Shown: positions 1 to 64,000 of the stretch, piece after piece
Layout of the letters: each line of letters starts with the position of its first letter
How positions within the stretch are numbered: position 1 is the first letter of the stretch
DNA from: Bacillota bacterium
GTDB lineage: Bacteria; Bacillota; JAAYKD01
Assembly (NCBI GenBank): GCA_963666425.2
Contig: OY762825.2
Span: forward strand, 384,001-448,000
Length of the DNA stretch: 64,000 bases
Direction of reading: 5' to 3'
Notes under the pieces: model-generated
Databases searched by the model: none
What the model was told of the DNA's origin: nothing
What the model saw: the letters and a program-made list of their open reading frames with translations, nothing else
Position numbers and translations under genes: made by a program

Positions 1-1056
<1,056 letters not shown>

Positions 1057-1083
1057 TTAGTTTAACCCTATTGACTATGGCGA

Positions 1084-1112
1084 ATTGTATCATTATTTTT
1101 AAACTTTGTAAA
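1084..1112 (-). promoter_or_regulatory. Putative sigmaA promoter of nifJ
   Basis: TTTACA-17 bp-TACAAT with an extended -10 TG on the minus strand. Confidence 0.5.
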
Positions 1113-1299
1113 GGCGCTGCATCGTTTCTATGCCCAATAAATGCCATTGCCCTCTTTTGTGCCTAATCCTGCCATATTCTTAATTTTTACCTGAAAATCC
1201 GAACCTATACTTGAACATATCCGCAGAAACACAAGCTAAAAGAAATTGCTCTGCTGTCAACAATCGCCATTTGCTGCAGTGATTGGTTTCAGCGGCAAG

Positions 1300-2184
1300 T
1301 CAGTGTTGTTTTGGTAAGGAAATTGACTCAGCTAACAACTGTTTGACATAGTTTGGTATGGCAAAAGCACCTTTATGAATCTCGGTATTGTAATATCTGG
1401 TCGTCAGACCCAAGGCATTCCAGGCGTCTGCGTCTAAATCCGCCACGGGATCAAGAGTCTTCGCCGCAAAGCCAAACAGCCAATGACCGGAGGCATAGGT
1501 TGGAATATGAACCTGATACACCTTGGCTATCGCAAAAAGCTCATGAATCCTCTGGTGGGCTCTTTGCATCTGTATGGCATATTCCGGATAAAACGGACTC
1601 TCATGCTGATTGACCAGAATCCCGTTCGGTTTGAGCGCCTGATAACAATCCCGGTAAAAATCCCTGGTGAATAAGCCTTCTCCCGGTCCGATTGGATCGG
1701 TACTATCCACGATGATCAGATCGTAACAATTCGTTTTCCCTGCAACGAATTTCAAACCATCCTCAAAGTACAAATTTACCCGCTTATCCTGCAAACCGCT
1801 GGTTGAGTTGGGGAAGAACTCCCGACACACCTCAACCACCAGCTGGTCAATTTCGACCATATCAATTTTTTTGATGGAAGCATAACGCACCAGTTCTCTG
1901 ACTGTCCCGCCATCGCCGGCGCCGATCACCAGTACGTTTTCAATTTTAGGATTGGTCGCCATCGGAACATGCACGATCATATCGTGATAGATAAACTCAT
2001 CTTTTTCCGTGATCATAATCAAGCCATCCAGGGTGAAAAATTTACCCAACTGTTTTGATTCGAAGACATCGATTCTCTGAAATTTACTTTGCCCCGCGTA
2101 CAACTGCTTTTCCACCTGGATTGAGAGTTTGACTCCCTCAGCGTGCGTTTCCGAAAACCATAAATCCATTTTTCTCCCCTCCAT
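1300..2184 (-). CDS. speE: Spermidine synthase (polyamine aminopropyltransferase)
   Basis: LDG...EFIYHDM, VLVIGAGDGG, VEID and IIVDSTDP motifs; directly downstream of speD. True start is probably MDLWF. Confidence 0.95.
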   Translation of the reverse strand: MEGRKMDLWFSETHAEGVKLSIQVEKQLYAGQSKFQRIDVFESKQLGKFFTLDGLIMITEKDEFIYHDMIVHVPMATNPKIENVLVIGAGDGGTVRELVRYASIKKIDMVEIDQLVVEVCREFFPNSTSGLQDKRVNLYFEDGLKFVAGKTNCYDLIIVDSTDPIGPGEGLFTRDFYRDCYQALKPNGILVNQHESPFYPEYAIQMQRAHQRIHELFAIAKVYQVHIPTYASGHWLFGFAAKTLDPVADLDADAWNALGLTTRYYNTEIHKGAFAIPNYVKQLLAESISLPKQH

Positions 2185-2190
2185 GCTCTG

Positions 2191-3006
2191 TTAGCATTTC
2201 TTGCTGTAAACATTGCTGCCGCTGAAGATTTCAATCATCTCGCGGCGCAGACTGCTTGTAATAGCCAAACGTTCCTTGGGAGTATATTCCCGCACATCTT
2301 TCTCAAAAAAATAATCCTGCAAATTCAGTTCTTTGATCATCATTTTGGTATGGAAAATATTCGCCTGATAAATATTGATATCATAAACATCATATTGTTC
2401 CAGGGTTTTTTGATCGATATAATCTTGTATCGATGTGATGTCATGATCAATGAAAACTTTCCTGCCATCTTCGTCTCTGGTGAATCCGCGCACGCGATAG
2501 TCAATGGAAATAATATCGGAATCAAAGCTGCCGATCAAATAATCCAAAGCATTGAGCGGAGAAACCATGCCACAAGTGGAAACATCAATATCCACCCGAA
2601 AGCTGGAAATAGATTGATCCGGATGATATTCCGGATAAGTATGCACAGTAACATGGCTCTTATCCAGATGTCCCAATACGGTTTTGCCCGCATAAGTTAA
2701 GCCCAGCCCCGCATTGCAGGAAGGATCGATCTGTTCTTTCTCTACCGGAGTTTCCGAAATTAAAACTACCACACTGGCGCCTTGCGGATCATAATCCTGT
2801 TTGGAAATATTCAAAACATTGGCGCCGATGATGCGGGTTACTTCTGTCAGGATCTTGGTTAACCGTTCCGAATTGAACCATTCATCCACATAAGCCAGGT
2901 AATCGTTCTTATCTTTTGCTCCTTTAGCATAACAGATATCATAGATATTAAAGCTTAGTGTTTTGGTCAGATTGTTAAACCCATAAAGTTTCACTTTGTT
3001 TGTCAT
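2191..3006 (-). CDS. speD: S-adenosylmethionine decarboxylase proenzyme (long form)
   Basis: LYGFNNLTKTLSFNIYD, YDPQGAS, the self-cleavage motif HLDK|SHVTVHTYPE and STCG. Start moved to MTNKVK. Confidence 0.95.
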   Translation of the reverse strand: MTNKVKLYGFNNLTKTLSFNIYDICYAKGAKDKNDYLAYVDEWFNSERLTKILTEVTRIIGANVLNISKQDYDPQGASVVVLISETPVEKEQIDPSCNAGLGLTYAGKTVLGHLDKSHVTVHTYPEYHPDQSISSFRVDIDVSTCGMVSPLNALDYLIGSFDSDIISIDYRVRGFTRDEDGRKVFIDHDITSIQDYIDQKTLEQYDVYDINIYQANIFHTKMMIKELNLQDYFFEKDVREYTPKERLAITSSLRREMIEIFSGSNVYSKKC

Positions 3007-3310
3007 CTTATACCCCTTTCCGCCGCAGCAATCTTGCTGTATCTCGAGCCTGGTGATTCCTTTCATAAAAGGATTTTAGATGCCATTCTCTGCCTTTTTG
3101 ATTCAGCCTGTATGCAGTCTATCTTACCATACTATGCAAACACGAACAAGTCTTCTTTCCCTTTTGATCTGATTTGTCTGAAAATTTCCCGTCTAAACCA
3201 AAACCGTTTCTATAATAAAAAAAACCCACGCTGCCAAAGCAGTGAGATTTTTGAAAATTCACTTTTATTCTTTTCCAATCCTGTTTATCGTTGTGACCTA
3301 TGCTCTTTGG

Positions 3311-3913
3311 CTAGTCAGCGATTTGCAGTTCCGCCAAACGATTTGCCTTCTGGCCAATCATTTTGAAAATTTGCAGCCAATTCTTGACGCGTGTAACATT
3401 TTCCGGCAAGCTGCCCTGATTGTAATTACAATCAAGCATGAGAACCTCGAAGCCTGCTGAAGCTAACTGGATCACATTCTCATAACTATCTTCAATGAAT
3501 ACATCCGATTGCAGCTCTGCCGCTTTGCCCACTTTGTTGGCATGTCCCAATAACGTGAGGGAATCGAGAGGAATGTTGTTTTTGGCTAACCACTCCGAAC
3601 TAATTCTTTCCATTTTTGCTTCCCTAGCACTGACAAAATGGATTTTTTGACCCGCATCGTATAACTTATGCACGATCTCCGATGCCCCCGGCCGCATTTT
3701 TGATTCCTGATGCAATATTTCGCCATAGCGTTGATAAAACTCATTGTAATCCGCTTGCCGCACGCCTAAAATCCGTGCAATATCATAGCTTGTAATGTCG
3801 CTTGGCTTCAGATTTGTTTGGAAATATGCATTCGCTCTTTTCAGCCAGTAGTAGGGTTCCGTGACGGTACCGTCAATGTCAATACATATACTTAATTTAT
3901 TGATTCTATTCAC
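3311..3913 (-). CDS. HAD-superfamily 5'(3')-deoxyribonucleotidase-like phosphatase (NT5C-like)
   Basis: DIDGT motif I, VSAR motif II and FIEDS motif IV. Confidence 0.75.
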   Translation of the reverse strand: MNRINKLSICIDIDGTVTEPYYWLKRANAYFQTNLKPSDITSYDIARILGVRQADYNEFYQRYGEILHQESKMRPGASEIVHKLYDAGQKIHFVSAREAKMERISSEWLAKNNIPLDSLTLLGHANKVGKAAELQSDVFIEDSYENVIQLASAGFEVLMLDCNYNQGSLPENVTRVKNWLQIFKMIGQKANRLAELQIAD

Positions 3914-3994
3914 CTCCTTTTTATAAAAATACTATAACACATCATTGTTAAAATCTCAGCACAAAATTGTATCGTTTATGTAAAATTTTGTAGC

Positions 3995-4381
3995 TTATTT
4001 CTCCTGAAAATACGCCCTCAGCGTTTCGATATCCCGCAGGACCTGCTGCTGGGTCTCCTGCAGGGAAGGGAACTTCTTTGTTTCTCTGATGTAGTGGAGC
4101 AGATATAAGTCTGCCTGCTTACCCAGTATCTCCTGATCAAAATCAAGTATATAGGTTTCCAAACTAATTCTCTCCTCATCATCAACGGATGGACGTCTGC
4201 CAAAATTGGTCAAGCCCAAATAACAAACCGAATTGATCACGATCCGGCTGATATAAACACCCAATTTAGGCAAATCGGTATCGGTCTCCCGCCAAGCCAG
4301 ATTGGCTGTCGGCATCCCCACTTTTTTCCCATTGCCTTTCCCCTTGACAATTTGTCCGGAAAAATGAAAGATTGCTTCCAT
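3995..4381 (-). CDS. Stand-alone riboflavin kinase domain protein
   Basis: GxGxGxxxGMPTAN, GVY, GRRPS and ETYILDF motifs; 128 aa with no FMN adenylyltransferase domain. Confidence 0.85.
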   Translation of the reverse strand: MEAIFHFSGQIVKGKGNGKKVGMPTANLAWRETDTDLPKLGVYISRIVINSVCYLGLTNFGRRPSVDDEERISLETYILDFDQEILGKQADLYLLHYIRETKKFPSLQETQQQVLRDIETLRAYFQEK

Positions 4382-4420
4382 TCTATTGATCCTCCTCTTC
4401 TATCGAGTGATGCGCTGCTT

Positions 4421-4693
4421 CTAGGCCAGCACATCATGAAATTCCGCATGCTCTTTCAACATTTTCTCGGCATACGGACAACGCGGTATGATTTTCTTGT
4501 GCTCTCTGCGAGCGAGTTCCACCACTTTTGTCAGCAGCTGCAGAGCGATTCCCTGCCCCCGCAATGACTCGTCTACAAACGTACGTTCGATGGTGATCAA
4601 CCCCGGCGCTGTCGTTGGAAAGTTAATTTCCGCCAATGTGCTGTTATTTTCGTCTGTGATGTAGAATCTTGCATCCGCTGCTTGAATCACCAT
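4421..4693 (-). CDS. Small GNAT-family acetyltransferase (YjdJ-like)
   Basis: TFVDESLRGQGIA acetyl-CoA motif and IIPRCPYA; GAGGAG RBS before MVIQ. Confidence 0.8.
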   Translation of the reverse strand: MVIQAADARFYITDENNSTLAEINFPTTAPGLITIERTFVDESLRGQGIALQLLTKVVELARREHKKIIPRCPYAEKMLKEHAEFHDVLA

Positions 4694-4763
4694 TGTTGAT
4701 CCTCCTCTTGCCGGCATTTCAACCGGGAATCCATGTTGAAATACTGTGATCCGATCCTAAAAC

Positions 4764-5495
4764 TCATTTCTTCCGTGCTGCAATTAGGAGCATCATCGGT
4801 CGGCGTAGTTCCTCCTGCATAGCTGGCAGCTGCAGCAGGTTCTCTGCCGGCTGCGGCTCTACCAGCTTGATCAATTCAAAGCCGTTCTGCAGCAAGCCAT
4901 TGCAATAAGTCGTCAGTGTTTTGTGAAATTTAGTGATTTCTGTGCCCAAAAAAGTCGCCGAGCGTACCCCTTCAGCAAAATAGCGGTCCACCGGCCAATG
5001 CAGCGCTTTGCCATCGGCATCATAACACCATCGCTGACTGCCTTCGGCTGTAAAAATCGGATGTTCGACCGAAAAAATGAAAAATCCACCTTGTTTCAGG
5101 CAGCGGCTGCACTTGGCGGCAATCGCAGTAAAAGATTCCAAATAATGCAGAGCCAGCGAACTGATTACTACATCAAAAGAATTTTCCGGAAAATCATATT
5201 GTTCGATGGCAGTTTGGATGTATTCAATCACCGATGATGTTGTTTTTGCTCTGGCTTCCTGCAGCATTTTTGCCGAGAGATCAATGCCGACCACGCTGGC
5301 TGCACCCTGTTCTGCAGCATAGCGGCAGTGCCAACCGAAGCCGCAGCCAAGGTCGAGCAGTCGTTTTCCGCTCAAATCGGGCAGCATTTTCTGAAATTCA
5401 TGCCATTCACCGGCTGCGGCCAAACCGCCAATGGAACGCGCCATTTTCTGATATCGTTCGAAAAACTGATTGTCGTCATATTGATTTGCTGACAT
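4764..5495 (-). CDS. Class I SAM-dependent methyltransferase
   Basis: LLDLGCGFG, GIDLS and FDVVISSLALHY motifs. Confidence 0.85.
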   Translation of the reverse strand: MSANQYDDNQFFERYQKMARSIGGLAAAGEWHEFQKMLPDLSGKRLLDLGCGFGWHCRYAAEQGAASVVGIDLSAKMLQEARAKTTSSVIEYIQTAIEQYDFPENSFDVVISSLALHYLESFTAIAAKCSRCLKQGGFFIFSVEHPIFTAEGSQRWCYDADGKALHWPVDRYFAEGVRSATFLGTEITKFHKTLTTYCNGLLQNGFELIKLVEPQPAENLLQLPAMQEELRRPMMLLIAARKK

Positions 5496-5732
5496 CGCTT
5501 TCTCCTTCTGCCATTGATCTGCATTATTTGATAAAATAGTTAGCGAAACCGCTGCAATTTCTTTCGACAGTGGGCTTGTTCAATCCTTGTGCAGATTTAC
5601 CTTGTAAAAAAAAGTGCTCCCCTTCCTGCCTGCACGCAAGCTAACCTGCAGCTGTCATGGGGAGCCTCACTATGTTTTCAGCCAATGAGATTATTCAGCG
5701 ATTGGCAGGAATGTGAAAAAAGCTTTTGTGGC

Positions 5733-7709
5733 TTAATTGCTGACGATCCGATAGTAGGTCCGAGAAGTCACCAGATAAACGAAAGCATAAAACACGGCAA
5801 AAACAGCAATCGTTGCCATCAGACAAATGGCAAATAAAGCCCGATCCGTCATCGCAAAAAGCGACAGGAGTTTCGTGATGAATTTGAACGCAAAAGCCAA
5901 ATGCAGACAAGCGACCACGAGCGGCAGCAGAAAAACAGCAAGAACTTGACTTTTTATGGTTTTGCCAACCTCTTCCTTGCTCATGCCGACCTTCTGCATA
6001 ATCTGAAAACGCTCGTTATCATCATAGCCTTCAGAAATCTGTTTATAATAAATAATCAGGACAGTAGCCATCAGGAATAAAGCGCCAAGAAAAATCCCGA
6101 GGAAAAAGAGGCTGCCATAAAGTGAGTAAAATTCACTGCGAGCTTCCGCTCTGGATTCTGAATAGAGAGCAGATGTTCTCATTATATCTTGAATATCATG
6201 ATATAGATCAATACAGACCGCATCCTCAGCATCTATATCGACGCCAATATAGCGATACAAGTTGGCTCGGTTTTCCCCATAAACTGCCATTTGCTTTTGT
6301 TCGATATCCTGCAGTACGCTGAAATCACTGACGATAACGTAATGGGAACTGACCATTTGGGCCGCGTCGAATCCATTGTCTTGCCAATTTTTTAGTTGAT
6401 TTTTCACTTTATATTGAGAATCGAAAACGCTGAGTGTTGCTTCAGTATAAGTACTGCGGTTTGAATAAAGCATTATTTCATCCGCAGCAAGTGAGAAAGA
6501 AGTTGCATAAATCCGATTATAGTCCTGCAGCGGGATAAAATACAATTCGCGCATGTTGCCCATATCAGAAAGATTGCTAGTTTCAGCAGACATCATCGTG
6601 CCTTGCTTCAAAGAAGCAAAAGAAAGGCAGCGATAGGTTGTCAGTTGACTCGCTGGCAGCTGATGCGCCTGCAGGATTTCTTCGATCTCGCTGATGACCG
6701 TTGCAGCAGTCTGATCAGAATAATCGGACAACTCAAACATCATTTCTTTTGGGTATCTTTTTTCCATGATATCTTCCATGCCCACATATAAACAAACCGT
6801 TGTGGAAAGCATGACCAGAACCATGGTAGACAAAATACAAATGTTGGCAAGCCCTGTTGCATTTTGTTTCATACGGTAGAGCATGCCGGAAATTGAAACG
6901 AAATGTCTTGCTTGGTAATAAAACTTTTTATTTTGCCGCAGCAGCTTAAGCAGAGCAATACTGCCTGAAATGAAGAGACAATAGGTTCCGATGATGACCA
7001 AAATCACTGCAATAAAGAAAAGAATAATCGCAGTCAAAGGGTCTTCTACTGTAATGGCTATATAGTAACCCCCGCCCAGAGACAAAATGCCCAGTAAGGT
7101 CAGCAGCCATTTGATTTTGGGTTCTTTCTCTCCGATGGAACTGCCCTTCAGTAATTCAATCGGCTGCGCCGCATAAACCTGCACCAAATTATTTAATAAG
7201 GTGAACAAAAAAACAACTGTAAAAAGGCCAAGTGTATTCTTCATTGCCTGCAGAGAAAAAGCAAACCCTAACTGTACTGGGAAATGAAGCAGCTTGAGTA
7301 AAGCCAGAAAAACCAGTTTACTGCATAGTAAACCCAGGCTGATCCCAGCAACCATGCTGATGACGGCCACAAACAGGGTTTCAAAAAAAATGACTGTTGC
7401 TATGTGGTTTTTTTCCATACCGAGAATACTGTAAAGTCCAAACTCTTTTTTCCGTCGTTTCATTAAGAAACTGTTGGTATAGAGCAGAAAAGTCGCTGAA
7501 AAGAGAGCCACAATGAAAGAGCCAAGGTTCAGCATGAGCGACAGGATGCCGCCGCCGGTGAGTTGCTGCAAACTTTGATTCTTGGCTAGCGAGGCAATGA
7601 TGAAATACATCATCACAGTAGCAATCCCCGTCAAGAGGTAAGGCAGATAAAATTTAGCGTTCTTTTTGATGTTCTGTCCGGCTAATTTAGGAAAGAAAAA
7701 CTTACTCAT
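5733..7709 (-). CDS. BceB-type ABC transporter permease (antimicrobial peptide resistance)
   Basis: About 10 TM helices with one large extracellular loop; RRKKEFGLYSILGM FtsX motif; sits in an RR-HK-ATPase-permease module. Confidence 0.85.
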   Translation of the reverse strand: MSKFFFPKLAGQNIKKNAKFYLPYLLTGIATVMMYFIIASLAKNQSLQQLTGGGILSLMLNLGSFIVALFSATFLLYTNSFLMKRRKKEFGLYSILGMEKNHIATVIFFETLFVAVISMVAGISLGLLCSKLVFLALLKLLHFPVQLGFAFSLQAMKNTLGLFTVVFLFTLLNNLVQVYAAQPIELLKGSSIGEKEPKIKWLLTLLGILSLGGGYYIAITVEDPLTAIILFFIAVILVIIGTYCLFISGSIALLKLLRQNKKFYYQARHFVSISGMLYRMKQNATGLANICILSTMVLVMLSTTVCLYVGMEDIMEKRYPKEMMFELSDYSDQTAATVISEIEEILQAHQLPASQLTTYRCLSFASLKQGTMMSAETSNLSDMGNMRELYFIPLQDYNRIYATSFSLAADEIMLYSNRSTYTEATLSVFDSQYKVKNQLKNWQDNGFDAAQMVSSHYVIVSDFSVLQDIEQKQMAVYGENRANLYRYIGVDIDAEDAVCIDLYHDIQDIMRTSALYSESRAEARSEFYSLYGSLFFLGIFLGALFLMATVLIIYYKQISEGYDDNERFQIMQKVGMSKEEVGKTIKSQVLAVFLLPLVVACLHLAFAFKFITKLLSLFAMTDRALFAICLMATIAVFAVFYAFVYLVTSRTYYRIVSN

Positions 7710-8469
7710 TTTCTACACCGCCTGTAGCCACTAAAGTGAGTGTGTCGGAAATTTTCGCAAACATTTCCTCATCTGTCCTATTTGCTTTGTAAAGCTGATG
7801 GAACACCTCACCATCCTTGATGAATAGGACACGTTTGGCATGGCTGGCGGCTTTGGTGGAATGAGTGACCATCAAAATCGTCTGTCCCTCCGCATTAATC
7901 TCGTCGAACAAACGCAATAATCCGTCGGTTGCTCTGGAATCCAGAGCACCGGTGGGTTCATCTGCCAGAATGAGCTGAGGATTGGTAATTAACGCACGGG
8001 CGACTGCGGCTCTCTGCTTTTGACCGCCCGATACTTCATAGGGATACATTTTCAAAATGTCCGCTATCCCCAGTTTCACAGCTATTTTCTGCAGCCGTAT
8101 CTCCATTTCTTCGTAGTGCTTTCCGGATAACACAAGCGGCAGAAAGATATTATCCTGAATCGAAAAGGTATCCAGTAAATTAAAATCCTGAAAAACAAAG
8201 CCGAGATTTTCGCGCCGAAAAGCGGAAATGTCTTTTTGACTGATCGCTGTGATATTCTTGCCGTTCAATTTCACTTCTCCACTGGTCGGTTGATCAAGTG
8301 AAGCCAGAATGTTCAGCAAAGTCGTTTTACCGGATCCGGATTCACCCATAATCGCCACATATTCACCTTGCTCCACCGAAAAAGAGACATTGCTTAAAGC
8401 TTGGACATGCGTCCCGCCAAAGCGTGTGCTGTAAATTTTCTTTAAGTTACAAACTTCCAACATTGCCAT
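7702..8469 (-). CDS. BceA-type ABC transporter ATPase
   Basis: GESGSGKT, VSGGQKQR, ILADEPTG and VTH motifs. Confidence 0.9.
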   Translation of the reverse strand: MAMLEVCNLKKIYSTRFGGTHVQALSNVSFSVEQGEYVAIMGESGSGKTTLLNILASLDQPTSGEVKLNGKNITAISQKDISAFRRENLGFVFQDFNLLDTFSIQDNIFLPLVLSGKHYEEMEIRLQKIAVKLGIADILKMYPYEVSGGQKQRAAVARALITNPQLILADEPTGALDSRATDGLLRLFDEINAEGQTILMVTHSTKAASHAKRVLFIKDGEVFHQLYKANRTDEEMFAKISDTLTLVATGGVENE

Positions 8470-8500
8470 TTGATAACCTCCTGCGTTTTATCTCCTATTC

Positions 8501-8575
8501 ATTATACTAAAACGCAGCAATCGATTTCCATTGATTCATCTTACAATCAATCCGCTAACCTTACAATGTTGAAAG
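8501..8575 (-). promoter_or_regulatory. BceR-type response-regulator site and -10 element of the ABC genes
   Basis: TTACA-ATGT-TGAAA at 8561-8574 is one mismatch from the TNACA-N4-TGTAA BceR-family box; a second TTACA half-site lies 20 bp away (8541-8545); TATAAT on the minus strand at 8501-8506. Confidence 0.65.
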
Positions 8576-8590
8576 CTTACCTGCGTTTTC

Positions 8591-9586
8591 TTATTCCACT
8601 TTCAGATCAACCGAATGCAAACAAATTTTCACTTGCGTACCTTTGCCAGCGGCAGATTCAATCTGAATAGAATGACCCAACTTCGCACAAATTTGTTTAC
8701 AAAGATACAAACCGATTCCAGTGGATTTTCTATCGCTTCTGCCATTATAACCCGTAAAGCCTTTTTCAAAAACACGGGGTAAATCCTCCGCTTGAATCCC
8801 AATGCCGCTGTCAGTAATAACCAGCGTTTCCTCTGCCACCATAAAAATGGAGATTTTACCTGCATTTGTGTATTTCAATGCATTTGACAGTACTTGTTCA
8901 ATGACAAAGCTTAACCATTTCTCATCACTGAGTATCACTGTCTTCACCTCCTGATAATCCAGGAGGATTTTCTTCCGGATAAATTGTTTGGCATATTTTC
9001 GAATGGCTTGCTTCAAAAGTTGGTCAAGATCGTATTTCTGGATCATGAAATCAGTGGAATCGCTGTCAAGACGCAGATATTGCAGGACCATCTCCACATA
9101 TTGTTCAATTCGAAACAACTCCTGCAATAATTCTGCACTTTGCTCGTTTTCTTCTGTCTGAAGCAACAATTGCATGGCCGCGATCGGTGTTTTGATTTGG
9201 TGGACCCAGGTGGTATAATAATCCATTCTAGCGCTGAAGCGAAGATCCATATGAGAAACTAACTTTATTTTTTCCTCATGAACAGCCCTGATTAAATTCT
9301 GATAATCCTGTTCAATCAGGTTGCTTGCCTGCACTAAGCCATCCACGGATAGTATGATGCTCTTACTCAATTCACAAATCTGTTTATGCTTTTTGGCGAA
9401 ATTGTGGTAATCAAGCACAGCAATCAGAAGGCCAAGACACAGGCACAATAAACCGGCATACAAAACTGCTTCCGTGGGTAAATCATAGAGTGAAAATACA
9501 GCTGAAAAAATCAGTAAAAAAGCCAACAGCAAGCCAATATAACCCCTACGGTATCGGTAATAAGCGTAGACGAGATTATTCCACAA
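8591..9586 (-). CDS. Intramembrane-sensing histidine kinase (BceS/GraS-like)
   Basis: Two close N-terminal TM helices; WVHQIKTP H-box, EQVLSNALKY N-box, DSGIGI and TGIGLYL motifs. Confidence 0.9.
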   Translation of the reverse strand: MWNNLVYAYYRYRRGYIGLLLAFLLIFSAVFSLYDLPTEAVLYAGLLCLCLGLLIAVLDYHNFAKKHKQICELSKSIILSVDGLVQASNLIEQDYQNLIRAVHEEKIKLVSHMDLRFSARMDYYTTWVHQIKTPIAAMQLLLQTEENEQSAELLQELFRIEQYVEMVLQYLRLDSDSTDFMIQKYDLDQLLKQAIRKYAKQFIRKKILLDYQEVKTVILSDEKWLSFVIEQVLSNALKYTNAGKISIFMVAEETLVITDSGIGIQAEDLPRVFEKGFTGYNGRSDRKSTGIGLYLCKQICAKLGHSIQIESAAGKGTQVKICLHSVDLKVE

Positions 9587-10247
9587 GGTAACCGATTCCT
9601 TTCTTTGTCATAATGGTATCATGCAGTCCGGCAGCTTCCAGTTTTTTACGCAGTCGGGTCACATTGACTGTCAGTGTATTTTCATCGACGAAACTATCGG
9701 TTTCCCACAAGCGCTGCATTAAGCTGTCACGCGTTACCACTCTGCCGTTGTTTTCCAGCAGCACTTGCATGATGCGGTATTCGTTCTTCGTCAAATCGAT
9801 ATTCTCATGCTGATATGAGATGGAATGATCGCTCAGATTGAGTAGGATTCCCTTGTGCTCCAATAAGTTGGTTTGTCCGGCGAAATCATAGCTGCGCCGC
9901 AGCATCGCCTGAATCTTTGCGGTTAAGACATGCAAGTCAAAGGGTTTTGCAATGAAATCATCTGCCCCCATATTTACGGCCATGACGATATTCATATTAT
10001 CCGCTGCAGACGAAAGAAAGATAATCGGCACTTTAGAAATTCTGCGTATTTCACTGCACCAATGATACCCGTTAAAAAAAGGCAGTATAATATCCAGCAA
10101 AACCAGTTGCGGGGCATATTCAGCAAACTGAGCCAGAATATTTCTAAAATCACCGGCACATTCGCATTGAAAATTCCAGGTTTCTAAATGATTTTTAATT
10201 GCATTCGCTATGATTTCATTGTCCTCAACAATGTAAATTTTGTTCAT
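9576..10247 (-). CDS. OmpR-family response regulator (BceR/GraR-like)
   Basis: VED, LLDIILP, KPF and winged-helix TLTVNVTRLRKKL / TKKGIGY motifs. Confidence 0.9.
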   Translation of the reverse strand: MNKIYIVEDNEIIANAIKNHLETWNFQCECAGDFRNILAQFAEYAPQLVLLDIILPFFNGYHWCSEIRRISKVPIIFLSSAADNMNIVMAVNMGADDFIAKPFDLHVLTAKIQAMLRRSYDFAGQTNLLEHKGILLNLSDHSISYQHENIDLTKNEYRIMQVLLENNGRVVTRDSLMQRLWETDSFVDENTLTVNVTRLRKKLEAAGLHDTIMTKKGIGYLVE

Positions 10248-10428
10248 CGCTTCACATTCTCCCGATTTTGTAATTTCATTACTGTTATACCTTTCCTGTC
10301 ATGATCATAGAATTGATCGCAGCCAGAATGCACCATTAAGATAATCTTAGGTTCGACTGCGTTTGCCGTCAATCCTTGGTTTGTTTGACTTTTCATCAAA
10401 TTGTGCTTTCGCGCAAAGGTTTCGGAAT

Positions 10429-10490
10429 AAAAAAAGACTGCTCCGGAAGCTGTCAGCAGTTTTTCAACCGATGGCTTCCAGAGCAGTCTG
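10429..10490 (-). terminator. Intrinsic terminator after the amino-acid ABC operon
   Basis: AGACTGCTC...GAGCAGTCT long imperfect hairpin followed by a T-run on the minus strand. Confidence 0.6.
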
Positions 10491-10517
10491 ATCCCAGGTT
10501 CGGTAGTAAGATTACTC

Positions 10518-11261
10518 TTATCTTTGCATGAAACGGGCTAGAAAATCCTTGGTTTCCTGTTTTTCCGGATGCACAAAAATCTGCTCCGGGCTGCCTTCCT
10601 CGCAAATCACGCCTTCGTTCATATAGACGACATGGCTGGCAACATCTTTGGCGAAGGCCATCTCATGTGTAACAATCAGCATGGTTAAGCCTTCCTCTGC
10701 CAGTGTCCGCATCACGCTGAGCACTTCTCCGACCATCTGCGGATCCAGGGCGGAAGTCGGTTCGTCAAACAGCAGAATTTCGGGCTGCATGGCCAGGGCA
10801 CGCGCAATCGCCACCCTTTGTTTCTGGCCGCCGGACAGCTGCTTGGGTTTGGCATTGATATAAGGAGACATGCCGACCTTATCGAGATAAACGCGCGCCC
10901 GCTGGTCGGCCGTCTTCTCATCCAATTTCAGCACTTGCCGCAAACCAACAGTGCAGTTTTTTAAAGCGGTCAGATTGTTAAACAAATTAAAACTTTGAAA
11001 CACCATGCCGACTTTCGCTCGATAGGCCGAAACGCCGGTCTGCCGCGCCATTACATCCTGATCATGGAATAAAATCTGTCCGCTGGAGGGAGTCTCCAGC
11101 AAGTTGATACAACGCAGCAAAGTGGATTTACCGGAACCGGAAGAACCGATGATGCAAATGACATCTCCCGTTGCTACGCTAAAATCGATATCGCGCAGCA
11201 CAATGTTGTCTCCGAATTTCTTGCTCAGATGTCGGACTTCAAGAATTTTCTCCTGGTTCAA
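10518..11261 (-). CDS. Polar amino-acid ABC transporter ATPase (GlnQ-like; probably lysine uptake)
   Basis: [16 protein letters not shown] and [10 protein letters not shown] motifs. Confidence 0.9.
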
Positions 11262-12052
11262 TTGTAATGCGCCTCCTTTTTCTTGGCTTGGAAGCTGTAA
11301 AGTCCACTGGTATGCGCCAAGGTATCCGTTGTGGCTAAGTCGTAGCTGTCGTCGCAGTCCAGGCGGCTTTCCAGGAGCCGAAGCAAGCGCGAAGCGACCA
11401 GTGTCATCATTAAGTAGATCACCATAATGATGGTTGCAGACTCAAAATACAAATACAAGGCACCAACCACACTCTTATGCACAAAGAAAAGGTCGGTGAT
11501 ACTGATCACGGATAGCACGGAGGTATCTTTGATATTAATAATAAAGTTATTGCCGATCTGGGGTACGATATTGCGAAAGGCTTGCGGCAATATCACCTGC
11601 AGCATTGTCTGGAAGTGGGTCATCCCGATGGCTTTGGCACCTTCGGTCTGACCGGAATCCACCGACAGGATACCGCCGCGCACCGTTTCTGCCATATAGG
11701 CACCGGTATTGATCGAGACAATGAAAAACGCCGCCGTCCACATATCCATCGCCAGGGAAAACACAATGCGGGCTCCGTAGTAAATGAAAACCGACTGGAC
11801 AATCATCGGCGTGCCCCGAAACAGTTCGACGTAAGCATGCAGGATGAGATTGACGATTTTCAGCAAAATGCGTTTGGGCAAGCGATCATTTTGGTTGACT
11901 GGGATAGTCTGGACGATCCCCACCGCAAAACCGATGATGCAGCCAATCAGTGTGCCAACCAGCGAGATAATCAGCGTATTGCGGGCACCGGTCAGATACG
12001 AGGTGTGATATTTGCTCCAGCATTTCACAATACCAAGCCAAAATTCGGACAT
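11258..12052 (-). CDS. Polar amino-acid ABC transporter permease
   Basis: [20 protein letters not shown] and [11 protein letters not shown] (EAA loop) motifs. Confidence 0.9.
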
Positions 12053-12088
12053 ACAAAAGACTCCTTATCAGCTTCTTACTCTACGCAA

Positions 12089-12913
12089 TTATTCGGAGAG
12101 CGGTTGAATGGAAATGGCTTCATTCATCAGCTTTTCAAAATCACTGACGGTCATTTTTGCTAAAACACTGTTGATGACAGACAGCAGTTCCTTGTTCCCC
12201 TTTTTAACGGAAATACCCAGATTGACTTCTTCGTCGGATACCTGGAAATTGCCCGCAGCACCGGTAAAATCCAAAATGACCAGATCATCATAAACTTTTA
12301 CCGCAGCCATCGCGGTGGGTAAATCACAGACCACATAATCCACTGCTTTGGATTCCAGAGCGACCAACATCGAAGAAGCAGTCTCTTGAGCGGCTAGAAC
12401 ATTGGCATTGGCAATCTGTGGCAGGCAAACATCATACCAAACGGTGCCCAACTGAGACGTCGCAGTGCCGCCCGCTAAATCAGCAATGCCTTTGGCAGCG
12501 GCAAAAGCGCTGCTTTTGCTTGTCAAGGTAACAATGGAAGCATAATAGTAAGGTGTGGAAAAATCAACTTGCTCCAGACGCTCCGCCGTAATGGATTGAC
12601 CGGCAATTACAGCATCCACATCACCGGATTTGAGAGCGGGAATCAGAGAATCCCAATCCAACTTGACGATTTCCAGTTGATAACCTAGTTTTTCCGCGAT
12701 TTTCTTCGCCATCATCACATCGTAGCCGTTGGCATATTGAGAGCTGTCGGCAATTTTCACTGCATCATGGGTCTTTTCGTCCTGAGCCCAGTTGTAAGGA
12801 GCGTAGCTGCACTCCATGGCGACACGAAGGGTCTTTGGCTGTTTGTTGGTGTTGCAGGCGGCTAAAGAAAATACCAGAACCAGGAGTAAGAGAATAGAGC
12901 TAATCTTTTTCAT
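12089..12913 (-). CDS. Amino-acid ABC substrate-binding lipoprotein (SBP family 3; probably lysine)
   Basis: Lipobox LAAC; YAPYNW, GYDV and ITAERLEQVDFS motifs; lies under a lysine riboswitch. Confidence 0.9.
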   Translation of the reverse strand: MKKISSILLLLVLVFSLAACNTNKQPKTLRVAMECSYAPYNWAQDEKTHDAVKIADSSQYANGYDVMMAKKIAEKLGYQLEIVKLDWDSLIPALKSGDVDAVIAGQSITAERLEQVDFSTPYYYASIVTLTSKSSAFAAAKGIADLAGGTATSQLGTVWYDVCLPQIANANVLAAQETASSMLVALESKAVDYVVCDLPTAMAAVKVYDDLVILDFTGAAGNFQVSDEEVNLGISVKKGNKELLSVINSVLAKMTVSDFEKLMNEAISIQPLSE

Positions 12914-12935
12914 TTTAATCATCCTTTCCTACTAT

Positions 12936-12975
12936 AAAAAAAACATGAGTATTTTCACTTAAGAAAACACTCATG
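12936..12975 (-). terminator. Riboswitch expression-platform terminator
   Basis: CATGAGTGTTTTC-loop-GAAAATACTCATG followed by T8, between the aptamer and the SBP start. Confidence 0.8.
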
Positions 12976-13009
12976 ATCCCGTGCCTGTATCAATACAATA
13001 ACACGATCG

Positions 13010-13172
13010 ATGATAGCGCTCCACCTAAGTGACAGTCTGCAGCATATTTTACTGCAGCCCAGCATCTCCTGTTCAGACAAATCAGGAAACACTTCGGCGA
13101 AGCTCCCCGTTCAGCATCGGCCGATGTTCTGTCGTCGCCGCTGCTTACTGATGGTCTTCGCTCCTCTATCTT
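13010..13172 (-). ncRNA. Lysine riboswitch (L-box)
   Basis: Minus strand reads GATAGAGGAGCG...AGTA...GCCGAA...TGGG...AATA...CTGTC...GGAGCGCTATC, the conserved L-box landmarks with P1 GATAG/CTATC. A TTGACA-17-TAAAAT promoter lies upstream (13198-13226) and a terminator downstream. Confidence 0.9.
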
Positions 13173-13249
13173 TTCATATTTTTTTGTTATAACATCTATT
13201 TTAACACATTACAAAACGCTTGTCAAGCAAATTTCAGAATTTTGGAAAT

Positions 13250-14569
13250 TTATACGCGCTGTGCCTCATACTGCCGCAGCAATTTGACAAAGAGTTCCGG
13301 CACCTTTCGCATATTCTCCGGTGTTTCTACGAAGGAGATGCGGAATTGTGTGCTGCCGGGGTTCTTCTCGCCTTTGGGGATATCATAAAATCCTTTTAAT
13401 GGCGCTAACAACAAGGTTGTCTCTACGCCGCCGCAGTTTACCGAACCTTTTTGAGCGCAGTATAAGACAAAATCAACGCTGTCAAATCCCGCTTTGACGA
13501 TCTTTCTGACATCAATCACCGTATAAATCGAGGCATCCGGACTGGAGACGATCAGATCAGGTTCCTCCGCCAATAAGGCATCATGTACTTCAAAGATCAT
13601 TTTCTGATAATAATCGCGATTGCTTTTACACCAACTGGCGATCTCTTCTTTGCTTTCATGGGCGAGAGCGCCAAAAATATATTGACCAATGACATTAGAG
13701 CAGAGATTTGTCGTGTATTCTGCCACAGAACGATCGTTGAATTCCGGACTGTCTGTAATCAAAGCGCCTACCCGTAAACCGCAGGCATTCCATACTTTAG
13801 AAGCAGTCTCAATACTGATTCTTCTGCCTTCGATGCCGGCTACTTCAGCATCCGTGATTCCCCAAATACTGACCAGGTCCTTGCCGCCGGTATAATATAA
13901 TTCGCGGTAGGCCTCGTCACTGATCATCCACATATTATATTTGACACAAAGCGCTGCCAAAGCTTTGAGTTGTTCATAATCATAAAGCTGGCCGGTTGGA
14001 TTGTCATAAGGAATCACCAACATGGCGCCGGGCTTGCTTGCCTGAATTGTTTTTTCAATTTCCGCAAGAGAAGGCAGACTGAATTTACCATCATTGGATA
14101 AACCGCGTTTGACGGTGACTGTCTTGCGCCCAACTCGCTGTGCAAATGAGATATAATTGGTATAAGCCGGGTCGATCATCAGCAACGGTTTTTCTTCCGA
14201 ACCGGCAGGGCCACAGACGCCCAAAATAACCAATTCCATCCCGGAAGAACCGCCGTCGGTCACCTGAACGGCTAATTTGCTGGTATCGAAACCCTCGCAG
14301 GCCAGGATATTTTTAAACGCATTCTGGCATTCTTCGAAGCCCGCAGTGGTGGAGTACCTGACAACACCTTTGGCAAAGGGGCTGTCGGGTGCATCCAAAT
14401 GAAACATTCTTTTTTGCATGGCTGGATTGGTTGGTAATGAAACATTGCCAATACCAACATTGATCACCGCCGCCGGTTTGTTTTGACGTTCTTCATATTT
14501 CATCTGAGCCAATCGCACGGCTGATGGTTTTCTTGATTCAAAATGAGTTGACAATTCCGGTTTACTCAT
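13250..14569 (-). CDS. PLP-dependent aminotransferase class I/II
   Basis: DNPTG, SDEAY and ASKVWNACGLRVG (PLP lysine) motifs; start moved to MSKPEL. Confidence 0.85.
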   Translation of the reverse strand: MSKPELSTHFESRKPSAVRLAQMKYEERQNKPAAVINVGIGNVSLPTNPAMQKRMFHLDAPDSPFAKGVVRYSTTAGFEECQNAFKNILACEGFDTSKLAVQVTDGGSSGMELVILGVCGPAGSEEKPLLMIDPAYTNYISFAQRVGRKTVTVKRGLSNDGKFSLPSLAEIEKTIQASKPGAMLVIPYDNPTGQLYDYEQLKALAALCVKYNMWMISDEAYRELYYTGGKDLVSIWGITDAEVAGIEGRRISIETASKVWNACGLRVGALITDSPEFNDRSVAEYTTNLCSNVIGQYIFGALAHESKEEIASWCKSNRDYYQKMIFEVHDALLAEEPDLIVSSPDASIYTVIDVRKIVKAGFDSVDFVLYCAQKGSVNCGGVETTLLLAPLKGFYDIPKGEKNPGSTQFRISFVETPENMRKVPELFVKLLRQYEAQRV

Positions 14570-14723
14570 GAGTTTGTGTCCTCCTAAACATCTCAATCTA
14601 AAATCATTGTCATCATATTAGCACTTTATTTCGCTAATTGCAAGATTTGAGTTGAAACTATTTTACTTTAAACCAGCTCAAATTCTCTGCTCTAAAAAAA
14701 TAACTCAGCTTGTTATATAAGTT

Positions 14724-14990
14724 TCAATCGGTGACCATACCGACAGAAATCCAACCGCGAAAGACATGCTTCGCTTTTTGCAGCACGACGGTGCGGCGAT
14801 AAACCTGCCCCGATACACTCTCCACACCGGGATTCATGCGTGCGGCCAGAAAAGACAGCAATTCTTCCCAGGCATAGGGTGGCTGATAAGCCAGTAACAA
14901 GGTCAGTTTACAGTGCTTCTTAAGACGATTCTTGTCCTTCCTATGAAGCCGGCACGATGTTAATCTTGGCCTATATTCCTTACGATTCAT
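14724..14990 (-). pseudogene. Truncated AlkA N-terminal-domain remnant
   Basis: LAYQPPYAWEELLSFLAARMNPGVESVSGQVYRRTV...GWISV matches AlkA_N and then stops; no glycosylase domain follows. Confidence 0.65.
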
Positions 14991-15146
14991 TCTCCCTCAC
15001 CTCGTTCCAACGATAGTCTGAAAATTCGTCTGCATCTTCAGTCTCTACTATATTATGCTGTTTGCTCTTACCGATAGGACCTGGGTTAGAATCCTGAAAC
15101 TCGCTCGGTTGCCGCTGAAAGAGTTTAGCTTTTGCACAACTCATTA

Positions 15147-15204
15147 TTTTGAAGCCAAGGTGACCGTTTGGCACACCGCCGAAACCGCCGCCTTGGCTTC
15201 AAAA
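15147..15204. terminator. Inverted repeat / terminator after the pilin-like gene
   Basis: TTTTGAAGCCAAGG...CCTTGGCTTCAAAA. Confidence 0.55.
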
Positions 15205-15215
15205 ACTAAAATGCT

Positions 15216-16235
15216 CTATTGAACAGTCAAATCAGCAATTTTCACAGGTGCGCCATTCCAAGCTCTGAAGCCTGTATTGTTATTGGCGGGATCAATGGCG
15301 CTATCGATCTCAAAATTAGTCAGCAGGACTTCTCCGTCCAAGGTTAGCGTCAGCAATTTTTTTCCAGCACTGTCACTGTTTTCTACCGATAAGGATAGTT
15401 CTTTTTCAGCGGTCCACCAAGCGCTGTCTGTATGATAAGGGATACTTGTGTTTTTGATGGTGGATGTACTTCTATTCCCAATCCGCGCTAGAATTTCTGC
15501 TCCCAGGCTCTCGCTTTCACTTCCGCTCACTCTTTTTCGAATTACAATCTCACTATACCCCTTATCAAACTGCAGAACATAACCCGTGTCCCGGTTATTG
15601 TTAGCAGTATCAAGCGATGTTTCAAAAAAAAGCCCCACGCCGCCTGATTCAGTCGAATTTTCTCCCAACTGAAAGTTGGCTTTTAACGTATACTCCTCTT
15701 TATTATTGGCAATAAATAGTAAATCGCTGCCATTGGTTCCGGTTGAATTCAAACCATCTGCATTGATCGACCAGGTTGAACCTCCGCCACCACCCCATTT
15801 ACTGAATAAAAACTGATCTTTGGACAGATCGGCAAAATCATAGTAAACGATTGGATTTTCCGCAGTACCGGCAACTATTCTGTAAAGCCATTTTTGGCTT
15901 TCTATATGCCAGACAAATTCCGCATTTTTGTGCTGTGGAGTTAACATTGCATCCAAAAACTTATAATCCACGAGTACAGCCATCCGAAGCGGATTTGTGG
16001 CAATCCCTGTAAAAATATCACCGCCAGATTTATTCTCCAGTAAACCATATGAAGTAGTTGCCGTATTGAGCATATGCAGCGCAGTCTGGTCGGCTGCTAT
16101 TTGCGCTCGTTCAATATAACCAATTAGGCTTGGAATAGCAATCGCCGCAAGAATACCGAGAATTGTCAGTACGATAACCAACTCGATCAGGGTGAATCCA
16201 TCTTTGCTGCGATAGGCATTCGGTTGTTTCGGCAT
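15216..16235 (-). CDS. Type IV prepilin-like protein with a C-terminal beta-sandwich (lectin/DUF1080-like) domain
   Basis: Class III signal peptide DG|FTLIELVIVLTILGILAAIAIP; beta-rich C-terminal ~200 aa (YTLKANF...GGVGLFF...GYVLQFD...GFRAW...IADLTV). Confidence 0.75.
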   Translation of the reverse strand: MPKQPNAYRSKDGFTLIELVIVLTILGILAAIAIPSLIGYIERAQIAADQTALHMLNTATTSYGLLENKSGGDIFTGIATNPLRMAVLVDYKFLDAMLTPQHKNAEFVWHIESQKWLYRIVAGTAENPIVYYDFADLSKDQFLFSKWGGGGGSTWSINADGLNSTGTNGSDLLFIANNKEEYTLKANFQLGENSTESGGVGLFFETSLDTANNNRDTGYVLQFDKGYSEIVIRKRVSGSESESLGAEILARIGNRSTSTIKNTSIPYHTDSAWWTAEKELSLSVENSDSAGKKLLTLTLDGEVLLTNFEIDSAIDPANNNTGFRAWNGAPVKIADLTVQ

Positions 16236-16391
16236 TTGCTTCTCCTTTATCTGTGAATGCATACTTTGATAATACCAATATATGGGATTTTTTTCTGCTC
16301 CCTCTTTGGCTAACGATTGATTAATTCATTTGGGCTATATTAGACTATCTCAAGAAATTCACTATTCAATCCCCTTTGGAAATCAGGTTTT

Positions 16392-18674
16392 TTATAAGGA
16401 GGCCACTATTACTCTGTCTCTGCCATTTTGCTTTGCTTGATAAAGGGCGGTATCCACACATTTTATGAGTTCTTGACTGGTCAAACCATGTTCAGGGAAA
16501 GCAGCAACACCAAGCGAAAGTGTACATTTCCCAAGTGGCTTACCGAGATGATAAACCAGAAGCTGTTTTACTCCTGTTCGAAGTTCCTCAGCACGAAGGG
16601 TGGTTTCATCCAAAGTAGCACCGGGTAAAACCGCTATGAATTCTTCTCCGCCAAAGCGGCAAACGATGTCCCCGCCACGGGTATTTTTTCTTAAAAACAC
16701 GCCCAATTCCCGGAGCAAAGCATCCCCCGCATCATGCCCGGAAAGATCATTGAATTCTTTAAAATGATCAATGTCAAACATGATCAATCCCACCGTAGAC
16801 TTCTCACGAGCAGCACGGCGCAGCTCTCTTTCCAGTGATTCTTCCATATAGCGACGATTGAAAAGACCGGTTAGAATATCCCGTATTGATTGCAGCCGTA
16901 ATGTTTCGCGAAGATTCAAATTTGATAAAGCAAGCGCAATATGTTCAGCTATTGTAACAATAAATTGTATTTTATGTTCATTATAAAATCCATTTGCAGA
17001 TTTCTGAAGATCCTGATCTTCTGAACCCGGATTCAGGTGTATCATACCGATGATTTCACCATTCGCTAACATAGGCACGCACAGATATTGACTATTATGT
17101 GGGTCCGAAATATGTCCACAGAGTAACCCTGGATGATTGTGATCAATGATATGAGGACGACCACGCCGAATTGCCCAGCAATTGATCGGTAAAAATGTCT
17201 TGTCTGTTGTCAGATTGCTACCCCACATTTCTATCGCCTCAGCTAAATCCTTTGATGGACTAATCAGATATAAAGCACCTTGACTTGTTGGGAACAACCT
17301 TTGTATATATTGAGCACTGAGAGAACAAGCCTCGCCAATATTCTGACAATTCTGGAGCTGCTCTCCCATTTCACTCAATTGGTTTAATTCACCTGTCCTT
17401 TCTTCAAGTTCCTTCACCCAAATGACCAATTTCCGGCTCGCTTCACTCAGCTCAGTTTCAGCTCGTCTCTGTTCCGTAATATCGATTCCTGTTGCAACAA
17501 TATACTCAACCTTACCCGAATGATCCAATAGGACTGTATTGATCCATGAAATGAGCCGAGATACGCCATCCTTTCTGAGCCAATAGTTTTCATGAATACT
17601 GGGGTAATTTCCAATCAACAATTTCTGAAACATTTTTTGAGTCAATGCCGTGTTGCCAGAAAGCGCATCCCAGATGTGTTGACCTTCCATCTCCTTAAAC
17701 GAATAACCTGTCGTCTTTTCACAAGCCGAGTTGAATCTGGTGATTACTCCTTCCTGGTTTAAAACCAGAATTAGTGACGCCGCAGTATCTAAAATAGCGT
17801 TTGTAAAATCGCGTTCTTTGGTTAATTCTTCTTCCACACGCTTCAGGTTGGTAATGTCTCTTATGGAAGTCAGCAATACCTGACTCTGTTCTTTGAAATC
17901 GATCAGGTCTGTGTTAATAAGGACAGAAATAACCTTCCCATCTTTCTGCCTAAATTTCGTTTCAAAATCACGCACAACACCTAATTTTTGCGTCAGATCG
18001 AGCAAATGTTGCCTTTCAGTAGTATTAAAATAAAAATCGCGGACGTTTTTCTCTATTAACTCATTTGCATTATAATCCAATAGTTCTTGCAACGCTTGAT
18101 TATTAGCGATCAAATTACCATTAAAATCTGTAACAGTAATTCCAATCGGAGCATTATTAAAAAGAAGATGATACCCGTCCTCGGTTTCTTTCAAATTTTT
18201 CTGAATTTTTTTGAATTGAGTCACGTCATGGATGGAGGTTAACAGAAGTTTTGTATTTTCGATATCAAGATAGTCTGAATTCAGTAAAACTGTCAAATAG
18301 GTTCCGTTTTTGTGTTTTATTTTTGTCTCAAAATTACTGACACGCCCAAACTGATTCAATAGATCCAGAAGATGATCGCGATCCTTTGAATCCGCATAAA
18401 AGTCAGTGATATTCATTGTAGTAATTTCTTCCGGAGTATAACCTACTAATTCTTGTAAAGCTTGATTGACATTTAGAATATCCCCATGTGCATTCGATAT
18501 TATGAGACTAAGCGGTGCAGTATTAAAGAAAAAATGGAATTTTTCCTCTTGTGTTCGTAAGGTCTCCTTTGTTTTCTGATACTGAACCTTTATCGCTTCC
18601 AGTTCAATCTTCTGGCTTTCCAGAATCTCGATCCGCTTGATTAACTGTTCTCGACTCCATTCTTGTTTATCCAT
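16392..18674 (-). CDS. Cytoplasmic diguanylate cyclase, PAS-PAS-PAS-GAF-GGDEF
   Basis: Three PAS/PAC repeats and a GAF domain (CWAIRRGRP, LCVPM); DILTGLFNRR; RGGD I-site; RFGGEEF. Confidence 0.9.
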   Translation of the reverse strand: MDKQEWSREQLIKRIEILESQKIELEAIKVQYQKTKETLRTQEEKFHFFFNTAPLSLIISNAHGDILNVNQALQELVGYTPEEITTMNITDFYADSKDRDHLLDLLNQFGRVSNFETKIKHKNGTYLTVLLNSDYLDIENTKLLLTSIHDVTQFKKIQKNLKETEDGYHLLFNNAPIGITVTDFNGNLIANNQALQELLDYNANELIEKNVRDFYFNTTERQHLLDLTQKLGVVRDFETKFRQKDGKVISVLINTDLIDFKEQSQVLLTSIRDITNLKRVEEELTKERDFTNAILDTAASLILVLNQEGVITRFNSACEKTTGYSFKEMEGQHIWDALSGNTALTQKMFQKLLIGNYPSIHENYWLRKDGVSRLISWINTVLLDHSGKVEYIVATGIDITEQRRAETELSEASRKLVIWVKELEERTGELNQLSEMGEQLQNCQNIGEACSLSAQYIQRLFPTSQGALYLISPSKDLAEAIEMWGSNLTTDKTFLPINCWAIRRGRPHIIDHNHPGLLCGHISDPHNSQYLCVPMLANGEIIGMIHLNPGSEDQDLQKSANGFYNEHKIQFIVTIAEHIALALSNLNLRETLRLQSIRDILTGLFNRRYMEESLERELRRAAREKSTVGLIMFDIDHFKEFNDLSGHDAGDALLRELGVFLRKNTRGGDIVCRFGGEEFIAVLPGATLDETTLRAEELRTGVKQLLVYHLGKPLGKCTLSLGVAAFPEHGLTSQELIKCVDTALYQAKQNGRDRVIVASL

Positions 18675-18692
18675 CCTATTCTCCTTTTCAAC

Positions 18693-20003
18693 CTATAAAA
18701 TAAAGATCTCTTCAATCGCTTTGCCTGTCGTATTGGGTAAAGCAATCCCTAAAATTCTCGCCATTGTCGGAGCGATGTCTTTCATTTCAGCCGCCGCGAA
18801 ACGATAATTTTTCTTGAGAATATCTCCTGAAATCAGCAAATTACAGCGATAGTTTGGCTTATCCGGGGAGTAACCATGCGTGGCATAGGGGATATTTTGC
18901 GCTGACAGATCCAGAATAACCGGCAAGTCAAGGCTGTCGTCAAAACTATAACCAAGCTTTGCTTCCAGCATCGCAGGGACGGATGGATCCACATGCAGCT
19001 GATCCAATTCCTTACGAGTGATTATTTTTTCGATCCCATAGCAGCCTGCTGCGTAAGCATTCTGCAAAACCGTGAGAGCCATTCTTTCGGCTTCTGCATC
19101 ACCCGAACGAAGATGCAGATAAGCAGAGCCGCCTGCGCTTTGACAATAGGCTCTCCAGCTTCTTTTGCCATTCTCTTCGCTGATTAATCCTGCTGCTGCC
19201 AACAGCTGATTCAGATGAACTTGGTAGCTGACGTTGAATTGACCATGATCCCCTAAGACAAGAAAGACAGTTTCTTCGCGGATCCCGGCTTCCTCCACCG
19301 CTTGCATGATTTTACCCAATCTTGCGTCCATCCGCGCCAGCACCGGCTCGATTTCCGGACCGTTTGTGCCTCGTTTATGCTTTGTATCATCCAGGTCAAC
19401 CAGATGCAGAAGTAAAAGATTGGGTTTCTTGCTGCGAATCGTATCAACTGCGCAAAGGGTTGAAAAATCATCCAGCTGCGGCTGGGCAATTCCTTTTCGA
19501 TAACGCCCATATTTCCATTCCATTTCAAGACAGTAGAGGGGACTGCCGTTTCTCAGGATCTTCAGGGTTTGATTCTCCTGCTTGATCGCCACAATCTCCG
19601 GTAAATTGTAGCGGATGCGCGCCTTACCGCTGACCGGCCAGAGGATGGCTGCCGCTGTCAGGCCAACTGCATCTGCCGCGTCATATATGGTTGCTGTTTT
19701 AATTTCACGCCGATACCAATACCAACTCTGGTCCTTTTCACTCACAAACGGTTCAAAATGATTATTATGAATGATACCATGCCGATCCGGATCAACCCCG
19801 GTCACCATGGTGGTGTGTACAACATAGGTCAGCGTAGGATAAACGCTTCTCAATTGTGTCGTATAGGCACCGTTTCCGATTAATTGTTTCAGGTTCGGAT
19901 AACGGCTGGCCTGCTGCCAATGATCTTCTGAAAATGCATCATAAGAGATAACAATCAGGTGTTTCGCTGTCTGCGGTCTCATCTGTTCCTCTGCCGAAAA
20001 CAC
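18693..20003 (-). CDS. Alkaline phosphatase-superfamily nucleotide pyrophosphatase/phosphodiesterase
   Basis: ISYDA, YPTLTYVVHTTMVTG (Thr nucleophile), DDTKH, GDHG and HGY motifs; no signal peptide. Confidence 0.85.
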   Translation of the reverse strand: MFSAEEQMRPQTAKHLIVISYDAFSEDHWQQASRYPNLKQLIGNGAYTTQLRSVYPTLTYVVHTTMVTGVDPDRHGIIHNNHFEPFVSEKDQSWYWYRREIKTATIYDAADAVGLTAAAILWPVSGKARIRYNLPEIVAIKQENQTLKILRNGSPLYCLEMEWKYGRYRKGIAQPQLDDFSTLCAVDTIRSKKPNLLLLHLVDLDDTKHKRGTNGPEIEPVLARMDARLGKIMQAVEEAGIREETVFLVLGDHGQFNVSYQVHLNQLLAAAGLISEENGKRSWRAYCQSAGGSAYLHLRSGDAEAERMALTVLQNAYAAGCYGIEKIITRKELDQLHVDPSVPAMLEAKLGYSFDDSLDLPVILDLSAQNIPYATHGYSPDKPNYRCNLLISGDILKKNYRFAAAEMKDIAPTMARILGIALPNTTGKAIEEIFIL

Positions 20004-20004
20004 G

Positions 20005-21261
20005 CTAGACCACTTCCACTTCTGCGCTTTTCACAGCATCTTTGGGTAACGTGATGAAGACGAAAAAGCCTGCAATGAACAGCGGAATAATTGCCAGAAT
20101 ACTCAATTTGGCATTACCGGTCAGGGTGGTTGTCAATGCCATTATCGCTGGTCCTACAATCGCTGCAAATTTACCAAAAATATTGTAGAAACCAAAGAAT
20201 TCATTGGATTGTTCCTTAGGGATAATCTTGGCATAATACGACCGGCTCAAAGCTTGAATGCCGCCTTGCGCAGAGCCGATCAAAGCGCCTAAAATGAAAA
20301 TATGCCAGACTGAACTGATAAAGAAAGCGGCGATACAGGAAATGATGTAGGTAAAAATGCCAACGATAATCATGCTCCTGGCAGAATACTTCTGCGCCAG
20401 ATTACCATACAGAATCGCGCAGGGAAAAGCAATGATCTGAATCACCAATAAAATTCCCAGTAGGGTGAAGGTATCCAAGGCGTTTGTGCCCAAGACCGTG
20501 GTGGCGTAAGGCACCACCATCTTAATAATCGTATCCACACCGTCAATATAGAGGAAATAGGCAATCAAAAAAACAAAAACGGTCTTGTGCTGTTTGATGT
20601 TGCGGAAAGTTTTTGCCAGCCGCTTAAAGCTGTTGCCAATTGGGTTGGGTTCCGATTCAATGTAATGCTTCTGCCGTACATCTCTGATCATTGGCACGGT
20701 TAAAAGCCCCCACCAGAGCGCGGTGACGATAAAGCCAATCTGATAACCGATTGCTTTGTCCATACCCAAAAGAAAAACTAAAACCAGACTAAGTCCAAAA
20801 GGAATCACGCTGGAGATATAGCCGAAGGCAAAACCGCTGGTAGAGACCTTATCCATTCTGTCATCCGGCGTGATATCGACTAAGAAGGAATCATAGAAAA
20901 TATTCGAACCGGCAAAACCGATGGCAGACAGAATAAAGAAGAGGATCAACAATTGCCATTGCCCGCTGGCCGGAGAAACAAAAGCCAACGCTGCCGTCGA
21001 AAGGATGCCGAGAAAGGCAAAGAAAATGAAAAAGCGCTTTTTCTTATCCTTATAGTCGGCAATCGTGCCTAAAATCGGGCTGAGGATGGCGATAAAAATA
21101 CTGGCAATGGAATTAAAATAACCCAAATCCATACTGCTCTGCACATTACGGAACATACCGAAAACAATTGGCAGCAAGGCTGTTGTCACTGCCATGGAAT
21201 AAGCCGAATTACCACAGTCATACAAAACCCAGGATCTTTCCTCTTTCGTCAGCTTCATCAT
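20005..21261 (-). CDS. MFS transporter (UMF1/Atg22-like)
   Basis: 12 hydrophobic segments; SWVLYDCGNSAY, LGTIADY and QALSRSYY motifs. Confidence 0.85.
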   Translation of the reverse strand: MMKLTKEERSWVLYDCGNSAYSMAVTTALLPIVFGMFRNVQSSMDLGYFNSIASIFIAILSPILGTIADYKDKKKRFFIFFAFLGILSTAALAFVSPASGQWQLLILFFILSAIGFAGSNIFYDSFLVDITPDDRMDKVSTSGFAFGYISSVIPFGLSLVLVFLLGMDKAIGYQIGFIVTALWWGLLTVPMIRDVRQKHYIESEPNPIGNSFKRLAKTFRNIKQHKTVFVFLIAYFLYIDGVDTIIKMVVPYATTVLGTNALDTFTLLGILLVIQIIAFPCAILYGNLAQKYSARSMIIVGIFTYIISCIAAFFISSVWHIFILGALIGSAQGGIQALSRSYYAKIIPKEQSNEFFGFYNIFGKFAAIVGPAIMALTTTLTGNAKLSILAIIPLFIAGFFVFITLPKDAVKSAEVEVV

Positions 21262-21332
21262 GGAACCTCCCTAAAATTAGCTGCTGATGCGTTGCTGTGC
21301 TCAGGCAGCCGAATCACGTCTTCCTGCGGCTT

Positions 21333-23771
21333 TCACTCCACCGCATCATGTAACAGGATTTCAATAAATAACCCAGCCACTTTGGGATCAAATTGCGTCC
21401 CCGCGTTGGCTGCAATTTCCTGAATAGCAGCTTCTTTTGGCATTGCTTTGCGGTAAGCACGGTCTTGGGTCATGGCATCATAAGAATCCACCACCGCCAA
21501 GATGCGTGACAGCAGCGGAATTTCTTCGCCGCGCAGTCCCTGCGGATAACCAAAACCATCCCAGCGTTCGTGATGACAGAGAATATACTCGGCGATTTGA
21601 CTCAATTCCGGCACGGTTTGGGCGATACGATAACCGACTGCCGGATGTTTTTTTATCTCGTCCATCTCTTCCGTCGTGAGACGCCCTGGCTTGGTTAAAA
21701 TATTGCGGTCAATACTGATTTTACCGATGTCATGCAGCGTCGAGGCTAATTCTAAGGAAACCAAATCTTCCTCATTCAAGCCAAGTACCCTGCCCAGTTG
21801 TTTGGATAAATCCGCCAGCCGTTCGGCATGCTCTTCTGTTTCATTGCTTTTTTCAAACATGGTGGTTTTGATTGAGGAGATGATCGCGCTGTGCAGGCTT
21901 TTATGCGCCAGCAGCTTTCTCCTGGACATAAACTCTTCAGCGGTGTTATAAACTTTTTCAAAAGCTTCGTTCTCGCTTGTTTTGGTGGCATAACCAAGAG
22001 ATATACTTGTATAGTAGATTGTTTTATCTGTCCTGGCTGCGTATTCTTCACAAGTTCTTTTGATTTGATCATAAATCATTTTCGCTTGATCATAGTCAAG
22101 TTTCGGCAGCAGAATGCTGAATTCATCGCCACCGGTCCGGGCGATAATATCTTGCGGTCGACAGCAAGTGCGCAAGATATTTGCTATTTCTATTAAAAGC
22201 TGGTCGCCTTCCATATGTCCAAAGGCATCATTGATCAGCTTTAAGCCATCAATATCGGCGATGATGACCGACAGCGGCAGCTGCGCTGCTGTATCAAGGC
22301 GCTTCAATTCCTGATCGAAAAACGTTCTATTATATAACCCGGTTAAAACATCGTGATAGTTGAGGAAAAGAATTTCTTCTTCTTTTTGCTTACGCTCTGT
22401 GATATCGCGGCTGACGCCGATCATACCCATTAAACTGCCGTCAGGAGCAAACAACAGTGTTTTCAGCGTATCCAGGTAAACCTGCCTGCCGTCCGGATAA
22501 GTGACGAATTCCTCATTTTTTCTTTGACCCTTCTGCATCATCATCGCCTGATCCATGGTGCGAAACAGCTCCGCTGTTTTTTGATCAAAGAGATCATAAT
22601 CGGTTAGGCCAATGATGTTACTCTCTTCTTTCCCTGTGAATTTAGCAAAGGCTTGATTGCAGCCTAAATATCTGCCCTCGATGTCCTTGTAAAAAATCAA
22701 ATCCGGGATGGAATCAAAAAGAGAGAGCAAGACGGTCTGTTTTTTTTCATATTCCAGGTATAGGCTTTTATAATTCTCTCTGCTCTCCTTCAGACTCACT
22801 TCTGCCTTCATCATTTCAGTGATATCCTGAATCATACATAAATAATTCTTCTCCTGCAGAGGATCGGCAATCAGGGAAACCACCGTCATGTGAACCCAGA
22901 CGTTCGAACCATCTGGTTTGAGAAATCGTTTATTCATGGTATAGTCATGAATTTGACCGGCAATCAGCTGATGAAATTGGTCGAGATCGCTTTGCAGATC
23001 GTCCGGATGCGTATAACTTTGCCAGCGCAGGGCAGTGATCTCCGCTTCGGTACGTCCCAGAATCATTTCAAAGACGCGATTCACAAATAAAAGCCCGTTC
23101 ACGTTGGCAAAAGCGATCCCGATGGGAGCCTGTTCGAACATGGTGCGAAAACGCAGATCACTTTCTTTTAAATCAATTTCTGTTTGCTTCGTGTTCAAGC
23201 CTCTGATGGTGGACAAGCAAATCAGGACCGTGACAATGGGATAGACCAGCAAAATAGGAAGACTGATCGCTTGCAGGACAGAAAAGATCATTTGCCGTGG
23301 CAAAGTAACCATGCAAGCCAGCATGGCCAGATGAGTAACCCAACCAAAAAGGTAAAATTCCAACCAGGTCAGTTGGTTTTTTTGCAAAATACGCTGCAGC
23401 CGCAATTGCCGCCAGACTAAACCAATGCCAGCCGTGACAGCGGTAACCAAGACACCGGTAAAGGCACCGGCTCCTCCGATCATCATGCGATAAAGACTGA
23501 TGATCAGCACCGCAATCAAGGTTGGGATTGCCCCCATCAGCAAGCCGGTCGTACTGACGAGAATGGATCGCGTATCGAAAATCACTTCCGGGGTCAGATT
23601 CACGGTATTCAGCATTAAAAAGATACCGACAATCCCGATGATGATACCCACTTCCACATCATAGGATTTCTTCTTTTCCTTGGGATGTAAAGAGAGCAAA
23701 TTCAGCAGTATGCTCATGGCGAGTAATAAAGCTGCATTCAGGATGAGATTTTGCATTAATTCCATTGACAT
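21333..23771 (-). CDS. Membrane c-di-GMP enzyme, 5TM-LYT sensor-PAS-PAS-GGDEF-HD-GYP
   Basis: N-terminal TMs with a DTR motif; two PAS domains; RPQD I-site and TGGDEF; LHDIGK and HHERWDGFGYP. Confidence 0.9.
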   Translation of the reverse strand: MSMELMQNLILNAALLLAMSILLNLLSLHPKEKKKSYDVEVGIIIGIVGIFLMLNTVNLTPEVIFDTRSILVSTTGLLMGAIPTLIAVLIISLYRMMIGGAGAFTGVLVTAVTAGIGLVWRQLRLQRILQKNQLTWLEFYLFGWVTHLAMLACMVTLPRQMIFSVLQAISLPILLVYPIVTVLICLSTIRGLNTKQTEIDLKESDLRFRTMFEQAPIGIAFANVNGLLFVNRVFEMILGRTEAEITALRWQSYTHPDDLQSDLDQFHQLIAGQIHDYTMNKRFLKPDGSNVWVHMTVVSLIADPLQEKNYLCMIQDITEMMKAEVSLKESRENYKSLYLEYEKKQTVLLSLFDSIPDLIFYKDIEGRYLGCNQAFAKFTGKEESNIIGLTDYDLFDQKTAELFRTMDQAMMMQKGQRKNEEFVTYPDGRQVYLDTLKTLLFAPDGSLMGMIGVSRDITERKQKEEEILFLNYHDVLTGLYNRTFFDQELKRLDTAAQLPLSVIIADIDGLKLINDAFGHMEGDQLLIEIANILRTCCRPQDIIARTGGDEFSILLPKLDYDQAKMIYDQIKRTCEEYAARTDKTIYYTSISLGYATKTSENEAFEKVYNTAEEFMSRRKLLAHKSLHSAIISSIKTTMFEKSNETEEHAERLADLSKQLGRVLGLNEEDLVSLELASTLHDIGKISIDRNILTKPGRLTTEEMDEIKKHPAVGYRIAQTVPELSQIAEYILCHHERWDGFGYPQGLRGEEIPLLSRILAVVDSYDAMTQDRAYRKAMPKEAAIQEIAANAGTQFDPKVAGLFIEILLHDAVE

Positions 23772-24064
23772 TTTCTGCCCCCTTAATCAATCCGGCAGCT
23801 GATTTTAAGGCATACCGGGTTTTCATTCTTTCTGCATTGAACTCGAGCCATCGATTTTTCGGCTCTGAATGGCGGCTGTCTCTAGCAATTAATCTGCTTG
23901 TGCATCATTTCGACATGATATCTCTGATTCCTTTTTAAACCGCAATGATATTTCGTAAACAAAGAGAGTCATCCGTTTTAATTCTCTTCCTTCGCTTGAC
24001 TATTCTTGATGATTCCATATAATATAAAGAGAATCAGATCCTATAATGAGAAGAGGTTACCGCC

Positions 24065-24841
24065 GTGGACTCGAGCCAAACTGTGCAAAATCGACTTTCT
24101 TCTGTCATCCTCAAGCTGGGGGTTGCCGCCTCCTGTCTTTTTGGTATTTTCAGTCATCATCTGAGTTGGAGCGGCGGTTTTATGAATTCTATTTTTAAAG
24201 CCTTTACCATTCAAAGCAACCTCTGGATCTCCGTAATTTGCCTGACTTTTTTCGGTTTTGAGCTTCGGGGTCAGGGTCAACGCAAGATTCCCCAGGGACT
24301 CCAGCTGCTGAAATTCATGTTTACTTCTTCAATTCTGCTCACCTGGAGCGTATTTGCGGTCTTGTTGTCTCCAACCATGACGACGGCTTACCTGCTTTCC
24401 CAGTCGAATTTATTCCTGCATAATCTCACGCCGGTTTTAGCGCTGCTGGATTATCTGAATTTCGATTCCGATAGCCAAGTCGGAGCGAAGCAGCTTCCCT
24501 TCAGTCTGGTCATGCCTTTGTTTTATACCATCTTCTTTTGTGTAGCTTATGCCTGCACCGGTAAGCTGCCGGTACAGTACTTTTTCCTTGATTACAAGAA
24601 ATATGGCTGGTTCCGGATCACAAAAAAAGGAATCGGGGTAATCTATTGGATCGGCTTCCTTTCACTTGGCTTGCTGGGCATTAGCGCAGCGATGCTCAAA
24701 CTAAAAACCCTTCATCCCAAAAAGCCACTCATTATTTCCCTACTCAGTGCTGCGCTGATGTTGGGTATCAGCGGTTGCTTGGCTTGGATCAGTGCCATTC
24801 TGCAAAAAAAAGCGAAACAAAAACCAGCTGCCTCCGTGTGA
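24065..24841 (+). CDS. Pr6Pr/FAR-17a-AIG1-like integral membrane protein
   Basis: FTIQSN, LHNLTPVLALLDY and YFFLD motifs; about 7 TM helices. Confidence 0.65.
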   Translation: MDSSQTVQNRLSSVILKLGVAASCLFGIFSHHLSWSGGFMNSIFKAFTIQSNLWISVICLTFFGFELRGQGQRKIPQGLQLLKFMFTSSILLTWSVFAVLLSPTMTTAYLLSQSNLFLHNLTPVLALLDYLNFDSDSQVGAKQLPFSLVMPLFYTIFFCVAYACTGKLPVQYFFLDYKKYGWFRITKKGIGVIYWIGFLSLGLLGISAAMLKLKTLHPKKPLIISLLSAALMLGISGCLAWISAILQKKAKQKPAASV

Positions 24842-24937
24842 GACGGCTGGTTTTTATCAATATACTTAAAATAACAGCGCCCGAAAAGAATGCGCAAATG
24901 TTCAAGACTCTTCCCAACCCGAGAATTCCTAAGCAAT

Positions 24938-25354
24938 TTATACAGTAACGTATTTCTTAACAAAAGCAACCGCGGCCGCAAGTTCGGCGCTGTTGGGATG
25001 GCCTATTCCGAAAAACAGAAAATTCCCCTGACAGACAAATTCATCTGCTGCAACTTCAATGCCATTACGGACCAAAATTTGCCGAATCGTATCCTGTTTT
25101 TGCCGATTACTCATGCAAGATGTGATCAAGAGAACTTTTTTAACCTGTTGTTTGCCGAGACTCTCCGCATAAGCAATCATTTCAGGCGAACTGGCACCGG
25201 CATAAATCCCACCAACCAAAACGAGCAGATCTACCGCTTCCAAGAGCGGTTTTGCTTTGACATCAACGGCTTGCAGCTGCAAAGAATTGGCAATGGCATC
25301 GGCAATTTTCTTTGAATGTCCTGTTCTGGAAAAATAAACGACTGCTGTTTTCAT
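24938..25354 (-). CDS. Flavodoxin-like protein
   Basis: VVYFSRTGHSKKIA FMN-binding loop; GGAGG RBS before MKTAV. Confidence 0.8.
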   Translation of the reverse strand: MKTAVVYFSRTGHSKKIADAIANSLQLQAVDVKAKPLLEAVDLLVLVGGIYAGASSPEMIAYAESLGKQQVKKVLLITSCMSNRQKQDTIRQILVRNGIEVAADEFVCQGNFLFFGIGHPNSAELAAAVAFVKKYVTV

Positions 25355-25373
25355 TTTTATCCTCCTCTCTTTT

Positions 25374-25679
25374 TCATTTTTTAAGCTTCTCATCCTCATC
25401 CCGCGCTCGCACATAAAAACGATACTCCAGCGGGGTAGCTTCTTTGGCAACGGCAGTCATCTCAACCACCTCAACCAGTTTTTTCAGTTTATCTTTGAGC
25501 AGAGGTTGTAAACAGCTGGGCAGATGCTCGCCATGGTAGCGATGCAGCGCAACGCATTCTCTGCATTTTCCGTGCCATTCACACAGGGTGTTGACACAAG
25601 TACATTGCACAACTTCCGGCTGCTCTGCCAAAGCGCGGTTTTGCAGCACCAAATCGTAATATTCTTCTTTTGTCCGCAT
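25374..25679 (-). CDS. Small Cys/His-rich putative metal-binding protein
   Basis: CTC-x4-C-x2-HGKC-x2-C-x3-H...HLPSC; GGAGG RBS. Confidence 0.65.
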   Translation of the reverse strand: MRTKEEYYDLVLQNRALAEQPEVVQCTCVNTLCEWHGKCRECVALHRYHGEHLPSCLQPLLKDKLKKLVEVVEMTAVAKEATPLEYRFYVRARDEDEKLKK

Positions 25680-25695
25680 GGTGACCTCCAAAAAT

Positions 25696-26583
25696 CTAAT
25701 CTATACTCGTATCCGGGAGTTCGATCTTCTGCCGTGATGTTACCGTTAGGTCGACCCCCGTCATGGGATGCGCAAAACTCAAACTCACTGCGCAGAGCTG
25801 CTGACTCTGATAACCATACCTTCTGGAAAATTGCTGCGAAGCAGCGGTGCCGTACTGCGAGTCACCTAGAAGGGGGAATCCTGCATAGGCGCAATGCACG
25901 CGCAGTTGGTGGGTGCGTCCGGTTTCCGGCTGCAACCGCAGCAGGCTGCACGCCGCAGTTTTCTGCAGTACCTGGTAAAAGGTCTTGGCATACTGTCCAT
26001 CCTCGCGCACACAGCGCAGCAGACTGGTCTCTGAGAGGCGGGCGATCGGCTGACAGATGACAGCCTGATCCTGTGCAGGATGACCAAAGACTGCTGCGTG
26101 ATAAGTTTTCACGATGCAGCCGCTGTTGAGCTGCTCACTCATTTTAGCATGGATATGCGCATTTTTGGCAATCAGCACCACACCAAAGGTATCGCGGTCG
26201 AGCCGATTGACCAGATGAATCGCACATTTCTGATTGGTCTGTTGATAATAATATAAGATGCGGTTAGCTAACATGCCGGACTCCCGATTGGCAGTCGGGT
26301 GCATGATGATGCCGCTGGGCTTATCCAGGGCAAGCAGGGCTTCATCTTCATAAAGAATGGTCAAATCACCTGCTTCGGCGGCATAGTTGGGCGCCTGCTC
26401 TTCGATCTCAATGCTGATCAAGTCGCCGACGGCAACACGATGATAGAGCCTGACCTGTTCCCCATTGACACGGCAAACATTGCGCAGTTTCAGCCGTTTT
26501 GTCAAAGTTGCCGAAAGTCCCATTTCACTGCGCATGAAAGTAATCAGCTTTCCCTCCCGCACTGCGGTATGTTCAAGCAGCAA
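25696..26583 (-). CDS. RluA/RluD-family pseudouridine synthase
   Basis: S4-like N-terminus; DKPSG, NRLDRDTFG, TGRTHQLRVH and GDSQYG motifs. Confidence 0.9.
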   Translation of the reverse strand: MLLEHTAVREGKLITFMRSEMGLSATLTKRLKLRNVCRVNGEQVRLYHRVAVGDLISIEIEEQAPNYAAEAGDLTILYEDEALLALDKPSGIIMHPTANRESGMLANRILYYYQQTNQKCAIHLVNRLDRDTFGVVLIAKNAHIHAKMSEQLNSGCIVKTYHAAVFGHPAQDQAVICQPIARLSETSLLRCVREDGQYAKTFYQVLQKTAACSLLRLQPETGRTHQLRVHCAYAGFPLLGDSQYGTAASQQFSRRYGYQSQQLCAVSLSFAHPMTGVDLTVTSRQKIELPDTSID

Positions 26584-26605
26584 AGGAACACCTCCCCGAT
26601 CTCAA

Positions 26606-27241
26606 TTATTCCAAGCTCAATTTCCTGCCCAACAGATAGGCTCGCTGCAGATCCTGCGGAAAACCGTTCTCACGTTGCTCACTTTTCAGTTTTGCATCAA
26701 ACATAGGCGCATGATATTGACTGTAATCAGCAAACTGATACGTATCGCGCGCAGCGAGAGTCTCCACCTGTCCAAACAGCCGCTTTAAGGTTCGCTCCAG
26801 GCTCATTTGCTGAAAGGGCCGATACACACTGTCATCCGCTACATTCATCGTATAGATGACTGCTGTTTTCTTGCTTCCGGTAAATAAACTGGGAATTTCC
26901 CGATCATATGACGTCAAGGGAAAGACCAGACGTTCAAAGAAAGACCTTATTTCTCCGCTGACATCTCCGAAATAAATCGGTGAACCCAAAATCAGGATCT
27001 CTGCCCGCAGCGCTTTGGCTAAAACCTCAGTCAAGGCGTCCTGCATGGCACACTTGCCATAACTTTTGCCGCCCTTTCGTTTACACTCAAAACAGCTAGT
27101 GCAGCCTTTGTAAGTATAATCATATAAATGAACCATTTCCGTCTGGGCGCCGGCGTCTGCCGCTCCTTTTAAGGCACTCTCCAACATCTGGGCTGTGTTC
27201 CATTTTTTTCTCGGACTGCCATTGATTGCCAATGCCTCCAT
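26606..27241 (-). CDS. Iron-sulfur flavoprotein / NADPH-dependent FMN reductase family
   Basis: INGSPRKKWNT, CTSCFEC...C and GSPIYFG motifs. Confidence 0.85.
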   Translation of the reverse strand: MEALAINGSPRKKWNTAQMLESALKGAADAGAQTEMVHLYDYTYKGCTSCFECKRKGGKSYGKCAMQDALTEVLAKALRAEILILGSPIYFGDVSGEIRSFFERLVFPLTSYDREIPSLFTGSKKTAVIYTMNVADDSVYRPFQQMSLERTLKRLFGQVETLAARDTYQFADYSQYHAPMFDAKLKSEQRENGFPQDLQRAYLLGRKLSLE

Positions 27242-27296
27242 GCTGATGATTCCCCTTTCCCGCTTGCTTCCTTTTTATTTTCAGCCGGACCTTAGC

Positions 27297-30200
27297 TTAT
27301 ACTCCCGACTGCTGATTCAAAACTTGTTCAAGAAAAATCTTGACAATGTCCGGGTCAAACTGCGTCCCAGCGGCACGCAGGAGTTCCGTTTTTGCTTCTT
27401 CCAGCGTCATCGATTTCTTGTAAGGCCGCTCCGCCGTCATTGCTTCAAAGGCATCAGCGACACTGATGATGCGGGAAATCAACAAAATCTGATTCCCTTT
27501 TAAACCGGTCGGATAACCTTTGCCATCCCAATGTTCGTGGTGCTGCAAAGCATGGATCGCTAAATCGGAATACTCATCGGCCGCCCGCAGGATATGATAA
27601 CCAACTTGAGTGTGGTTTTTGATCAGGTCATATTCTTCCGCGCTCAATTTCCCCGGTTTTTGCAGAATAGCATCCGGGATTGACATCTTGCCGATATCAT
27701 GATACATTCCCGCCATTTCCAGTTCCTTCAGTTGATCTGCAGATAAATACATCGCCTCGCCAATACGGCGGGCATAAGAACTGACCCGTTCGGAATGTAT
27801 CTTTTCCAATTGGTACTTATCGGTCAGAGTTTGCAGAATCGCTTGGATCGCACGGTTGCGCATACTGATACCTTCGGTGAATTTTTGACGGTACATATGA
27901 TTCTCCGCGGTTTTCAGCATTTCATCCAGGCTTTTAAAGTGGCCTTCATTGCTTTCGTAACCGATGGCAATCGATAAAGGAACATTCATAATCAGATTCT
28001 CCGACATACTTTGCCTGATCGCATCCTTACAAGCATCCATTGCCTGCAGGGATGTGTTCGGTAATAAAATGGCGAATTCATCCCCGCCGATGCGCGCAAT
28101 CACATCACAAGGCTGAAACGCCTTGCTCAAAATTCCCGTTACAGCAGTCAGCGCCAGATCGCCTGCTGTATGGCCATAGGCATCATTGATGATTTTCAAA
28201 CCATTGACATCCAACATCATGACACCCAATGGATATTGCTCTGTGCGTACAAAAGTATCGAAAGCCTCAACAAAATATCTGCGGTTAAACAATCCAGTCA
28301 AATAATCATGGTTGCCCAGATATTCAATCTCACGCTGCTTCTGCTTCTTTTCCGTGACATCCCGGAACACCAGGACAGCACCGATGATTTCACCATTGAC
28401 ATGATGAATGGGTGAAGCACAGTCTTCAATGAAATAACGGCTGCCGTCTTTGGCAACTAAAATCGTATGATTCGCTAATTCCACAACATCACCGGACAGG
28501 AAGACTTTGTCGACTGGATTTTCACAGGGCAAATTGTTCAGATCAGAAATAATCTGAAACACCTCCGCAAAAGGTTTGCCTTGCGCTTCCTTTTCTTGCC
28601 AGCCCGTCAACCGCTCTGCCACTTCATTTATTGACGTAACACGCCCCTGCGCATCGGTAGCGATCACACCGTCTCCGATCGAATGCAGGGTAGCACTTAA
28701 GGTTTCCGTTTCCTGCAGCAGTTGTAATTCCAATTGTTTCCGTAGATTGATCACTTCGGTATAGACAATAATGCCGCCGATTTGTTGATTATCTTCATAC
28801 CAAGGCCGACATTCCCAGCGCGTCCAGTCTACACTGCCGTCCTGATGCAGGTAAGGATCGTCCTCCGCTTTCGAAACGATACCTTTCAATGCCATTTGAT
28901 GCACATCCCGCCATTTTTGCGGTAAATCCGGAAATACATCATAATGATTTTTACCAATAATATCTTGACCTATAATTCCATATTCCTCCAGGTATCTCTC
29001 ACTGACAAATAGATAATTCAGCTCTCTGTCGAAAACAGACACCCCGCCATTGCTGTGATTGATGATATAGTCCAGTAAATCATGCGACTGCTGCAAGGCT
29101 TTCTCCGCTTTCTTCCGATCGGTAATATCAGAAACCAAAACCGCAAACTGCCCTGGCTTTGTGGCATAGGTATAAGTTGCATAATAGCGCTTGGTCGTCT
29201 CCAGGTAATTTTCATAATAGATGGCTTCGCCGCTCAGGGCTACTTTACCAAACACCTCAATCCAATAGGGCTCCACCTGCGGCATCACCTCGGTAATGCG
29301 TTTCCCTATTGCATTTTCCCGCGTGACACCCAATAATCTTGTGTAACTATCATTCAGATCTAAAAAAACATAGTCCACGGGTTTCCCGTTGGTATCGGTG
29401 ATAATTTCATGCAAAGCGAGTCCCTGGCTCATGGAGGAATAGAGCAGCCGATATTTTTGTTCTGACTCCTGTAATTGCTGCTGCAATTTGATTCGCTCCG
29501 TGATATCCTGTTGATTGCCGAAATGACCGATGACTTTTCCGGTCTCGTCATACATGACAATGTAATCGCCTTCAATGATCATCACACTGCCGTCGGCACG
29601 TCTTTCCTCTGTTGTAATATGCAGATAGCCTGCATCCAACATCTGCCGCCAGAGAGCAAGCCCTTGCTCCAGTTGACCGGCAAACAGATCACGTGGCGTC
29701 TTTGACATCATTTCTGCTTCACTTAGGCCATACTGCTGTAACAGTGCCGGATTGACTTTTGTATCGCGTTGGTGATCAAAAATATACGCCAGCGCTTTTT
29801 CTTTATCGATGGTATCGTTCCATTCAACCGGCTGATCGAGCATCATAAAAAAGAAACCGGTCAGCGATTGTGTAAAAAATAGGTTGAGCAACCGTTCACT
29901 TTTTTCTTTGATCTCCGTTTCAGCCGTGAGCTTTTGGTTTAATTCTGCTAAGGTTCGACGGGCATTTTCCAATTTACTGGTTCTTTCTTCCACCAAATAT
30001 TCCAAGTGATTCATGATCGATTCTGTTTTTTCAGCCATGGTATTGAAGGCCTGGGTGAGATTGCCAATCTCATCGGCTCGCCTTATCGCCACACGTGGGG
30101 AGAAATTGCCTTCTCCATATTCTTTTGTTGCTTTGACTAAAGCAGCTAACGGTTGAAATGCTTTTTGCAAGTAGAACAAATAGAACAAGATCACCGCGAG

Positions 30201-31256
30201 GACTGCCAGAAAGAACGCACCCAAAGCTAAACGAACATTGTCTCTCCAGCCGGTTTCCAGATAGGACTGCGGAATTGCGGAAAGAACAATCCAATCGATA
30301 CCCTTATTTTGCACTTCTACGGCACGGAAAAAATAATCAAGACCCTTGTCGATGTAGCGATAATTTTCTGTTCCTGTCGAAAGATACTGCTGATAAGCGC
30401 TGGACAAGGCGGAATTCCCCAACTGATCAATCTTTACTCTTTTTAATGTCCCATCTTCAGCAAAAGAAAAATCGGCGAGATTGAGGGAATTGGAAACCAG
30501 ATATTCAGAATCCTTTTCGATGATTGCGGCAAAACCTTGGCTTTGACTGACTGTCTCCTGCATAAATGTCTCAATACCGGAAAGGATAACATGTGCTCCT
30601 AAAACGCCTGCCAATTCACCGTTTGGCTGATAAATGGGATACGCTGCGGATACCGTCAGATCATTCATCACAAAGTGTTTATAGATGGGAGAAAACGTAC
30701 CGCTTGCTGCTGTTTTGGCTGTTGTATACCAATCCCGTGTTCTCGCATCAAAAACGGTGGCAGTCTGCGAGACAATGGCACCTGTACTCATATCCTCGTT
30801 TAGGCTGTAATACCAGGTATGGCCTCCGGTAGCGGCATTATTTCTCATGATTTCGATTTCACCGGCAGCATTTCTTCTGGCGCCATAATATTCGCCGGAT
30901 TCCGTCCCATAGCTGAAGCTGTAGACTGCCTTCTCGTAAGCAAGTAAAATACCTGCGAAATACTTTTCACGTTCAACCGTGTTATTCAGATCGACAATTC
31001 CATTCTCAAGAAGATGATGCTGTACTTCGTTGATTTGCAGCGGAACCTGCATAAATTCTTCAATTTGACTTTCGATTTTCGAATTCAAATTCGCTGCCAT
31101 TTGGTTCATCATCTCATCGGAGGAGGAACGCCAGTTGGAAAAAACAAAATAGCCAATTCCTATCGTTGAAATCCCCATGATTGTGATAAAAATAACAATA
31201 ATCGTTTGTTTGATGGTCAACTTATGCTTGAAAATGTTCGCGTTCATAGGGTTCAA
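27297..31256 (-). CDS. Membrane c-di-GMP enzyme, Cache-HAMP-multiPAS-GGDEF-HD-GYP
   Basis: TM-Cache (DARTRDWY)-TM-HAMP, about 4 PAS domains, RIGGDEF, YHDIGK and HHEHWDGKGYP. Confidence 0.9.
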   Translation of the reverse strand: MNPMNANIFKHKLTIKQTIIVIFITIMGISTIGIGYFVFSNWRSSSDEMMNQMAANLNSKIESQIEEFMQVPLQINEVQHHLLENGIVDLNNTVEREKYFAGILLAYEKAVYSFSYGTESGEYYGARRNAAGEIEIMRNNAATGGHTWYYSLNEDMSTGAIVSQTATVFDARTRDWYTTAKTAASGTFSPIYKHFVMNDLTVSAAYPIYQPNGELAGVLGAHVILSGIETFMQETVSQSQGFAAIIEKDSEYLVSNSLNLADFSFAEDGTLKRVKIDQLGNSALSSAYQQYLSTGTENYRYIDKGLDYFFRAVEVQNKGIDWIVLSAIPQSYLETGWRDNVRLALGAFFLAVLAVILFYLFYLQKAFQPLAALVKATKEYGEGNFSPRVAIRRADEIGNLTQAFNTMAEKTESIMNHLEYLVEERTSKLENARRTLAELNQKLTAETEIKEKSERLLNLFFTQSLTGFFFMMLDQPVEWNDTIDKEKALAYIFDHQRDTKVNPALLQQYGLSEAEMMSKTPRDLFAGQLEQGLALWRQMLDAGYLHITTEERRADGSVMIIEGDYIVMYDETGKVIGHFGNQQDITERIKLQQQLQESEQKYRLLYSSMSQGLALHEIITDTNGKPVDYVFLDLNDSYTRLLGVTRENAIGKRITEVMPQVEPYWIEVFGKVALSGEAIYYENYLETTKRYYATYTYATKPGQFAVLVSDITDRKKAEKALQQSHDLLDYIINHSNGGVSVFDRELNYLFVSERYLEEYGIIGQDIIGKNHYDVFPDLPQKWRDVHQMALKGIVSKAEDDPYLHQDGSVDWTRWECRPWYEDNQQIGGIIVYTEVINLRKQLELQLLQETETLSATLHSIGDGVIATDAQGRVTSINEVAERLTGWQEKEAQGKPFAEVFQIISDLNNLPCENPVDKVFLSGDVVELANHTILVAKDGSRYFIEDCASPIHHVNGEIIGAVLVFRDVTEKKQKQREIEYLGNHDYLTGLFNRRYFVEAFDTFVRTEQYPLGVMMLDVNGLKIINDAYGHTAGDLALTAVTGILSKAFQPCDVIARIGGDEFAILLPNTSLQAMDACKDAIRQSMSENLIMNVPLSIAIGYESNEGHFKSLDEMLKTAENHMYRQKFTEGISMRNRAIQAILQTLTDKYQLEKIHSERVSSYARRIGEAMYLSADQLKELEMAGMYHDIGKMSIPDAILQKPGKLSAEEYDLIKNHTQVGYHILRAADEYSDLAIHALQHHEHWDGKGYPTGLKGNQILLISRIISVADAFEAMTAERPYKKSMTLEEAKTELLRAAGTQFDPDIVKIFLEQVLNQQSGV

Positions 31257-31491
31257 CCTTTCTGGCTAGCGATAGAAATCGCTCGGGAATTTGGGCAAAC
31301 GGCAAATCAAGCACGGGAGTGTTAGGCACTCCGCTACGACAAGCATTGCTGGAATATAAAAAAGTAGACATCTGCTTTTTGGTTTTTACCTTGTTAATAG
31401 AATCAAAGAAATGCTTCCGGGTGGATTCGTAGTAGGCAAGTCCTGGGGCTTGCTTATTGTTTGCCTCTGGTACAGGTCAAAACGACTATTT

Positions 31492-32010
31492 TCAATTTTC
31501 TGTATGATAAACATATCTGCAAAGCGCTTGATCTTTGCCCTGATATTTCCCGATCCCATCAAAAATCAGCTGAAAACCGCAGTGTTGCAAGACTTTGCTC
31601 GAAGCAATATTCGCTTTCAAACAAACACCGTAGAGTTGACTGATCTGCAGTTGATCCATGATCACCGGCAAAAAAGCGGTCACCGCCTCTTTAGCGTAAC
31701 CTCTCCCGGTATGCGCTTTTGCGATATGATAACCAATCTCCCAACCTTCAGGAATTGTGACTGCCTGCACATAACCGATATTCTCTCCCTCCTGCAGGAG
31801 AATGGCATATACCAAAGGGCTCTTCTTGGTTTCGTAGGAGGTTAAGAGCAAAGCGATGGTGCTCTCGGCTTCTTCAACCGTTTCAAATACTTCATCCGGC
31901 ACGAATTGGCGATTATCGTCATCGAGAGAATTTTGATGTAGTGCCTTAGCCATATCCATACATAACTCTGTGATCATCAATCTTTCACTTTTAACTAAGA
32001 TACAATTCAC
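31492..32010 (-). CDS. GNAT acetyltransferase (RimJ/RimL-like)
   Basis: EIGYHI, GRGYAKEA and NIASSKVLQHCGF motifs. Confidence 0.85.
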   Translation of the reverse strand: MNCILVKSERLMITELCMDMAKALHQNSLDDDNRQFVPDEVFETVEEAESTIALLLTSYETKKSPLVYAILLQEGENIGYVQAVTIPEGWEIGYHIAKAHTGRGYAKEAVTAFLPVIMDQLQISQLYGVCLKANIASSKVLQHCGFQLIFDGIGKYQGKDQALCRYVYHTEN

Positions 32011-32055
32011 TTTCTTTACCTCACAATCTTTCGTAAATAAAATTCTACACCTTTA

Positions 32056-33213
32056 TCAATCAATTTTTGCCTTTTCCAGACTGAATTGGCTTTTGTATTG
32101 CTGCTTGTTTTCATACATCAATCGATCCAGCTTTTTTAAGAATTCTTCCGCATTCATGGCAGACTGCTCATCATAGATAGAAGACCCGATGCTCACACTC
32201 AAAGCATAGGGCTGCATGCTGGTTTTGTTATATTGCGCAAAAGTCTGGTGGATTCTCTCTTCCATGCCTTGAAGTGCTGTCTGATCGGCGTGATCCAAGA
32301 TAATGAAAAATTCATCACCACCGAAGCGGGCAACAAAATCCGATAATCGTAAAACACTGCTCAACAAACCGGCTGCTGTCTTCAGTGCATGGTCTCCTGC
32401 TTCATGCCCAAATTGATCATTGATGATTTTAAAGTCATTCAAATCAAGCATCATCGCCGCAAAAAAATGATCGGTACCTCTGCCGCAAATTTTGTCTTTT
32501 AAATAGAGGTCAAGCTTCTTACGATTGCTGATACCGGTTAAATAATCCGTATGAATGATTTGATTCTGGATATTTAAGTAAATAATCAGCAAAGAAACAG
32601 CCAAGCTGTTTAAACTAAAGGCAACTCCATAAATGAGGATCTGTAAAACTACCGCGATACTGGGAGGGAAAGCAAAAAAAGCCAGCGCAAAAAATTGTCT
32701 CTCTTCCATTTTGCTTTTGTTTTTCAAAATCAAAACATAAGCAGCCGTCATCATCACAAAAGTGCCGACAAAAATCAGCGGATGATAAATGGTTCTGTGA
32801 TAAATATTAGCATCATCGATCGAATAAAACCAACCATATTTTAAGGAGAAGGTCACGATCAAACCATAAAATAGATTCGCAGCAACCAGCCACCGCGCCA
32901 ACTTTTTTGTTTTGATCTCATCGCTGATGATTTGTTGATAAACGTACAAAAGCCATAAGGACGGTAAGCTCCAGTTGAAGAGAAAAACCAGATAATTTCC
33001 CAGATGATTCAAGATGGGATAAATGGTATCCGGTTTTCCGTCAAATCGCCCCATCAGATCCACCACCAGGAGTAATATCGCTGCTTTTACCATCAAGATA
33101 TAAATTCTATTCTGCAAAGATTCTTTTTCTGCATTCTTGATTGATAAAAGATAGATGATGAATAACAGTACTATAGAATAAGAGTTTAAAACAACATTTA
33201 CGATGAGATTCAT
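32056..33213 (-). CDS. 7TM membrane diguanylate cyclase
   Basis: Hydrophobic N-terminal half; DYLTGISNR; RLSD I-site; RFGGDEF. Confidence 0.9.
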   Translation of the reverse strand: MNLIVNVVLNSYSIVLLFIIYLLSIKNAEKESLQNRIYILMVKAAILLLVVDLMGRFDGKPDTIYPILNHLGNYLVFLFNWSLPSLWLLYVYQQIISDEIKTKKLARWLVAANLFYGLIVTFSLKYGWFYSIDDANIYHRTIYHPLIFVGTFVMMTAAYVLILKNKSKMEERQFFALAFFAFPPSIAVVLQILIYGVAFSLNSLAVSLLIIYLNIQNQIIHTDYLTGISNRKKLDLYLKDKICGRGTDHFFAAMMLDLNDFKIINDQFGHEAGDHALKTAAGLLSSVLRLSDFVARFGGDEFFIILDHADQTALQGMEERIHQTFAQYNKTSMQPYALSVSIGSSIYDEQSAMNAEEFLKKLDRLMYENKQQYKSQFSLEKAKID

Positions 33214-33320
33214 GGATCATTTCTCCTAATTTGTCTCGCTGCAATTTACTCTTCCCGGCCTGGAGCGTAATCGTCACGCCTCCTGAGTAGTTTCCTTTTT
33301 GACTTCTCTATCCAGATCCT

Positions 33321-33989
33321 TTATTGAGCGTAGTCTCCATTATAAGAAATCAGCGATACATTCAGCACATTCTCAATTTGGGCGAGTTTATCTGTTATCT
33401 GCAAATTCTGATCCTGCAAAAAGAGCTCAATCGTCATTTCGGTGGTATCTTTCTTGGACATTTTCGAACGAATCGTATAATTCATTTTAGCTAAAGCGGT
33501 ATTGACCTCCGCGGCAGCCTCGTTTTTATAGCTGATGACCAGCAAATAGACCATTTTGTTCGGTTTTAATTTGGTCATCAGCCAAAAAGTCAAACCGACA
33601 ATCAGATTGCCAAATAAAACAACCCAGTAAATTCTGGCGCCAACACCAATTCCGGCAGCTACAGCCCAAAAAAGAAAAATCAAATCGATTGGATCTTTGA
33701 TCGCCGTGCGGAAACGAACGATAGAGAGTGCGCCAACCATACCCAAAGATAAAACAACATTGGAGGAGATCGTGGCAACGATCATGGCTGTTATCACTGT
33801 CATCATCGCCACAGAAACATTAAAATTGTGGCTATACAAAACCCCGCGATAACATTTACGATAGATGGTATAAATAAAGGCTGAAACCGCCAACGACATC
33901 AGCATGACAACTAAAACGCCGATCAGCGAAAGCTCCGTTGCAGAGCCGGTAAGAAAAGCACTTTTGAAAATATCCTTAAATGTTGCCAT
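33321..33989 (-). CDS. DUF4956-family membrane protein
   Basis: SLGMVGALSIVRFRTAIKDP signature; 4-5 TM helices plus a C-terminal ACT-like domain. Confidence 0.85.
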   Translation of the reverse strand: MATFKDIFKSAFLTGSATELSLIGVLVVMLMSLAVSAFIYTIYRKCYRGVLYSHNFNVSVAMMTVITAMIVATISSNVVLSLGMVGALSIVRFRTAIKDPIDLIFLFWAVAAGIGVGARIYWVVLFGNLIVGLTFWLMTKLKPNKMVYLLVISYKNEAAAEVNTALAKMNYTIRSKMSKKDTTEMTIELFLQDQNLQITDKLAQIENVLNVSLISYNGDYAQ

Positions 33990-34728
33990 AATTCAACTCT
34001 CCTAAACTCACATATTGGGAAGCGGGGTTCATTTTAAATTGGGCTTCGCGGCAATAAATAAACTTAGATACCGCTTCTCGCCGATGGACGGGAAGCTGCA
34101 GCGCATTTTGGATAAATTTGGGTAAATAATCGTCGTATTTTACTTCCAGAACCATCGTATCCGGTTCGAGCGTATTGATCAGAAAAATATTGGGGTCAAA
34201 GATATTGCAGGTATTGATACCTGCCTGCAGGTTTTGGTCAAAGGTAATGCGTACATTACCCTCATCCATCACAAAAACCTCTCGAACATAATCGACGATG
34301 ACAGCCGGAGCCAAAAGTTTCGTCCGCATACTCCAAAACATCTCTTCGGCCATTTCAGAATTCTTATGCAGAAGAAATTCCAAATGTTCTTTACGGATCA
34401 AGGCGAAATATTCTGCTTTACTGAGGTTGACTGTTTTCTTGGAGATGAAATCGCCATACTTCTCTTTGCGTTCCAGCTTGATGTTGCCGTCACTCTGATT
34501 ATAAATGCGGATTCGATACTTTTGTCTCATCTGAACTCCAGATAATTTCTCGTAATAAGCGGTATTGTAAATATCATCAAAGTAGAGACTTCTGATATGA
34601 TAACCATTTTCACCGCTGTTTTCATCCATCGGCATGATGGTTTTCAAACGGGCCTTCAACCCCTGATACTCTCTGGAATGAATGATGTATTTCAATTCGT
34701 GCCGCAGTAAATTGCTTCGATATTGCAT
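33976..34728 (-). CDS. VTC-domain (polyphosphate polymerase / TTM fold) protein
   Basis: RHELKY, IRSLYFD, RQKYRIRIY, LERKEK, RITFD, LEVKY and SKF motifs. Confidence 0.85.
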   Translation of the reverse strand: MQYRSNLLRHELKYIIHSREYQGLKARLKTIMPMDENSGENGYHIRSLYFDDIYNTAYYEKLSGVQMRQKYRIRIYNQSDGNIKLERKEKYGDFISKKTVNLSKAEYFALIRKEHLEFLLHKNSEMAEEMFWSMRTKLLAPAVIVDYVREVFVMDEGNVRITFDQNLQAGINTCNIFDPNIFLINTLEPDTMVLEVKYDDYLPKFIQNALQLPVHRREAVSKFIYCREAQFKMNPASQYVSLGELNYGNI

Positions 34729-36467
34729 TAATTCACCCTCCGTTCCACAAAAATACAGCCATAATAAGTATCGCCTTTGCGATCGGTGCTGATATTCGTA
34801 CTGAATTGTTGATTGCCATTTTCATCGTTTGCCACAATGCGGGCAAAACAACTGACTTCCGGTAACATTTCTACGGTGATTTGATTTTGGTTTGTCACGG
34901 CGGATGTTGCGATAATCACACTAAAATCGGCGGACGTAGAAAATTCTGCGAAATAGCTCACCCTCCGTTCGCTCAGCGGACTTTCCTTGACAAAGGTAAA
35001 TGTTCCACTTTGCCCTGTCTGCTCAAAGGAAATCAGATAAGGCGCAACAGGCTTCTCTAAATTCTGGATGAATTTCTCATAATTCGTTTGAAAGATCAAA
35101 GGCAGACTGGCGATATAAGGTTCGACATACTCGGCGGCCCGAGGCAGCAGCGTAATTTCCGGCATGCTATAGATATATTTCAAAATACTTTTTCTGTAGA
35201 TCAATGTTTGCTTTCCAATGAATTCGGCATTAATTTTTTCTCTGATGGCATCCATCTTCAGAATCAGTTTTTCTAAATTAGCCGGTTCGGAAAAATAGCG
35301 TCGGAACAGCACATTGTTATCCAGAAAACCGACACCAATCAAAGCGTCCGGTATTTTTTGCTCATCTTTACCGACCTGATACATAAAAGCTTCTTCGAAA
35401 GATCCCGGCAGCAGATACCAGGTTAAAGAATTCTGCGGAGAATACAACAGATAGTCTTTATTCACCGCCTCAAAATTGGAAAAGAGAATATTGACTGCGG
35501 CATAGGTTAAGAGATTCGCTTCGTTAAAATAAGCTGCAATCACATCGTTAATCGGAACACTGTAATCGTTGACTTGTGTCAGCATAGCAAGAAATTTCTC
35601 ATGCGAGGCTGCTTTGCGGATATTCAAAACACTTTCAAATTGCTCAGCATTATAATCCGCCGCATCTTTACTCAGCAACCTGCTTTCATTGCGCGAAAAA
35701 TCAAAATTTTCGGCCCGATAAAGCGTCCCGTTGGCATCGAGCTCATGTGCCTCCAAATAGCTCGTATTTGGCTGTTCGATATAGGTAAAGATGCCTAAAT
35801 CCTCATATGCAAGGGTTTGGTCACTCGTGGTATCCTGCACAAATAATCTGACAAAACCGGTGCGCAGAGAGCCAATATCCTGCAATTCTTCCAGCGCATC
35901 GAATCCTAATTTCTGCTTCATGCGGGATAAATCATCTCGGCTCTTCAGTAAATTAATCGTATTGAGATTATTCCAGCGGCCACCGCGATCATAAAGTTGA
36001 ATCTGATAAGAACGAACCTTGATTTTCTCTGTATTGCCTTTGATGGTAATCTTCGCGTTGGCATCCGTTTCACCAAAACCAAACAAAGATAAACCATAAG
36101 AAGAAGTATCCGTACCTTCTCTCAAAATCACATTGCAGAAAGGTTCTTCACCCGCTGCAAGCTCGCTGTCCGTGTAATTGTTCAGATCACTGAAACTGTA
36201 TTTCTTATCCAGATCTTTATCAATACCCTCCTGAATCGTGAGATAAAGATACCGGATGCTGCCGTCCTCATCATGCTGATAGATGCTTTTATCTTCCGAA
36301 AAAGGCAAACCATTCAGCACACTCTGATTTTCATCCCATTGATCCGAATCAGCATAGAGAGATGCATCATACAGATATCGTGTGTCGCAGCCCAAAAGTG
36401 ACAAAGCTAAGAAAGCAAGAATGAAAACGATCCCGCCCACTTTCAAACCGCAGCTGTTTTTTTTCAT
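34728..36467 (-). CDS. CotH-family kinase-like lipoprotein, catalytic motifs degenerate
   Basis: Lipobox LLGC; colinear with the upstream CotH (SYQIQL, GIFTYIEQP, YLLYSP) but PWDYD is replaced by PGSFE. Confidence 0.75.
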   Translation of the reverse strand: MKKNSCGLKVGGIVFILAFLALSLLGCDTRYLYDASLYADSDQWDENQSVLNGLPFSEDKSIYQHDEDGSIRYLYLTIQEGIDKDLDKKYSFSDLNNYTDSELAAGEEPFCNVILREGTDTSSYGLSLFGFGETDANAKITIKGNTEKIKVRSYQIQLYDRGGRWNNLNTINLLKSRDDLSRMKQKLGFDALEELQDIGSLRTGFVRLFVQDTTSDQTLAYEDLGIFTYIEQPNTSYLEAHELDANGTLYRAENFDFSRNESRLLSKDAADYNAEQFESVLNIRKAASHEKFLAMLTQVNDYSVPINDVIAAYFNEANLLTYAAVNILFSNFEAVNKDYLLYSPQNSLTWYLLPGSFEEAFMYQVGKDEQKIPDALIGVGFLDNNVLFRRYFSEPANLEKLILKMDAIREKINAEFIGKQTLIYRKSILKYIYSMPEITLLPRAAEYVEPYIASLPLIFQTNYEKFIQNLEKPVAPYLISFEQTGQSGTFTFVKESPLSERRVSYFAEFSTSADFSVIIATSAVTNQNQITVEMLPEVSCFARIVANDENGNQQFSTNISTDRKGDTYYGCIFVERRVN

Positions 36468-36502
36468 GCGATCTCCTCTCCTTCATCCAATCTTTTGCTT
36501 TT

Positions 36503-38269
36503 CTAGTCACCGCTTTGCTGCAATAAACCGTTCTTCACTTCAAAGCGCTTGATACCGAATTCATAGTGCGACGCACCATTTTCGTCGGCGACCTTCAAGC
36601 GATCATAAGCAATTTGTTGATTGCCTTTACCGTCAACAATCACAACAGACCAATAATAGATGCCGTCCGGCAAAATAAAATCCAGTTTTTGTTGAGTCAG
36701 TGTCACTTCATTGCTGTAGAGTGTACTGCTGGCGGACTGTTGATAATCCGTAAAAATCGAGAAAATATAGTAAAGCCGATCCGCCTGCAGATCTTTGGAG
36801 GGGGACCAATTAAAAATGAACGTGCTGTTTTCTGCTTGTTTCTCACTGCCAAGGAAAATCGGCATTGGTTTTTCCAATGTGTTGTAATAAAGTTGATAAT
36901 ACTGACTGATCCGATCTTGGAACTGCTGAATGTTGCTGCTGATCTCACCGGCATCGGTATTAGCCTCTATTTCATCAACCGAACCAAGAAACCCTTTTAG
37001 TACGGCATTTGTATAATTTTCCTCCAAGCGATTCCAATCCAAACCCATCATTTGCTCGTAAAGCAGATCCATTTTTTCGCTGAGCAATTGAACATTATCC
37101 GGATCCTGAAAAAACTTGCGATGCAGAACGCTGCCCCAATAGCGTGATATACCAAAATAGTCCGTCAAACCTCTTTGTGCGAAGCGTTCCATGCTCATCA
37201 TACTGGCATCATAATCCCAAGGCAAAAAATACCATTTTTCGCTATAATTAGGAGAATAGAGTAAAAAATTTCTCGACATCGTATCATAGTTATTCAAAAG
37301 AAGATTCATAGCACACCAGGTAAGATAGTTATCCAAATCAAAATATTCCTGAAAGGTCAGGTTAAAATCCAGCGCATCATTATTGATTGCCGCCAGCATA
37401 CGCGCCAATTTCTCATTATCCGGATTCTCGCGGATTTTCAGCAACTGAGAAAACAAATCATAATTAAAAGCCGGGTCATCCACCGCGAGAATATCGTCTG
37501 ATTCACGGAATTCAAAATCGGTTGGCTTATAGAGCACTCCGTTCAGGTCAAGTCCATGCTGACTGAGAAACGTCTGATTGGGCTGTTCCACATGGGTAAA
37601 TAAGCCATAATTTTCGTATTCTGCGCCTGCTTTGCTGCCGTCTTTGAGGTAAAGCACAAAAAAAGTTGTGCGCAGAGAAACCATGTCCGAAAACTCCGCG
37701 ATGCGGTCAAAACAGAATTTCTGCGCGGCCCGGCTGGTATCTACTGTATGTTTGTTGAGATTTAGAACCTGTTGCCCTTCAAAAGTTCCCTGACCATCGA
37801 ATAGTTTAATTTTATAGGATTTCTGCTCGGCTTTGCGGGCGCTTTGTCCCCGCAAGGAAAGAATGGAATTCACCTGATCGGTATCATTTCCCAAAATGGT
37901 TTTCCCCGTGTCTGGGTCAACGACGCGCACAGAAGCATCCAATTGCGGATCCGGCGACAGCGTTGTAATGGCATTTAAATCATCCAGGTTAAAGACACCG
38001 CCGCTTTTCTCATCGGTTCCTTGATAGACAACAGCATAGACCGTCCATACTTTATAGGGATCCGTCTCACTGTAGAGAGAACGATTATCCTGCAAAGCCA
38101 GATCCTGCAAAATCGTCGGATCAATGACCGGAGGAATGAATTCTTCCTTTTGCCGCTGATAAAAAAAGGAAAAATAGACCGCGGCTGCGCCTGCCATGAT
38201 CGTCAAAAGAGCAATCGTATATTTAAATATTCTCTTTTTGGTTGACTGATTGATAATGATTCTCATCAT
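36503..38269 (-). CDS. CotH-family kinase, membrane anchored
   Basis: N-terminal TM helix; LRGQS, KSYKIKL, LNLNK, GLFTHVEQP, NYDTMSRNFLLY and PWDYD motifs. Confidence 0.85.
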   Translation of the reverse strand: MMRIIINQSTKKRIFKYTIALLTIMAGAAAVYFSFFYQRQKEEFIPPVIDPTILQDLALQDNRSLYSETDPYKVWTVYAVVYQGTDEKSGGVFNLDDLNAITTLSPDPQLDASVRVVDPDTGKTILGNDTDQVNSILSLRGQSARKAEQKSYKIKLFDGQGTFEGQQVLNLNKHTVDTSRAAQKFCFDRIAEFSDMVSLRTTFFVLYLKDGSKAGAEYENYGLFTHVEQPNQTFLSQHGLDLNGVLYKPTDFEFRESDDILAVDDPAFNYDLFSQLLKIRENPDNEKLARMLAAINNDALDFNLTFQEYFDLDNYLTWCAMNLLLNNYDTMSRNFLLYSPNYSEKWYFLPWDYDASMMSMERFAQRGLTDYFGISRYWGSVLHRKFFQDPDNVQLLSEKMDLLYEQMMGLDWNRLEENYTNAVLKGFLGSVDEIEANTDAGEISSNIQQFQDRISQYYQLYYNTLEKPMPIFLGSEKQAENSTFIFNWSPSKDLQADRLYYIFSIFTDYQQSASSTLYSNEVTLTQQKLDFILPDGIYYWSVVIVDGKGNQQIAYDRLKVADENGASHYEFGIKRFEVKNGLLQQSGD

Positions 38270-39728
38270 TTTTTCCTGATCCCTCTTCCCATTTGCCGTT
38301 CATTCGGTCAATGATATTTTCGAAAAAATCATTTTTCTGATCATCTTCAGGATTCGCGGAGCAGAAAATAATGTAATCTACCGAATCCAGTGTTTTCTTC
38401 AGATATATCAAGGCTGCAATTAGGGAAGCAATAGAGGCGAAGAGAATACCGGTTCCGTAAAATACCGGTCCAAGCAAGACGGAAAGATTCGTAAAAATCG
38501 CGTTCATCACAAAGAACATGCTCATCACTTTCAGACAGTCGCTATAATTCTCAAAATATTGCATTAAAGTACAGGCTAAAAACATGAAGTAAGCAAAAAG
38601 AAATCCAGCTACCATATTCGGGAAAATCTCAATCACTTTTGTTGAAATACCCACTTTGGGCAGCAATACCATGCCCAAAACGACACTGACCAAAGAGACC
38701 AGAATTTGTATTTCGGCGACAAAGAGAAATTCCTGCCACATCAAACGCTGCATTAACTTTTTGGAGCGATTGATTTCTGCACCGGTTTTCGTGTTGACTG
38801 CCTGCAGATAGTCTCTGAAATAGTCATAAAAAGAAGTTTCCATGCGAACTACAAATAAAACAATAGCCGGTAAAATGCTCAGGACGCCCAATGCGGTCGC
38901 TAAATCAAAATCATCCGAAAAGATAAAAACGGAAACGGAATTCTGCGTTTGAGGATAAGCCCAAAAGATGAAATTTTGGCAGTAGATCCCCAACATATAA
39001 AACGTATTGAGAAGAAATAAGGAAGGGTATTTCTTCAGATAAAGTAGCCAATCAAAATAGCGGTTAGATGGTTTTCGGTAATATTTCTTGATGCCAAGAA
39101 ATATACCGGATGCGACGATGCTCATACCAATGGCAAAATAACCAACCAGCGTCGTCGCAATTCCAAACAGATTCTCTTGATACTTTACCGTAAAGTAAGA
39201 GGCAGCAAAGGTAAAAATCATACCTGTGATGAAGCTTTTGGAAATCTGCGCATAGTCTTTCAAAGCCGAGACATAGACCATCAGGATGTAAATAATCCCA
39301 ACTGACATGTATAAAAGGTAGGCAAAAAGGGAAAGCAGCCAATCCAGTTTCGCATAACTCAGCAAAAGGAGTGCCGGTAGGGAGGCAAACAGGCAATAGA
39401 TCGCGACTGCACCGTAGACCGAAGCCAGAATATCCTTGGCATTGTCCTGCCACAGCATATCGGCAAGATAACGTGATATGGTAATACAAAGACCGCTGGT
39501 AAAGATCAGTGGAAAAATAAAAGAATACAGAATAATCACGGAATACAGTTCCTGGTCTGCCAGCGGAACATCCGACTGCAGCAGGAATATCTTCACTGCC
39601 AACAGTGCCAGAATCACAATCAAGAGATGTCCGATGGTTGAGAAAACCGAATATAAAACCGCAGAGATCTTCGCTGTCAGCGATTCTTTTTTAAACAATC
39701 TCTTTAATTCAAAACCTATTCCTGCCAT
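38223..39728 (-). CDS. pelG: Pel exopolysaccharide transporter PelG
   Basis: Hallmark N-terminus MAGIGFELKRL; about 12 TM helices; FVVRMETSFY; overlaps the end of pelF. Confidence 0.9.
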   Translation of the reverse strand: MAGIGFELKRLFKKESLTAKISAVLYSVFSTIGHLLIVILALLAVKIFLLQSDVPLADQELYSVIILYSFIFPLIFTSGLCITISRYLADMLWQDNAKDILASVYGAVAIYCLFASLPALLLLSYAKLDWLLSLFAYLLYMSVGIIYILMVYVSALKDYAQISKSFITGMIFTFAASYFTVKYQENLFGIATTLVGYFAIGMSIVASGIFLGIKKYYRKPSNRYFDWLLYLKKYPSLFLLNTFYMLGIYCQNFIFWAYPQTQNSVSVFIFSDDFDLATALGVLSILPAIVLFVVRMETSFYDYFRDYLQAVNTKTGAEINRSKKLMQRLMWQEFLFVAEIQILVSLVSVVLGMVLLPKVGISTKVIEIFPNMVAGFLFAYFMFLACTLMQYFENYSDCLKVMSMFFVMNAIFTNLSVLLGPVFYGTGILFASIASLIAALIYLKKTLDSVDYIIFCSANPEDDQKNDFFENIIDRMNGKWEEGSGKNDENHYQSVNQKENI

Positions 39729-41200
39729 AATTCATGTCCTATTCCCTGTTGATTCTCCGGGCTGACCGCCGCTGTCACTGGAGTGAATTCTTGGTATAAT
39801 TCGCGGTAGCCTTGAATAAAGCGTTGTTCCGAATAAAAGCGAATCATCCGTGTTCTCCCGATTTCTCCCATGCTTTTCTGTAGATTCGGATTTGTTACGA
39901 TTTTTACAATATGCGCCGCAATTTGCTCATAATCCATAATGGGAGCCAAGAAGCCTGCCATACCCAACCCATCACCTTGCTTACCGAGAAAAAGATCTTT
40001 ACAGCAGCCCACATTGGTAGAGACGCAGGCAATCCCGGCTGCCATTGCTTCCATCAAAGCCAGCGGCTGACCTTCACTGATCGAAGTCAAGACCATGACA
40101 TCCATTCTGCCGATATAATCTTTCACATTGACTCTGCCGGTAAACTGAAGGTCTTGAATGCCCAATTCCTTCTGCAAGGCCAGACATTCGTTATAATACT
40201 CCGGTGCTTCCTCCGTAGGGCCAATCAGATAAAAATAGGCGTTCGGAACTTTTTTCTTAACGATATCAAATGCGTAGAGCATCGTCTTAATATCCTTGAT
40301 GGGCGTGACGCGGATGACAGCGCCGATATTGAGACGGTCTTTTTCCTCTGCCGTCTTGCCTGCCAAAGCGCTGAAAGCCTGCACATTAACACCGTTCGCA
40401 ATCACTTCACATTTTTGAGCATCGGCTCCCAATTCGATCTGAATCCGCCGATTGGTTTCAAAAAGCGCAATCATCCGATCGGCAGCATAATAAGCTCCGA
40501 TCGATAAGCTTTTAAAATAATCGATCCACAAGCGTTTAAAATCCCGATTCACCCAAGTGGCAGTGATAATTTCTTCTTCCCGCTCTCTGGAATAGATACC
40601 ATGTTCGGTAACAATTGATTTACCGCCAAACAGATGCTTGCCTAAAGCACCCGCGATCCCGGCGTAGCCGGTGGATACGGCATGATAAACATCCGCTTTG
40701 GGAGGCGGATTGCTTAAGACATGAAAGAGCGCCATATACATCGAGCGCATCGTCCAAAGAAAATCAACGAATTTAGTTGTACTGTATTGTTTGAAATAGA
40801 CTTCAGAGACAATATCATAAAAATCGCTGCCAAGTAAAAAGTCGCGGATGACGCGATTGTCTCGTTGAAAGAAGTCAAAAATCATGTTCCATTTATCCAA
40901 ATTGGCTAGCATCAGCCTTCTGATTTCTTCGATTTCCCATTTAGAGGTCACTGCTTTTCTGGGGATTATTCCTGAATTTTTCTCGTTGCGCAGGTTGATA
41001 TCGTTGAGAAATACTTCTTTCACATCGATCACATTCTTGGGCAATGTATAAGCAAATTTACCTTTTTTGGAAGCATCCGGCATAATGGTATAGAGAATAA
41101 AATCATGTTCTGTGAAATTTTGAATCAGCTGCTGCACCCAGGAAGAGACACCTCCCACGATGTAAGGATAGCAGCCTTCACAAAGCAAACAAATTTTCAA
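39716..41200 (-). CDS. pelF: GT4 glycosyltransferase PelF
   Basis: EGCYPYIVGGVSSW, HAVSTGYAG, TEHGIYSRER, PIKDIKT and SISEGQPL motifs. Confidence 0.93.
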   Translation of the reverse strand: MKICLLCEGCYPYIVGGVSSWVQQLIQNFTEHDFILYTIMPDASKKGKFAYTLPKNVIDVKEVFLNDINLRNEKNSGIIPRKAVTSKWEIEEIRRLMLANLDKWNMIFDFFQRDNRVIRDFLLGSDFYDIVSEVYFKQYSTTKFVDFLWTMRSMYMALFHVLSNPPPKADVYHAVSTGYAGIAGALGKHLFGGKSIVTEHGIYSREREEEIITATWVNRDFKRLWIDYFKSLSIGAYYAADRMIALFETNRRIQIELGADAQKCEVIANGVNVQAFSALAGKTAEEKDRLNIGAVIRVTPIKDIKTMLYAFDIVKKKVPNAYFYLIGPTEEAPEYYNECLALQKELGIQDLQFTGRVNVKDYIGRMDVMVLTSISEGQPLALMEAMAAGIACVSTNVGCCKDLFLGKQGDGLGMAGFLAPIMDYEQIAAHIVKIVTNPNLQKSMGEIGRTRMIRFYSEQRFIQGYRELYQEFTPVTAAVSPENQQGIGHELWQE

Positions 41201-41218
41201 GCCGACAACCCCCTGCCT

Positions 41219-43042
41219 CTATTTTAGAATGATGATATCCGGTTTGTCCAGAACAAGAACATAAAAGTCATCGCCAAATGCTGCAGCAGTATACCCATCG
41301 CCGGAGGTAATCCGGCTCTTCGTCCGTAAAGCAAATGTCATTCCTTCAAAACCATGGGAAACATGCAAGGAGATGCTTTCCTCTGTTTCGCTATAAGAAA
41401 ACTGCATTGCCTGGACGGCTTGAATCTGCTGCGCAGCACTGCTGATCGTCGTTTGTCGGATGGCTGGAAAGGATGCAATCAAAGTATAGACATCCGTCAA
41501 TGCTTGACTCAATTCAGCAAAGGACAGATCGCTATCCTGCAGGATTTGATTGATATTGAGTGACAAAGAAGCGAAGCCGAGTGCTTTCAGTGAATTCAGC
41601 GTCTGCCAGGTCAAACCATTCAGACCGGAAAGCAGCATATAATGAAAATTCTGATTGCTGTCGGGTTGAAAATCGTAGACTGCTTGATCCTGCGTATTGC
41701 GGTCATAGGGAGCGGCAATCACCTTCAGATCCGGATCAATGCTGGGAAGCAAAGCTAAAACAGGATCTGAAATTCTCCCCTGCGGCGGCACATAGGTTGT
41801 GATCCGGTAATTGGGAAACAATGCTTTGGCCGGAGTAAGCGCCAGCTGAAAAGCGGTTTTTATGCTCTCGATGGACTGCCAGGGAATGAACCAACCGTTT
41901 TCAGTCAACTCACCGGGTAAGCCCAAAGGGCGCATATTGTAACCATGTAAGGCCAATTCGCCGCCCGACTGGAGAATTTCTGCAGCGTAAATTTTTAAAT
42001 CATTGCTGGAGAATGCGCTTATTTCAAAATTTTCCTCTGTATTGTCATCGTAGGAAATACAATAGGAAATTGTGGTTTTCAGATCAAAATTCCGCGTTAA
42101 TCTGGTTAGCATAGGCCAGAAGTGTGTTTCAATAAACTTATCATAGGTCATTTTTTCTTGATTTAAAATCTCGGAAGAGCTGATCGTAAAACCGGATGGA
42201 AATTCTTCCAGGAGTAGTGTGCCGGTGGCATAAAGCGGATAAAGCATAGAAAGATCAGCGCTTTGTTTGAGCGTCTCATAAAGAATTTCAGCAATGACAC
42301 CTCTGCTCGCATAAGAGCTGAGATAGTCGCAATTGCTGATATATAAGCTGCCGTTGCCCAACTTTCTTTTCCAGAGCAGAGGATTTTTGCTTTCATCGCA
42401 AAACAGAACTTCACAATCCTTTCTCAGGCGCAGGAAGTACTGCAAGGGAATCGGTTCCAGCAATTCATAGGTTGCGGCTGCGTCGCTGAGCATTGCGCCA
42501 AGATCGGTAATCGAACTGCACTCCAGTTTACTGGATTTTTCAATTACGCCTAGACTGCCGGAGACCGATAAAAAGGAATCGCTGTCTTGCGCTACGATGG
42601 GGAAATAGGCAGTTTTTCCCTGTTCCACGCTGTCAAAAACAGACTGCAAAATAGGCGCATTCTCATAATTTCCCACCAGGACAATCAGCATGGCATAATC
42701 GTCCAAAACGGCGCTCTGACTGGCAGAGATGCAGTCATAAGCCAGAGCGTATTTGTCCAGCAGATTTTTAAAATTAAGGTAAATATATTCCCGATCATCG
42801 GCAGATTGGTCAAAAATCAAGGCAATTTTACCAATTTGATGGCTATTACCGCCGACTGCCTGACTGGAAATTGCTTTTACCGCAGCTGCTTCCGGCTGCG
42901 TAAAGAGCGCATTATTCTGCAGAATACCCATTTTGGAAACCTGCAGAGCAACAATGACCAACAGGAAAAGGCAGAGCAACAGGATCGTTTTTTGAGCATT
43001 TATTGTGGTATCATTACCAGATTGGGCTTCAAATTTATCCAT
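41219..43042 (-). CDS. DUF2194 / PelA deacetylase-like protein
   Basis: N-terminal TM helix; CE4-like region LLEEFP...GGELALHGYNMRPL...YVPP; lies between pelE and pelF. Start moved to MDKFE (AGGAGG RBS). Confidence 0.75.
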   Translation of the reverse strand: MDKFEAQSGNDTTINAQKTILLLCLFLLVIVALQVSKMGILQNNALFTQPEAAAVKAISSQAVGGNSHQIGKIALIFDQSADDREYIYLNFKNLLDKYALAYDCISASQSAVLDDYAMLIVLVGNYENAPILQSVFDSVEQGKTAYFPIVAQDSDSFLSVSGSLGVIEKSSKLECSSITDLGAMLSDAAATYELLEPIPLQYFLRLRKDCEVLFCDESKNPLLWKRKLGNGSLYISNCDYLSSYASRGVIAEILYETLKQSADLSMLYPLYATGTLLLEEFPSGFTISSSEILNQEKMTYDKFIETHFWPMLTRLTRNFDLKTTISYCISYDDNTEENFEISAFSSNDLKIYAAEILQSGGELALHGYNMRPLGLPGELTENGWFIPWQSIESIKTAFQLALTPAKALFPNYRITTYVPPQGRISDPVLALLPSIDPDLKVIAAPYDRNTQDQAVYDFQPDSNQNFHYMLLSGLNGLTWQTLNSLKALGFASLSLNINQILQDSDLSFAELSQALTDVYTLIASFPAIRQTTISSAAQQIQAVQAMQFSYSETEESISLHVSHGFEGMTFALRTKSRITSGDGYTAAAFGDDFYVLVLDKPDIIILK

Positions 43043-43961
43043 GAACAGCCTCCTTCCCCTTGTTTTGCGGCTCGATGAAATAACGGAAGGAAGCCAATTT
43101 TTCCGGTGATAATTGAATTCTGCTGATTTTGATCTTCTCAATGAGCGCCTGAAAATTCTCTTTTTCTCCCAACATATAGTAAAGCTGCAGCCCGGCAAAG
43201 TAGATAATTTCGTGGTCAAATTCCTGCAGCAATTGCTGAATAAAACGGCAGGCCTGAGCAGTTTCACCGAGTTCATTCAGATAGAGCACGCCGTCTTTAT
43301 AAACCGTCATATCAACGCCATCGGATTCTCCGAATTTGTTTTCGAACAATTCCATGCTCAGCCGACAAAACAAACGCTGATATTTTGCCTGATTGGCAGG
43401 GTCTAAAATACCGCTTTCAATATAAGAATGCAGCGCATTCACATAATCATTCTTTTTAGTCAGATCTTTTTCATTTTCCTGGGCTTGTTTACCTAATTCA
43501 ATTACTAAATTATCGAATTTTCGTTTGATATCAGTCAGAGCGGAGGAAGCATAATGAGATACTTCCGTATCCGCATCAGCCAACGCCAGTTTTAGTTCCT
43601 TGACATAATTCATGGAATCGCCGCTGAAAATCTGCATGATCGCGCCGCGTTTGGTAATCACATCTTCATAGAGCAGAACATCCGTCAGCGATACTGCATT
43701 GTAATCATTTTGTTGATTGCCAATATAGACCGGCTGCAGCGTATCGTCATTGAATTTTTTATAGAGCTCGACTTCTTTTTCCTGGTTCTGTACCTGTATT
43801 TGCAGGATACCCAGATAAATCCCCCCGAGAATGGGCAGAAAAAGGGCAATCAGGCAATTGATAAAATAGAAACGGCGTTTCTTTGTTGTCAGTGAGAAAA
43901 GGAAAGCCAGCAAAAGTAAAAAATAATAAGCGATGACACTGTACTGAATCACTGTTTTCAT
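43035..43961 (-). CDS. pelE: PelE-like protein (2 TM + helical repeats)
   Basis: Two N-terminal TM helices; LALADADTEVSHYASSAL motif; position between pelD and DUF2194. Confidence 0.7.
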   Translation of the reverse strand: MKTVIQYSVIAYYFLLLLAFLFSLTTKKRRFYFINCLIALFLPILGGIYLGILQIQVQNQEKEVELYKKFNDDTLQPVYIGNQQNDYNAVSLTDVLLYEDVITKRGAIMQIFSGDSMNYVKELKLALADADTEVSHYASSALTDIKRKFDNLVIELGKQAQENEKDLTKKNDYVNALHSYIESGILDPANQAKYQRLFCRLSMELFENKFGESDGVDMTVYKDGVLYLNELGETAQACRFIQQLLQEFDHEIIYFAGLQLYYMLGEKENFQALIEKIKISRIQLSPEKLASFRYFIEPQNKGKEAVHG

Positions 43962-43981
43962 GCTTGCTCTCCTCCTCTTGC

Positions 43982-46114
43982 TTAGACTTTGATGATTTTA
44001 GCTGTGATTTCATTCTTTTTTAGGCGTTCCAACACATTTTCAGCATCTTTACTGGAAGTATTCAACAAAAGCGCCCCTACTCCACCCGCTGGCAGTCTGC
44101 CAATCTCATCCGTATCGCGCAGAAAGCGACGCGCCTTTTTGGTCACTTCGCTCATTTCCTGCGTTTCGTCGGCTAAAAACTCAATCATCACAAATTCAAT
44201 TCCGCTATTCTCAAATCCTCGCTGCGCAAATTGAATCGCTTTTTGTAATTCTTTCGCCAGCATAATATTCGTCGAACCTTCAAATGCAAATTGTGAGACA
44301 AGATTTTCGTAGATATTGGCGTTGCGATAAACATCATTCAGCAAGTCTTTCACGATATGCAGAATATTCATTGAATACAAAGTAAGTTTTTCAAATTTCA
44401 TATCTTCGATCATCACCAACACAACCACACTCTGATTGATGGCAATCGGTAAAATCACAGAAGGCATATTCGGGTTTAGATAATTATTAGTATAAAACAG
44501 ATTATTCTGCACGATTTCAAATAATGCTTCATTGCTCAAAATATTGACTGACTTTGGGAATTTTTTTGGTGTCTGACCAGTGAAAAGAAATTGTCGCATA
44601 TAATTGCTGTCGGGCTGCCTCAGGTAAAGACTGATATTCTTCTCCCCGGTTATATCACGAATCATCGTTAAGGTACCCCAAAAAACATCCTGTTTGGATA
44701 ACGTATTCAACTCTTTAATGGAGGCGTAAAGTTTACCCAAACCAGACTCATATTTCAGAATCCGGGTTTCCTGTTCATTTTTGATCCGGCCTAAATCATT
44801 GTTGATCTGCCTTAAATCGCTGATTTGTCGATCTAGTAGTTCAATTCTTCGCTCTTTTTCCTCAATGGTATAGTTTTTTCTTTCAAACACATAACCAATG
44901 CACATGGCAATTACCAAGTTCTGCACCATCTGCAGCAGAACATTGAGATTGGAGAAAGTAGCGGTTAAACTGTAACCCGCTGAGACGGATTCGAAAACAT
45001 AGTACCCGCTGACCAATACGGCAGCAACAATTCCTTGTGAGATGCCGAATGAAACGGAGACGAGGATAATATAAATGGTTAAGTATTGAGTGGACAGCAT
45101 ATCGGTATAACCGGATTGGATATGTGTCAGAAAAGCCAGCAAAAGAAAGATGACCGTGTTTTCAATTGTCCTGAACAACGCGCCATTTTGCCGTTTTCGA
45201 CGCGGTTTTTCTGTTACAGCGGTTTGTGCAAAATCGCGATACCAAGCAAGGCATGCTTGGATCACTGCTGTGGTATCTCTTCTGATGATAAAACCCATTT
45301 CCAAATTTGCTTTTCTGCCTAAGATTTGGCGCTTATTTGTCGTCTCCAGACCAATTTCTACTGGCAGAGCTGACAACACCGCTTGTCCTTCCTGATCAGG
45401 CAGTTCCATTGCGATAGCTGCAGCCAATCCGATACCAGAAATCGGTATTTCAGTGGTAATGTTATAGATGCCATCCACACTGTCATTGACACTGCAAAGT
45501 ATGGCTTCCACTGCATCGCCGGCATCGAGCAGATAATAGCTTTCCTCTAGGCCGGTTGTGATCTTGCTATTCTGTTTGGCTTGATCAATCATCTGAAAAA
45601 CCACGGACAGATGATCCAGCGTATCGTAGAGTCCGCTCACTTCGGGAAGCCGTAAAAATACATTGAAAAGTTGGGCAGATGTCCGGAAACTGCGCACCGT
45701 ATTCTCACACAGCCAATGGGTCTTGCCATTGATGCTGATTGGTTCCGGCTGCGCGTCTTCTGTTTTGGCTTGCTCGCCATAGACATCCATACCTGATAAA
45801 TAAATAAACTTCCTTGTCTGAAATTGATTGGACAATTCTGCCAAAGTCGTCATCTCATTGACTTTCTCTTTGACATCCTCCAGATTATCGACTTTGTTGA
45901 TGCGGGTATAGACCAGGATATCCGGTTTCTCACTGATGAATAAATCATGGAAACTATTTGTATTATTACAAACATATTTTGAATGCGGGACACTGGAAAA
46001 ATATCTGGTTTCATTGCTTTGATAGACTCCAACCACCCGATAATGTTCCCTATAAAAGCGCGTAATCGCCTGAATGCCAAGAAAACTCTCCGCTCCGATT
46101 ATCATTACTTTCAT
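43982..46114 (-). CDS. pelD: Gram-positive-type PelD: degenerate SDR + 4 TM + GAF + degenerate GGDEF c-di-GMP receptor
   Basis: SDR-like N-terminus (IIGAESFLG), 4 TM helices, coiled coil, GAF, and C-terminal LRDTDEIG (RxxD) without GGDEF. Confidence 0.8.
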   Translation of the reverse strand: MKVMIIGAESFLGIQAITRFYREHYRVVGVYQSNETRYFSSVPHSKYVCNNTNSFHDLFISEKPDILVYTRINKVDNLEDVKEKVNEMTTLAELSNQFQTRKFIYLSGMDVYGEQAKTEDAQPEPISINGKTHWLCENTVRSFRTSAQLFNVFLRLPEVSGLYDTLDHLSVVFQMIDQAKQNSKITTGLEESYYLLDAGDAVEAILCSVNDSVDGIYNITTEIPISGIGLAAAIAMELPDQEGQAVLSALPVEIGLETTNKRQILGRKANLEMGFIIRRDTTAVIQACLAWYRDFAQTAVTEKPRRKRQNGALFRTIENTVIFLLLAFLTHIQSGYTDMLSTQYLTIYIILVSVSFGISQGIVAAVLVSGYYVFESVSAGYSLTATFSNLNVLLQMVQNLVIAMCIGYVFERKNYTIEEKERRIELLDRQISDLRQINNDLGRIKNEQETRILKYESGLGKLYASIKELNTLSKQDVFWGTLTMIRDITGEKNISLYLRQPDSNYMRQFLFTGQTPKKFPKSVNILSNEALFEIVQNNLFYTNNYLNPNMPSVILPIAINQSVVVLVMIEDMKFEKLTLYSMNILHIVKDLLNDVYRNANIYENLVSQFAFEGSTNIMLAKELQKAIQFAQRGFENSGIEFVMIEFLADETQEMSEVTKKARRFLRDTDEIGRLPAGGVGALLLNTSSKDAENVLERLKKNEITAKIIKV

Positions 46115-46968
46115 TGTGAATCACCCGCTGCAGGATCGGCCTGCTTTGCTTCAATTTTCTGAGGTGGGCTTAAATAATAACCCTGACCGTAAAAAACACC
46201 CAGATCTTTTAAAATATCAACTTGTTCTTTTACTTCGATACCATCGGCAATACAGAGAATAGCCAGAGAAGCACAATAATCAACGATACTTTTTATCATG
46301 CAGAGCGCTTTTCTATCAGTCTGGATTTTGTCGATCAAGGTGATGGGAATCTTCAGACCATCAAAATTGATTGACGACAACATCACACTATTGGAAAAAC
46401 CGCTGCCATAATTATCAGCCAAAATTTTCACACCATAATTACGCAGTTGTTCAGCCTTGAGCAGAGTTTCCGATGGGTTCTTGAAAATATACTCGGTGAA
46501 CTCGAGATAGAGCGTTTTTCCTTTGCTCCGCAATAAAGCTGCGATTTGCTGAATTTCATCTGAGATGGGTGTATTTGCCAAAAGATTGACGGAAAGATCA
46601 AAGTCAATCAAACCGCTTTTGACATCTACCAGGATTTTTTTGAGAATCATTTGATCCAGATTCACGTCGAGTCCGGCGCTGATACAATCACTGATAAATT
46701 GTCCTGTATTGGAGTAGATTTCGTTATTGATCCGCAGCAGCACTTCCATAAAAACCGACTGACCGCTGCGAATATCCATCACAGGCTGAAAAACCAGATT
46801 AAAATCTCCTTTGAGCAGAATATTCGGCAGGTAGCGGATCCGAATCATTTTTTCATTGTAACGGTCATACTGACTCTGAACGAAAAGATAGAGATTGTTT
46901 GTTTCTTTGTCTTCCAACATATAGGTGCAGAAGCGCAGTTTTCTTAAAACATCTTCCACTTCACTCAA
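46111..46968 (-). CDS. EAL domain protein (degenerate); likely 3' half of a frameshifted GGDEF-EAL gene
   Basis: FQPV, EVLLR, SVNL, LEFTE, ADNYGSGFS, LKIP, ADGIE and GQGYY motifs. Confidence 0.75.
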   Translation of the reverse strand: MSEVEDVLRKLRFCTYMLEDKETNNLYLFVQSQYDRYNEKMIRIRYLPNILLKGDFNLVFQPVMDIRSGQSVFMEVLLRINNEIYSNTGQFISDCISAGLDVNLDQMILKKILVDVKSGLIDFDLSVNLLANTPISDEIQQIAALLRSKGKTLYLEFTEYIFKNPSETLLKAEQLRNYGVKILADNYGSGFSNSVMLSSINFDGLKIPITLIDKIQTDRKALCMIKSIVDYCASLAILCIADGIEVKEQVDILKDLGVFYGQGYYLSPPQKIEAKQADPAAGDSQ

Positions 46969-48277
46969 AAGTCTGTACTCTTCTGCTCTCCGTATAGAGC
47001 AGACCGATTTTTGCTTTCAGCATCACTTGCTTACCGTCAATATCATATCCGGAAGAGAACAGGCTCTCCAATTTGGTGATCGGATTCTGATCTCTCATCA
47101 TCTGCGGATATTCCGCCAGGGCCAGCATAAACTCCCCGCTCTTAATTGAAAAAATCGCTGCGGAGGGGAATTCACTCTTCAGCAAATTGGCGATGAACTT
47201 ATAGCAAGCCAATTCATATTCAATTTCGTAAACTGTATTTTTCTGGATATCAAGATCCACTTTTATTGTAGCAAACAAAATCAAATCAAAAGAGTTCAGA
47301 CAAAGTTCGAGTACACTCTCTTTCATTACCGAAAACGTAGGCAAACCTGTGATACTGTCTTTTGTCTTGGCCCGGAATAAAACTTCGCTGCGCGTTGTTT
47401 CAACGGTAATATCACGAATCATTCCGCTGTAACCACCCAATAAGTGAGGGTAGCAAAAGTATTCCAGATAAATCTCTTTGCCGGTCAGCGGTGTTACAAA
47501 GAGGGTTCTTTCGACTTTTTGATTGATCACCTGAATCTTCCGATCAGCAGATGCCGACATGATTTGCTGAAATTCCTCCAGCGGCATCACTTCATATTTC
47601 AGTTCTAGGTCTTCACAACATTTTCTGGAAAAGGTAATCGTCTTCTCTTGTTGGTTGATGCGAAAGACAAAGACATGATTAAATTTAGAAAAAAGTTCCT
47701 CCAAGTAGCGTGTTAGAAAAACTGATTTCAGGAAATTGCGCTGATAAAAAGCCGCCGTCACTAACAGCAGCGTCAGTAAAAACACCCCACCGGCAACGGC
47801 CAGAGTAAGCAGAACTTCGGCGTTATATTGATCCAAATAAGAGTAGATATAAATTTCCGAAAAATTGACCGGGGTAATCGTAAAAAAAAGCAACCCGGCT
47901 CTATATTCTTTTTTCAGCTTGGAATATTGCAGTAAAAAAGCAATTGCCAACATGGATAGCGCAAACAAGGGTGAAAAAGAAGAAAAATATACGCTGAGCA
48001 GATAAAACGGTGTAAATGCCAGCAGCACTTTGACATTAAAACCAATCACCAGGAAAATCAGCAGCAGGAATTTTAAATTCAGTATAGGAATGTCTTGCAC
48101 GCTGAAATAGAAATAATTAAACAGAAAGCTGGCGCATCCCAAAAAACTACCGGTGATGAGATCCTGCCAATTTGGAGCATAAGCAAGATAATTATGCAGT
48201 ATCTGCGCTAGGATAAACAAGACGGTCAAAGCACCGAGGCCGCTGATGATGTAAAGTATAAAGTCAAATGTCTGCAT
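46961..48277 (-). CDS. Membrane protein with degenerate GGDEF domain; likely 5' half of a frameshifted GGDEF-EAL gene
   Basis: About 6 TM helices, a PAS-like segment, DSITGLP, and SIKSGEF at the GGDEF position; ends before the last GGDEF helix. Confidence 0.65.
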   Translation of the reverse strand: MQTFDFILYIISGLGALTVLFILAQILHNYLAYAPNWQDLITGSFLGCASFLFNYFYFSVQDIPILNLKFLLLIFLVIGFNVKVLLAFTPFYLLSVYFSSFSPLFALSMLAIAFLLQYSKLKKEYRAGLLFFTITPVNFSEIYIYSYLDQYNAEVLLTLAVAGGVFLLTLLLVTAAFYQRNFLKSVFLTRYLEELFSKFNHVFVFRINQQEKTITFSRKCCEDLELKYEVMPLEEFQQIMSASADRKIQVINQKVERTLFVTPLTGKEIYLEYFCYPHLLGGYSGMIRDITVETTRSEVLFRAKTKDSITGLPTFSVMKESVLELCLNSFDLILFATIKVDLDIQKNTVYEIEYELACYKFIANLLKSEFPSAAIFSIKSGEFMLALAEYPQMMRDQNPITKLESLFSSGYDIDGKQVMLKAKIGLLYTESRRVQTFE

Positions 48278-48601
48278 GATTTACTCCTTCGCGTTGACAG
48301 ATATTCCAGTCATTTTGCGGTATCCAGTCAGCTTATCTTCCTTGCATCTGGCGAAACCAAATGCAGCTGATTTTTGATGGATTTTCATGAAAACCAGAAC
48401 TAAACTTACTCTTTATTTTACTATATATACTGCACAAATACAAGAAATATCGGGAAATATTCCTGCTCCCGCGTATTTGGACAGGTTCGTTCTCTTCTCA
48501 GCAATCGAAAAGCAACCAAAAAGGACATTGCTTTTCCAAAGCATATTTGGTATCATAGGTTTAAAGCATGAAGCAAAGCTAGCAGAGACGAGGGAAAAAA
48601 G

Positions 48602-49651
48602 ATGGAGAACCAGGAACAACCGCATCAACGCCGTGTTCGCTATACGGGTACACATCCAAAATCTTATCAGGAGAAATATAAAGAATTGCAGCCGGAACGC
48701 TATGTAGATACCATTGAAGAGTTGCTGCAAAAAGGTAAAACACCGGCTGGGATGCATCGTCCGATCTGCGTGCAAGAGATTTTACAATTCCTGCAGGTAA
48801 CTCCGGGACAAATCGGACTGGACGCTACCTTGGGTTACGGCGGTCATACCACAGAGATTTTAAAATGCCTGCAAGCAAAGGGACATTTATATGCTATTGA
48901 TGTGGATCCCATCGAACTGCCGCGCAGCCAGGCACGCCTGGAGAATTTAGGCTACGGTTCCGACCTTTTGACAACGAGACAAATGAATTTCTCCGACGTT
49001 GACCAAATTGCCGGAGAAGTGGGTCCCTTCCATTTTATCCTGGCGGATTTAGGCGTTTCATCCATGCAGATTGACAATCCGGCAAGAGGTTTCTCCTTTA
49101 AACGCGAAGGGCCTTTGGATTTGCGGCTCAATCCGCAAAAAGGAAAATCCGCCGCAGAACGCTTGCGAACCATCACACAAGACGAACTGCAGGGACTGCT
49201 GCTGGAAAATTCCGATGAACCGAACGCTGCCCTGATCGCCCGCGCAATCATTGCCACCAGAAAAAGCGGCAGCGCGATTGCCACTACCAGCCAATTGCAG
49301 CAGATCATCAGTGACGCTCTGAAATTCATCCCGGGAAAAAACAAGGAAGATGAAATCAAGAAAGCCTGTCAGCGCTGTTTTCAGGCCCTGCGCATCGATG
49401 TCAATCACGAATTGGAAGTGCTCTATCAATTCTTAGAAAAACTCCCCGCCGCTTTGGCACCGGGTGGCCGGGTGGCGATTCTATCCTTTCACTCGGGCGA
49501 AGACCGTCTCGTCAAGAAATCGTTTCAGCACTATTACCGGGAAGGGATCTATCGCGAAATCGCTCCGGACCCCATTCGGCCGTCAGCCGAGGAATGCAAT
49601 AGCAACAGCCGCGCCCGTTCCGCCAAATTGCGTTGGGCAATCAAAGCCTGA
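48602..49651 (+). CDS. rsmH: 16S rRNA m4C1402 methyltransferase RsmH-like (stand-alone copy with N-terminal extension)
   Basis: HRPI, DATLGYGGH, DLGVSSMQID...RGFSF, FQALRIDVN, SFHSGEDRLVK and NSRARSAKLR motifs. Confidence 0.85.
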   Translation: MENQEQPHQRRVRYTGTHPKSYQEKYKELQPERYVDTIEELLQKGKTPAGMHRPICVQEILQFLQVTPGQIGLDATLGYGGHTTEILKCLQAKGHLYAIDVDPIELPRSQARLENLGYGSDLLTTRQMNFSDVDQIAGEVGPFHFILADLGVSSMQIDNPARGFSFKREGPLDLRLNPQKGKSAAERLRTITQDELQGLLLENSDEPNAALIARAIIATRKSGSAIATTSQLQQIISDALKFIPGKNKEDEIKKACQRCFQALRIDVNHELEVLYQFLEKLPAALAPGGRVAILSFHSGEDRLVKKSFQHYYREGIYREIAPDPIRPSAEECNSNSRARSAKLRWAIKA

Positions 49652-49822
49652 TCCGCGCTCCCGGAGCCCTGCAGCGGTAAAAGCGTACCCTGCAGCTTGG
49701 TTTGAAGCTTCCTGCGGATCCCACGGTGCGATGGACCTTCTTGGTGCTCAACTAACCCCTTCCCGTTGCCGGTGAATTCGGAACTTTCTCGCTTTAGAAC
49801 CTGCGCTCATCGGGCGTACATT

Positions 49823-49862
49823 AAAAAAGTCCAGTGGAATTTTCGTTCCGCTGGACTTTTTC
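49823..49862. terminator. Bidirectional intrinsic terminator
   Basis: AAAAAAGTCCAGTGGAA-loop-TTCCGCTGGACTTTTT between convergent genes. Confidence 0.8.
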
Positions 49863-49928
49863 TTATGAAGTTAGACCTATTTTCTCTGTGCTTTTGTGAG
49901 CGCACAGTTCCGTCACTTGAAGCGATTT

Positions 49929-51287
49929 TTAGCGCCGCATCTCCATGGCATAAAAGCAGCCGAAACCGGGTTCGACCTTGATCTGTCGGCTTTGGCTGAT
50001 CAGCTGACCGCGCAGATAGGTAGCATCAATCCGACCGCGAAACTCTCTGCCATCAAAAGGAGTGTGTTTGTTGAGATAATGCATCCGCTCTGCCTGGCAG
50101 AGCCAATTTTGTCTTAAATCAATCAGATTGAAATCCGCGTCGAAACCGATTTCCAAAGCGCCTTTACGGCCATAAAGGCCAAAACGGCGAGCTGGATTTT
50201 CAGACATCATCCGCACGACTGCGGGAAGCGGCAAATGGCGCTGTATGACACCTTCATCCAAAATGACCGGCAACATCGTCTCCAGACCGGTAACCCCTTC
50301 CGCGGCAGATGTGAAACGTTCCATAGCAACTACTTTTTGCTCGAAGGGATGCGGTGAATGATCGGAGACAATCATATCCACCTGACCTTCCAGAACACAG
50401 CGCCAGAGTTCCTGCCGCATGGCATCGCTGCGCGGTGGCGGATCGCATTTGGCGACTCCGCCCAGCCGGAAAAAATCGTCCTCTGTCAAGCCCAAATACT
50501 GCGGGCAAGTTTCCACCGTGATATCTAAACCCGCAGTTTGAGCGGCATGCACGGCACGAACCCCTTCCGGTACACTGCAATGAGCAATGTGTCCCTTGGC
50601 TCCGGGAGCCTGGCGCAGCAGATAAATATAGCGCAGAACCGCCTCGGTCTCACTGTAGGGCGGATGACTATCGATAAACGCCTGCGCATCCCGTTGACCG
50701 CTGGCATTGAATTGGTCGACCAAAACCTGAATCAGCGTATCGTTTTCCGCATGAGCACAGCTTAAGCCACCAAACTCCGCCAGACGGCGCATGCCGGCTA
50801 AGAGAATGCCGTCGTTGGTGCTGGGATAATTCGAGCAACGGCACATAAAGCTCTTAAACGCGCCGCCGCCCAGTTGGGCAATTGCTGCCATCTCATCTAA
50901 AGCGCCGGGAACCAAACCTCCCCAAAGGCCAAAATCGACCAGAAAATCCGCCTCCGCTGCCGCTTTTTTGGCTAAAAAAGCCTGCGGTGTCACGGTAATC
51001 GGCACAGAGAGAGGCTGTTCCAGCACCGTCGTCACACCGCCGGCGGCCGCGGCAGCAGAAACGCAAGCGTATGTTTCCCGCTCCGGCGTGCCATAACCGC
51101 CATGCACATGCGGATCGATCACGCCGGGCATAACAAAGCGATTGGCTGCATCCAAAGTTTCTTTGGCAGGAAAATTGCTGCCGGGTGCCGTGACAGCGGC
51201 AATTTTACCATCCTGTACATAGAGTTCGCCACTAAAAACCCGCTGGCTATTGACAATTTGCGCATTCATCACCTTTAAATCAAACAT
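49929..51287 (-). CDS. Cyclic amidohydrolase (allantoinase/dihydroorotase family)
   Basis: PGVIDPHVH, AAAGGVTT, FKSFM, HAEN, HIAH, ETCPQYL and SDHSP motifs. Real start is MFDLK after GGAGGAG; the ORF-track extension only translates the repeats. Confidence 0.85.
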   Translation of the reverse strand: MFDLKVMNAQIVNSQRVFSGELYVQDGKIAAVTAPGSNFPAKETLDAANRFVMPGVIDPHVHGGYGTPERETYACVSAAAAAGGVTTVLEQPLSVPITVTPQAFLAKKAAAEADFLVDFGLWGGLVPGALDEMAAIAQLGGGAFKSFMCRCSNYPSTNDGILLAGMRRLAEFGGLSCAHAENDTLIQVLVDQFNASGQRDAQAFIDSHPPYSETEAVLRYIYLLRQAPGAKGHIAHCSVPEGVRAVHAAQTAGLDITVETCPQYLGLTEDDFFRLGGVAKCDPPPRSDAMRQELWRCVLEGQVDMIVSDHSPHPFEQKVVAMERFTSAAEGVTGLETMLPVILDEGVIQRHLPLPAVVRMMSENPARRFGLYGRKGALEIGFDADFNLIDLRQNWLCQAERMHYLNKHTPFDGREFRGRIDATYLRGQLISQSRQIKVEPGFGCFYAMEMRR

Positions 51288-51299
51288 ACTTCTCCTCCA

Positions 51300-51361
51300 T
51301 GTTCCAAGGGGACGGGGGTGTTGGCACAACTTTGTGCCAGGGGGACGGGGGTGTTGGCTCA
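51300..51361 (+). repeat. REP-like repeat copies 1 and 2 (tandem)
   Basis: TGTTCCAAGGGGACGGGGGTGTTGGCACA (51300-51328), ACTT, TGTGCCAGGGGGACGGGGGTGTTGGCTCA (51333-51361). Confidence 0.95.
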
Positions 51362-52096
51362 CGACTCTTCGACTACTCTCCTCGATATCCCAGTAATTCT
51401 GGCTATTTGTCTGATAGAAAAATTACTTTTGGCTTTAATATTTCTAAGGATTCCGTCTCTGCTTGCTTTTGCAAAACCTTGAATTTCATCGATGTTATTC
51501 AAATGAGCAATTTTACACATTGCTTCTCTTGCTTCTAAATCGTTAAATTTGTTACTGGCAAGGTATTCTAAACAATTATCTTGATTGAGCTCATTATGAT
51601 AAGCAAGAAACTGATCTTTGGCCATCATACTGAACGCAAGGCTGACATCAACTATTTTTTGCTTCGAAAAATAGTCATTATAGCTGCTCCATTGATAATC
51701 GGAAACGTCTGCAACAATTCCCGCTTTCACCGGATTCTGATGAATGTAACGGATCACAGTCAATAAGTAGTGCATATTTTCAATGACCTCACTTTTAAAG
51801 CGATCCTGATACAAATGACCACATCTCTGATACTTTAAATTATACCAATGCACATAGCTTGCGCATATCTTGCGCATTGAGATGCCTAAATTATCATCCT
51901 TCATTAATAGATGAATATGGTTGCTCATTAAGCAATATCCAAGAAGTTCAAATTCGCGTTGCTCTTGATACAAAGCAAGTGTTTGCATAAACCTATCTTT
52001 GTCTTCGTCATCTTCAAAAATATCTTGATGATTAATACCACGAATCATAATATGATAGATCCCACTTTTACTTTTCTTTCTTGCTGTTCTTGGCAT
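51359..52096 (-). mobile_element. REP-associated tyrosine transposase (RAYT; IS200-like HUH Y1) with C-terminal HTH
   Basis: MPRTAR...YHIMIRG, YCLMSNHIHLL (HUH), LYQDRFKS, YIHQNPVKAG (catalytic Tyr) and YQWSSY motifs; flanked by inverted REP copies. Confidence 0.9.
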
Positions 52097-52203
52097 TTTT
52101 ATTCACCTCAATTGCTGAGCCAGAAAAACGGGGATTAAAAACACACTCTGTTGATATACACATATTTTAACTGTTTTTATTATCTTTTACTCCGTTTAAA
52201 AAC

Positions 52204-52232
52204 AGTATACTCTATCATATTTCTTGTGTCAA
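52204..52232 (-). promoter_or_regulatory. SigmaA promoter of the RAYT gene
   Basis: TTGACA-17 bp-TATACT. Confidence 0.75.
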
Positions 52233-52251
52233 TATCCTCGTTTCCTGATTC

Positions 52252-53118
52252 TTAAATCTTGTGCCAACACCCCCGTCCCCCTGGAACAATAGGAATCCAG
52301 AGTTCTATTTTGTTAGGTTGCAAACCATAAATTTCTATGGTATCCTGCGGTTCCAACTCATACCCTGAGCCCGGCAGCCACACGCCGTAAAACAGGCGAT
52401 ATGTTTCATTCAGTGGCCGCTTCTTTTCATCATGTACTATTTTAGCGTAGATAGCTGCTGGTATTTTTCTAATGACCAGATCTTCAGCATTCTGATTCCT
52501 ATCAATAATTTCCACAGCAAACAAATACTTAAAATCATCGTAATTGGTGATATTTGGAGCATATTCGCATATACCATACACAACATCAGTATTCGCAGCT
52601 GCTATATCTTTTTTTCGTTCTAGAAATTCAGCCCAATACTCCTCAATCGCAGATGAACCGGGTTTTACGATCCTTTCCAAACCCATCACCGAAAATTCAT
52701 TTCTCACAGCGATTTGCAGTTCAAAATCAAGTAAACGATCCGCTTTCTTTTGCCATTCTCTGATAAGATCGATCTTGTCAAACAAAACTGCATTCTTTCG
52801 TTGCTTTCTGAATCGACCTGGTGAAATTCCATATTCCCGGATAAATGCCCTGGTAAATACCTCCTGCGAATCAAAACCAAAATCACATCCGATGTCGATG
52901 ATCCTTTTTTCTGTCGTGCAAATTTCATATGCCGCATTGCTGATTCTTCTTTTTCGAATATATTCACCAATCGACATGCCAACCATGGCATCAAAAATTC
53001 TATAAAAATGCGTTTTTGAATAATAGGTCCGGCAGATTACTTCATCACAATCAATAACATCCTGTAAATGCTCTTCGATATAGTTGATAGAATCTTGCAT
53101 TCGCTCATAATAATTCAT
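52252..53118 (-). CDS. AraC-family regulator with GyrI-like effector domain
   Basis: YIEEHL, EYIRKRR and FDSQEVFTRAF...SPGRFR motifs; GyrI-like C-terminus whose last codons are encoded by a REP copy. Confidence 0.9.
   Translation of the reverse strand: MNYYERMQDSINYIEEHLQDVIDCDEVICRTYYSKTHFYRIFDAMVGMSIGEYIRKRRISNAAYEICTTEKRIIDIGCDFGFDSQEVFTRAFIREYGISPGRFRKQRKNAVLFDKIDLIREWQKKADRLLDFELQIAVRNEFSVMGLERIVKPGSSAIEEYWAEFLERKKDIAAANTDVVYGICEYAPNITNYDDFKYLFAVEIIDRNQNAEDLVIRKIPAAIYAKIVHDEKKRPLNETYRLFYGVWLPGSGYELEPQDTIEIYGLQPNKIELWIPIVPGGRGCWHKI
52260..52288 (-). repeat. REP-like repeat copy 3
   Basis: TGTGCCAACACCCCCGTCCCCCTGGAACA. Confidence 0.95.
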
Positions 53119-53142
53119 ATCTGCCTCTTATAAACCTACTTT

Positions 53143-54261
53143 TTATGGACGACTTAGGTGATCCCAGAACCCATCGGGTGCTTCCTCGTCCAATAACTCA
53201 GCAGTAAATGTTTCTATCTGATTGGATGAAGCAAATTGGAACTTCCTCCATTGATTGATACTGGGAGTACCAAAACAAATATCTGCTTCTGCCTTGGTTG
53301 CATTGAAAATAATCGACCAAATTGTTCCCATTCCATTTCCATAGTAGTGACACCCGAGACCGTATGGCATAGGGTCAGAAAGGATTTTCTTAAGTTCGTT
53401 GAATCCGCGTTTACTCGCTGCATCCTGAAACCATTCTTTTAAAAATTCATAGCGAATCACGGAATGACGCGGTGTATATAATTTCATTTTGCTGATCGTT
53501 TCAGAGTTATAATGATTTGTCGCAAACAAATATTCTTCTTTGGCATCGCTTCCGGCCAGGATAATTTCATGAGTAGAAGCAGCGGCTTCAATTAAAGCCG
53601 CGTTTCCCTTTTTATCAATCACCATGATGTTCCTAAAGTCTGCAAACTTGATTTTCTGAAACAAGCTCACCGCTTCCTGAACCGTTTTACACTCATTCAG
53701 CAACGCTCTTACCACAACGGGAAACACAAATCCATCTTCAGAGTAATTTGGATGAATCGCGCCGGCGGAAGTGGTTACACATAATCCCTCCTCGTTCATC
53801 CCGTCAAAGCGGCCAAAAACCTGACAGCCAAACCCAATCTGTCGATATTGTCCCTGAATAGAAGATTCTATCAGAATCGGTTCCTCGCTTAAGCCGAAGT
53901 CGTAATTGCGCGCCAGATAGCAATTACCATCATCGCTCACAGAGGGTGTTAACGCTATTTGACTGCAATTACCCTGATTTAACTGTAGATACGCATAATA
54001 TAACGTCATATCCTCAGCCTTTGCACCAACAGCATCGGCAAATCCACAGATTTCCTCATTAATCCCCGGACAAAACCGATCATACAACTCTCTTGTTTTC
54101 TGAAATTGCCCATAGGTAAGCCGATTTCCTCCCATGAACGGCGTTGTCAGCTTTTTAATCAATGCTTGATCTCGTTTTAAAAATCTGCCGAGCTGTTGTC
54201 CTGCCTCATAAGGACTTCCTTCAATAACGCAGTGCCTAAATACCATTTTTCTGCTTTCCAT
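53143..54261 (-). CDS. C45-family Ntn-hydrolase (acyl-CoA:6-APA acyltransferase-like peptidase)
   Basis: GN|CSQ nucleophile site; ARNYD, DGMNEEGL and TNHY motifs. Confidence 0.8.
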   Translation of the reverse strand: MESRKMVFRHCVIEGSPYEAGQQLGRFLKRDQALIKKLTTPFMGGNRLTYGQFQKTRELYDRFCPGINEEICGFADAVGAKAEDMTLYYAYLQLNQGNCSQIALTPSVSDDGNCYLARNYDFGLSEEPILIESSIQGQYRQIGFGCQVFGRFDGMNEEGLCVTTSAGAIHPNYSEDGFVFPVVVRALLNECKTVQEAVSLFQKIKFADFRNIMVIDKKGNAALIEAAASTHEIILAGSDAKEEYLFATNHYNSETISKMKLYTPRHSVIRYEFLKEWFQDAASKRGFNELKKILSDPMPYGLGCHYYGNGMGTIWSIIFNATKAEADICFGTPSINQWRKFQFASSNQIETFTAELLDEEAPDGFWDHLSRP

Positions 54262-54463
54262 TTATGAACCTCCCGTGCTATTTTCAGTGTATTTATCAAT
54301 AACTGACAGTATAGCAAATTGATAAATGGAAAGTTTGATGTTTTTTAACATGCGAGCTCAAAAAAGTTGGAGTAAATTTCTAGTTAAAGGGACGGAGGGT
54401 AGCAAGATCCTCTGATTAAACACATGTTTACTTTTAGTATACTGCTTTTCTCTATTGAAAAGC

Positions 54464-54492
54464 AGTATACTCTCTCCTATTTTCCATGTCAA
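54464..54492 (-). promoter_or_regulatory. SigmaA-type promoter homologous to the RAYT promoter
   Basis: TTGACA-17 bp-TATACT; a perfect 15-bp inverted repeat (54436-54471) overlaps the -10. Confidence 0.7.
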
Positions 54493-54517
54493 TCTTCCAT
54501 TTTTTTGGATTTAATCT

Positions 54518-54559
54518 TGTGCCAACACCCCCGTCCCCCTGGCACGTCCCCCTGGCACA
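54518..54559 (-). repeat. REP-like repeat copy 4 with a 13-bp tandem duplication of its end
   Basis: TGTGCCAACACCCCC-GTCCCCCTGGCAC-GTCCCCCTGGCAC-A. Confidence 0.95.
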
Positions 54560-54560
54560 T

Positions 54561-55172
54561 TTATTTTGTGAGCCTTCCAGTATAAGTGAAGCTGTCATCC
54601 GAGGTAATCTGAATTGAGTTGCTGGCAATTTCCGTTTCATCCTTATATGCTTTCAGCAATAGGGTGCATTTGCGAGCCATTGGTTCGTGATTTTCTGCCT
54701 GCATCGGCGTCCAATAAACCGTTTCGCCGGATTTTATTTCTAATTCCTTTCCTTGCGCCAGCACCCGCCCATCCGGTGACGTCCAGAGCAGCAGTTCTCC
54801 CTCACTCACTGTCAACAAAATGTAATCCGCTTGCGTGTATAATATTTTCAATGGGAAACCAGGCACACTGCTCATCGTCACTTGATATTTCCCGAGAGGA
54901 AACTCGACAGCGCGCTCGACAGAATAACTGCTGCCGTCGGCGGCATAGGCGGTAATCATGAATCCATTGGCTGTTCGATTTCCTAAATTTTGCAGCAATG
55001 GGATGCCGAAGATCATCACTGCTGCCAAGGCGCAGGTAACCGCAAGGGCAGATATTGCTTTCTTAAATGGGAAAAGCTGCTTTCGGCTGCTTTGTTTGGC
55101 ATGCCGGATGATTTCCTTTTTCTGTTCATCCCCCAGTTTTATTTCATTCATGCCGTTAATGTATTGATTCAT
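54561..55172 (-). CDS. Putative anti-sigma factor (single TM)
   Basis: Short cytoplasmic N-terminus, one TM helix and an extracellular domain; overlaps the end of the ECF sigma gene. Confidence 0.6.
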   Translation of the reverse strand: MNQYINGMNEIKLGDEQKKEIIRHAKQSSRKQLFPFKKAISALAVTCALAAVMIFGIPLLQNLGNRTANGFMITAYAADGSSYSVERAVEFPLGKYQVTMSSVPGFPLKILYTQADYILLTVSEGELLLWTSPDGRVLAQGKELEIKSGETVYWTPMQAENHEPMARKCTLLLKAYKDETEIASNSIQITSDDSFTYTGRLTK

Positions 55173-55665
55173 TTGCTGCACCTCCGTTTATTTCCATTTT
55201 GAGCAATTCTCTTGCTCTTCTCAACTGAGTGCGAACCGTTGCCTCGTTCCTGTTTAATAATTGCGCTATTTCTGCAGTACTGTAGTTCTCAAAATAGTGT
55301 AAATAAATCACACTTCGATACTTGATGGGGAGAGCCAAAACCAGAGCGACTACTTCCCTGTTTTCTTTCTCTTGGATCGGTAAAACTGTTGTTTTCTCAT
55401 CCATTGGCAAGAAGAAATTCCTCCAACCACCCCTTAGGACATCTTTACAGGCGTTGATTGTCACCCGGATTATCCAAGCTTTTTCGTGTTCCAAATCTGT
55501 AAATACTCTGTTCTGTTCAAAAATCTTCATGAAGACATTTTGACAGACATCCTGTGCATCAGGCAGATTTCTCAGATAGGTTAAAGCAAGGCGCAATACC
55601 ATATCAGAATACCTTTGAACTAAATCCGAAATGTAATCGTCCGTACGCGACGATTCAATTTCCAT
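55156..55665 (-). CDS. ECF RNA polymerase sigma factor
   Basis: DAQDVCQNVF and AWIIRVTINACKD (region 2); LPIKYRSVIYLHYFENYSTAEIA...TVRTQLRRAR (region 4). Confidence 0.9.
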   Translation of the reverse strand: MEIESSRTDDYISDLVQRYSDMVLRLALTYLRNLPDAQDVCQNVFMKIFEQNRVFTDLEHEKAWIIRVTINACKDVLRGGWRNFFLPMDEKTTVLPIQEKENREVVALVLALPIKYRSVIYLHYFENYSTAEIAQLLNRNEATVRTQLRRARELLKMEINGGAANESIH

Positions 55666-55811
55666 TCTGATCACGCTCCTCTCACCCATAACACGATTCA
55701 AAACAAGAAAATGTTTCACTCGGTAAATTTAATTTTTTATCTTTGTTACTTCAGCTTATCATCTATATTTTGCTTTTCAACCTGTTTTTTCCTGCAATCT
55801 GCACATTTTCT

Positions 55812-55840
55812 TGTGCCAAGGGGACGGGGGTGTTGGCACA
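55812..55840 (+). repeat. REP-like repeat copy 5
   Basis: TGTGCCAAGGGGACGGGGGTGTTGGCACA, with perfect 8-bp arms. Confidence 0.95.
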
Positions 55841-55843
55841 TGC

Positions 55844-55891
55844 TTGACAAACGAGCGGGCTGTCTTTATAATATGCCCCATAGGGGTATAT
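55844..55891 (+). promoter_or_regulatory. SigmaA promoter with CsoR-type operator
   Basis: TTGACA (55844)-17 bp-TATAAT (55867), followed by ATATGCCCCATAGGGGTATAT, a C/G-tract pseudo-palindrome typical of CsoR operators. Confidence 0.85.
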
Positions 55892-55929
55892 GGCATCTTG
55901 TTCTATTTTTGGAAAGGCGGCGCTCTCTA

Positions 55930-57825
55930 ATGGGATTTATGAGAAAATTACGGGAAGAAGAATCGTTTCGCACGCTGTGTTTGACAATTTTGTCGGGAAT
56001 CTTTCTCTTGGCAAGCTTTTTTGGCTGGCTTTCGGATCTGCCTTTTGATCCGGCCTGGATCGCCATTCTGATCAGCGGAATTCCAATTGTATTTGGCGCT
56101 GTGCGGGGATTGGTCAAAGAATTTGATGTGACGGCCGATGTGCTGGTTGCAATTGCTCTGATTGCCGCTGTTTGGATTGGAGAATACTTTGCTGCCGGCG
56201 AAGTTGCTTTCATTATGCAATTAGGCAAGGTCCTTGAAGACGTCACTGCCGGAAAATCACATCAAAGCCTGCAGGCGCTGATCAATCTGACTCCGCAGAA
56301 AGCCTGTATCCGCACCGCAGAAGGTGAAAAAATCATTCTGGCCTCCGCAGTAAAAAGCGGCGACCTCATTTTAATCCGTCCCGGTGAATCCATCCCGGTG
56401 GACGGCAAGATTATTCACGGTAATACCGCCATCAATCAATCGGTGATGACCGGGGAATCCGTGCCGGTTGACCGCACAATCGGCGACGAAGTCTACCAAG
56501 GAACGATCAACCAGCAAGGTGCGATTGAAATTGAAGCCACTCAGGTTGGCGAGGATTCTTCACTGAAAAAGATGATTCATTTAGTAGAGGAAGCGGAAGA
56601 AAACAAAGCACCCATTGTGCGTATCGCGGATAAATGGGCACGCATTCTTGTCCCGGTTGCTCTGGGCTGCTCTCTGCTGATTTGGCTGCTCACCAAAGAT
56701 ATTTATCGCGCCGTGACGGCGCTCGTTGTCTTCTGTCCCTGTTCCCTGATCCTTGCCACTCCCACCGCGATGATGGCTGCCATCGGCAATGCAACCAAAA
56801 ATGGCATTCTAATCAAGTCCGGCGCAGCGGTGGAAGCCGTGGCAAAACTCGATACGCTGGTGATGGATAAAACCGGCACCTTAACCTACGGTAAACTGCA
56901 AGTGGAAGAGCTTCAGATTCTTGACTCGAAGCTGGAGCGCAATCGTTTTCTCGCTCTGATCGCCAGTGCAGAGAAATTCTCCGAGCATCCCTTGGCAAAA
57001 GCCATCCTAAACTATGCACAAAGTCAGGGTATCGTGGCAAAAGATCCCGGCAGTTTTGAAATGCAAGCAGGCAAAGGCGTTACCGCAATGGTAGATGGGC
57101 ACAGAATTTCACTTGGCGAAAAAATCATTGGCTCAGAACAGATCCAAAATCATCCTGTGGCAGCCCGGATGATTGAACAAATGCAAAAACAGGGTAAAAC
57201 TGTTTTACCCGTTCTCTGTGATGGAATAATCATCGGTATCATCTCCATCGCCGATACGCTCCGCAAAGAAGCGAAAAGCACCCTTGCCGAACTGAAACGC
57301 AGCGGCATTACGCGCATTGTTATGCTGACCGGCGATCATCAGGCTGTAGCCGACTTCATTGGAACTGCAGCTGGTGTCACCGATCTCTTTGCTTCCCAGT
57401 TACCGGAAGATAAAGTAAATTCCATTCGGCGCCTAACGCAGCAGGGGTATTCGGTCGGCATGGTCGGTGACGGCATTAATGATGCTCCTGCGCTTGCCAC
57501 CGCTTCTGTCGGCATTGTCATGGGAGCCATCGGTTCCGATGTAGCCTTGGAAGCCGCCGATATCGCTCTGATGGGCGACGACATCAGCAAACTGCCCTTT
57601 TTGATTCGGATCTGCCGCAAAACAAAAAGCCGGATCGTTTTCAACATCGTGATTTCCATGATTCTCAACTTTGGCGCCATCATTCTGGCAGGCTTTGGCT
57701 GGCTGACTCCTGTCACTGCGGCATTGGTTCATAATTTTGGCTCGGTCTTCGTCGTCATAAATTCCGCTTTACTGCTAACTTATCGGGAACCGGCTGCGCT
57801 CACTTCACCAATAACTACCGACTAA
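55930..57825 (+). CDS. P1B-type heavy-metal ATPase without N-terminal metal-binding domain
   Basis: TGES, CPC, DKTGT, SEHP, TGD and GDGINDAP motifs; start moved to MGFMRK downstream of the promoter. Confidence 0.92.
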   Translation: MGFMRKLREEESFRTLCLTILSGIFLLASFFGWLSDLPFDPAWIAILISGIPIVFGAVRGLVKEFDVTADVLVAIALIAAVWIGEYFAAGEVAFIMQLGKVLEDVTAGKSHQSLQALINLTPQKACIRTAEGEKIILASAVKSGDLILIRPGESIPVDGKIIHGNTAINQSVMTGESVPVDRTIGDEVYQGTINQQGAIEIEATQVGEDSSLKKMIHLVEEAEENKAPIVRIADKWARILVPVALGCSLLIWLLTKDIYRAVTALVVFCPCSLILATPTAMMAAIGNATKNGILIKSGAAVEAVAKLDTLVMDKTGTLTYGKLQVEELQILDSKLERNRFLALIASAEKFSEHPLAKAILNYAQSQGIVAKDPGSFEMQAGKGVTAMVDGHRISLGEKIIGSEQIQNHPVAARMIEQMQKQGKTVLPVLCDGIIIGIISIADTLRKEAKSTLAELKRSGITRIVMLTGDHQAVADFIGTAAGVTDLFASQLPEDKVNSIRRLTQQGYSVGMVGDGINDAPALATASVGIVMGAIGSDVALEAADIALMGDDISKLPFLIRICRKTKSRIVFNIVISMILNFGAIILAGFGWLTPVTAALVHNFGSVFVVINSALLLTYREPAALTSPITTD

Positions 57826-57870
57826 ACACCGGTTCATCCCACAATCAGCGAAAAATGAGGAGGTCATATT

Positions 57871-58152
57871 ATGTCCGCACATCCCCATCACGATACCGAG
57901 AAACTCTGCCAACGGCTCAACCGAGTCGAAGGGCAGTTAGGCGGGATTCGCAAGATGCTTGAAAATGATAAACCCTGCGATGAAATTATCATCCAATTGA
58001 ATGCCGCTAAAGCAGCTTTACAGAAGGTCAGTCAGATTATTTTGGAAGATCATCTCGATCATTGTGTGATTGACGCGCTCCGCGATGGCAAAAGTGAAGT
58101 TCAGATTGATAGTTTAAAACGTGCGCTCAGCCAATATACCAAAATGGTCTAG
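57871..58152 (+). CDS. CsoR/RcnR-family metal-sensing repressor
   Basis: RLNRVEGQ, C...H-x3-C ligand set and N-terminal HPHH. Confidence 0.9.
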   Translation: MSAHPHHDTEKLCQRLNRVEGQLGGIRKMLENDKPCDEIIIQLNAAKAALQKVSQIILEDHLDHCVIDALRDGKSEVQIDSLKRALSQYTKMV

Positions 58153-58160
58153 TAAAAGCT

Positions 58161-58189
58161 TGTGCCAACACCCCCGTCCCCTTGGCACA
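58161..58189 (-). repeat. REP-like repeat copy 6
   Basis: TGTGCCAACACCCCCGTCCCCTTGGCACA, the exact reverse complement of copy 5. Confidence 0.95.
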
Positions 58190-58190
58190 C

Positions 58191-58230
58191 AAAAGCAGCA
58201 GGTCACATAAAAAAGTGACCTGCTGCCTTT
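58191..58230. terminator. Bidirectional intrinsic terminator
   Basis: AAAAGCAGCAGGTCAC-loop-GTGACCTGCTGCCTTTT between convergent genes. Confidence 0.8.
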
Positions 58231-58242
58231 TGTTACTGCATT

Positions 58243-59058
58243 CTAGTGTTCCGACACGAGTTGCCTTAACGCGTCAACCAGTTGATTCCATTCTGCGTAG
58301 GAAGATACCACACCGTCGCTGATGGCACCGAGCCGAAGCACCGCAAGCAGCCTTTCGGCGCAATTTTCCGGTTTGAGCTGGAAACGGTCGATCCACTCCA
58401 TTGTCCTTTTGCGGCTGGGGAAATAGACTCTGTTGAGCGAAAACAGCACTTGTAAAAAATGGTCAAGCGCCAAGTCCAAGGCAAAATGGTAGAAAAGCAG
58501 GTCTTTTCTGCTGACTGCGCGCAGCAGATCCTCACGATCGGCGAGCTGCTCCAAATGGTACTCCATTAACTTTTGCGCCAATGAATCGGGATAGCACGAC
58601 AATCTGTCTTTGATGCTGCCGAAGAAACCAGTTTTATCATAGAACACCTGTATCTCTTGCAGCATCGCACAGCGTCCGGTCGGGTAGTAATAATTATCCA
58701 ATCTTTCCAGGTATTCTCCCTGGAGAATGGCAGCAACTTCCCGGGCCGTCTCTGCTGTCGTGAAGTACATCAGCCATGTTTCCACCCCGTTGAGCAGCAC
58801 AAGATCGCCAACACCCCAATGGCCACCCTGAAAAACATTGCTTTGGACTGCCGGCAGCAGGCCGTTCGAGTGGTTGAAAATCGCTTGTCTATTCACCAAA
58901 TCAGGGATTTCTCTGCAATAAATGAATAGATCGATATCTCCCTCCCCTGCTGCGGGGATTGCTTTTTCGCTCCCGCTTCTGCCAATCGCCTCAACTACCT
59001 CAAAAGCTGAAAGCTGCTTCACAATCTCCTGCAGGAGTTGCTCTGTTGCAGGTATCAT
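58243..59058 (-). CDS. Nucleotidyltransferase-fold protein with DUF4037-like helical domain
   Basis: SGS...GDIDL pol-beta motif; LFSLNRVYFPSRK C-terminal motif. Confidence 0.65.
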   Translation of the reverse strand: MIPATEQLLQEIVKQLSAFEVVEAIGRSGSEKAIPAAGEGDIDLFIYCREIPDLVNRQAIFNHSNGLLPAVQSNVFQGGHWGVGDLVLLNGVETWLMYFTTAETAREVAAILQGEYLERLDNYYYPTGRCAMLQEIQVFYDKTGFFGSIKDRLSCYPDSLAQKLMEYHLEQLADREDLLRAVSRKDLLFYHFALDLALDHFLQVLFSLNRVYFPSRKRTMEWIDRFQLKPENCAERLLAVLRLGAISDGVVSSYAEWNQLVDALRQLVSEH

Positions 59059-59288
59059 TTTATTAAATCTCCCCTCTCCCTAAATGCATTAAATGTGCTA
59101 AGAAGTCAACGCGTTATCCACCAAAGGATCTGACATGCCAATGATGAACGGAAAGCTAAGTTAACAGACAAAACAAAACAACCCATTACCGTTATCGGTG
59201 TGGTAGAATAAAAGCAGAATCGAAATTCGCAGCCAATAGTTGCCGGTTCAGGAAGCCCGCGTTTTGATAAATATGCAGGGAATTTGGA

Positions 59289-59972
59289 TTGAAGGTGATC
59301 CTATTGAAATCATTAATTCATGAATTTTCCGGCTTTTCACCGGAAATGCTTGATTTCCTTTTTGAACTTCGGTTTACCAACACAATTGAAAAACAAGCGG
59401 ACCATCTTGTTCGGTATAAAACACTGATTTCCGAACCGCTGGCTCTGCTTTATGGAGCCCTGCTTACTACGGTTTCTGAGTTGAATTTACCGGTTGAAAC
59501 AAAACCTGCCCGCTGTATCTCATCACCTTATACCGATCGGCGTTTTTCACCGAATGTACCGCTAAAAGAATATTTCTACATTCGTTTTAAGCAATACAGC
59601 AAAAGCACCGATATCCCCGGCCTTTATTTTGACCTGGGATTAGAACATTACGGTTATGGCATCCGTATTTATAAGCAAACAGCTTCTAATATGGCTCAGC
59701 TTCGGGAAAAAATACTCGAAGCAACTGACCAATACTCTGTAATTTTGGATGAAATCTACGCTGCCGGTTTTGTAGTAAGTGGTGAAAAATATAAAAAAGA
59801 TCACTATCCAAGCTTACACGACTGCACTGCAAAGGAAATTCTTAACCGCCGTGGTTTTTATATTGAAAAAGCTGTACCAGTGGGCGGAAATGTGTTTTCC
59901 CCTGCTCTTGCTGATGAATTGTCGGAAGCTTTTAGACTACTCAGGAAAATGTTTCTGCTATTGGGAGAATAG
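59289..59972 (+). CDS. DUF2461-like conserved hypothetical protein
   Basis: FSGFSPEMLDFL, ISSPYTDRRFS...PLKEY and GLYFD resemble DUF2461 family motifs. Confidence 0.55.
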   Translation: MKVILLKSLIHEFSGFSPEMLDFLFELRFTNTIEKQADHLVRYKTLISEPLALLYGALLTTVSELNLPVETKPARCISSPYTDRRFSPNVPLKEYFYIRFKQYSKSTDIPGLYFDLGLEHYGYGIRIYKQTASNMAQLREKILEATDQYSVILDEIYAAGFVVSGEKYKKDHYPSLHDCTAKEILNRRGFYIEKAVPVGGNVFSPALADELSEAFRLLRKMFLLLGE

Positions 59973-60094
59973 CCTTTTGCCAAAGCAATTTCGCTTGTGT
60001 TGGCAAAAGGGTAATAGAACAGGCTTGAAAAATAGATTTTCAACTTTTCAGGTTAATTATACCCTATTTTGAGCTGGTTTTAAAGATGATTTTA

Positions 60095-60156
60095 TGTACC
60101 AAGGGGACGGGGGTGTTGGCACAAGTTTGTGCCAACACCCCCGTCCCCTTGGTACA
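60095..60156. repeat. REP copies 7 and 8 as an inverted doublet (62-bp palindrome)
   Basis: TGTACCAAGGGGACGGGGGTGTTGGCACA-AGTT-TGTGCCAACACCCCCGTCCCCTTGGTACA. Confidence 0.97.
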
Positions 60157-60157
60157 G

Positions 60158-60823
60158 TTACTTAACTCCCCGAATCAAGAGCCAGAACATAAAGGGAAAC
60201 TCGGCCATCATAGCAGGCAGCAATAACGCCGTCTCCAGCGTACTGCTGGGAATGAGAAAATGGATGATCACAGCAAGCAGGCCGCAGACAGTCTCGATTG
60301 CAAACAAGATGCCGAATACTTTGGGCAGAAAACCAGACTGATAAATCAAAATACCCAGCGGCAGCACCCAGAGGGCAAAGAAAACCTGACCGATCATATA
60401 ACCGTGCTCATAAATCCGGAAAGACAAGATAGCCAGCGACTGCAGCTGATTGCCGGAAAAACCGCTCCAGGCACTGCCTCCGCTCAGAATCAGCAGCGGC
60501 GCATATTCATTAAGAAGATTGATCAGAAGCAGCGTGCTTCCCGCTGCAGCGAACAATACCATCACGGCAGCCAAATTCCGATTGACCGAAGCCAGCAGCT
60601 GATATAACGCGATTGCCGTGAACAAATAGCACACCGACATCAGAAGATCGCTGACAATCCCCGCCCGAAAGAGAAAGCTCTGCGATATAATTCTGGCTGC
60701 GGTCTCCGCCGCATTGGCGGGAACAAAAAGTTTTTGCCGGAAGAAAACCTCAGCAAAAAGGCCGAACACAACCATTAACAGAAAGAAGAATCCCGACAGC
60801 CGCGCTGTTTTATTCGCATTCAT
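60158..60823 (-). CDS. DUF4386-family membrane protein
   Basis: ARLSGFFFL, FRAGIVSDL, FFALWVLPLG...SGFLPK and WLLIRG motifs. Confidence 0.75.
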   Translation of the reverse strand: MNANKTARLSGFFFLLMVVFGLFAEVFFRQKLFVPANAAETAARIISQSFLFRAGIVSDLLMSVCYLFTAIALYQLLASVNRNLAAVMVLFAAAGSTLLLINLLNEYAPLLILSGGSAWSGFSGNQLQSLAILSFRIYEHGYMIGQVFFALWVLPLGILIYQSGFLPKVFGILFAIETVCGLLAVIIHFLIPSSTLETALLLPAMMAEFPFMFWLLIRGVK

Positions 60824-60838
60824 GAATTACAACCCTCT

Positions 60839-61624
60839 CTAATATTCTATTTTGTGATCCATCAGCCAGGCGGTTCCGCGTAAGCTCCCAAACAAAACCA
60901 GAACACTGACCAGGACAGAACTTAAGGAATCTTCACCCAGCAAGTTGAATCGGATAATGGGGAATTGCAGCATCAATTCATTCAAGAATCCCAGTATTGT
61001 GATCACCGTAACGAACATGAGCATTCCGATCAAAACAGCGGCTTTACTTTTATGAGAAAACATCTTAGAAAAGGCAATGCAGAAATAAACAATCATATAA
61101 AGCGAAGCAAAACAAAAAATGATGTAGAGAATATCCAACAAGAGCAAACCGGGAGAGGCAAAAGCTTTCTGCAAGGCGCTACGGAAAATATCGAGCACTT
61201 TTTTGTCAAACCGGCTGCTGATTAAAATAAAAGCGGTCACCGAGACTGCGCTGCAGCTTAAACCAACGATTGCGCTGGTCAAGACGGTTGCCAATTTTGC
61301 TGCAAGCTTTTTCCAGGAAGCAATCGGGGTCAGCAGTTCCAACACGGCTTGCTTGCCGGATAAATCCTCGTTGAAACGTGTAATCCCCTCAAAAAAAGGA
61401 AACAAACCAATCAAAATGGCTGCCAGGAAAAAAAGCAGCATGGCAATCACGGCAGGTGTTCCCATGTTTTCACATTCATAATTACTTTCCGTGAATACTC
61501 TCGTCATATTGACATTCCAGAAGAAGGTCCTCGCTACAAACAGCAATACAGTCTGGAGCAAAACATATCCCAGCAAAATGTTCCTGGAAGCTTTCCATCT
61601 TTTCACAAATTCAAATTTCAGCAA
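60839..61624 (-). CDS. ABC-2-type transporter permease
   Basis: Six TM helices; LLTPIASWKKLAAKL; follows the ABC ATPase. Confidence 0.7.
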   Translation of the reverse strand: MLKFEFVKRWKASRNILLGYVLLQTVLLFVARTFFWNVNMTRVFTESNYECENMGTPAVIAMLLFFLAAILIGLFPFFEGITRFNEDLSGKQAVLELLTPIASWKKLAAKLATVLTSAIVGLSCSAVSVTAFILISSRFDKKVLDIFRSALQKAFASPGLLLLDILYIIFCFASLYMIVYFCIAFSKMFSHKSKAAVLIGMLMFVTVITILGFLNELMLQFPIIRFNLLGEDSLSSVLVSVLVLFGSLRGTAWLMDHKIEY

Positions 61625-62323
61625 TCAGTCAACGCAGTAAACCTCCCTGTAAACTTCATCTAGTGTCATTTTTTTCACATTGCGAATTTCTTCCGTATTG
61701 CCGGCCAGGATAATTTTCCCGTCCTGCTGGAAATATGCCTCATCCAGTATGGATTCAATCTCCTGAATATGATGACTGGTCAGCAGGATGGAGCTTTCAT
61801 AATTGAAACCTTTTAAGATCGCGCCGAGAATCTGTTCCCGGGCAATCGGATCTACCCCATTGAGCGGTTCGTCCAACACAATCAACTTGGCCTCTCTGGA
61901 AAGAGTCAGAGTTAAAGACAATTTCTCCAACATGCCTTTGGATAAATCTTTGACAACCATTTCATTCTTCAGCTTCATGAACTCGAGCAGAGTATCAAAC
62001 TTTTCCGCATTGAAATCCTTAAAAAAGTCAGTATAGAATTTTTTTGCCTCTGCGATCCTCATCCAGGGATAGAGAAAATCGGTATCCGGCAAATAAGCAA
62101 CCATTGCTTTTGTCTTTACCCCTACCGGTTCGCCGCAGATTTGCAGGCTGCCGGCGCTTGGTCTGCTGAGTCCTGCCAACAGTTTCAGAAAAGTTGTTTT
62201 ACCGCTGCCATTCGGCCCCAAAAGGCCAACTATTTTACCACTCTCAACGATCATATCCATGCCGTTCAGCACCTGTTTATGCAGGAATTTTTTATAAACT
62301 GCCTGCGCTTCCAGAATTCTCAT
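61625..62323 (-). CDS. ABC transporter ATPase (YtrB-like)
   Basis: GPNGSGKT, LSKGM, LDEP and TSH motifs. Confidence 0.9.
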   Translation of the reverse strand: MRILEAQAVYKKFLHKQVLNGMDMIVESGKIVGLLGPNGSGKTTFLKLLAGLSRPSAGSLQICGEPVGVKTKAMVAYLPDTDFLYPWMRIAEAKKFYTDFFKDFNAEKFDTLLEFMKLKNEMVVKDLSKGMLEKLSLTLTLSREAKLIVLDEPLNGVDPIAREQILGAILKGFNYESSILLTSHHIQEIESILDEAYFQQDGKIILAGNTEEIRNVKKMTLDEVYREVYCVD

Positions 62324-62324
62324 T

Positions 62325-62687
62325 TTATCGCTCCTCCAAAATCTTCTTGAGATAGCTTACAATTTCCTGATTGGATAAACCCAATTCCAGCATCTGATCG
62401 GCAAAGCGCTGTGCATAACCTTGCGCCTGCGTTGCCTTGAGCTGATTGACCAATTCAGCGCCCTCCGCCACAAAGGTACCAATCCCACGCTGAGAATAAG
62501 TGATACCCTCTCTTTCCAATTCCTGAAAGACACGCTGAACCGTATTGGGATTGACTTTGAATGTTTCCGAAAATTCTCTGACCGACGGCATTTTTTCTCC
62601 CCCTTTGAGTTTACCGGATATGATGTCAGCTTTTACTTTTTGAATGATTTGTAAATAAATCGGCATGTTCTCTTCATACTTGATCAT
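62325..62687 (-). CDS. GntR-family (YtrA subfamily) repressor
   Basis: PIYLQI, MPSVRE, VNPNTVQR and RGIGTFV motifs; short C-terminal domain. Confidence 0.9.
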   Translation of the reverse strand: MIKYEENMPIYLQIIQKVKADIISGKLKGGEKMPSVREFSETFKVNPNTVQRVFQELEREGITYSQRGIGTFVAEGAELVNQLKATQAQGYAQRFADQMLELGLSNQEIVSYLKKILEER

Positions 62688-62712
62688 AGATCCACCCCCC
62701 AAGCTATTTCAC

Positions 62713-62753
62713 TAGTGTGCTATCATATTAATACACTAACGATGCTTTGTCAA
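62713..62753 (-). promoter_or_regulatory. YtrA-type operator overlapping the promoter
   Basis: TAGTGT-N14-ACACTA palindrome (62713-62738); TTGACA at 62748-62753 on the minus strand. Confidence 0.7.
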
Positions 62754-62795
62754 TACCCTTTTTTAAAAAAATTGAAATATTCTTAATTTCAGCAC

Positions 62796-62861
62796 AGTGA
62801 GCCAAGGGGACGGGGGTGTTGGCACAAGTTTGTGCCAACACCCCCGTCCCCTTGGCTCACT
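62796..62861. repeat. REP copies 9 and 10 as an inverted doublet (66-bp palindrome)
   Basis: AGTGAGCCAAGGGGACGGGGGTGTTGGCACA-AGTT-TGTGCCAACACCCCCGTCCCCTTGGCTCACT. Confidence 0.97.
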
Positions 62862-63333
62862 TCACGAGCTCAATTGCTTCTTTACCGGTAATCTGTTCAA
62901 TGTCAATGGCAATTAAGTACGATTGACTGCAGCCGTCCACTTCTTTTTGCTTGGCTGCCTCTGGTTGATCGCCTGCGTATTTTTCCACAAAGGCCCGGAA
63001 CGCCTGCCGCTGTTCGTCGCCTTCGGCAATTCTGGCGCGGCCAAAAGCAATCACGCTGCGGAAATAAGTTGTGTATTTTTCACTGACAATTTTGTCTTCA
63101 TCCGTCACCGCAAAAGACACCTTTGGATTTTTGAGGATGGCATCTATTTTATGGCCGGACTTGGCCGAGTGAAAATAGATTTTCTGATTATAATAAACAT
63201 AACTGAGCGGCACCGCATAGGGGTAATCATCATCCCCTAAACACGCCAGAACTCCACAGGTGCATCTGCTCATTACCGCTGCCGTATCCTGCGGTGATAA
63301 CAATTGTTTTACTCTGCGCATGGCTCGAAACAT
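62857..63333 (-). CDS. Pyridoxamine 5'-phosphate oxidase-like flavin-binding protein (Nim-like)
   Basis: MFRAMRR, YPYAVPLSY, IYFHSAKSGHK, FRSVIAFG and ITGKE motifs. Confidence 0.8.
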   Translation of the reverse strand: MFRAMRRVKQLLSPQDTAAVMSRCTCGVLACLGDDDYPYAVPLSYVYYNQKIYFHSAKSGHKIDAILKNPKVSFAVTDEDKIVSEKYTTYFRSVIAFGRARIAEGDEQRQAFRAFVEKYAGDQPEAAKQKEVDGCSQSYLIAIDIEQITGKEAIELVK

Positions 63334-63355
63334 CTTATTTTTCTCCCTTTCATTT

Positions 63356-63883
63356 TCAGCATTTCCAATCGATTTTAGCAGGATGCGGCTCATCGGCGAC
63401 TGCTACCGCCTGCAATGCAGCCAACATACGCCCGCATTCTTCCGCTGCCGCAAGTTGCAGCTGTTCCCATTGCGCTTCGGTTCCCAGCTTATCATAGGCA
63501 ACCGCCAAGGCGCCGTAAAAAGCAAGCCCGATGCAATGTCTGGCGGAATGAATTGTTGAAGCGCATTGGCCGATCGCCCTGGCTGCAGCCTGCGCCACCG
63601 GATTAGTTTCGCTTTCCCGGGCAGCCGCGTGACAGGCGAGGATGGCGGCTTTGGCTGCCGGCAGTTTGATGGTTCCGGTTAACCAATTTCGCGCCGCCTG
63701 CAGAGCCTGCTGCGGCCGCAAATCGTCCGGATAAGTTTTCGTCCAGAGCGGCAAAATAAACTGTTCGGCATAATTAACCGCCCAATGCGCCAGCGTTGGT
63801 TTACTCTGCGTGCTGATCAATGCCATCAGCGCCTGAATAGACGGTGCCTGCCAGTCACTGAGCATTTTTCTTAACCTTTGCAT
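63356..63883 (-). CDS. Imm5-like helical protein
   Basis: DLRPQQALQAARNW, CHAAARE and AARAIGQCASTIH motifs. Confidence 0.6.
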   Translation of the reverse strand: MQRLRKMLSDWQAPSIQALMALISTQSKPTLAHWAVNYAEQFILPLWTKTYPDDLRPQQALQAARNWLTGTIKLPAAKAAILACHAAARESETNPVAQAAARAIGQCASTIHSARHCIGLAFYGALAVAYDKLGTEAQWEQLQLAAAEECGRMLAALQAVAVADEPHPAKIDWKC

Positions 63884-63884
63884 C

Positions 63885-64000
63885 TTAGTATTTACCAATC
63901 GGCGGCTGCACGGAATCGGGCAGCGGACACTGATAAGCACCGCCGTTTTGTTTTAAAACGAGATTTTTCGCTTTCTCTACCAGCTCGGGTCTGGCCATGG
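63885..64000 (-). CDS. C-terminal end of a gene entering from outside the window, probably an M20 amidohydrolase (AbgB-like)
   Basis: Manual translation: ...ARPELVEKAKNLVLKQNGGAYQCPLPDSVQPPIGKY*. Confidence 0.45.
   Translation of the reverse strand, partial: MARPELVEKAKNLVLKQNGGAYQCPLPDSVQPPIGKY

Follow-up and report, generated by a model that had tools for sequence, protein, structure and literature searches.

Whether a run of gene modules parted by a short repeat, next to the gene for a RAYT enzyme, is an integron-like system was the question raised by a preliminary description of this locus, in which the repeats were proposed to act as recombination joints for the capture and shuffling of cargo. 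The window, that is the whole stretch of 64,000 nucleotides analysed, comes from genome G000, whose assembly includes a 2.9-Mb contig (C1) and the strain contigs C4 and C8, and it was compared with G001, a sister-species genome of the same genus (a MAG of 74 contigs; 2.1-Mb assembly).

All ten 29-nt copies of the repeat (REP) were recovered with at most three mismatches (Table 1), the chance expectation in the window being 0.00 (100 dinucleotide-preserving shuffles). As had been stated, no copy lies before position 51300, and nhmmer adds none there. The strands of the ten copies are, in order, -,-,+,+,-,+,-,+,-,+. The strict alternation described from the second copy onward fails for the intact copies (52260 and 54518 are both +) and is regained only if the degenerate remnant at 54380-54400 is counted as a minus copy.

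Table 1. Features of the window around the REP copies (positions in the window).
Feature	Position	Strand	Remarks
Allantoinase-like amidohydrolase	49929..51287	-	left of RAYT; identity from source names
REP, arm TTGGAACA	51300..51328	-	directly upstream of RBS and ATG of allantoinase-like gene
REP, TGAGCC variant	51333..51361	-	first three bases are the TGA stop of the RAYT gene
RAYT, TIRYT-type Y1 HUH transposase, 245 aa	51359..52096	-	H60-I-H62, Y117xxxNP, putative C-terminal HTH-like tail
Promoter-like TTGACA-17-TATACT	52204..52232	-	faces RAYT gene; 27 nt from core end of REP 52260
REP	52260..52288	+	right border of conserved RAYT block; AraC ORF reads through
Module: AraC/GyrI-like regulator 52252-53118, C45 acyl-CoA:6-APA acyltransferase-like hydrolase 53143-54261	52252..54261	-	no G001 ortholog
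Degenerate G-form REP remnant	54380..54400	-	in 5' leader of C45 operon; by eye
Promoter-like TTGACA-17-TATACT	54464..54492	-	in flank of ~150 nt
REP with 13-nt tandem stutter of its 3' part	54518..54559	+	
Module: ECF sigma 55156-55719, overlapping 206-aa ORF	54561..55719	-	no G001 ortholog
REP, perfect consensus	55812..55840	-	left border of conserved ATPase block
Module: 12/12 consensus promoter 55844-55872, P1B-type ATPase (to 57825), CsoR 57871-58152	55844..58152	+	
REP, perfect consensus	58161..58189	+	right border of conserved ATPase block
Module: DUF4037 nucleotidyltransferase-like 58243-59058 (-), DUF2461 59289-59972 (+)	58243..59972	.	no G001 ortholog
Inverted REP doublet, REPIN-like (copies at 60095 and 60128)	60095..60156	.	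4-nt spacer, both arms TTGGTACA; 29-bp ssDNA hairpin, -40.4 kcal/mol
Module: DUF4386 60158-60823, no-family 261-aa ORF 60839-61624, ABC ATPase 61625-62323, GntR 62325-62702	60158..62702	-	no G001 ortholog
Inverted REP doublet (copies at 62798 and 62831)	62798..62859	.	arms TTGGCTCA; -44.2 kcal/mol
Pyridox_ox_2 (Nim-like) 62857-63393, Imm5-like 63356-63940	62857..63940	-	in G001 at 88% amino-acid identity

The enzyme encoded beside the first copies matches Pfam Y1_Tnp (PF01797; E 1e-11) and TnpA-REP (PDB 4ER8; E 3e-5), the latter alignment covering both the HUH and the Y motif, and carries the class 2 Y motif Y---NP as Y117-I-H-Q-N-P. Its C-terminal tail gave only weak Pfam HTH matches (HTH_11 at E 0.015; three others at E 0.08-0.09), and a tail motif, S-I/T-R-Q-I/L-A-R-x-T-G-x-S/T-R/K, is present in all five homologs compared. 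The gene is single-copy, with one copy on C1 plus a 99% strain variant on C8, and its G001 ortholog is 86% identical. It is bracketed by inverted REPs, and both genomes have the same layout of two C-form copies past the RAYT stop and one inverted copy upstream; a 48%-identical relative (L014) has this layout too, and relatives of the class have flanking inverted repeats that carry GGGGACGG or GGGGACAG. Compared with the motif GGGG[AT][CG]A[CG], GGGGACGG of the window REP, found also in three class relatives, agrees at 7/8 positions and GGGGACAG of L014 at 8/8. Homologous proteins number more than 5,700, most of them at about 50% identity; where a source name is given, it is from Bacillota. An IS200/IS605 insertion sequence was rejected, the gene being single-copy and its flanking repeats inverted. 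Judged by its sequence, the enzyme is an intact Y1 HUH transposase, encoded once in the genome and probably of the TIRYT class (RAYT group 1, TnpA_Y1 subclass 2.1), and the 29-mer is its cognate REP/TIR family. RAYT group 1 of Bertels et al. 2017 is said to be this same class. The TIRYT or TIRtron (Di Nocera, De Gregorio & Rocco 2013, PMC3733652) is equivalent to TnpA_Y1 subclass 2.1 (Quentin et al. 2018, PMC6006769).

The copies in the window do not form a special array but are one cluster within a family of 105 copies in the G000 genome (at most four mismatches). Core matches numbered 102 in G000, 27 in G001 and none in the 39 other relatives, so that among the 41 genomes searched the repeat was found only in one genus. 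The 105 copies vary only within the 3' arm, at positions 22, 26, 27 and 29; the exact 21-nt 5' part, TGTGCCAACACCCCCGTCCCC, the complement of which carries the clade's GGGGACGG motif, is common to 90 of them. The functional part of the 29-mer would be this 21-nt 5' core, the 8-nt 3' arm being free to vary. The described architecture of 8-bp arms and a 13-nt loop holds for the consensus only, as 8/8 complementary arms occur in 18/105 copies genome-wide. Singlets, tandems and inverted doublets are all represented, the doublets forming REPIN-like perfect hairpins. The 16 doublets are all -+ (+- was not seen), 11 have identical arms and their spacers are mostly 4 nt. As ssDNA the doublets have folding energies between -40 and -44 kcal/mol (z between -14 and -15); the singlet hairpin is weak (-6.7 kcal/mol, z -2.2). 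The GTAG (GT[AG]G) tetranucleotide is absent from the hairpin foot in the 29-mer and its flanks, and singlet 5' flanks tend to CAAnTC, a motif judged by eye.

Nearly all REP copies lie in accessory DNA around the replication terminus. Of 65 REP sites, 42 are wholly within crude intergenic gaps. They are placed at the 3' ends of transcription units, the arm facing the stop codon and the core facing the next promoter, and at 26/65 sites (5.9 expected) a stop codon is found in the REP itself or no more than 5 nt away. Stutters of 13 nt in the arm vary between strains that are 98% identical; the one at 54518..54559 is missing from the strain-variant contig C8 and from run X10.

That the repeats part complete transcription units was borne out. 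The modules of the window contain one to four genes, some on one strand and some on the other, with consensus-like promoters of their own, and Pfam upheld the contents described as Y1_Tnp, AraC/GyrI plus C45, P-type ATPase plus CsoR, DUF4037 plus DUF2461 and Pyridox_ox_2. It likewise upheld two modules that each include an ORF without a family: GntR, ABC ATPase and DUF4386 were recognised together with one such ORF, and the ECF sigma gene is accompanied by an ORF that matches no Pfam family and is taken to be a putative anti-sigma factor. The ~150-nt flank containing the promoter-like element at 54464..54492 can be aligned with the flanks of the RAYT promoter in both G000 and G001 (three sequences, column identity 82% on average). 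Module GC ranges from 38 to 54%; G000-specific DNA has 44.0% and shared DNA 48.7%, values that would fit a foreign origin of the cargo.

Alignment with G001 delimits three conserved blocks in the window (51297-52288, 55833-58189 and 62830-63871), and five of their six ends fall at REP edges. The differences in module content against the sister species lie at REPs to the base, in agreement with the proposal. The ATPase/CsoR module is kept in G001 at 92-93% amino-acid identity, the REP at its left border having the opposite loop orientation there. The right half of the doublet at 62798..62859, next to the conserved Nim-like block, has an orthologous REP in G001, and the TGAGCC variant of REP 51333 recurs at the orthologous G001 site. 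The slot from the REP after CsoR to the REP before the Nim-like gene is occupied by two modules in G000 and by a single hemerythrin-domain gene in G001. G001 lacks the allantoinase-like gene and has, directly against the REP, only a remnant with weak similarity to the 3' end region of that gene; the pattern suggests a deletion or insertion, one end of which is at the REP.

Across the genome, only 1/65 REP sites has G001-collinear flanks, compared with 861/1486 control gaps (Fisher p 2e-22, on sites that are clustered and not independent), and 54/65 sites lie in or at G000-specific segments, which make up 28% of C1. At 22/65 sites a flank is conserved to within 50 nt of the REP, and 21 of the 25 flank distances are 0-6 nt; a G001 REP occurs at the matching spot in 17 of these 22. 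The conserved flank was the core side in 7/8 scorable sites, four of the eight being from the window locus. At 15 orthologous sites with flanks 83-97% identical, mismatches numbered 2/315 in the core and 22/120 in the arm. At the strain level, two differences between C4 and C1 (1.19 kb and 4.06 kb) both end 2 nt from one and the same REP, and on C8 an IS5/IS1182-like element begins 6 bp past REP 58161. Events with one end at a REP truncate a gene and leave a new stop codon right at the REP. Independent REP-edge events are few, about ten, and some G001 neighbourhoods are not visible because a REP terminates at least six of the contigs. The preliminary description had named repeats at similar density in conserved intergenic DNA, with unchanged gene order in relatives, as the mark of ordinary REP colonisation. 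This is not what was found, since a single site in 65 is collinear, homology stops 0-6 nt from REP edges and one slot holds differing cargo.

The proposal of recombination joints was supported in part. REPs do lie at module borders, but several breakpoints have a REP at one end only, and 200 of the 206 indels of at least 200 bp between the two species have no REP at their border, the others having one at both ends (three) or at one end (three more). Likewise, 118 of 140 G000-specific segments of at least 1.5 kb are without a REP, including most of the first 49.7 kb of the window. Capture or shuffling of cargo was not borne out, as no module of the window was found at a second location in either the G000 or the sister genome. 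Near the window array there is no recombinase other than the RAYT.

The anatomy of the repeat, its distribution and its base-exact breakpoints are features observed in these genomes. The reading to which we give somewhat better than an even chance is that REPs are initiating breakpoints for accessory-module turnover, with catalysis by the RAYT; we infer that events begin at the REP and that they are carried out by the RAYT, not by hairpin processing or RecA. The REP sites would predate the split of the genus's two known species, since when DNA beside them, mostly on the arm side, would have been gained, lost or replaced in module-sized blocks. Breaks or nicks at the REP, most plausibly made by the RAYT nicking ssDNA near the core/arm boundary, could be rejoined in two ways: joining to another REP would produce deletion, insertion or replacement from REP to REP, and joining to unrelated DNA would produce the one-ended events.

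A possible, though clearly less probable, explanation is that the repeats mark these borders passively: selfish REPs would insert at gene 3' ends and survive where they are harmless, in accessory DNA near the terminus, while modules turn over by unrelated routes, e.g. homologous recombination in flanking genes after DNA uptake, and REPs and viable indels would share borders simply by both ending at gene boundaries. REP ends and module ends may indeed partly coincide, because both lie at gene ends, and the excess of stop codons in or within 5 nt of REPs fits this account, such contact being known for other REPs, with GTAG REPs abutting or supplying stop codons in the part of PMC3733652 that treats them. 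The REP-free majority of indels, the common REP-free accessory DNA and the want of a relocated module in G000 or G001 also agree with it. Against it, homology ends closer to the REP than a preference for gene ends would give, one-ended events cut genes short with the stop codon newly made at the REP, and the core is under strong purifying constraint at orthologous sites, which is unexpected for neutral junk. Passive insertion also predicts presence/absence polymorphism of REPs in otherwise collinear DNA, and none was found at 65 G000 and 20 G001 sites.

The integron-like platform itself we consider unlikely. It would require site-specific single-strand exchange by the RAYT between REPs at the core/arm boundary, with core-promoter-genes-arm units excised as one-REP circles and reinserted at other REPs to assemble stress and resistance arrays. 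Each REP does connect two units, with its arm at the 3' end of the first and its core at the promoter of the second, and arms differ where the adjoining DNA differs, being identical in one clear conserved case, REP 62831 by the Nim-like gene (a small sample). A G000-specific array of 86 kb is also suggestive: it contains 71 ORFs, nearly all on one strand, 18 same-orientation REPs at stop codons with one to five or more genes per REP interval, and cargo such as integron cassettes typically carry (10 GNATs along with ANT-, APH- and Arr-like genes). A duplicated 1.2-kb two-gene unit ends 4 bp past a REP, and tyrosine recombinases (PF00589) gave only two matches in the whole genome (C1:2137385 and C1:1501245), neither near a REP cluster. 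However, most variable modules of the window lie between inverted rather than direct REPs, which are ill-suited to a same-strand Y1 mechanism, the one-ended events do not fit clean cassette exchange, and the modules have regulators and promoters of their own. No identical cassette was seen in two contexts in the G000 genome, and no circle or excision junction among the Logan contigs of four runs, which break at every REP and leave joint sides of at most 30 nt. Biochemistry of subclass 2.1 enzymes does not appear in the available text of PMC6006769 and PMC3733652. A local integron was rejected, no integrase being nearby, the modules having their own promoters and only 6/206 indels touching a REP. 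The boldest form of the platform, in which the transposase and its 29-nt site, in a lineage almost devoid of tyrosine recombinases, are a single-strand counterpart of the integron that cuts at the core/arm boundary, exchanges 3' DNA between REPs or joins incoming ssDNA, captures, loses and replaces whole units at fixed sites, and built both the window array and the 86-kb GNAT/ANT/APH/Arr array, is likewise unlikely.

It is most improbable that the G001 differences are artefacts of a short-read MAG assembler joining or breaking contigs at the repeat: although REPs do end G001 contigs and interrupt the Logan contigs, the G001 locus lies inside a 158-kb contig, where the slot is filled by a real gene of another kind (hemerythrin), the whole 2.1-Mb assembly lacks orthologs of the missing modules, C1 is a single contig of 2.9 Mb, and like REP-edge differences separate C1 from C4 and C8 of one assembly.

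REP/RAYT systems are commonly pictured as inherited vertically and resident in the intergenic DNA of the core genome. Here an enzyme of subclass 2.1 type has a clear and abundant cognate repeat, the sites of which are kept across two species while the adjoining DNA turns over, giving them a concrete and testable role as breakpoints for accessory-gene turnover. The place to look for cleavage is the core/arm boundary, where the 13-nt stutters arise, and if the enzyme were the agent, this would be an integrase-independent route of gene acquisition.

In large chromosomal integron arrays the attC sites were first described as repeats, and the integron recombination site acts as folded ssDNA. The comparison with attC is an analogy drawn from the pattern, not from a demonstrated mechanism. 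As in integrons, a repeat directly follows the stop codon of each unit, slot content differs between relatives, and small accessory genes, with GNATs and drug-modifying enzyme families well represented, form a long array in a single orientation. Unlike in integrons, neither IntI nor another tyrosine recombinase lies near the array, each unit has its own promoters and regulators, window repeats face either way, neither circles nor permutations of cassettes were seen, and the 86-kb array, though co-oriented, has a variable number of genes per interval. The IMU and NFM2-MITE composites, as outlined in Delihas 2011 (PMC3184786), resemble the present units in that resistance-type cargo is enclosed by two copies of a short noncoding repeat, open to mobilisation in trans; the composites are made of MITEs that have TIRs and target-site duplications and are served by DDE transposases, whereas the enzyme here is an HUH Y1 enzyme and no target duplication was seen.

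The REPIN-RAYT system of Pseudomonas and E. coli, so far as it is set out in the available text of Bertels & Rainey 2011 (PMC3116915; see also PDB 4ER8), shares with the present one a single-copy domesticated HUH transposase flanked by its own repeats, singlets and inverted doublets with long hairpins, repeats downstream of genes, and vertical persistence at orthologous sites. The present family differs in its enzyme, which is of another subclass, in having no 5' GTAG tag, in conserving the 5' arm and "loop" instead of the singlet hairpin, and in being nearly absent from core intergenic regions (1/65) and concentrated at the borders of accessory DNA. The TIRYT or TnpA_Y1 subclass 2.1 type, as characterised in the accessible parts of PMC3733652 and PMC6006769, resembles the present system in its long Y1 protein, which has the HUH and Y---NP motifs and here a putative HTH-like tail at the C-terminus, in a gene bracketed by inverted repeats, those seen here carrying a motif close to GGGG[AT][CG]A[CG] (GGGGACGG here, GGGGACAG in L014), and in a low gene copy number. 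The word "Firmicutes" is absent from the main text of both papers, and neither, in those parts, links repeats to the borders of accessory modules. TIRs form moderately abundant families with dimers and clusters in some species, according to the portion of PMC3733652 concerned with them. Quentin et al. (PMC6006769), in the sections available, did not find REP-like structures adjoining subclass 2.1 genes; the gene described here, unlike those, is accompanied by a palindromic 29-mer in ~105 copies, with 16 REPIN-like doublets.

All ten copies of the 29-nt repeat (REP, a 21-nt 5' core followed by an 8-nt 3' arm) reported in the preliminary description were recovered from the window at up to 3 mismatches, with none expected from 100 shuffles, and, as had also been reported, no match precedes position 51300. 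An nhmmer profile search of the window added solely a 13-nt partial copy at 54545. The strict alternation of orientation proposed earlier holds if a degenerate remnant near 54389 is counted (in the G-form, one of the two strand readings, the other being the C-form) but fails for the intact copies alone. ORFs and Pfam matches agreed, with small corrections, with the modules listed between the REPs (AraC + C45, sigma + anti-sigma, P1B-ATPase + CsoR, DUF4037 + DUF2461, GntR-ABC-DUF4386 and Nim-like). The gene to the left of RAYT, the Y1 HUH transposase gene of the array, is allantoinase-like by homolog search; its nearest homologs (88%, 78% and 70% identical) come from metagenome contigs. The best four promoter-like sites between 51200 and 63000 are located 4-45 nt from a REP and directed away from it, two of them within homologous flanks that carry both REP and promoter. 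A GC-rich palindrome, ATATGCCCCATAGGGGTATAT, conserved in the sister species, immediately follows the 12/12 consensus promoter that precedes the P1B-ATPase and CsoR genes and is probably the CsoR operator. Rfam at gathering thresholds returned no family in 49000-64000, and a plasmid search with the whole array as query returned no match.

Coordinates of the features discussed (window positions unless a contig is named)
Feature	Position	Strand
REP	51300	-
REP	51333	-
REP	52260	+
REP	54518	+
REP	55812	-
REP	58161	+
REP	60095	-
REP	60128	+
REP	62798	-
REP	62831	+
RAYT ORF	51359-52096	
MraW/RsmH-like methyltransferase gene	48602-49651	
REP-plus-promoter flank	52140-52288	
REP-plus-promoter flank	54398-54546	
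Palindrome ATATGCCCCATAGGGGTATAT	55872-55895	
Block shared with sister species	51297-52288	
Block shared with sister species	55833-58189	
Block shared with sister species	62830-63871	
Stutter GTCCCCYTGGNNC	54545-54559	
Stutter GTCCCCYTGGNNC	C1:1316	
Stutter GTCCCCYTGGNNC	C1:798217	
Stutter GTCCCCYTGGNNC	C8:8559	
Stutter GTCCCCYTGGNNC	C17:13943	
Stutter GTCCCCYTGGNNC	several REPs of sister species	
Second repeat family	C1:481500-484100 (L165:13500-16100); C17	
REP doublet beside RNA-like gene	C1:2429582-2429643	
86-kb region (loci L157-L161, outside the window)	C1:2,814,600-2,900,500	

The locus was compared with all 74 contigs (2.10 Mb) of the sister species (G001), where it reads MraW-like gene, about 260 bp, two REPs, RAYT, REP, ATPase-CsoR, REP, hemerythrin gene, REP cluster, Nim-like and Imm5-like genes. 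The allantoinase, AraC, C45, sigma, anti-sigma, DUF4037, DUF2461 and GntR-ABC-DUF4386 genes have no ortholog anywhere in G001. REP edges form five of the six ends of the shared blocks, and at the first junction the 8-nt arm is all that the source assembly (G000) and G001 have in common. G001 lacks the allantoinase gene and retains, directly against the REP, a weak trace of the gene's 3' end region. The loop orientation of the REP beside the ATPase promoter is opposite in the two species, as it is at position 463017 of the main contig (C1). In the family relatives G002-G005 the locus has only paralog-level ATPase matches (at most 41% identity), which yield no ancestral state. The MraW/RsmH-like methyltransferase gene of the window, the second of its kind, is solitary, with no division-cluster neighbour to its right; it shares 92% identity with the G001 ortholog and 37% with another copy, on contig C28 of G001.

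Genome-wide, the flanks of REP sites were collinear in G001 in 1 case out of 65, as against 861 of 1486 control intergenic gaps. The remaining sites had a single conserved flank (23), no conserved flank (38) or two that were conserved but not collinear (3). At 22 sites a flank was conserved up to 50 nt or less from the REP, the 25 flank distances being mostly 0-6 nt, and for 17 of the 22 G001 carries a REP at the same spot; in the reverse comparison, at least 12 of 20 G001 REP sites map onto G000 REP sites (hand count). No REP was simply present or absent within DNA otherwise collinear between the two genomes. Across 15 orthologous sites the core shows 2 mismatches in 315 positions and the arm 22 in 120, with flanks 83-97% identical, and the core side holds the conserved flank at 7 of 8 scorable sites. 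Among 206 collinear indels of at least 200 bp, a REP lies no more than 12 nt from a border in only 6 (in 3 of these, at both borders), and only 22 of 140 G000-specific segments of at least 1.5 kb hold or touch a REP, yet these contain 54 of the 65 sites. The first 49.7 kb of the window, free of REPs, is just 39% alignable to G001.

The G000 assembly (3.2 Mb, 47% GC), in which the window is C1 384001-448000, contains 105 REP copies at up to 4 mismatches, with another 18 matches (weak, variant or partial) from nhmmer. Of the 105 copies, 90 are identical over the 21-nt 5' part, variation being restricted to positions 22, 26, 27 and 29, and the arms are fully complementary in just 18. Matches to the 21-mer core number 102 in G000, 27 in G001 (the only other species in the genus) and 0 in the 39 other relatives searched. 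On C1, 86 copies are grouped into 65 sites, of which 46 are singlets, 16 are inverted doublets and 3 are same-strand tandems; all 16 doublets are oriented -+ and none +-, with spacers mostly of 4 nt and identical arms in 11. As single-stranded DNA the singlet folds weakly (-6.7 kcal/mol, z -2.2), and the doublet folds into a hairpin paired perfectly over 29-31 bp (-40 to -44 kcal/mol, z -14 to -15). REP clusters occupy C1 at 1-62, 435-484, 747-826, 2336-2346, 2429-2431 and 2818-2902 kb, and no copy occurs in 1.26-2.33 Mb. By cumulative GC skew the origin maps near 1.67 Mb and the terminus, around which the clusters lie, near 0.22 Mb. The C-form lies opposite the leading strand at 39 of 49 same-orientation sites and opposite the genes at 26 of 34 sites between co-directional genes; replication and transcription are inseparable as causes of this bias, since genes are co-oriented with replication. 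A stop codon falls inside the REP or within 5 nt of it at 26 of 65 sites (mean 5.9 and maximum 12 in 200 trials of random placement), and is faced by the arm end in 17 of 20 oriented cases; such contact has already been described for GTAG REPs (PMC3733652). Several REPs are followed by a tandem 13-nt stutter with the unit GTCCCCYTGGNNC, the 3' part of the REP, its presence at the same site varying between 98%-identical strains.

A second repeat family consists of tandemly arranged units, about 120-160 bp long, each with a hairpin GGGAACGGTCTTGACCGTTCC placed after a stop codon and C-rich CGTCCCC-like runs; its arrays close with a conserved segment of about 100 nt and a REP bearing a CTGGAACA arm, and two of them flank an AAA-ATPase-like gene (named by eye). 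At an edge of G000-specific DNA, one REP doublet abuts the 3' end of a gene that by eye resembles a tRNA or tmRNA gene; the same flank in G001 lacks the REP.

Six small contigs of the assembly (C2, C4, C6, C8, C16 and C17) are versions of C1 segments that are about 98% identical and differ structurally, and thus represent a second strain (stated contamination 6.85%); REP clusters are overlapped by four of these contigs. At a single REP, C1 differs from C4 by a gene that in C1 is truncated 2 nt from the arm, with a new stop codon, and by 4.06 kb found only in C1 on the core side, beginning 2 nt from the core. At C1 337789 an 11.7-kb difference begins at a REP edge and finishes 493 nt beyond a second REP, and elsewhere a duplicated two-gene unit of 1.2 kb ends 4 bp past a REP variant. 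C8 tracks the window to 6 nt beyond the REP at 58161 and continues into a DDE insertion sequence, which was rejected as a REP-specific element, being IS5/IS1182-like with other copies away from REPs; several DDE insertion sequences are present in G000 in 3-9 copies each. Logan contigs from four runs, examined over 48000-64000, stop at every REP, the sides of their joints measuring 21-30 nt, or 59 nt in one opposite-strand case, and are silent on circles and inversions, because joints this short cannot separate recombinants from repeat-induced joins.

G000-specific DNA has a GC content of 44.0%, shared DNA 48.7%, the window modules 38-54% and the RAYT gene 35%. An 86-kb region of C1 (40.6% GC) is missing from G001 save for a short conserved island near 2,875,500-2,878,000. 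Its 71 ORFs, nearly all on the + strand, include 10 GNAT acetyltransferases, ANT-, APH- and Arr-like genes, TetR regulators, and defence-like NTPases and helicases; its 18 REPs all occupy the - strand, and many of them lie 0-3 nt away from a stop codon. By eye, about nine of the 18 have a diverged core-side flank of about 70 nt in common. The tyrosine-recombinase family PF00589 has only two matches in the 3.2-Mb genome, neither near a REP cluster, despite 28% of C1 being specific relative to the sister species.

The best fit to these observations is that REPs are ancient, selectively maintained sites at which breaks or nicks would start the gain, loss or replacement of adjoining DNA. Ordinary REP colonisation of conserved gene order, set out in the preliminary description as the alternative, is at odds with the scarcity of collinear REP sites; the integron-like joints favoured there likewise remain hypothetical. 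As to the route, cruciform cleavage is disfavoured as the sole one because singlet hairpins are weak, and plain REP-by-REP homologous recombination likewise because some events have a REP at one end only. This leaves nicking by RAYT as the putative agent of REP-adjacent events, the most economical candidate; cleavage is predicted near C^GTCCCC, where the 13-nt stutter unit begins.

The RAYT product is a Y1_Tnp protein (Pfam) whose alignment with E. coli TnpA-REP (4ER8; E 3e-5) spans HIH and Y117xxxNP. The gene is unique on C1, a strain-variant copy (99% identical) being carried by C8. Two REPs lie downstream, the one at 51333 supplying the TGA stop codon with its first three bases, and one inverted REP lies upstream; G001 has the same layout. 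A 48%-identical homolog from a Bacillota MAG has an equal layout with a different 27-nt repeat, and flanking inverted repeats also accompany three class relatives; GGGGACGG or GGGGACAG is common to all of these repeats. A homolog search with RAYT found more than 5,700 proteins, about 250 aa long; among the 120 listed, identity is mostly about 50% and those with source names are Bacillota, the G001 protein being labelled as that of a Negativicutes bacterium. A metagenome scan with RAYT recovered 3 distant relatives (28-40% identity) and no further version of the locus, and a scan of genome contigs recovered a single relative, the 48%-identical homolog (L014). Among the top-ranked results of one library, a literature search on RAYT/REP repeats gave no link to cassette-like arrays or to Bacillota. 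The RAYT tail gives weak HTH matches only, yet has a conserved SIRQIARxTGISR-like motif. Long Y1 proteins of this kind are assigned to the TIRYT class, characterised by a C-terminal HTH-like tail and GGGG[AT][CG]A[CG] repeats and equivalent to subclass 2.1 and to RAYT group 1 (PMC3733652, PMC6006769). Quentin et al. describe subclass 2.1 as being without REP-like structures (PMC6006769), and Di Nocera et al. describe TIR families as moderately abundant in a few species (PMC3733652).
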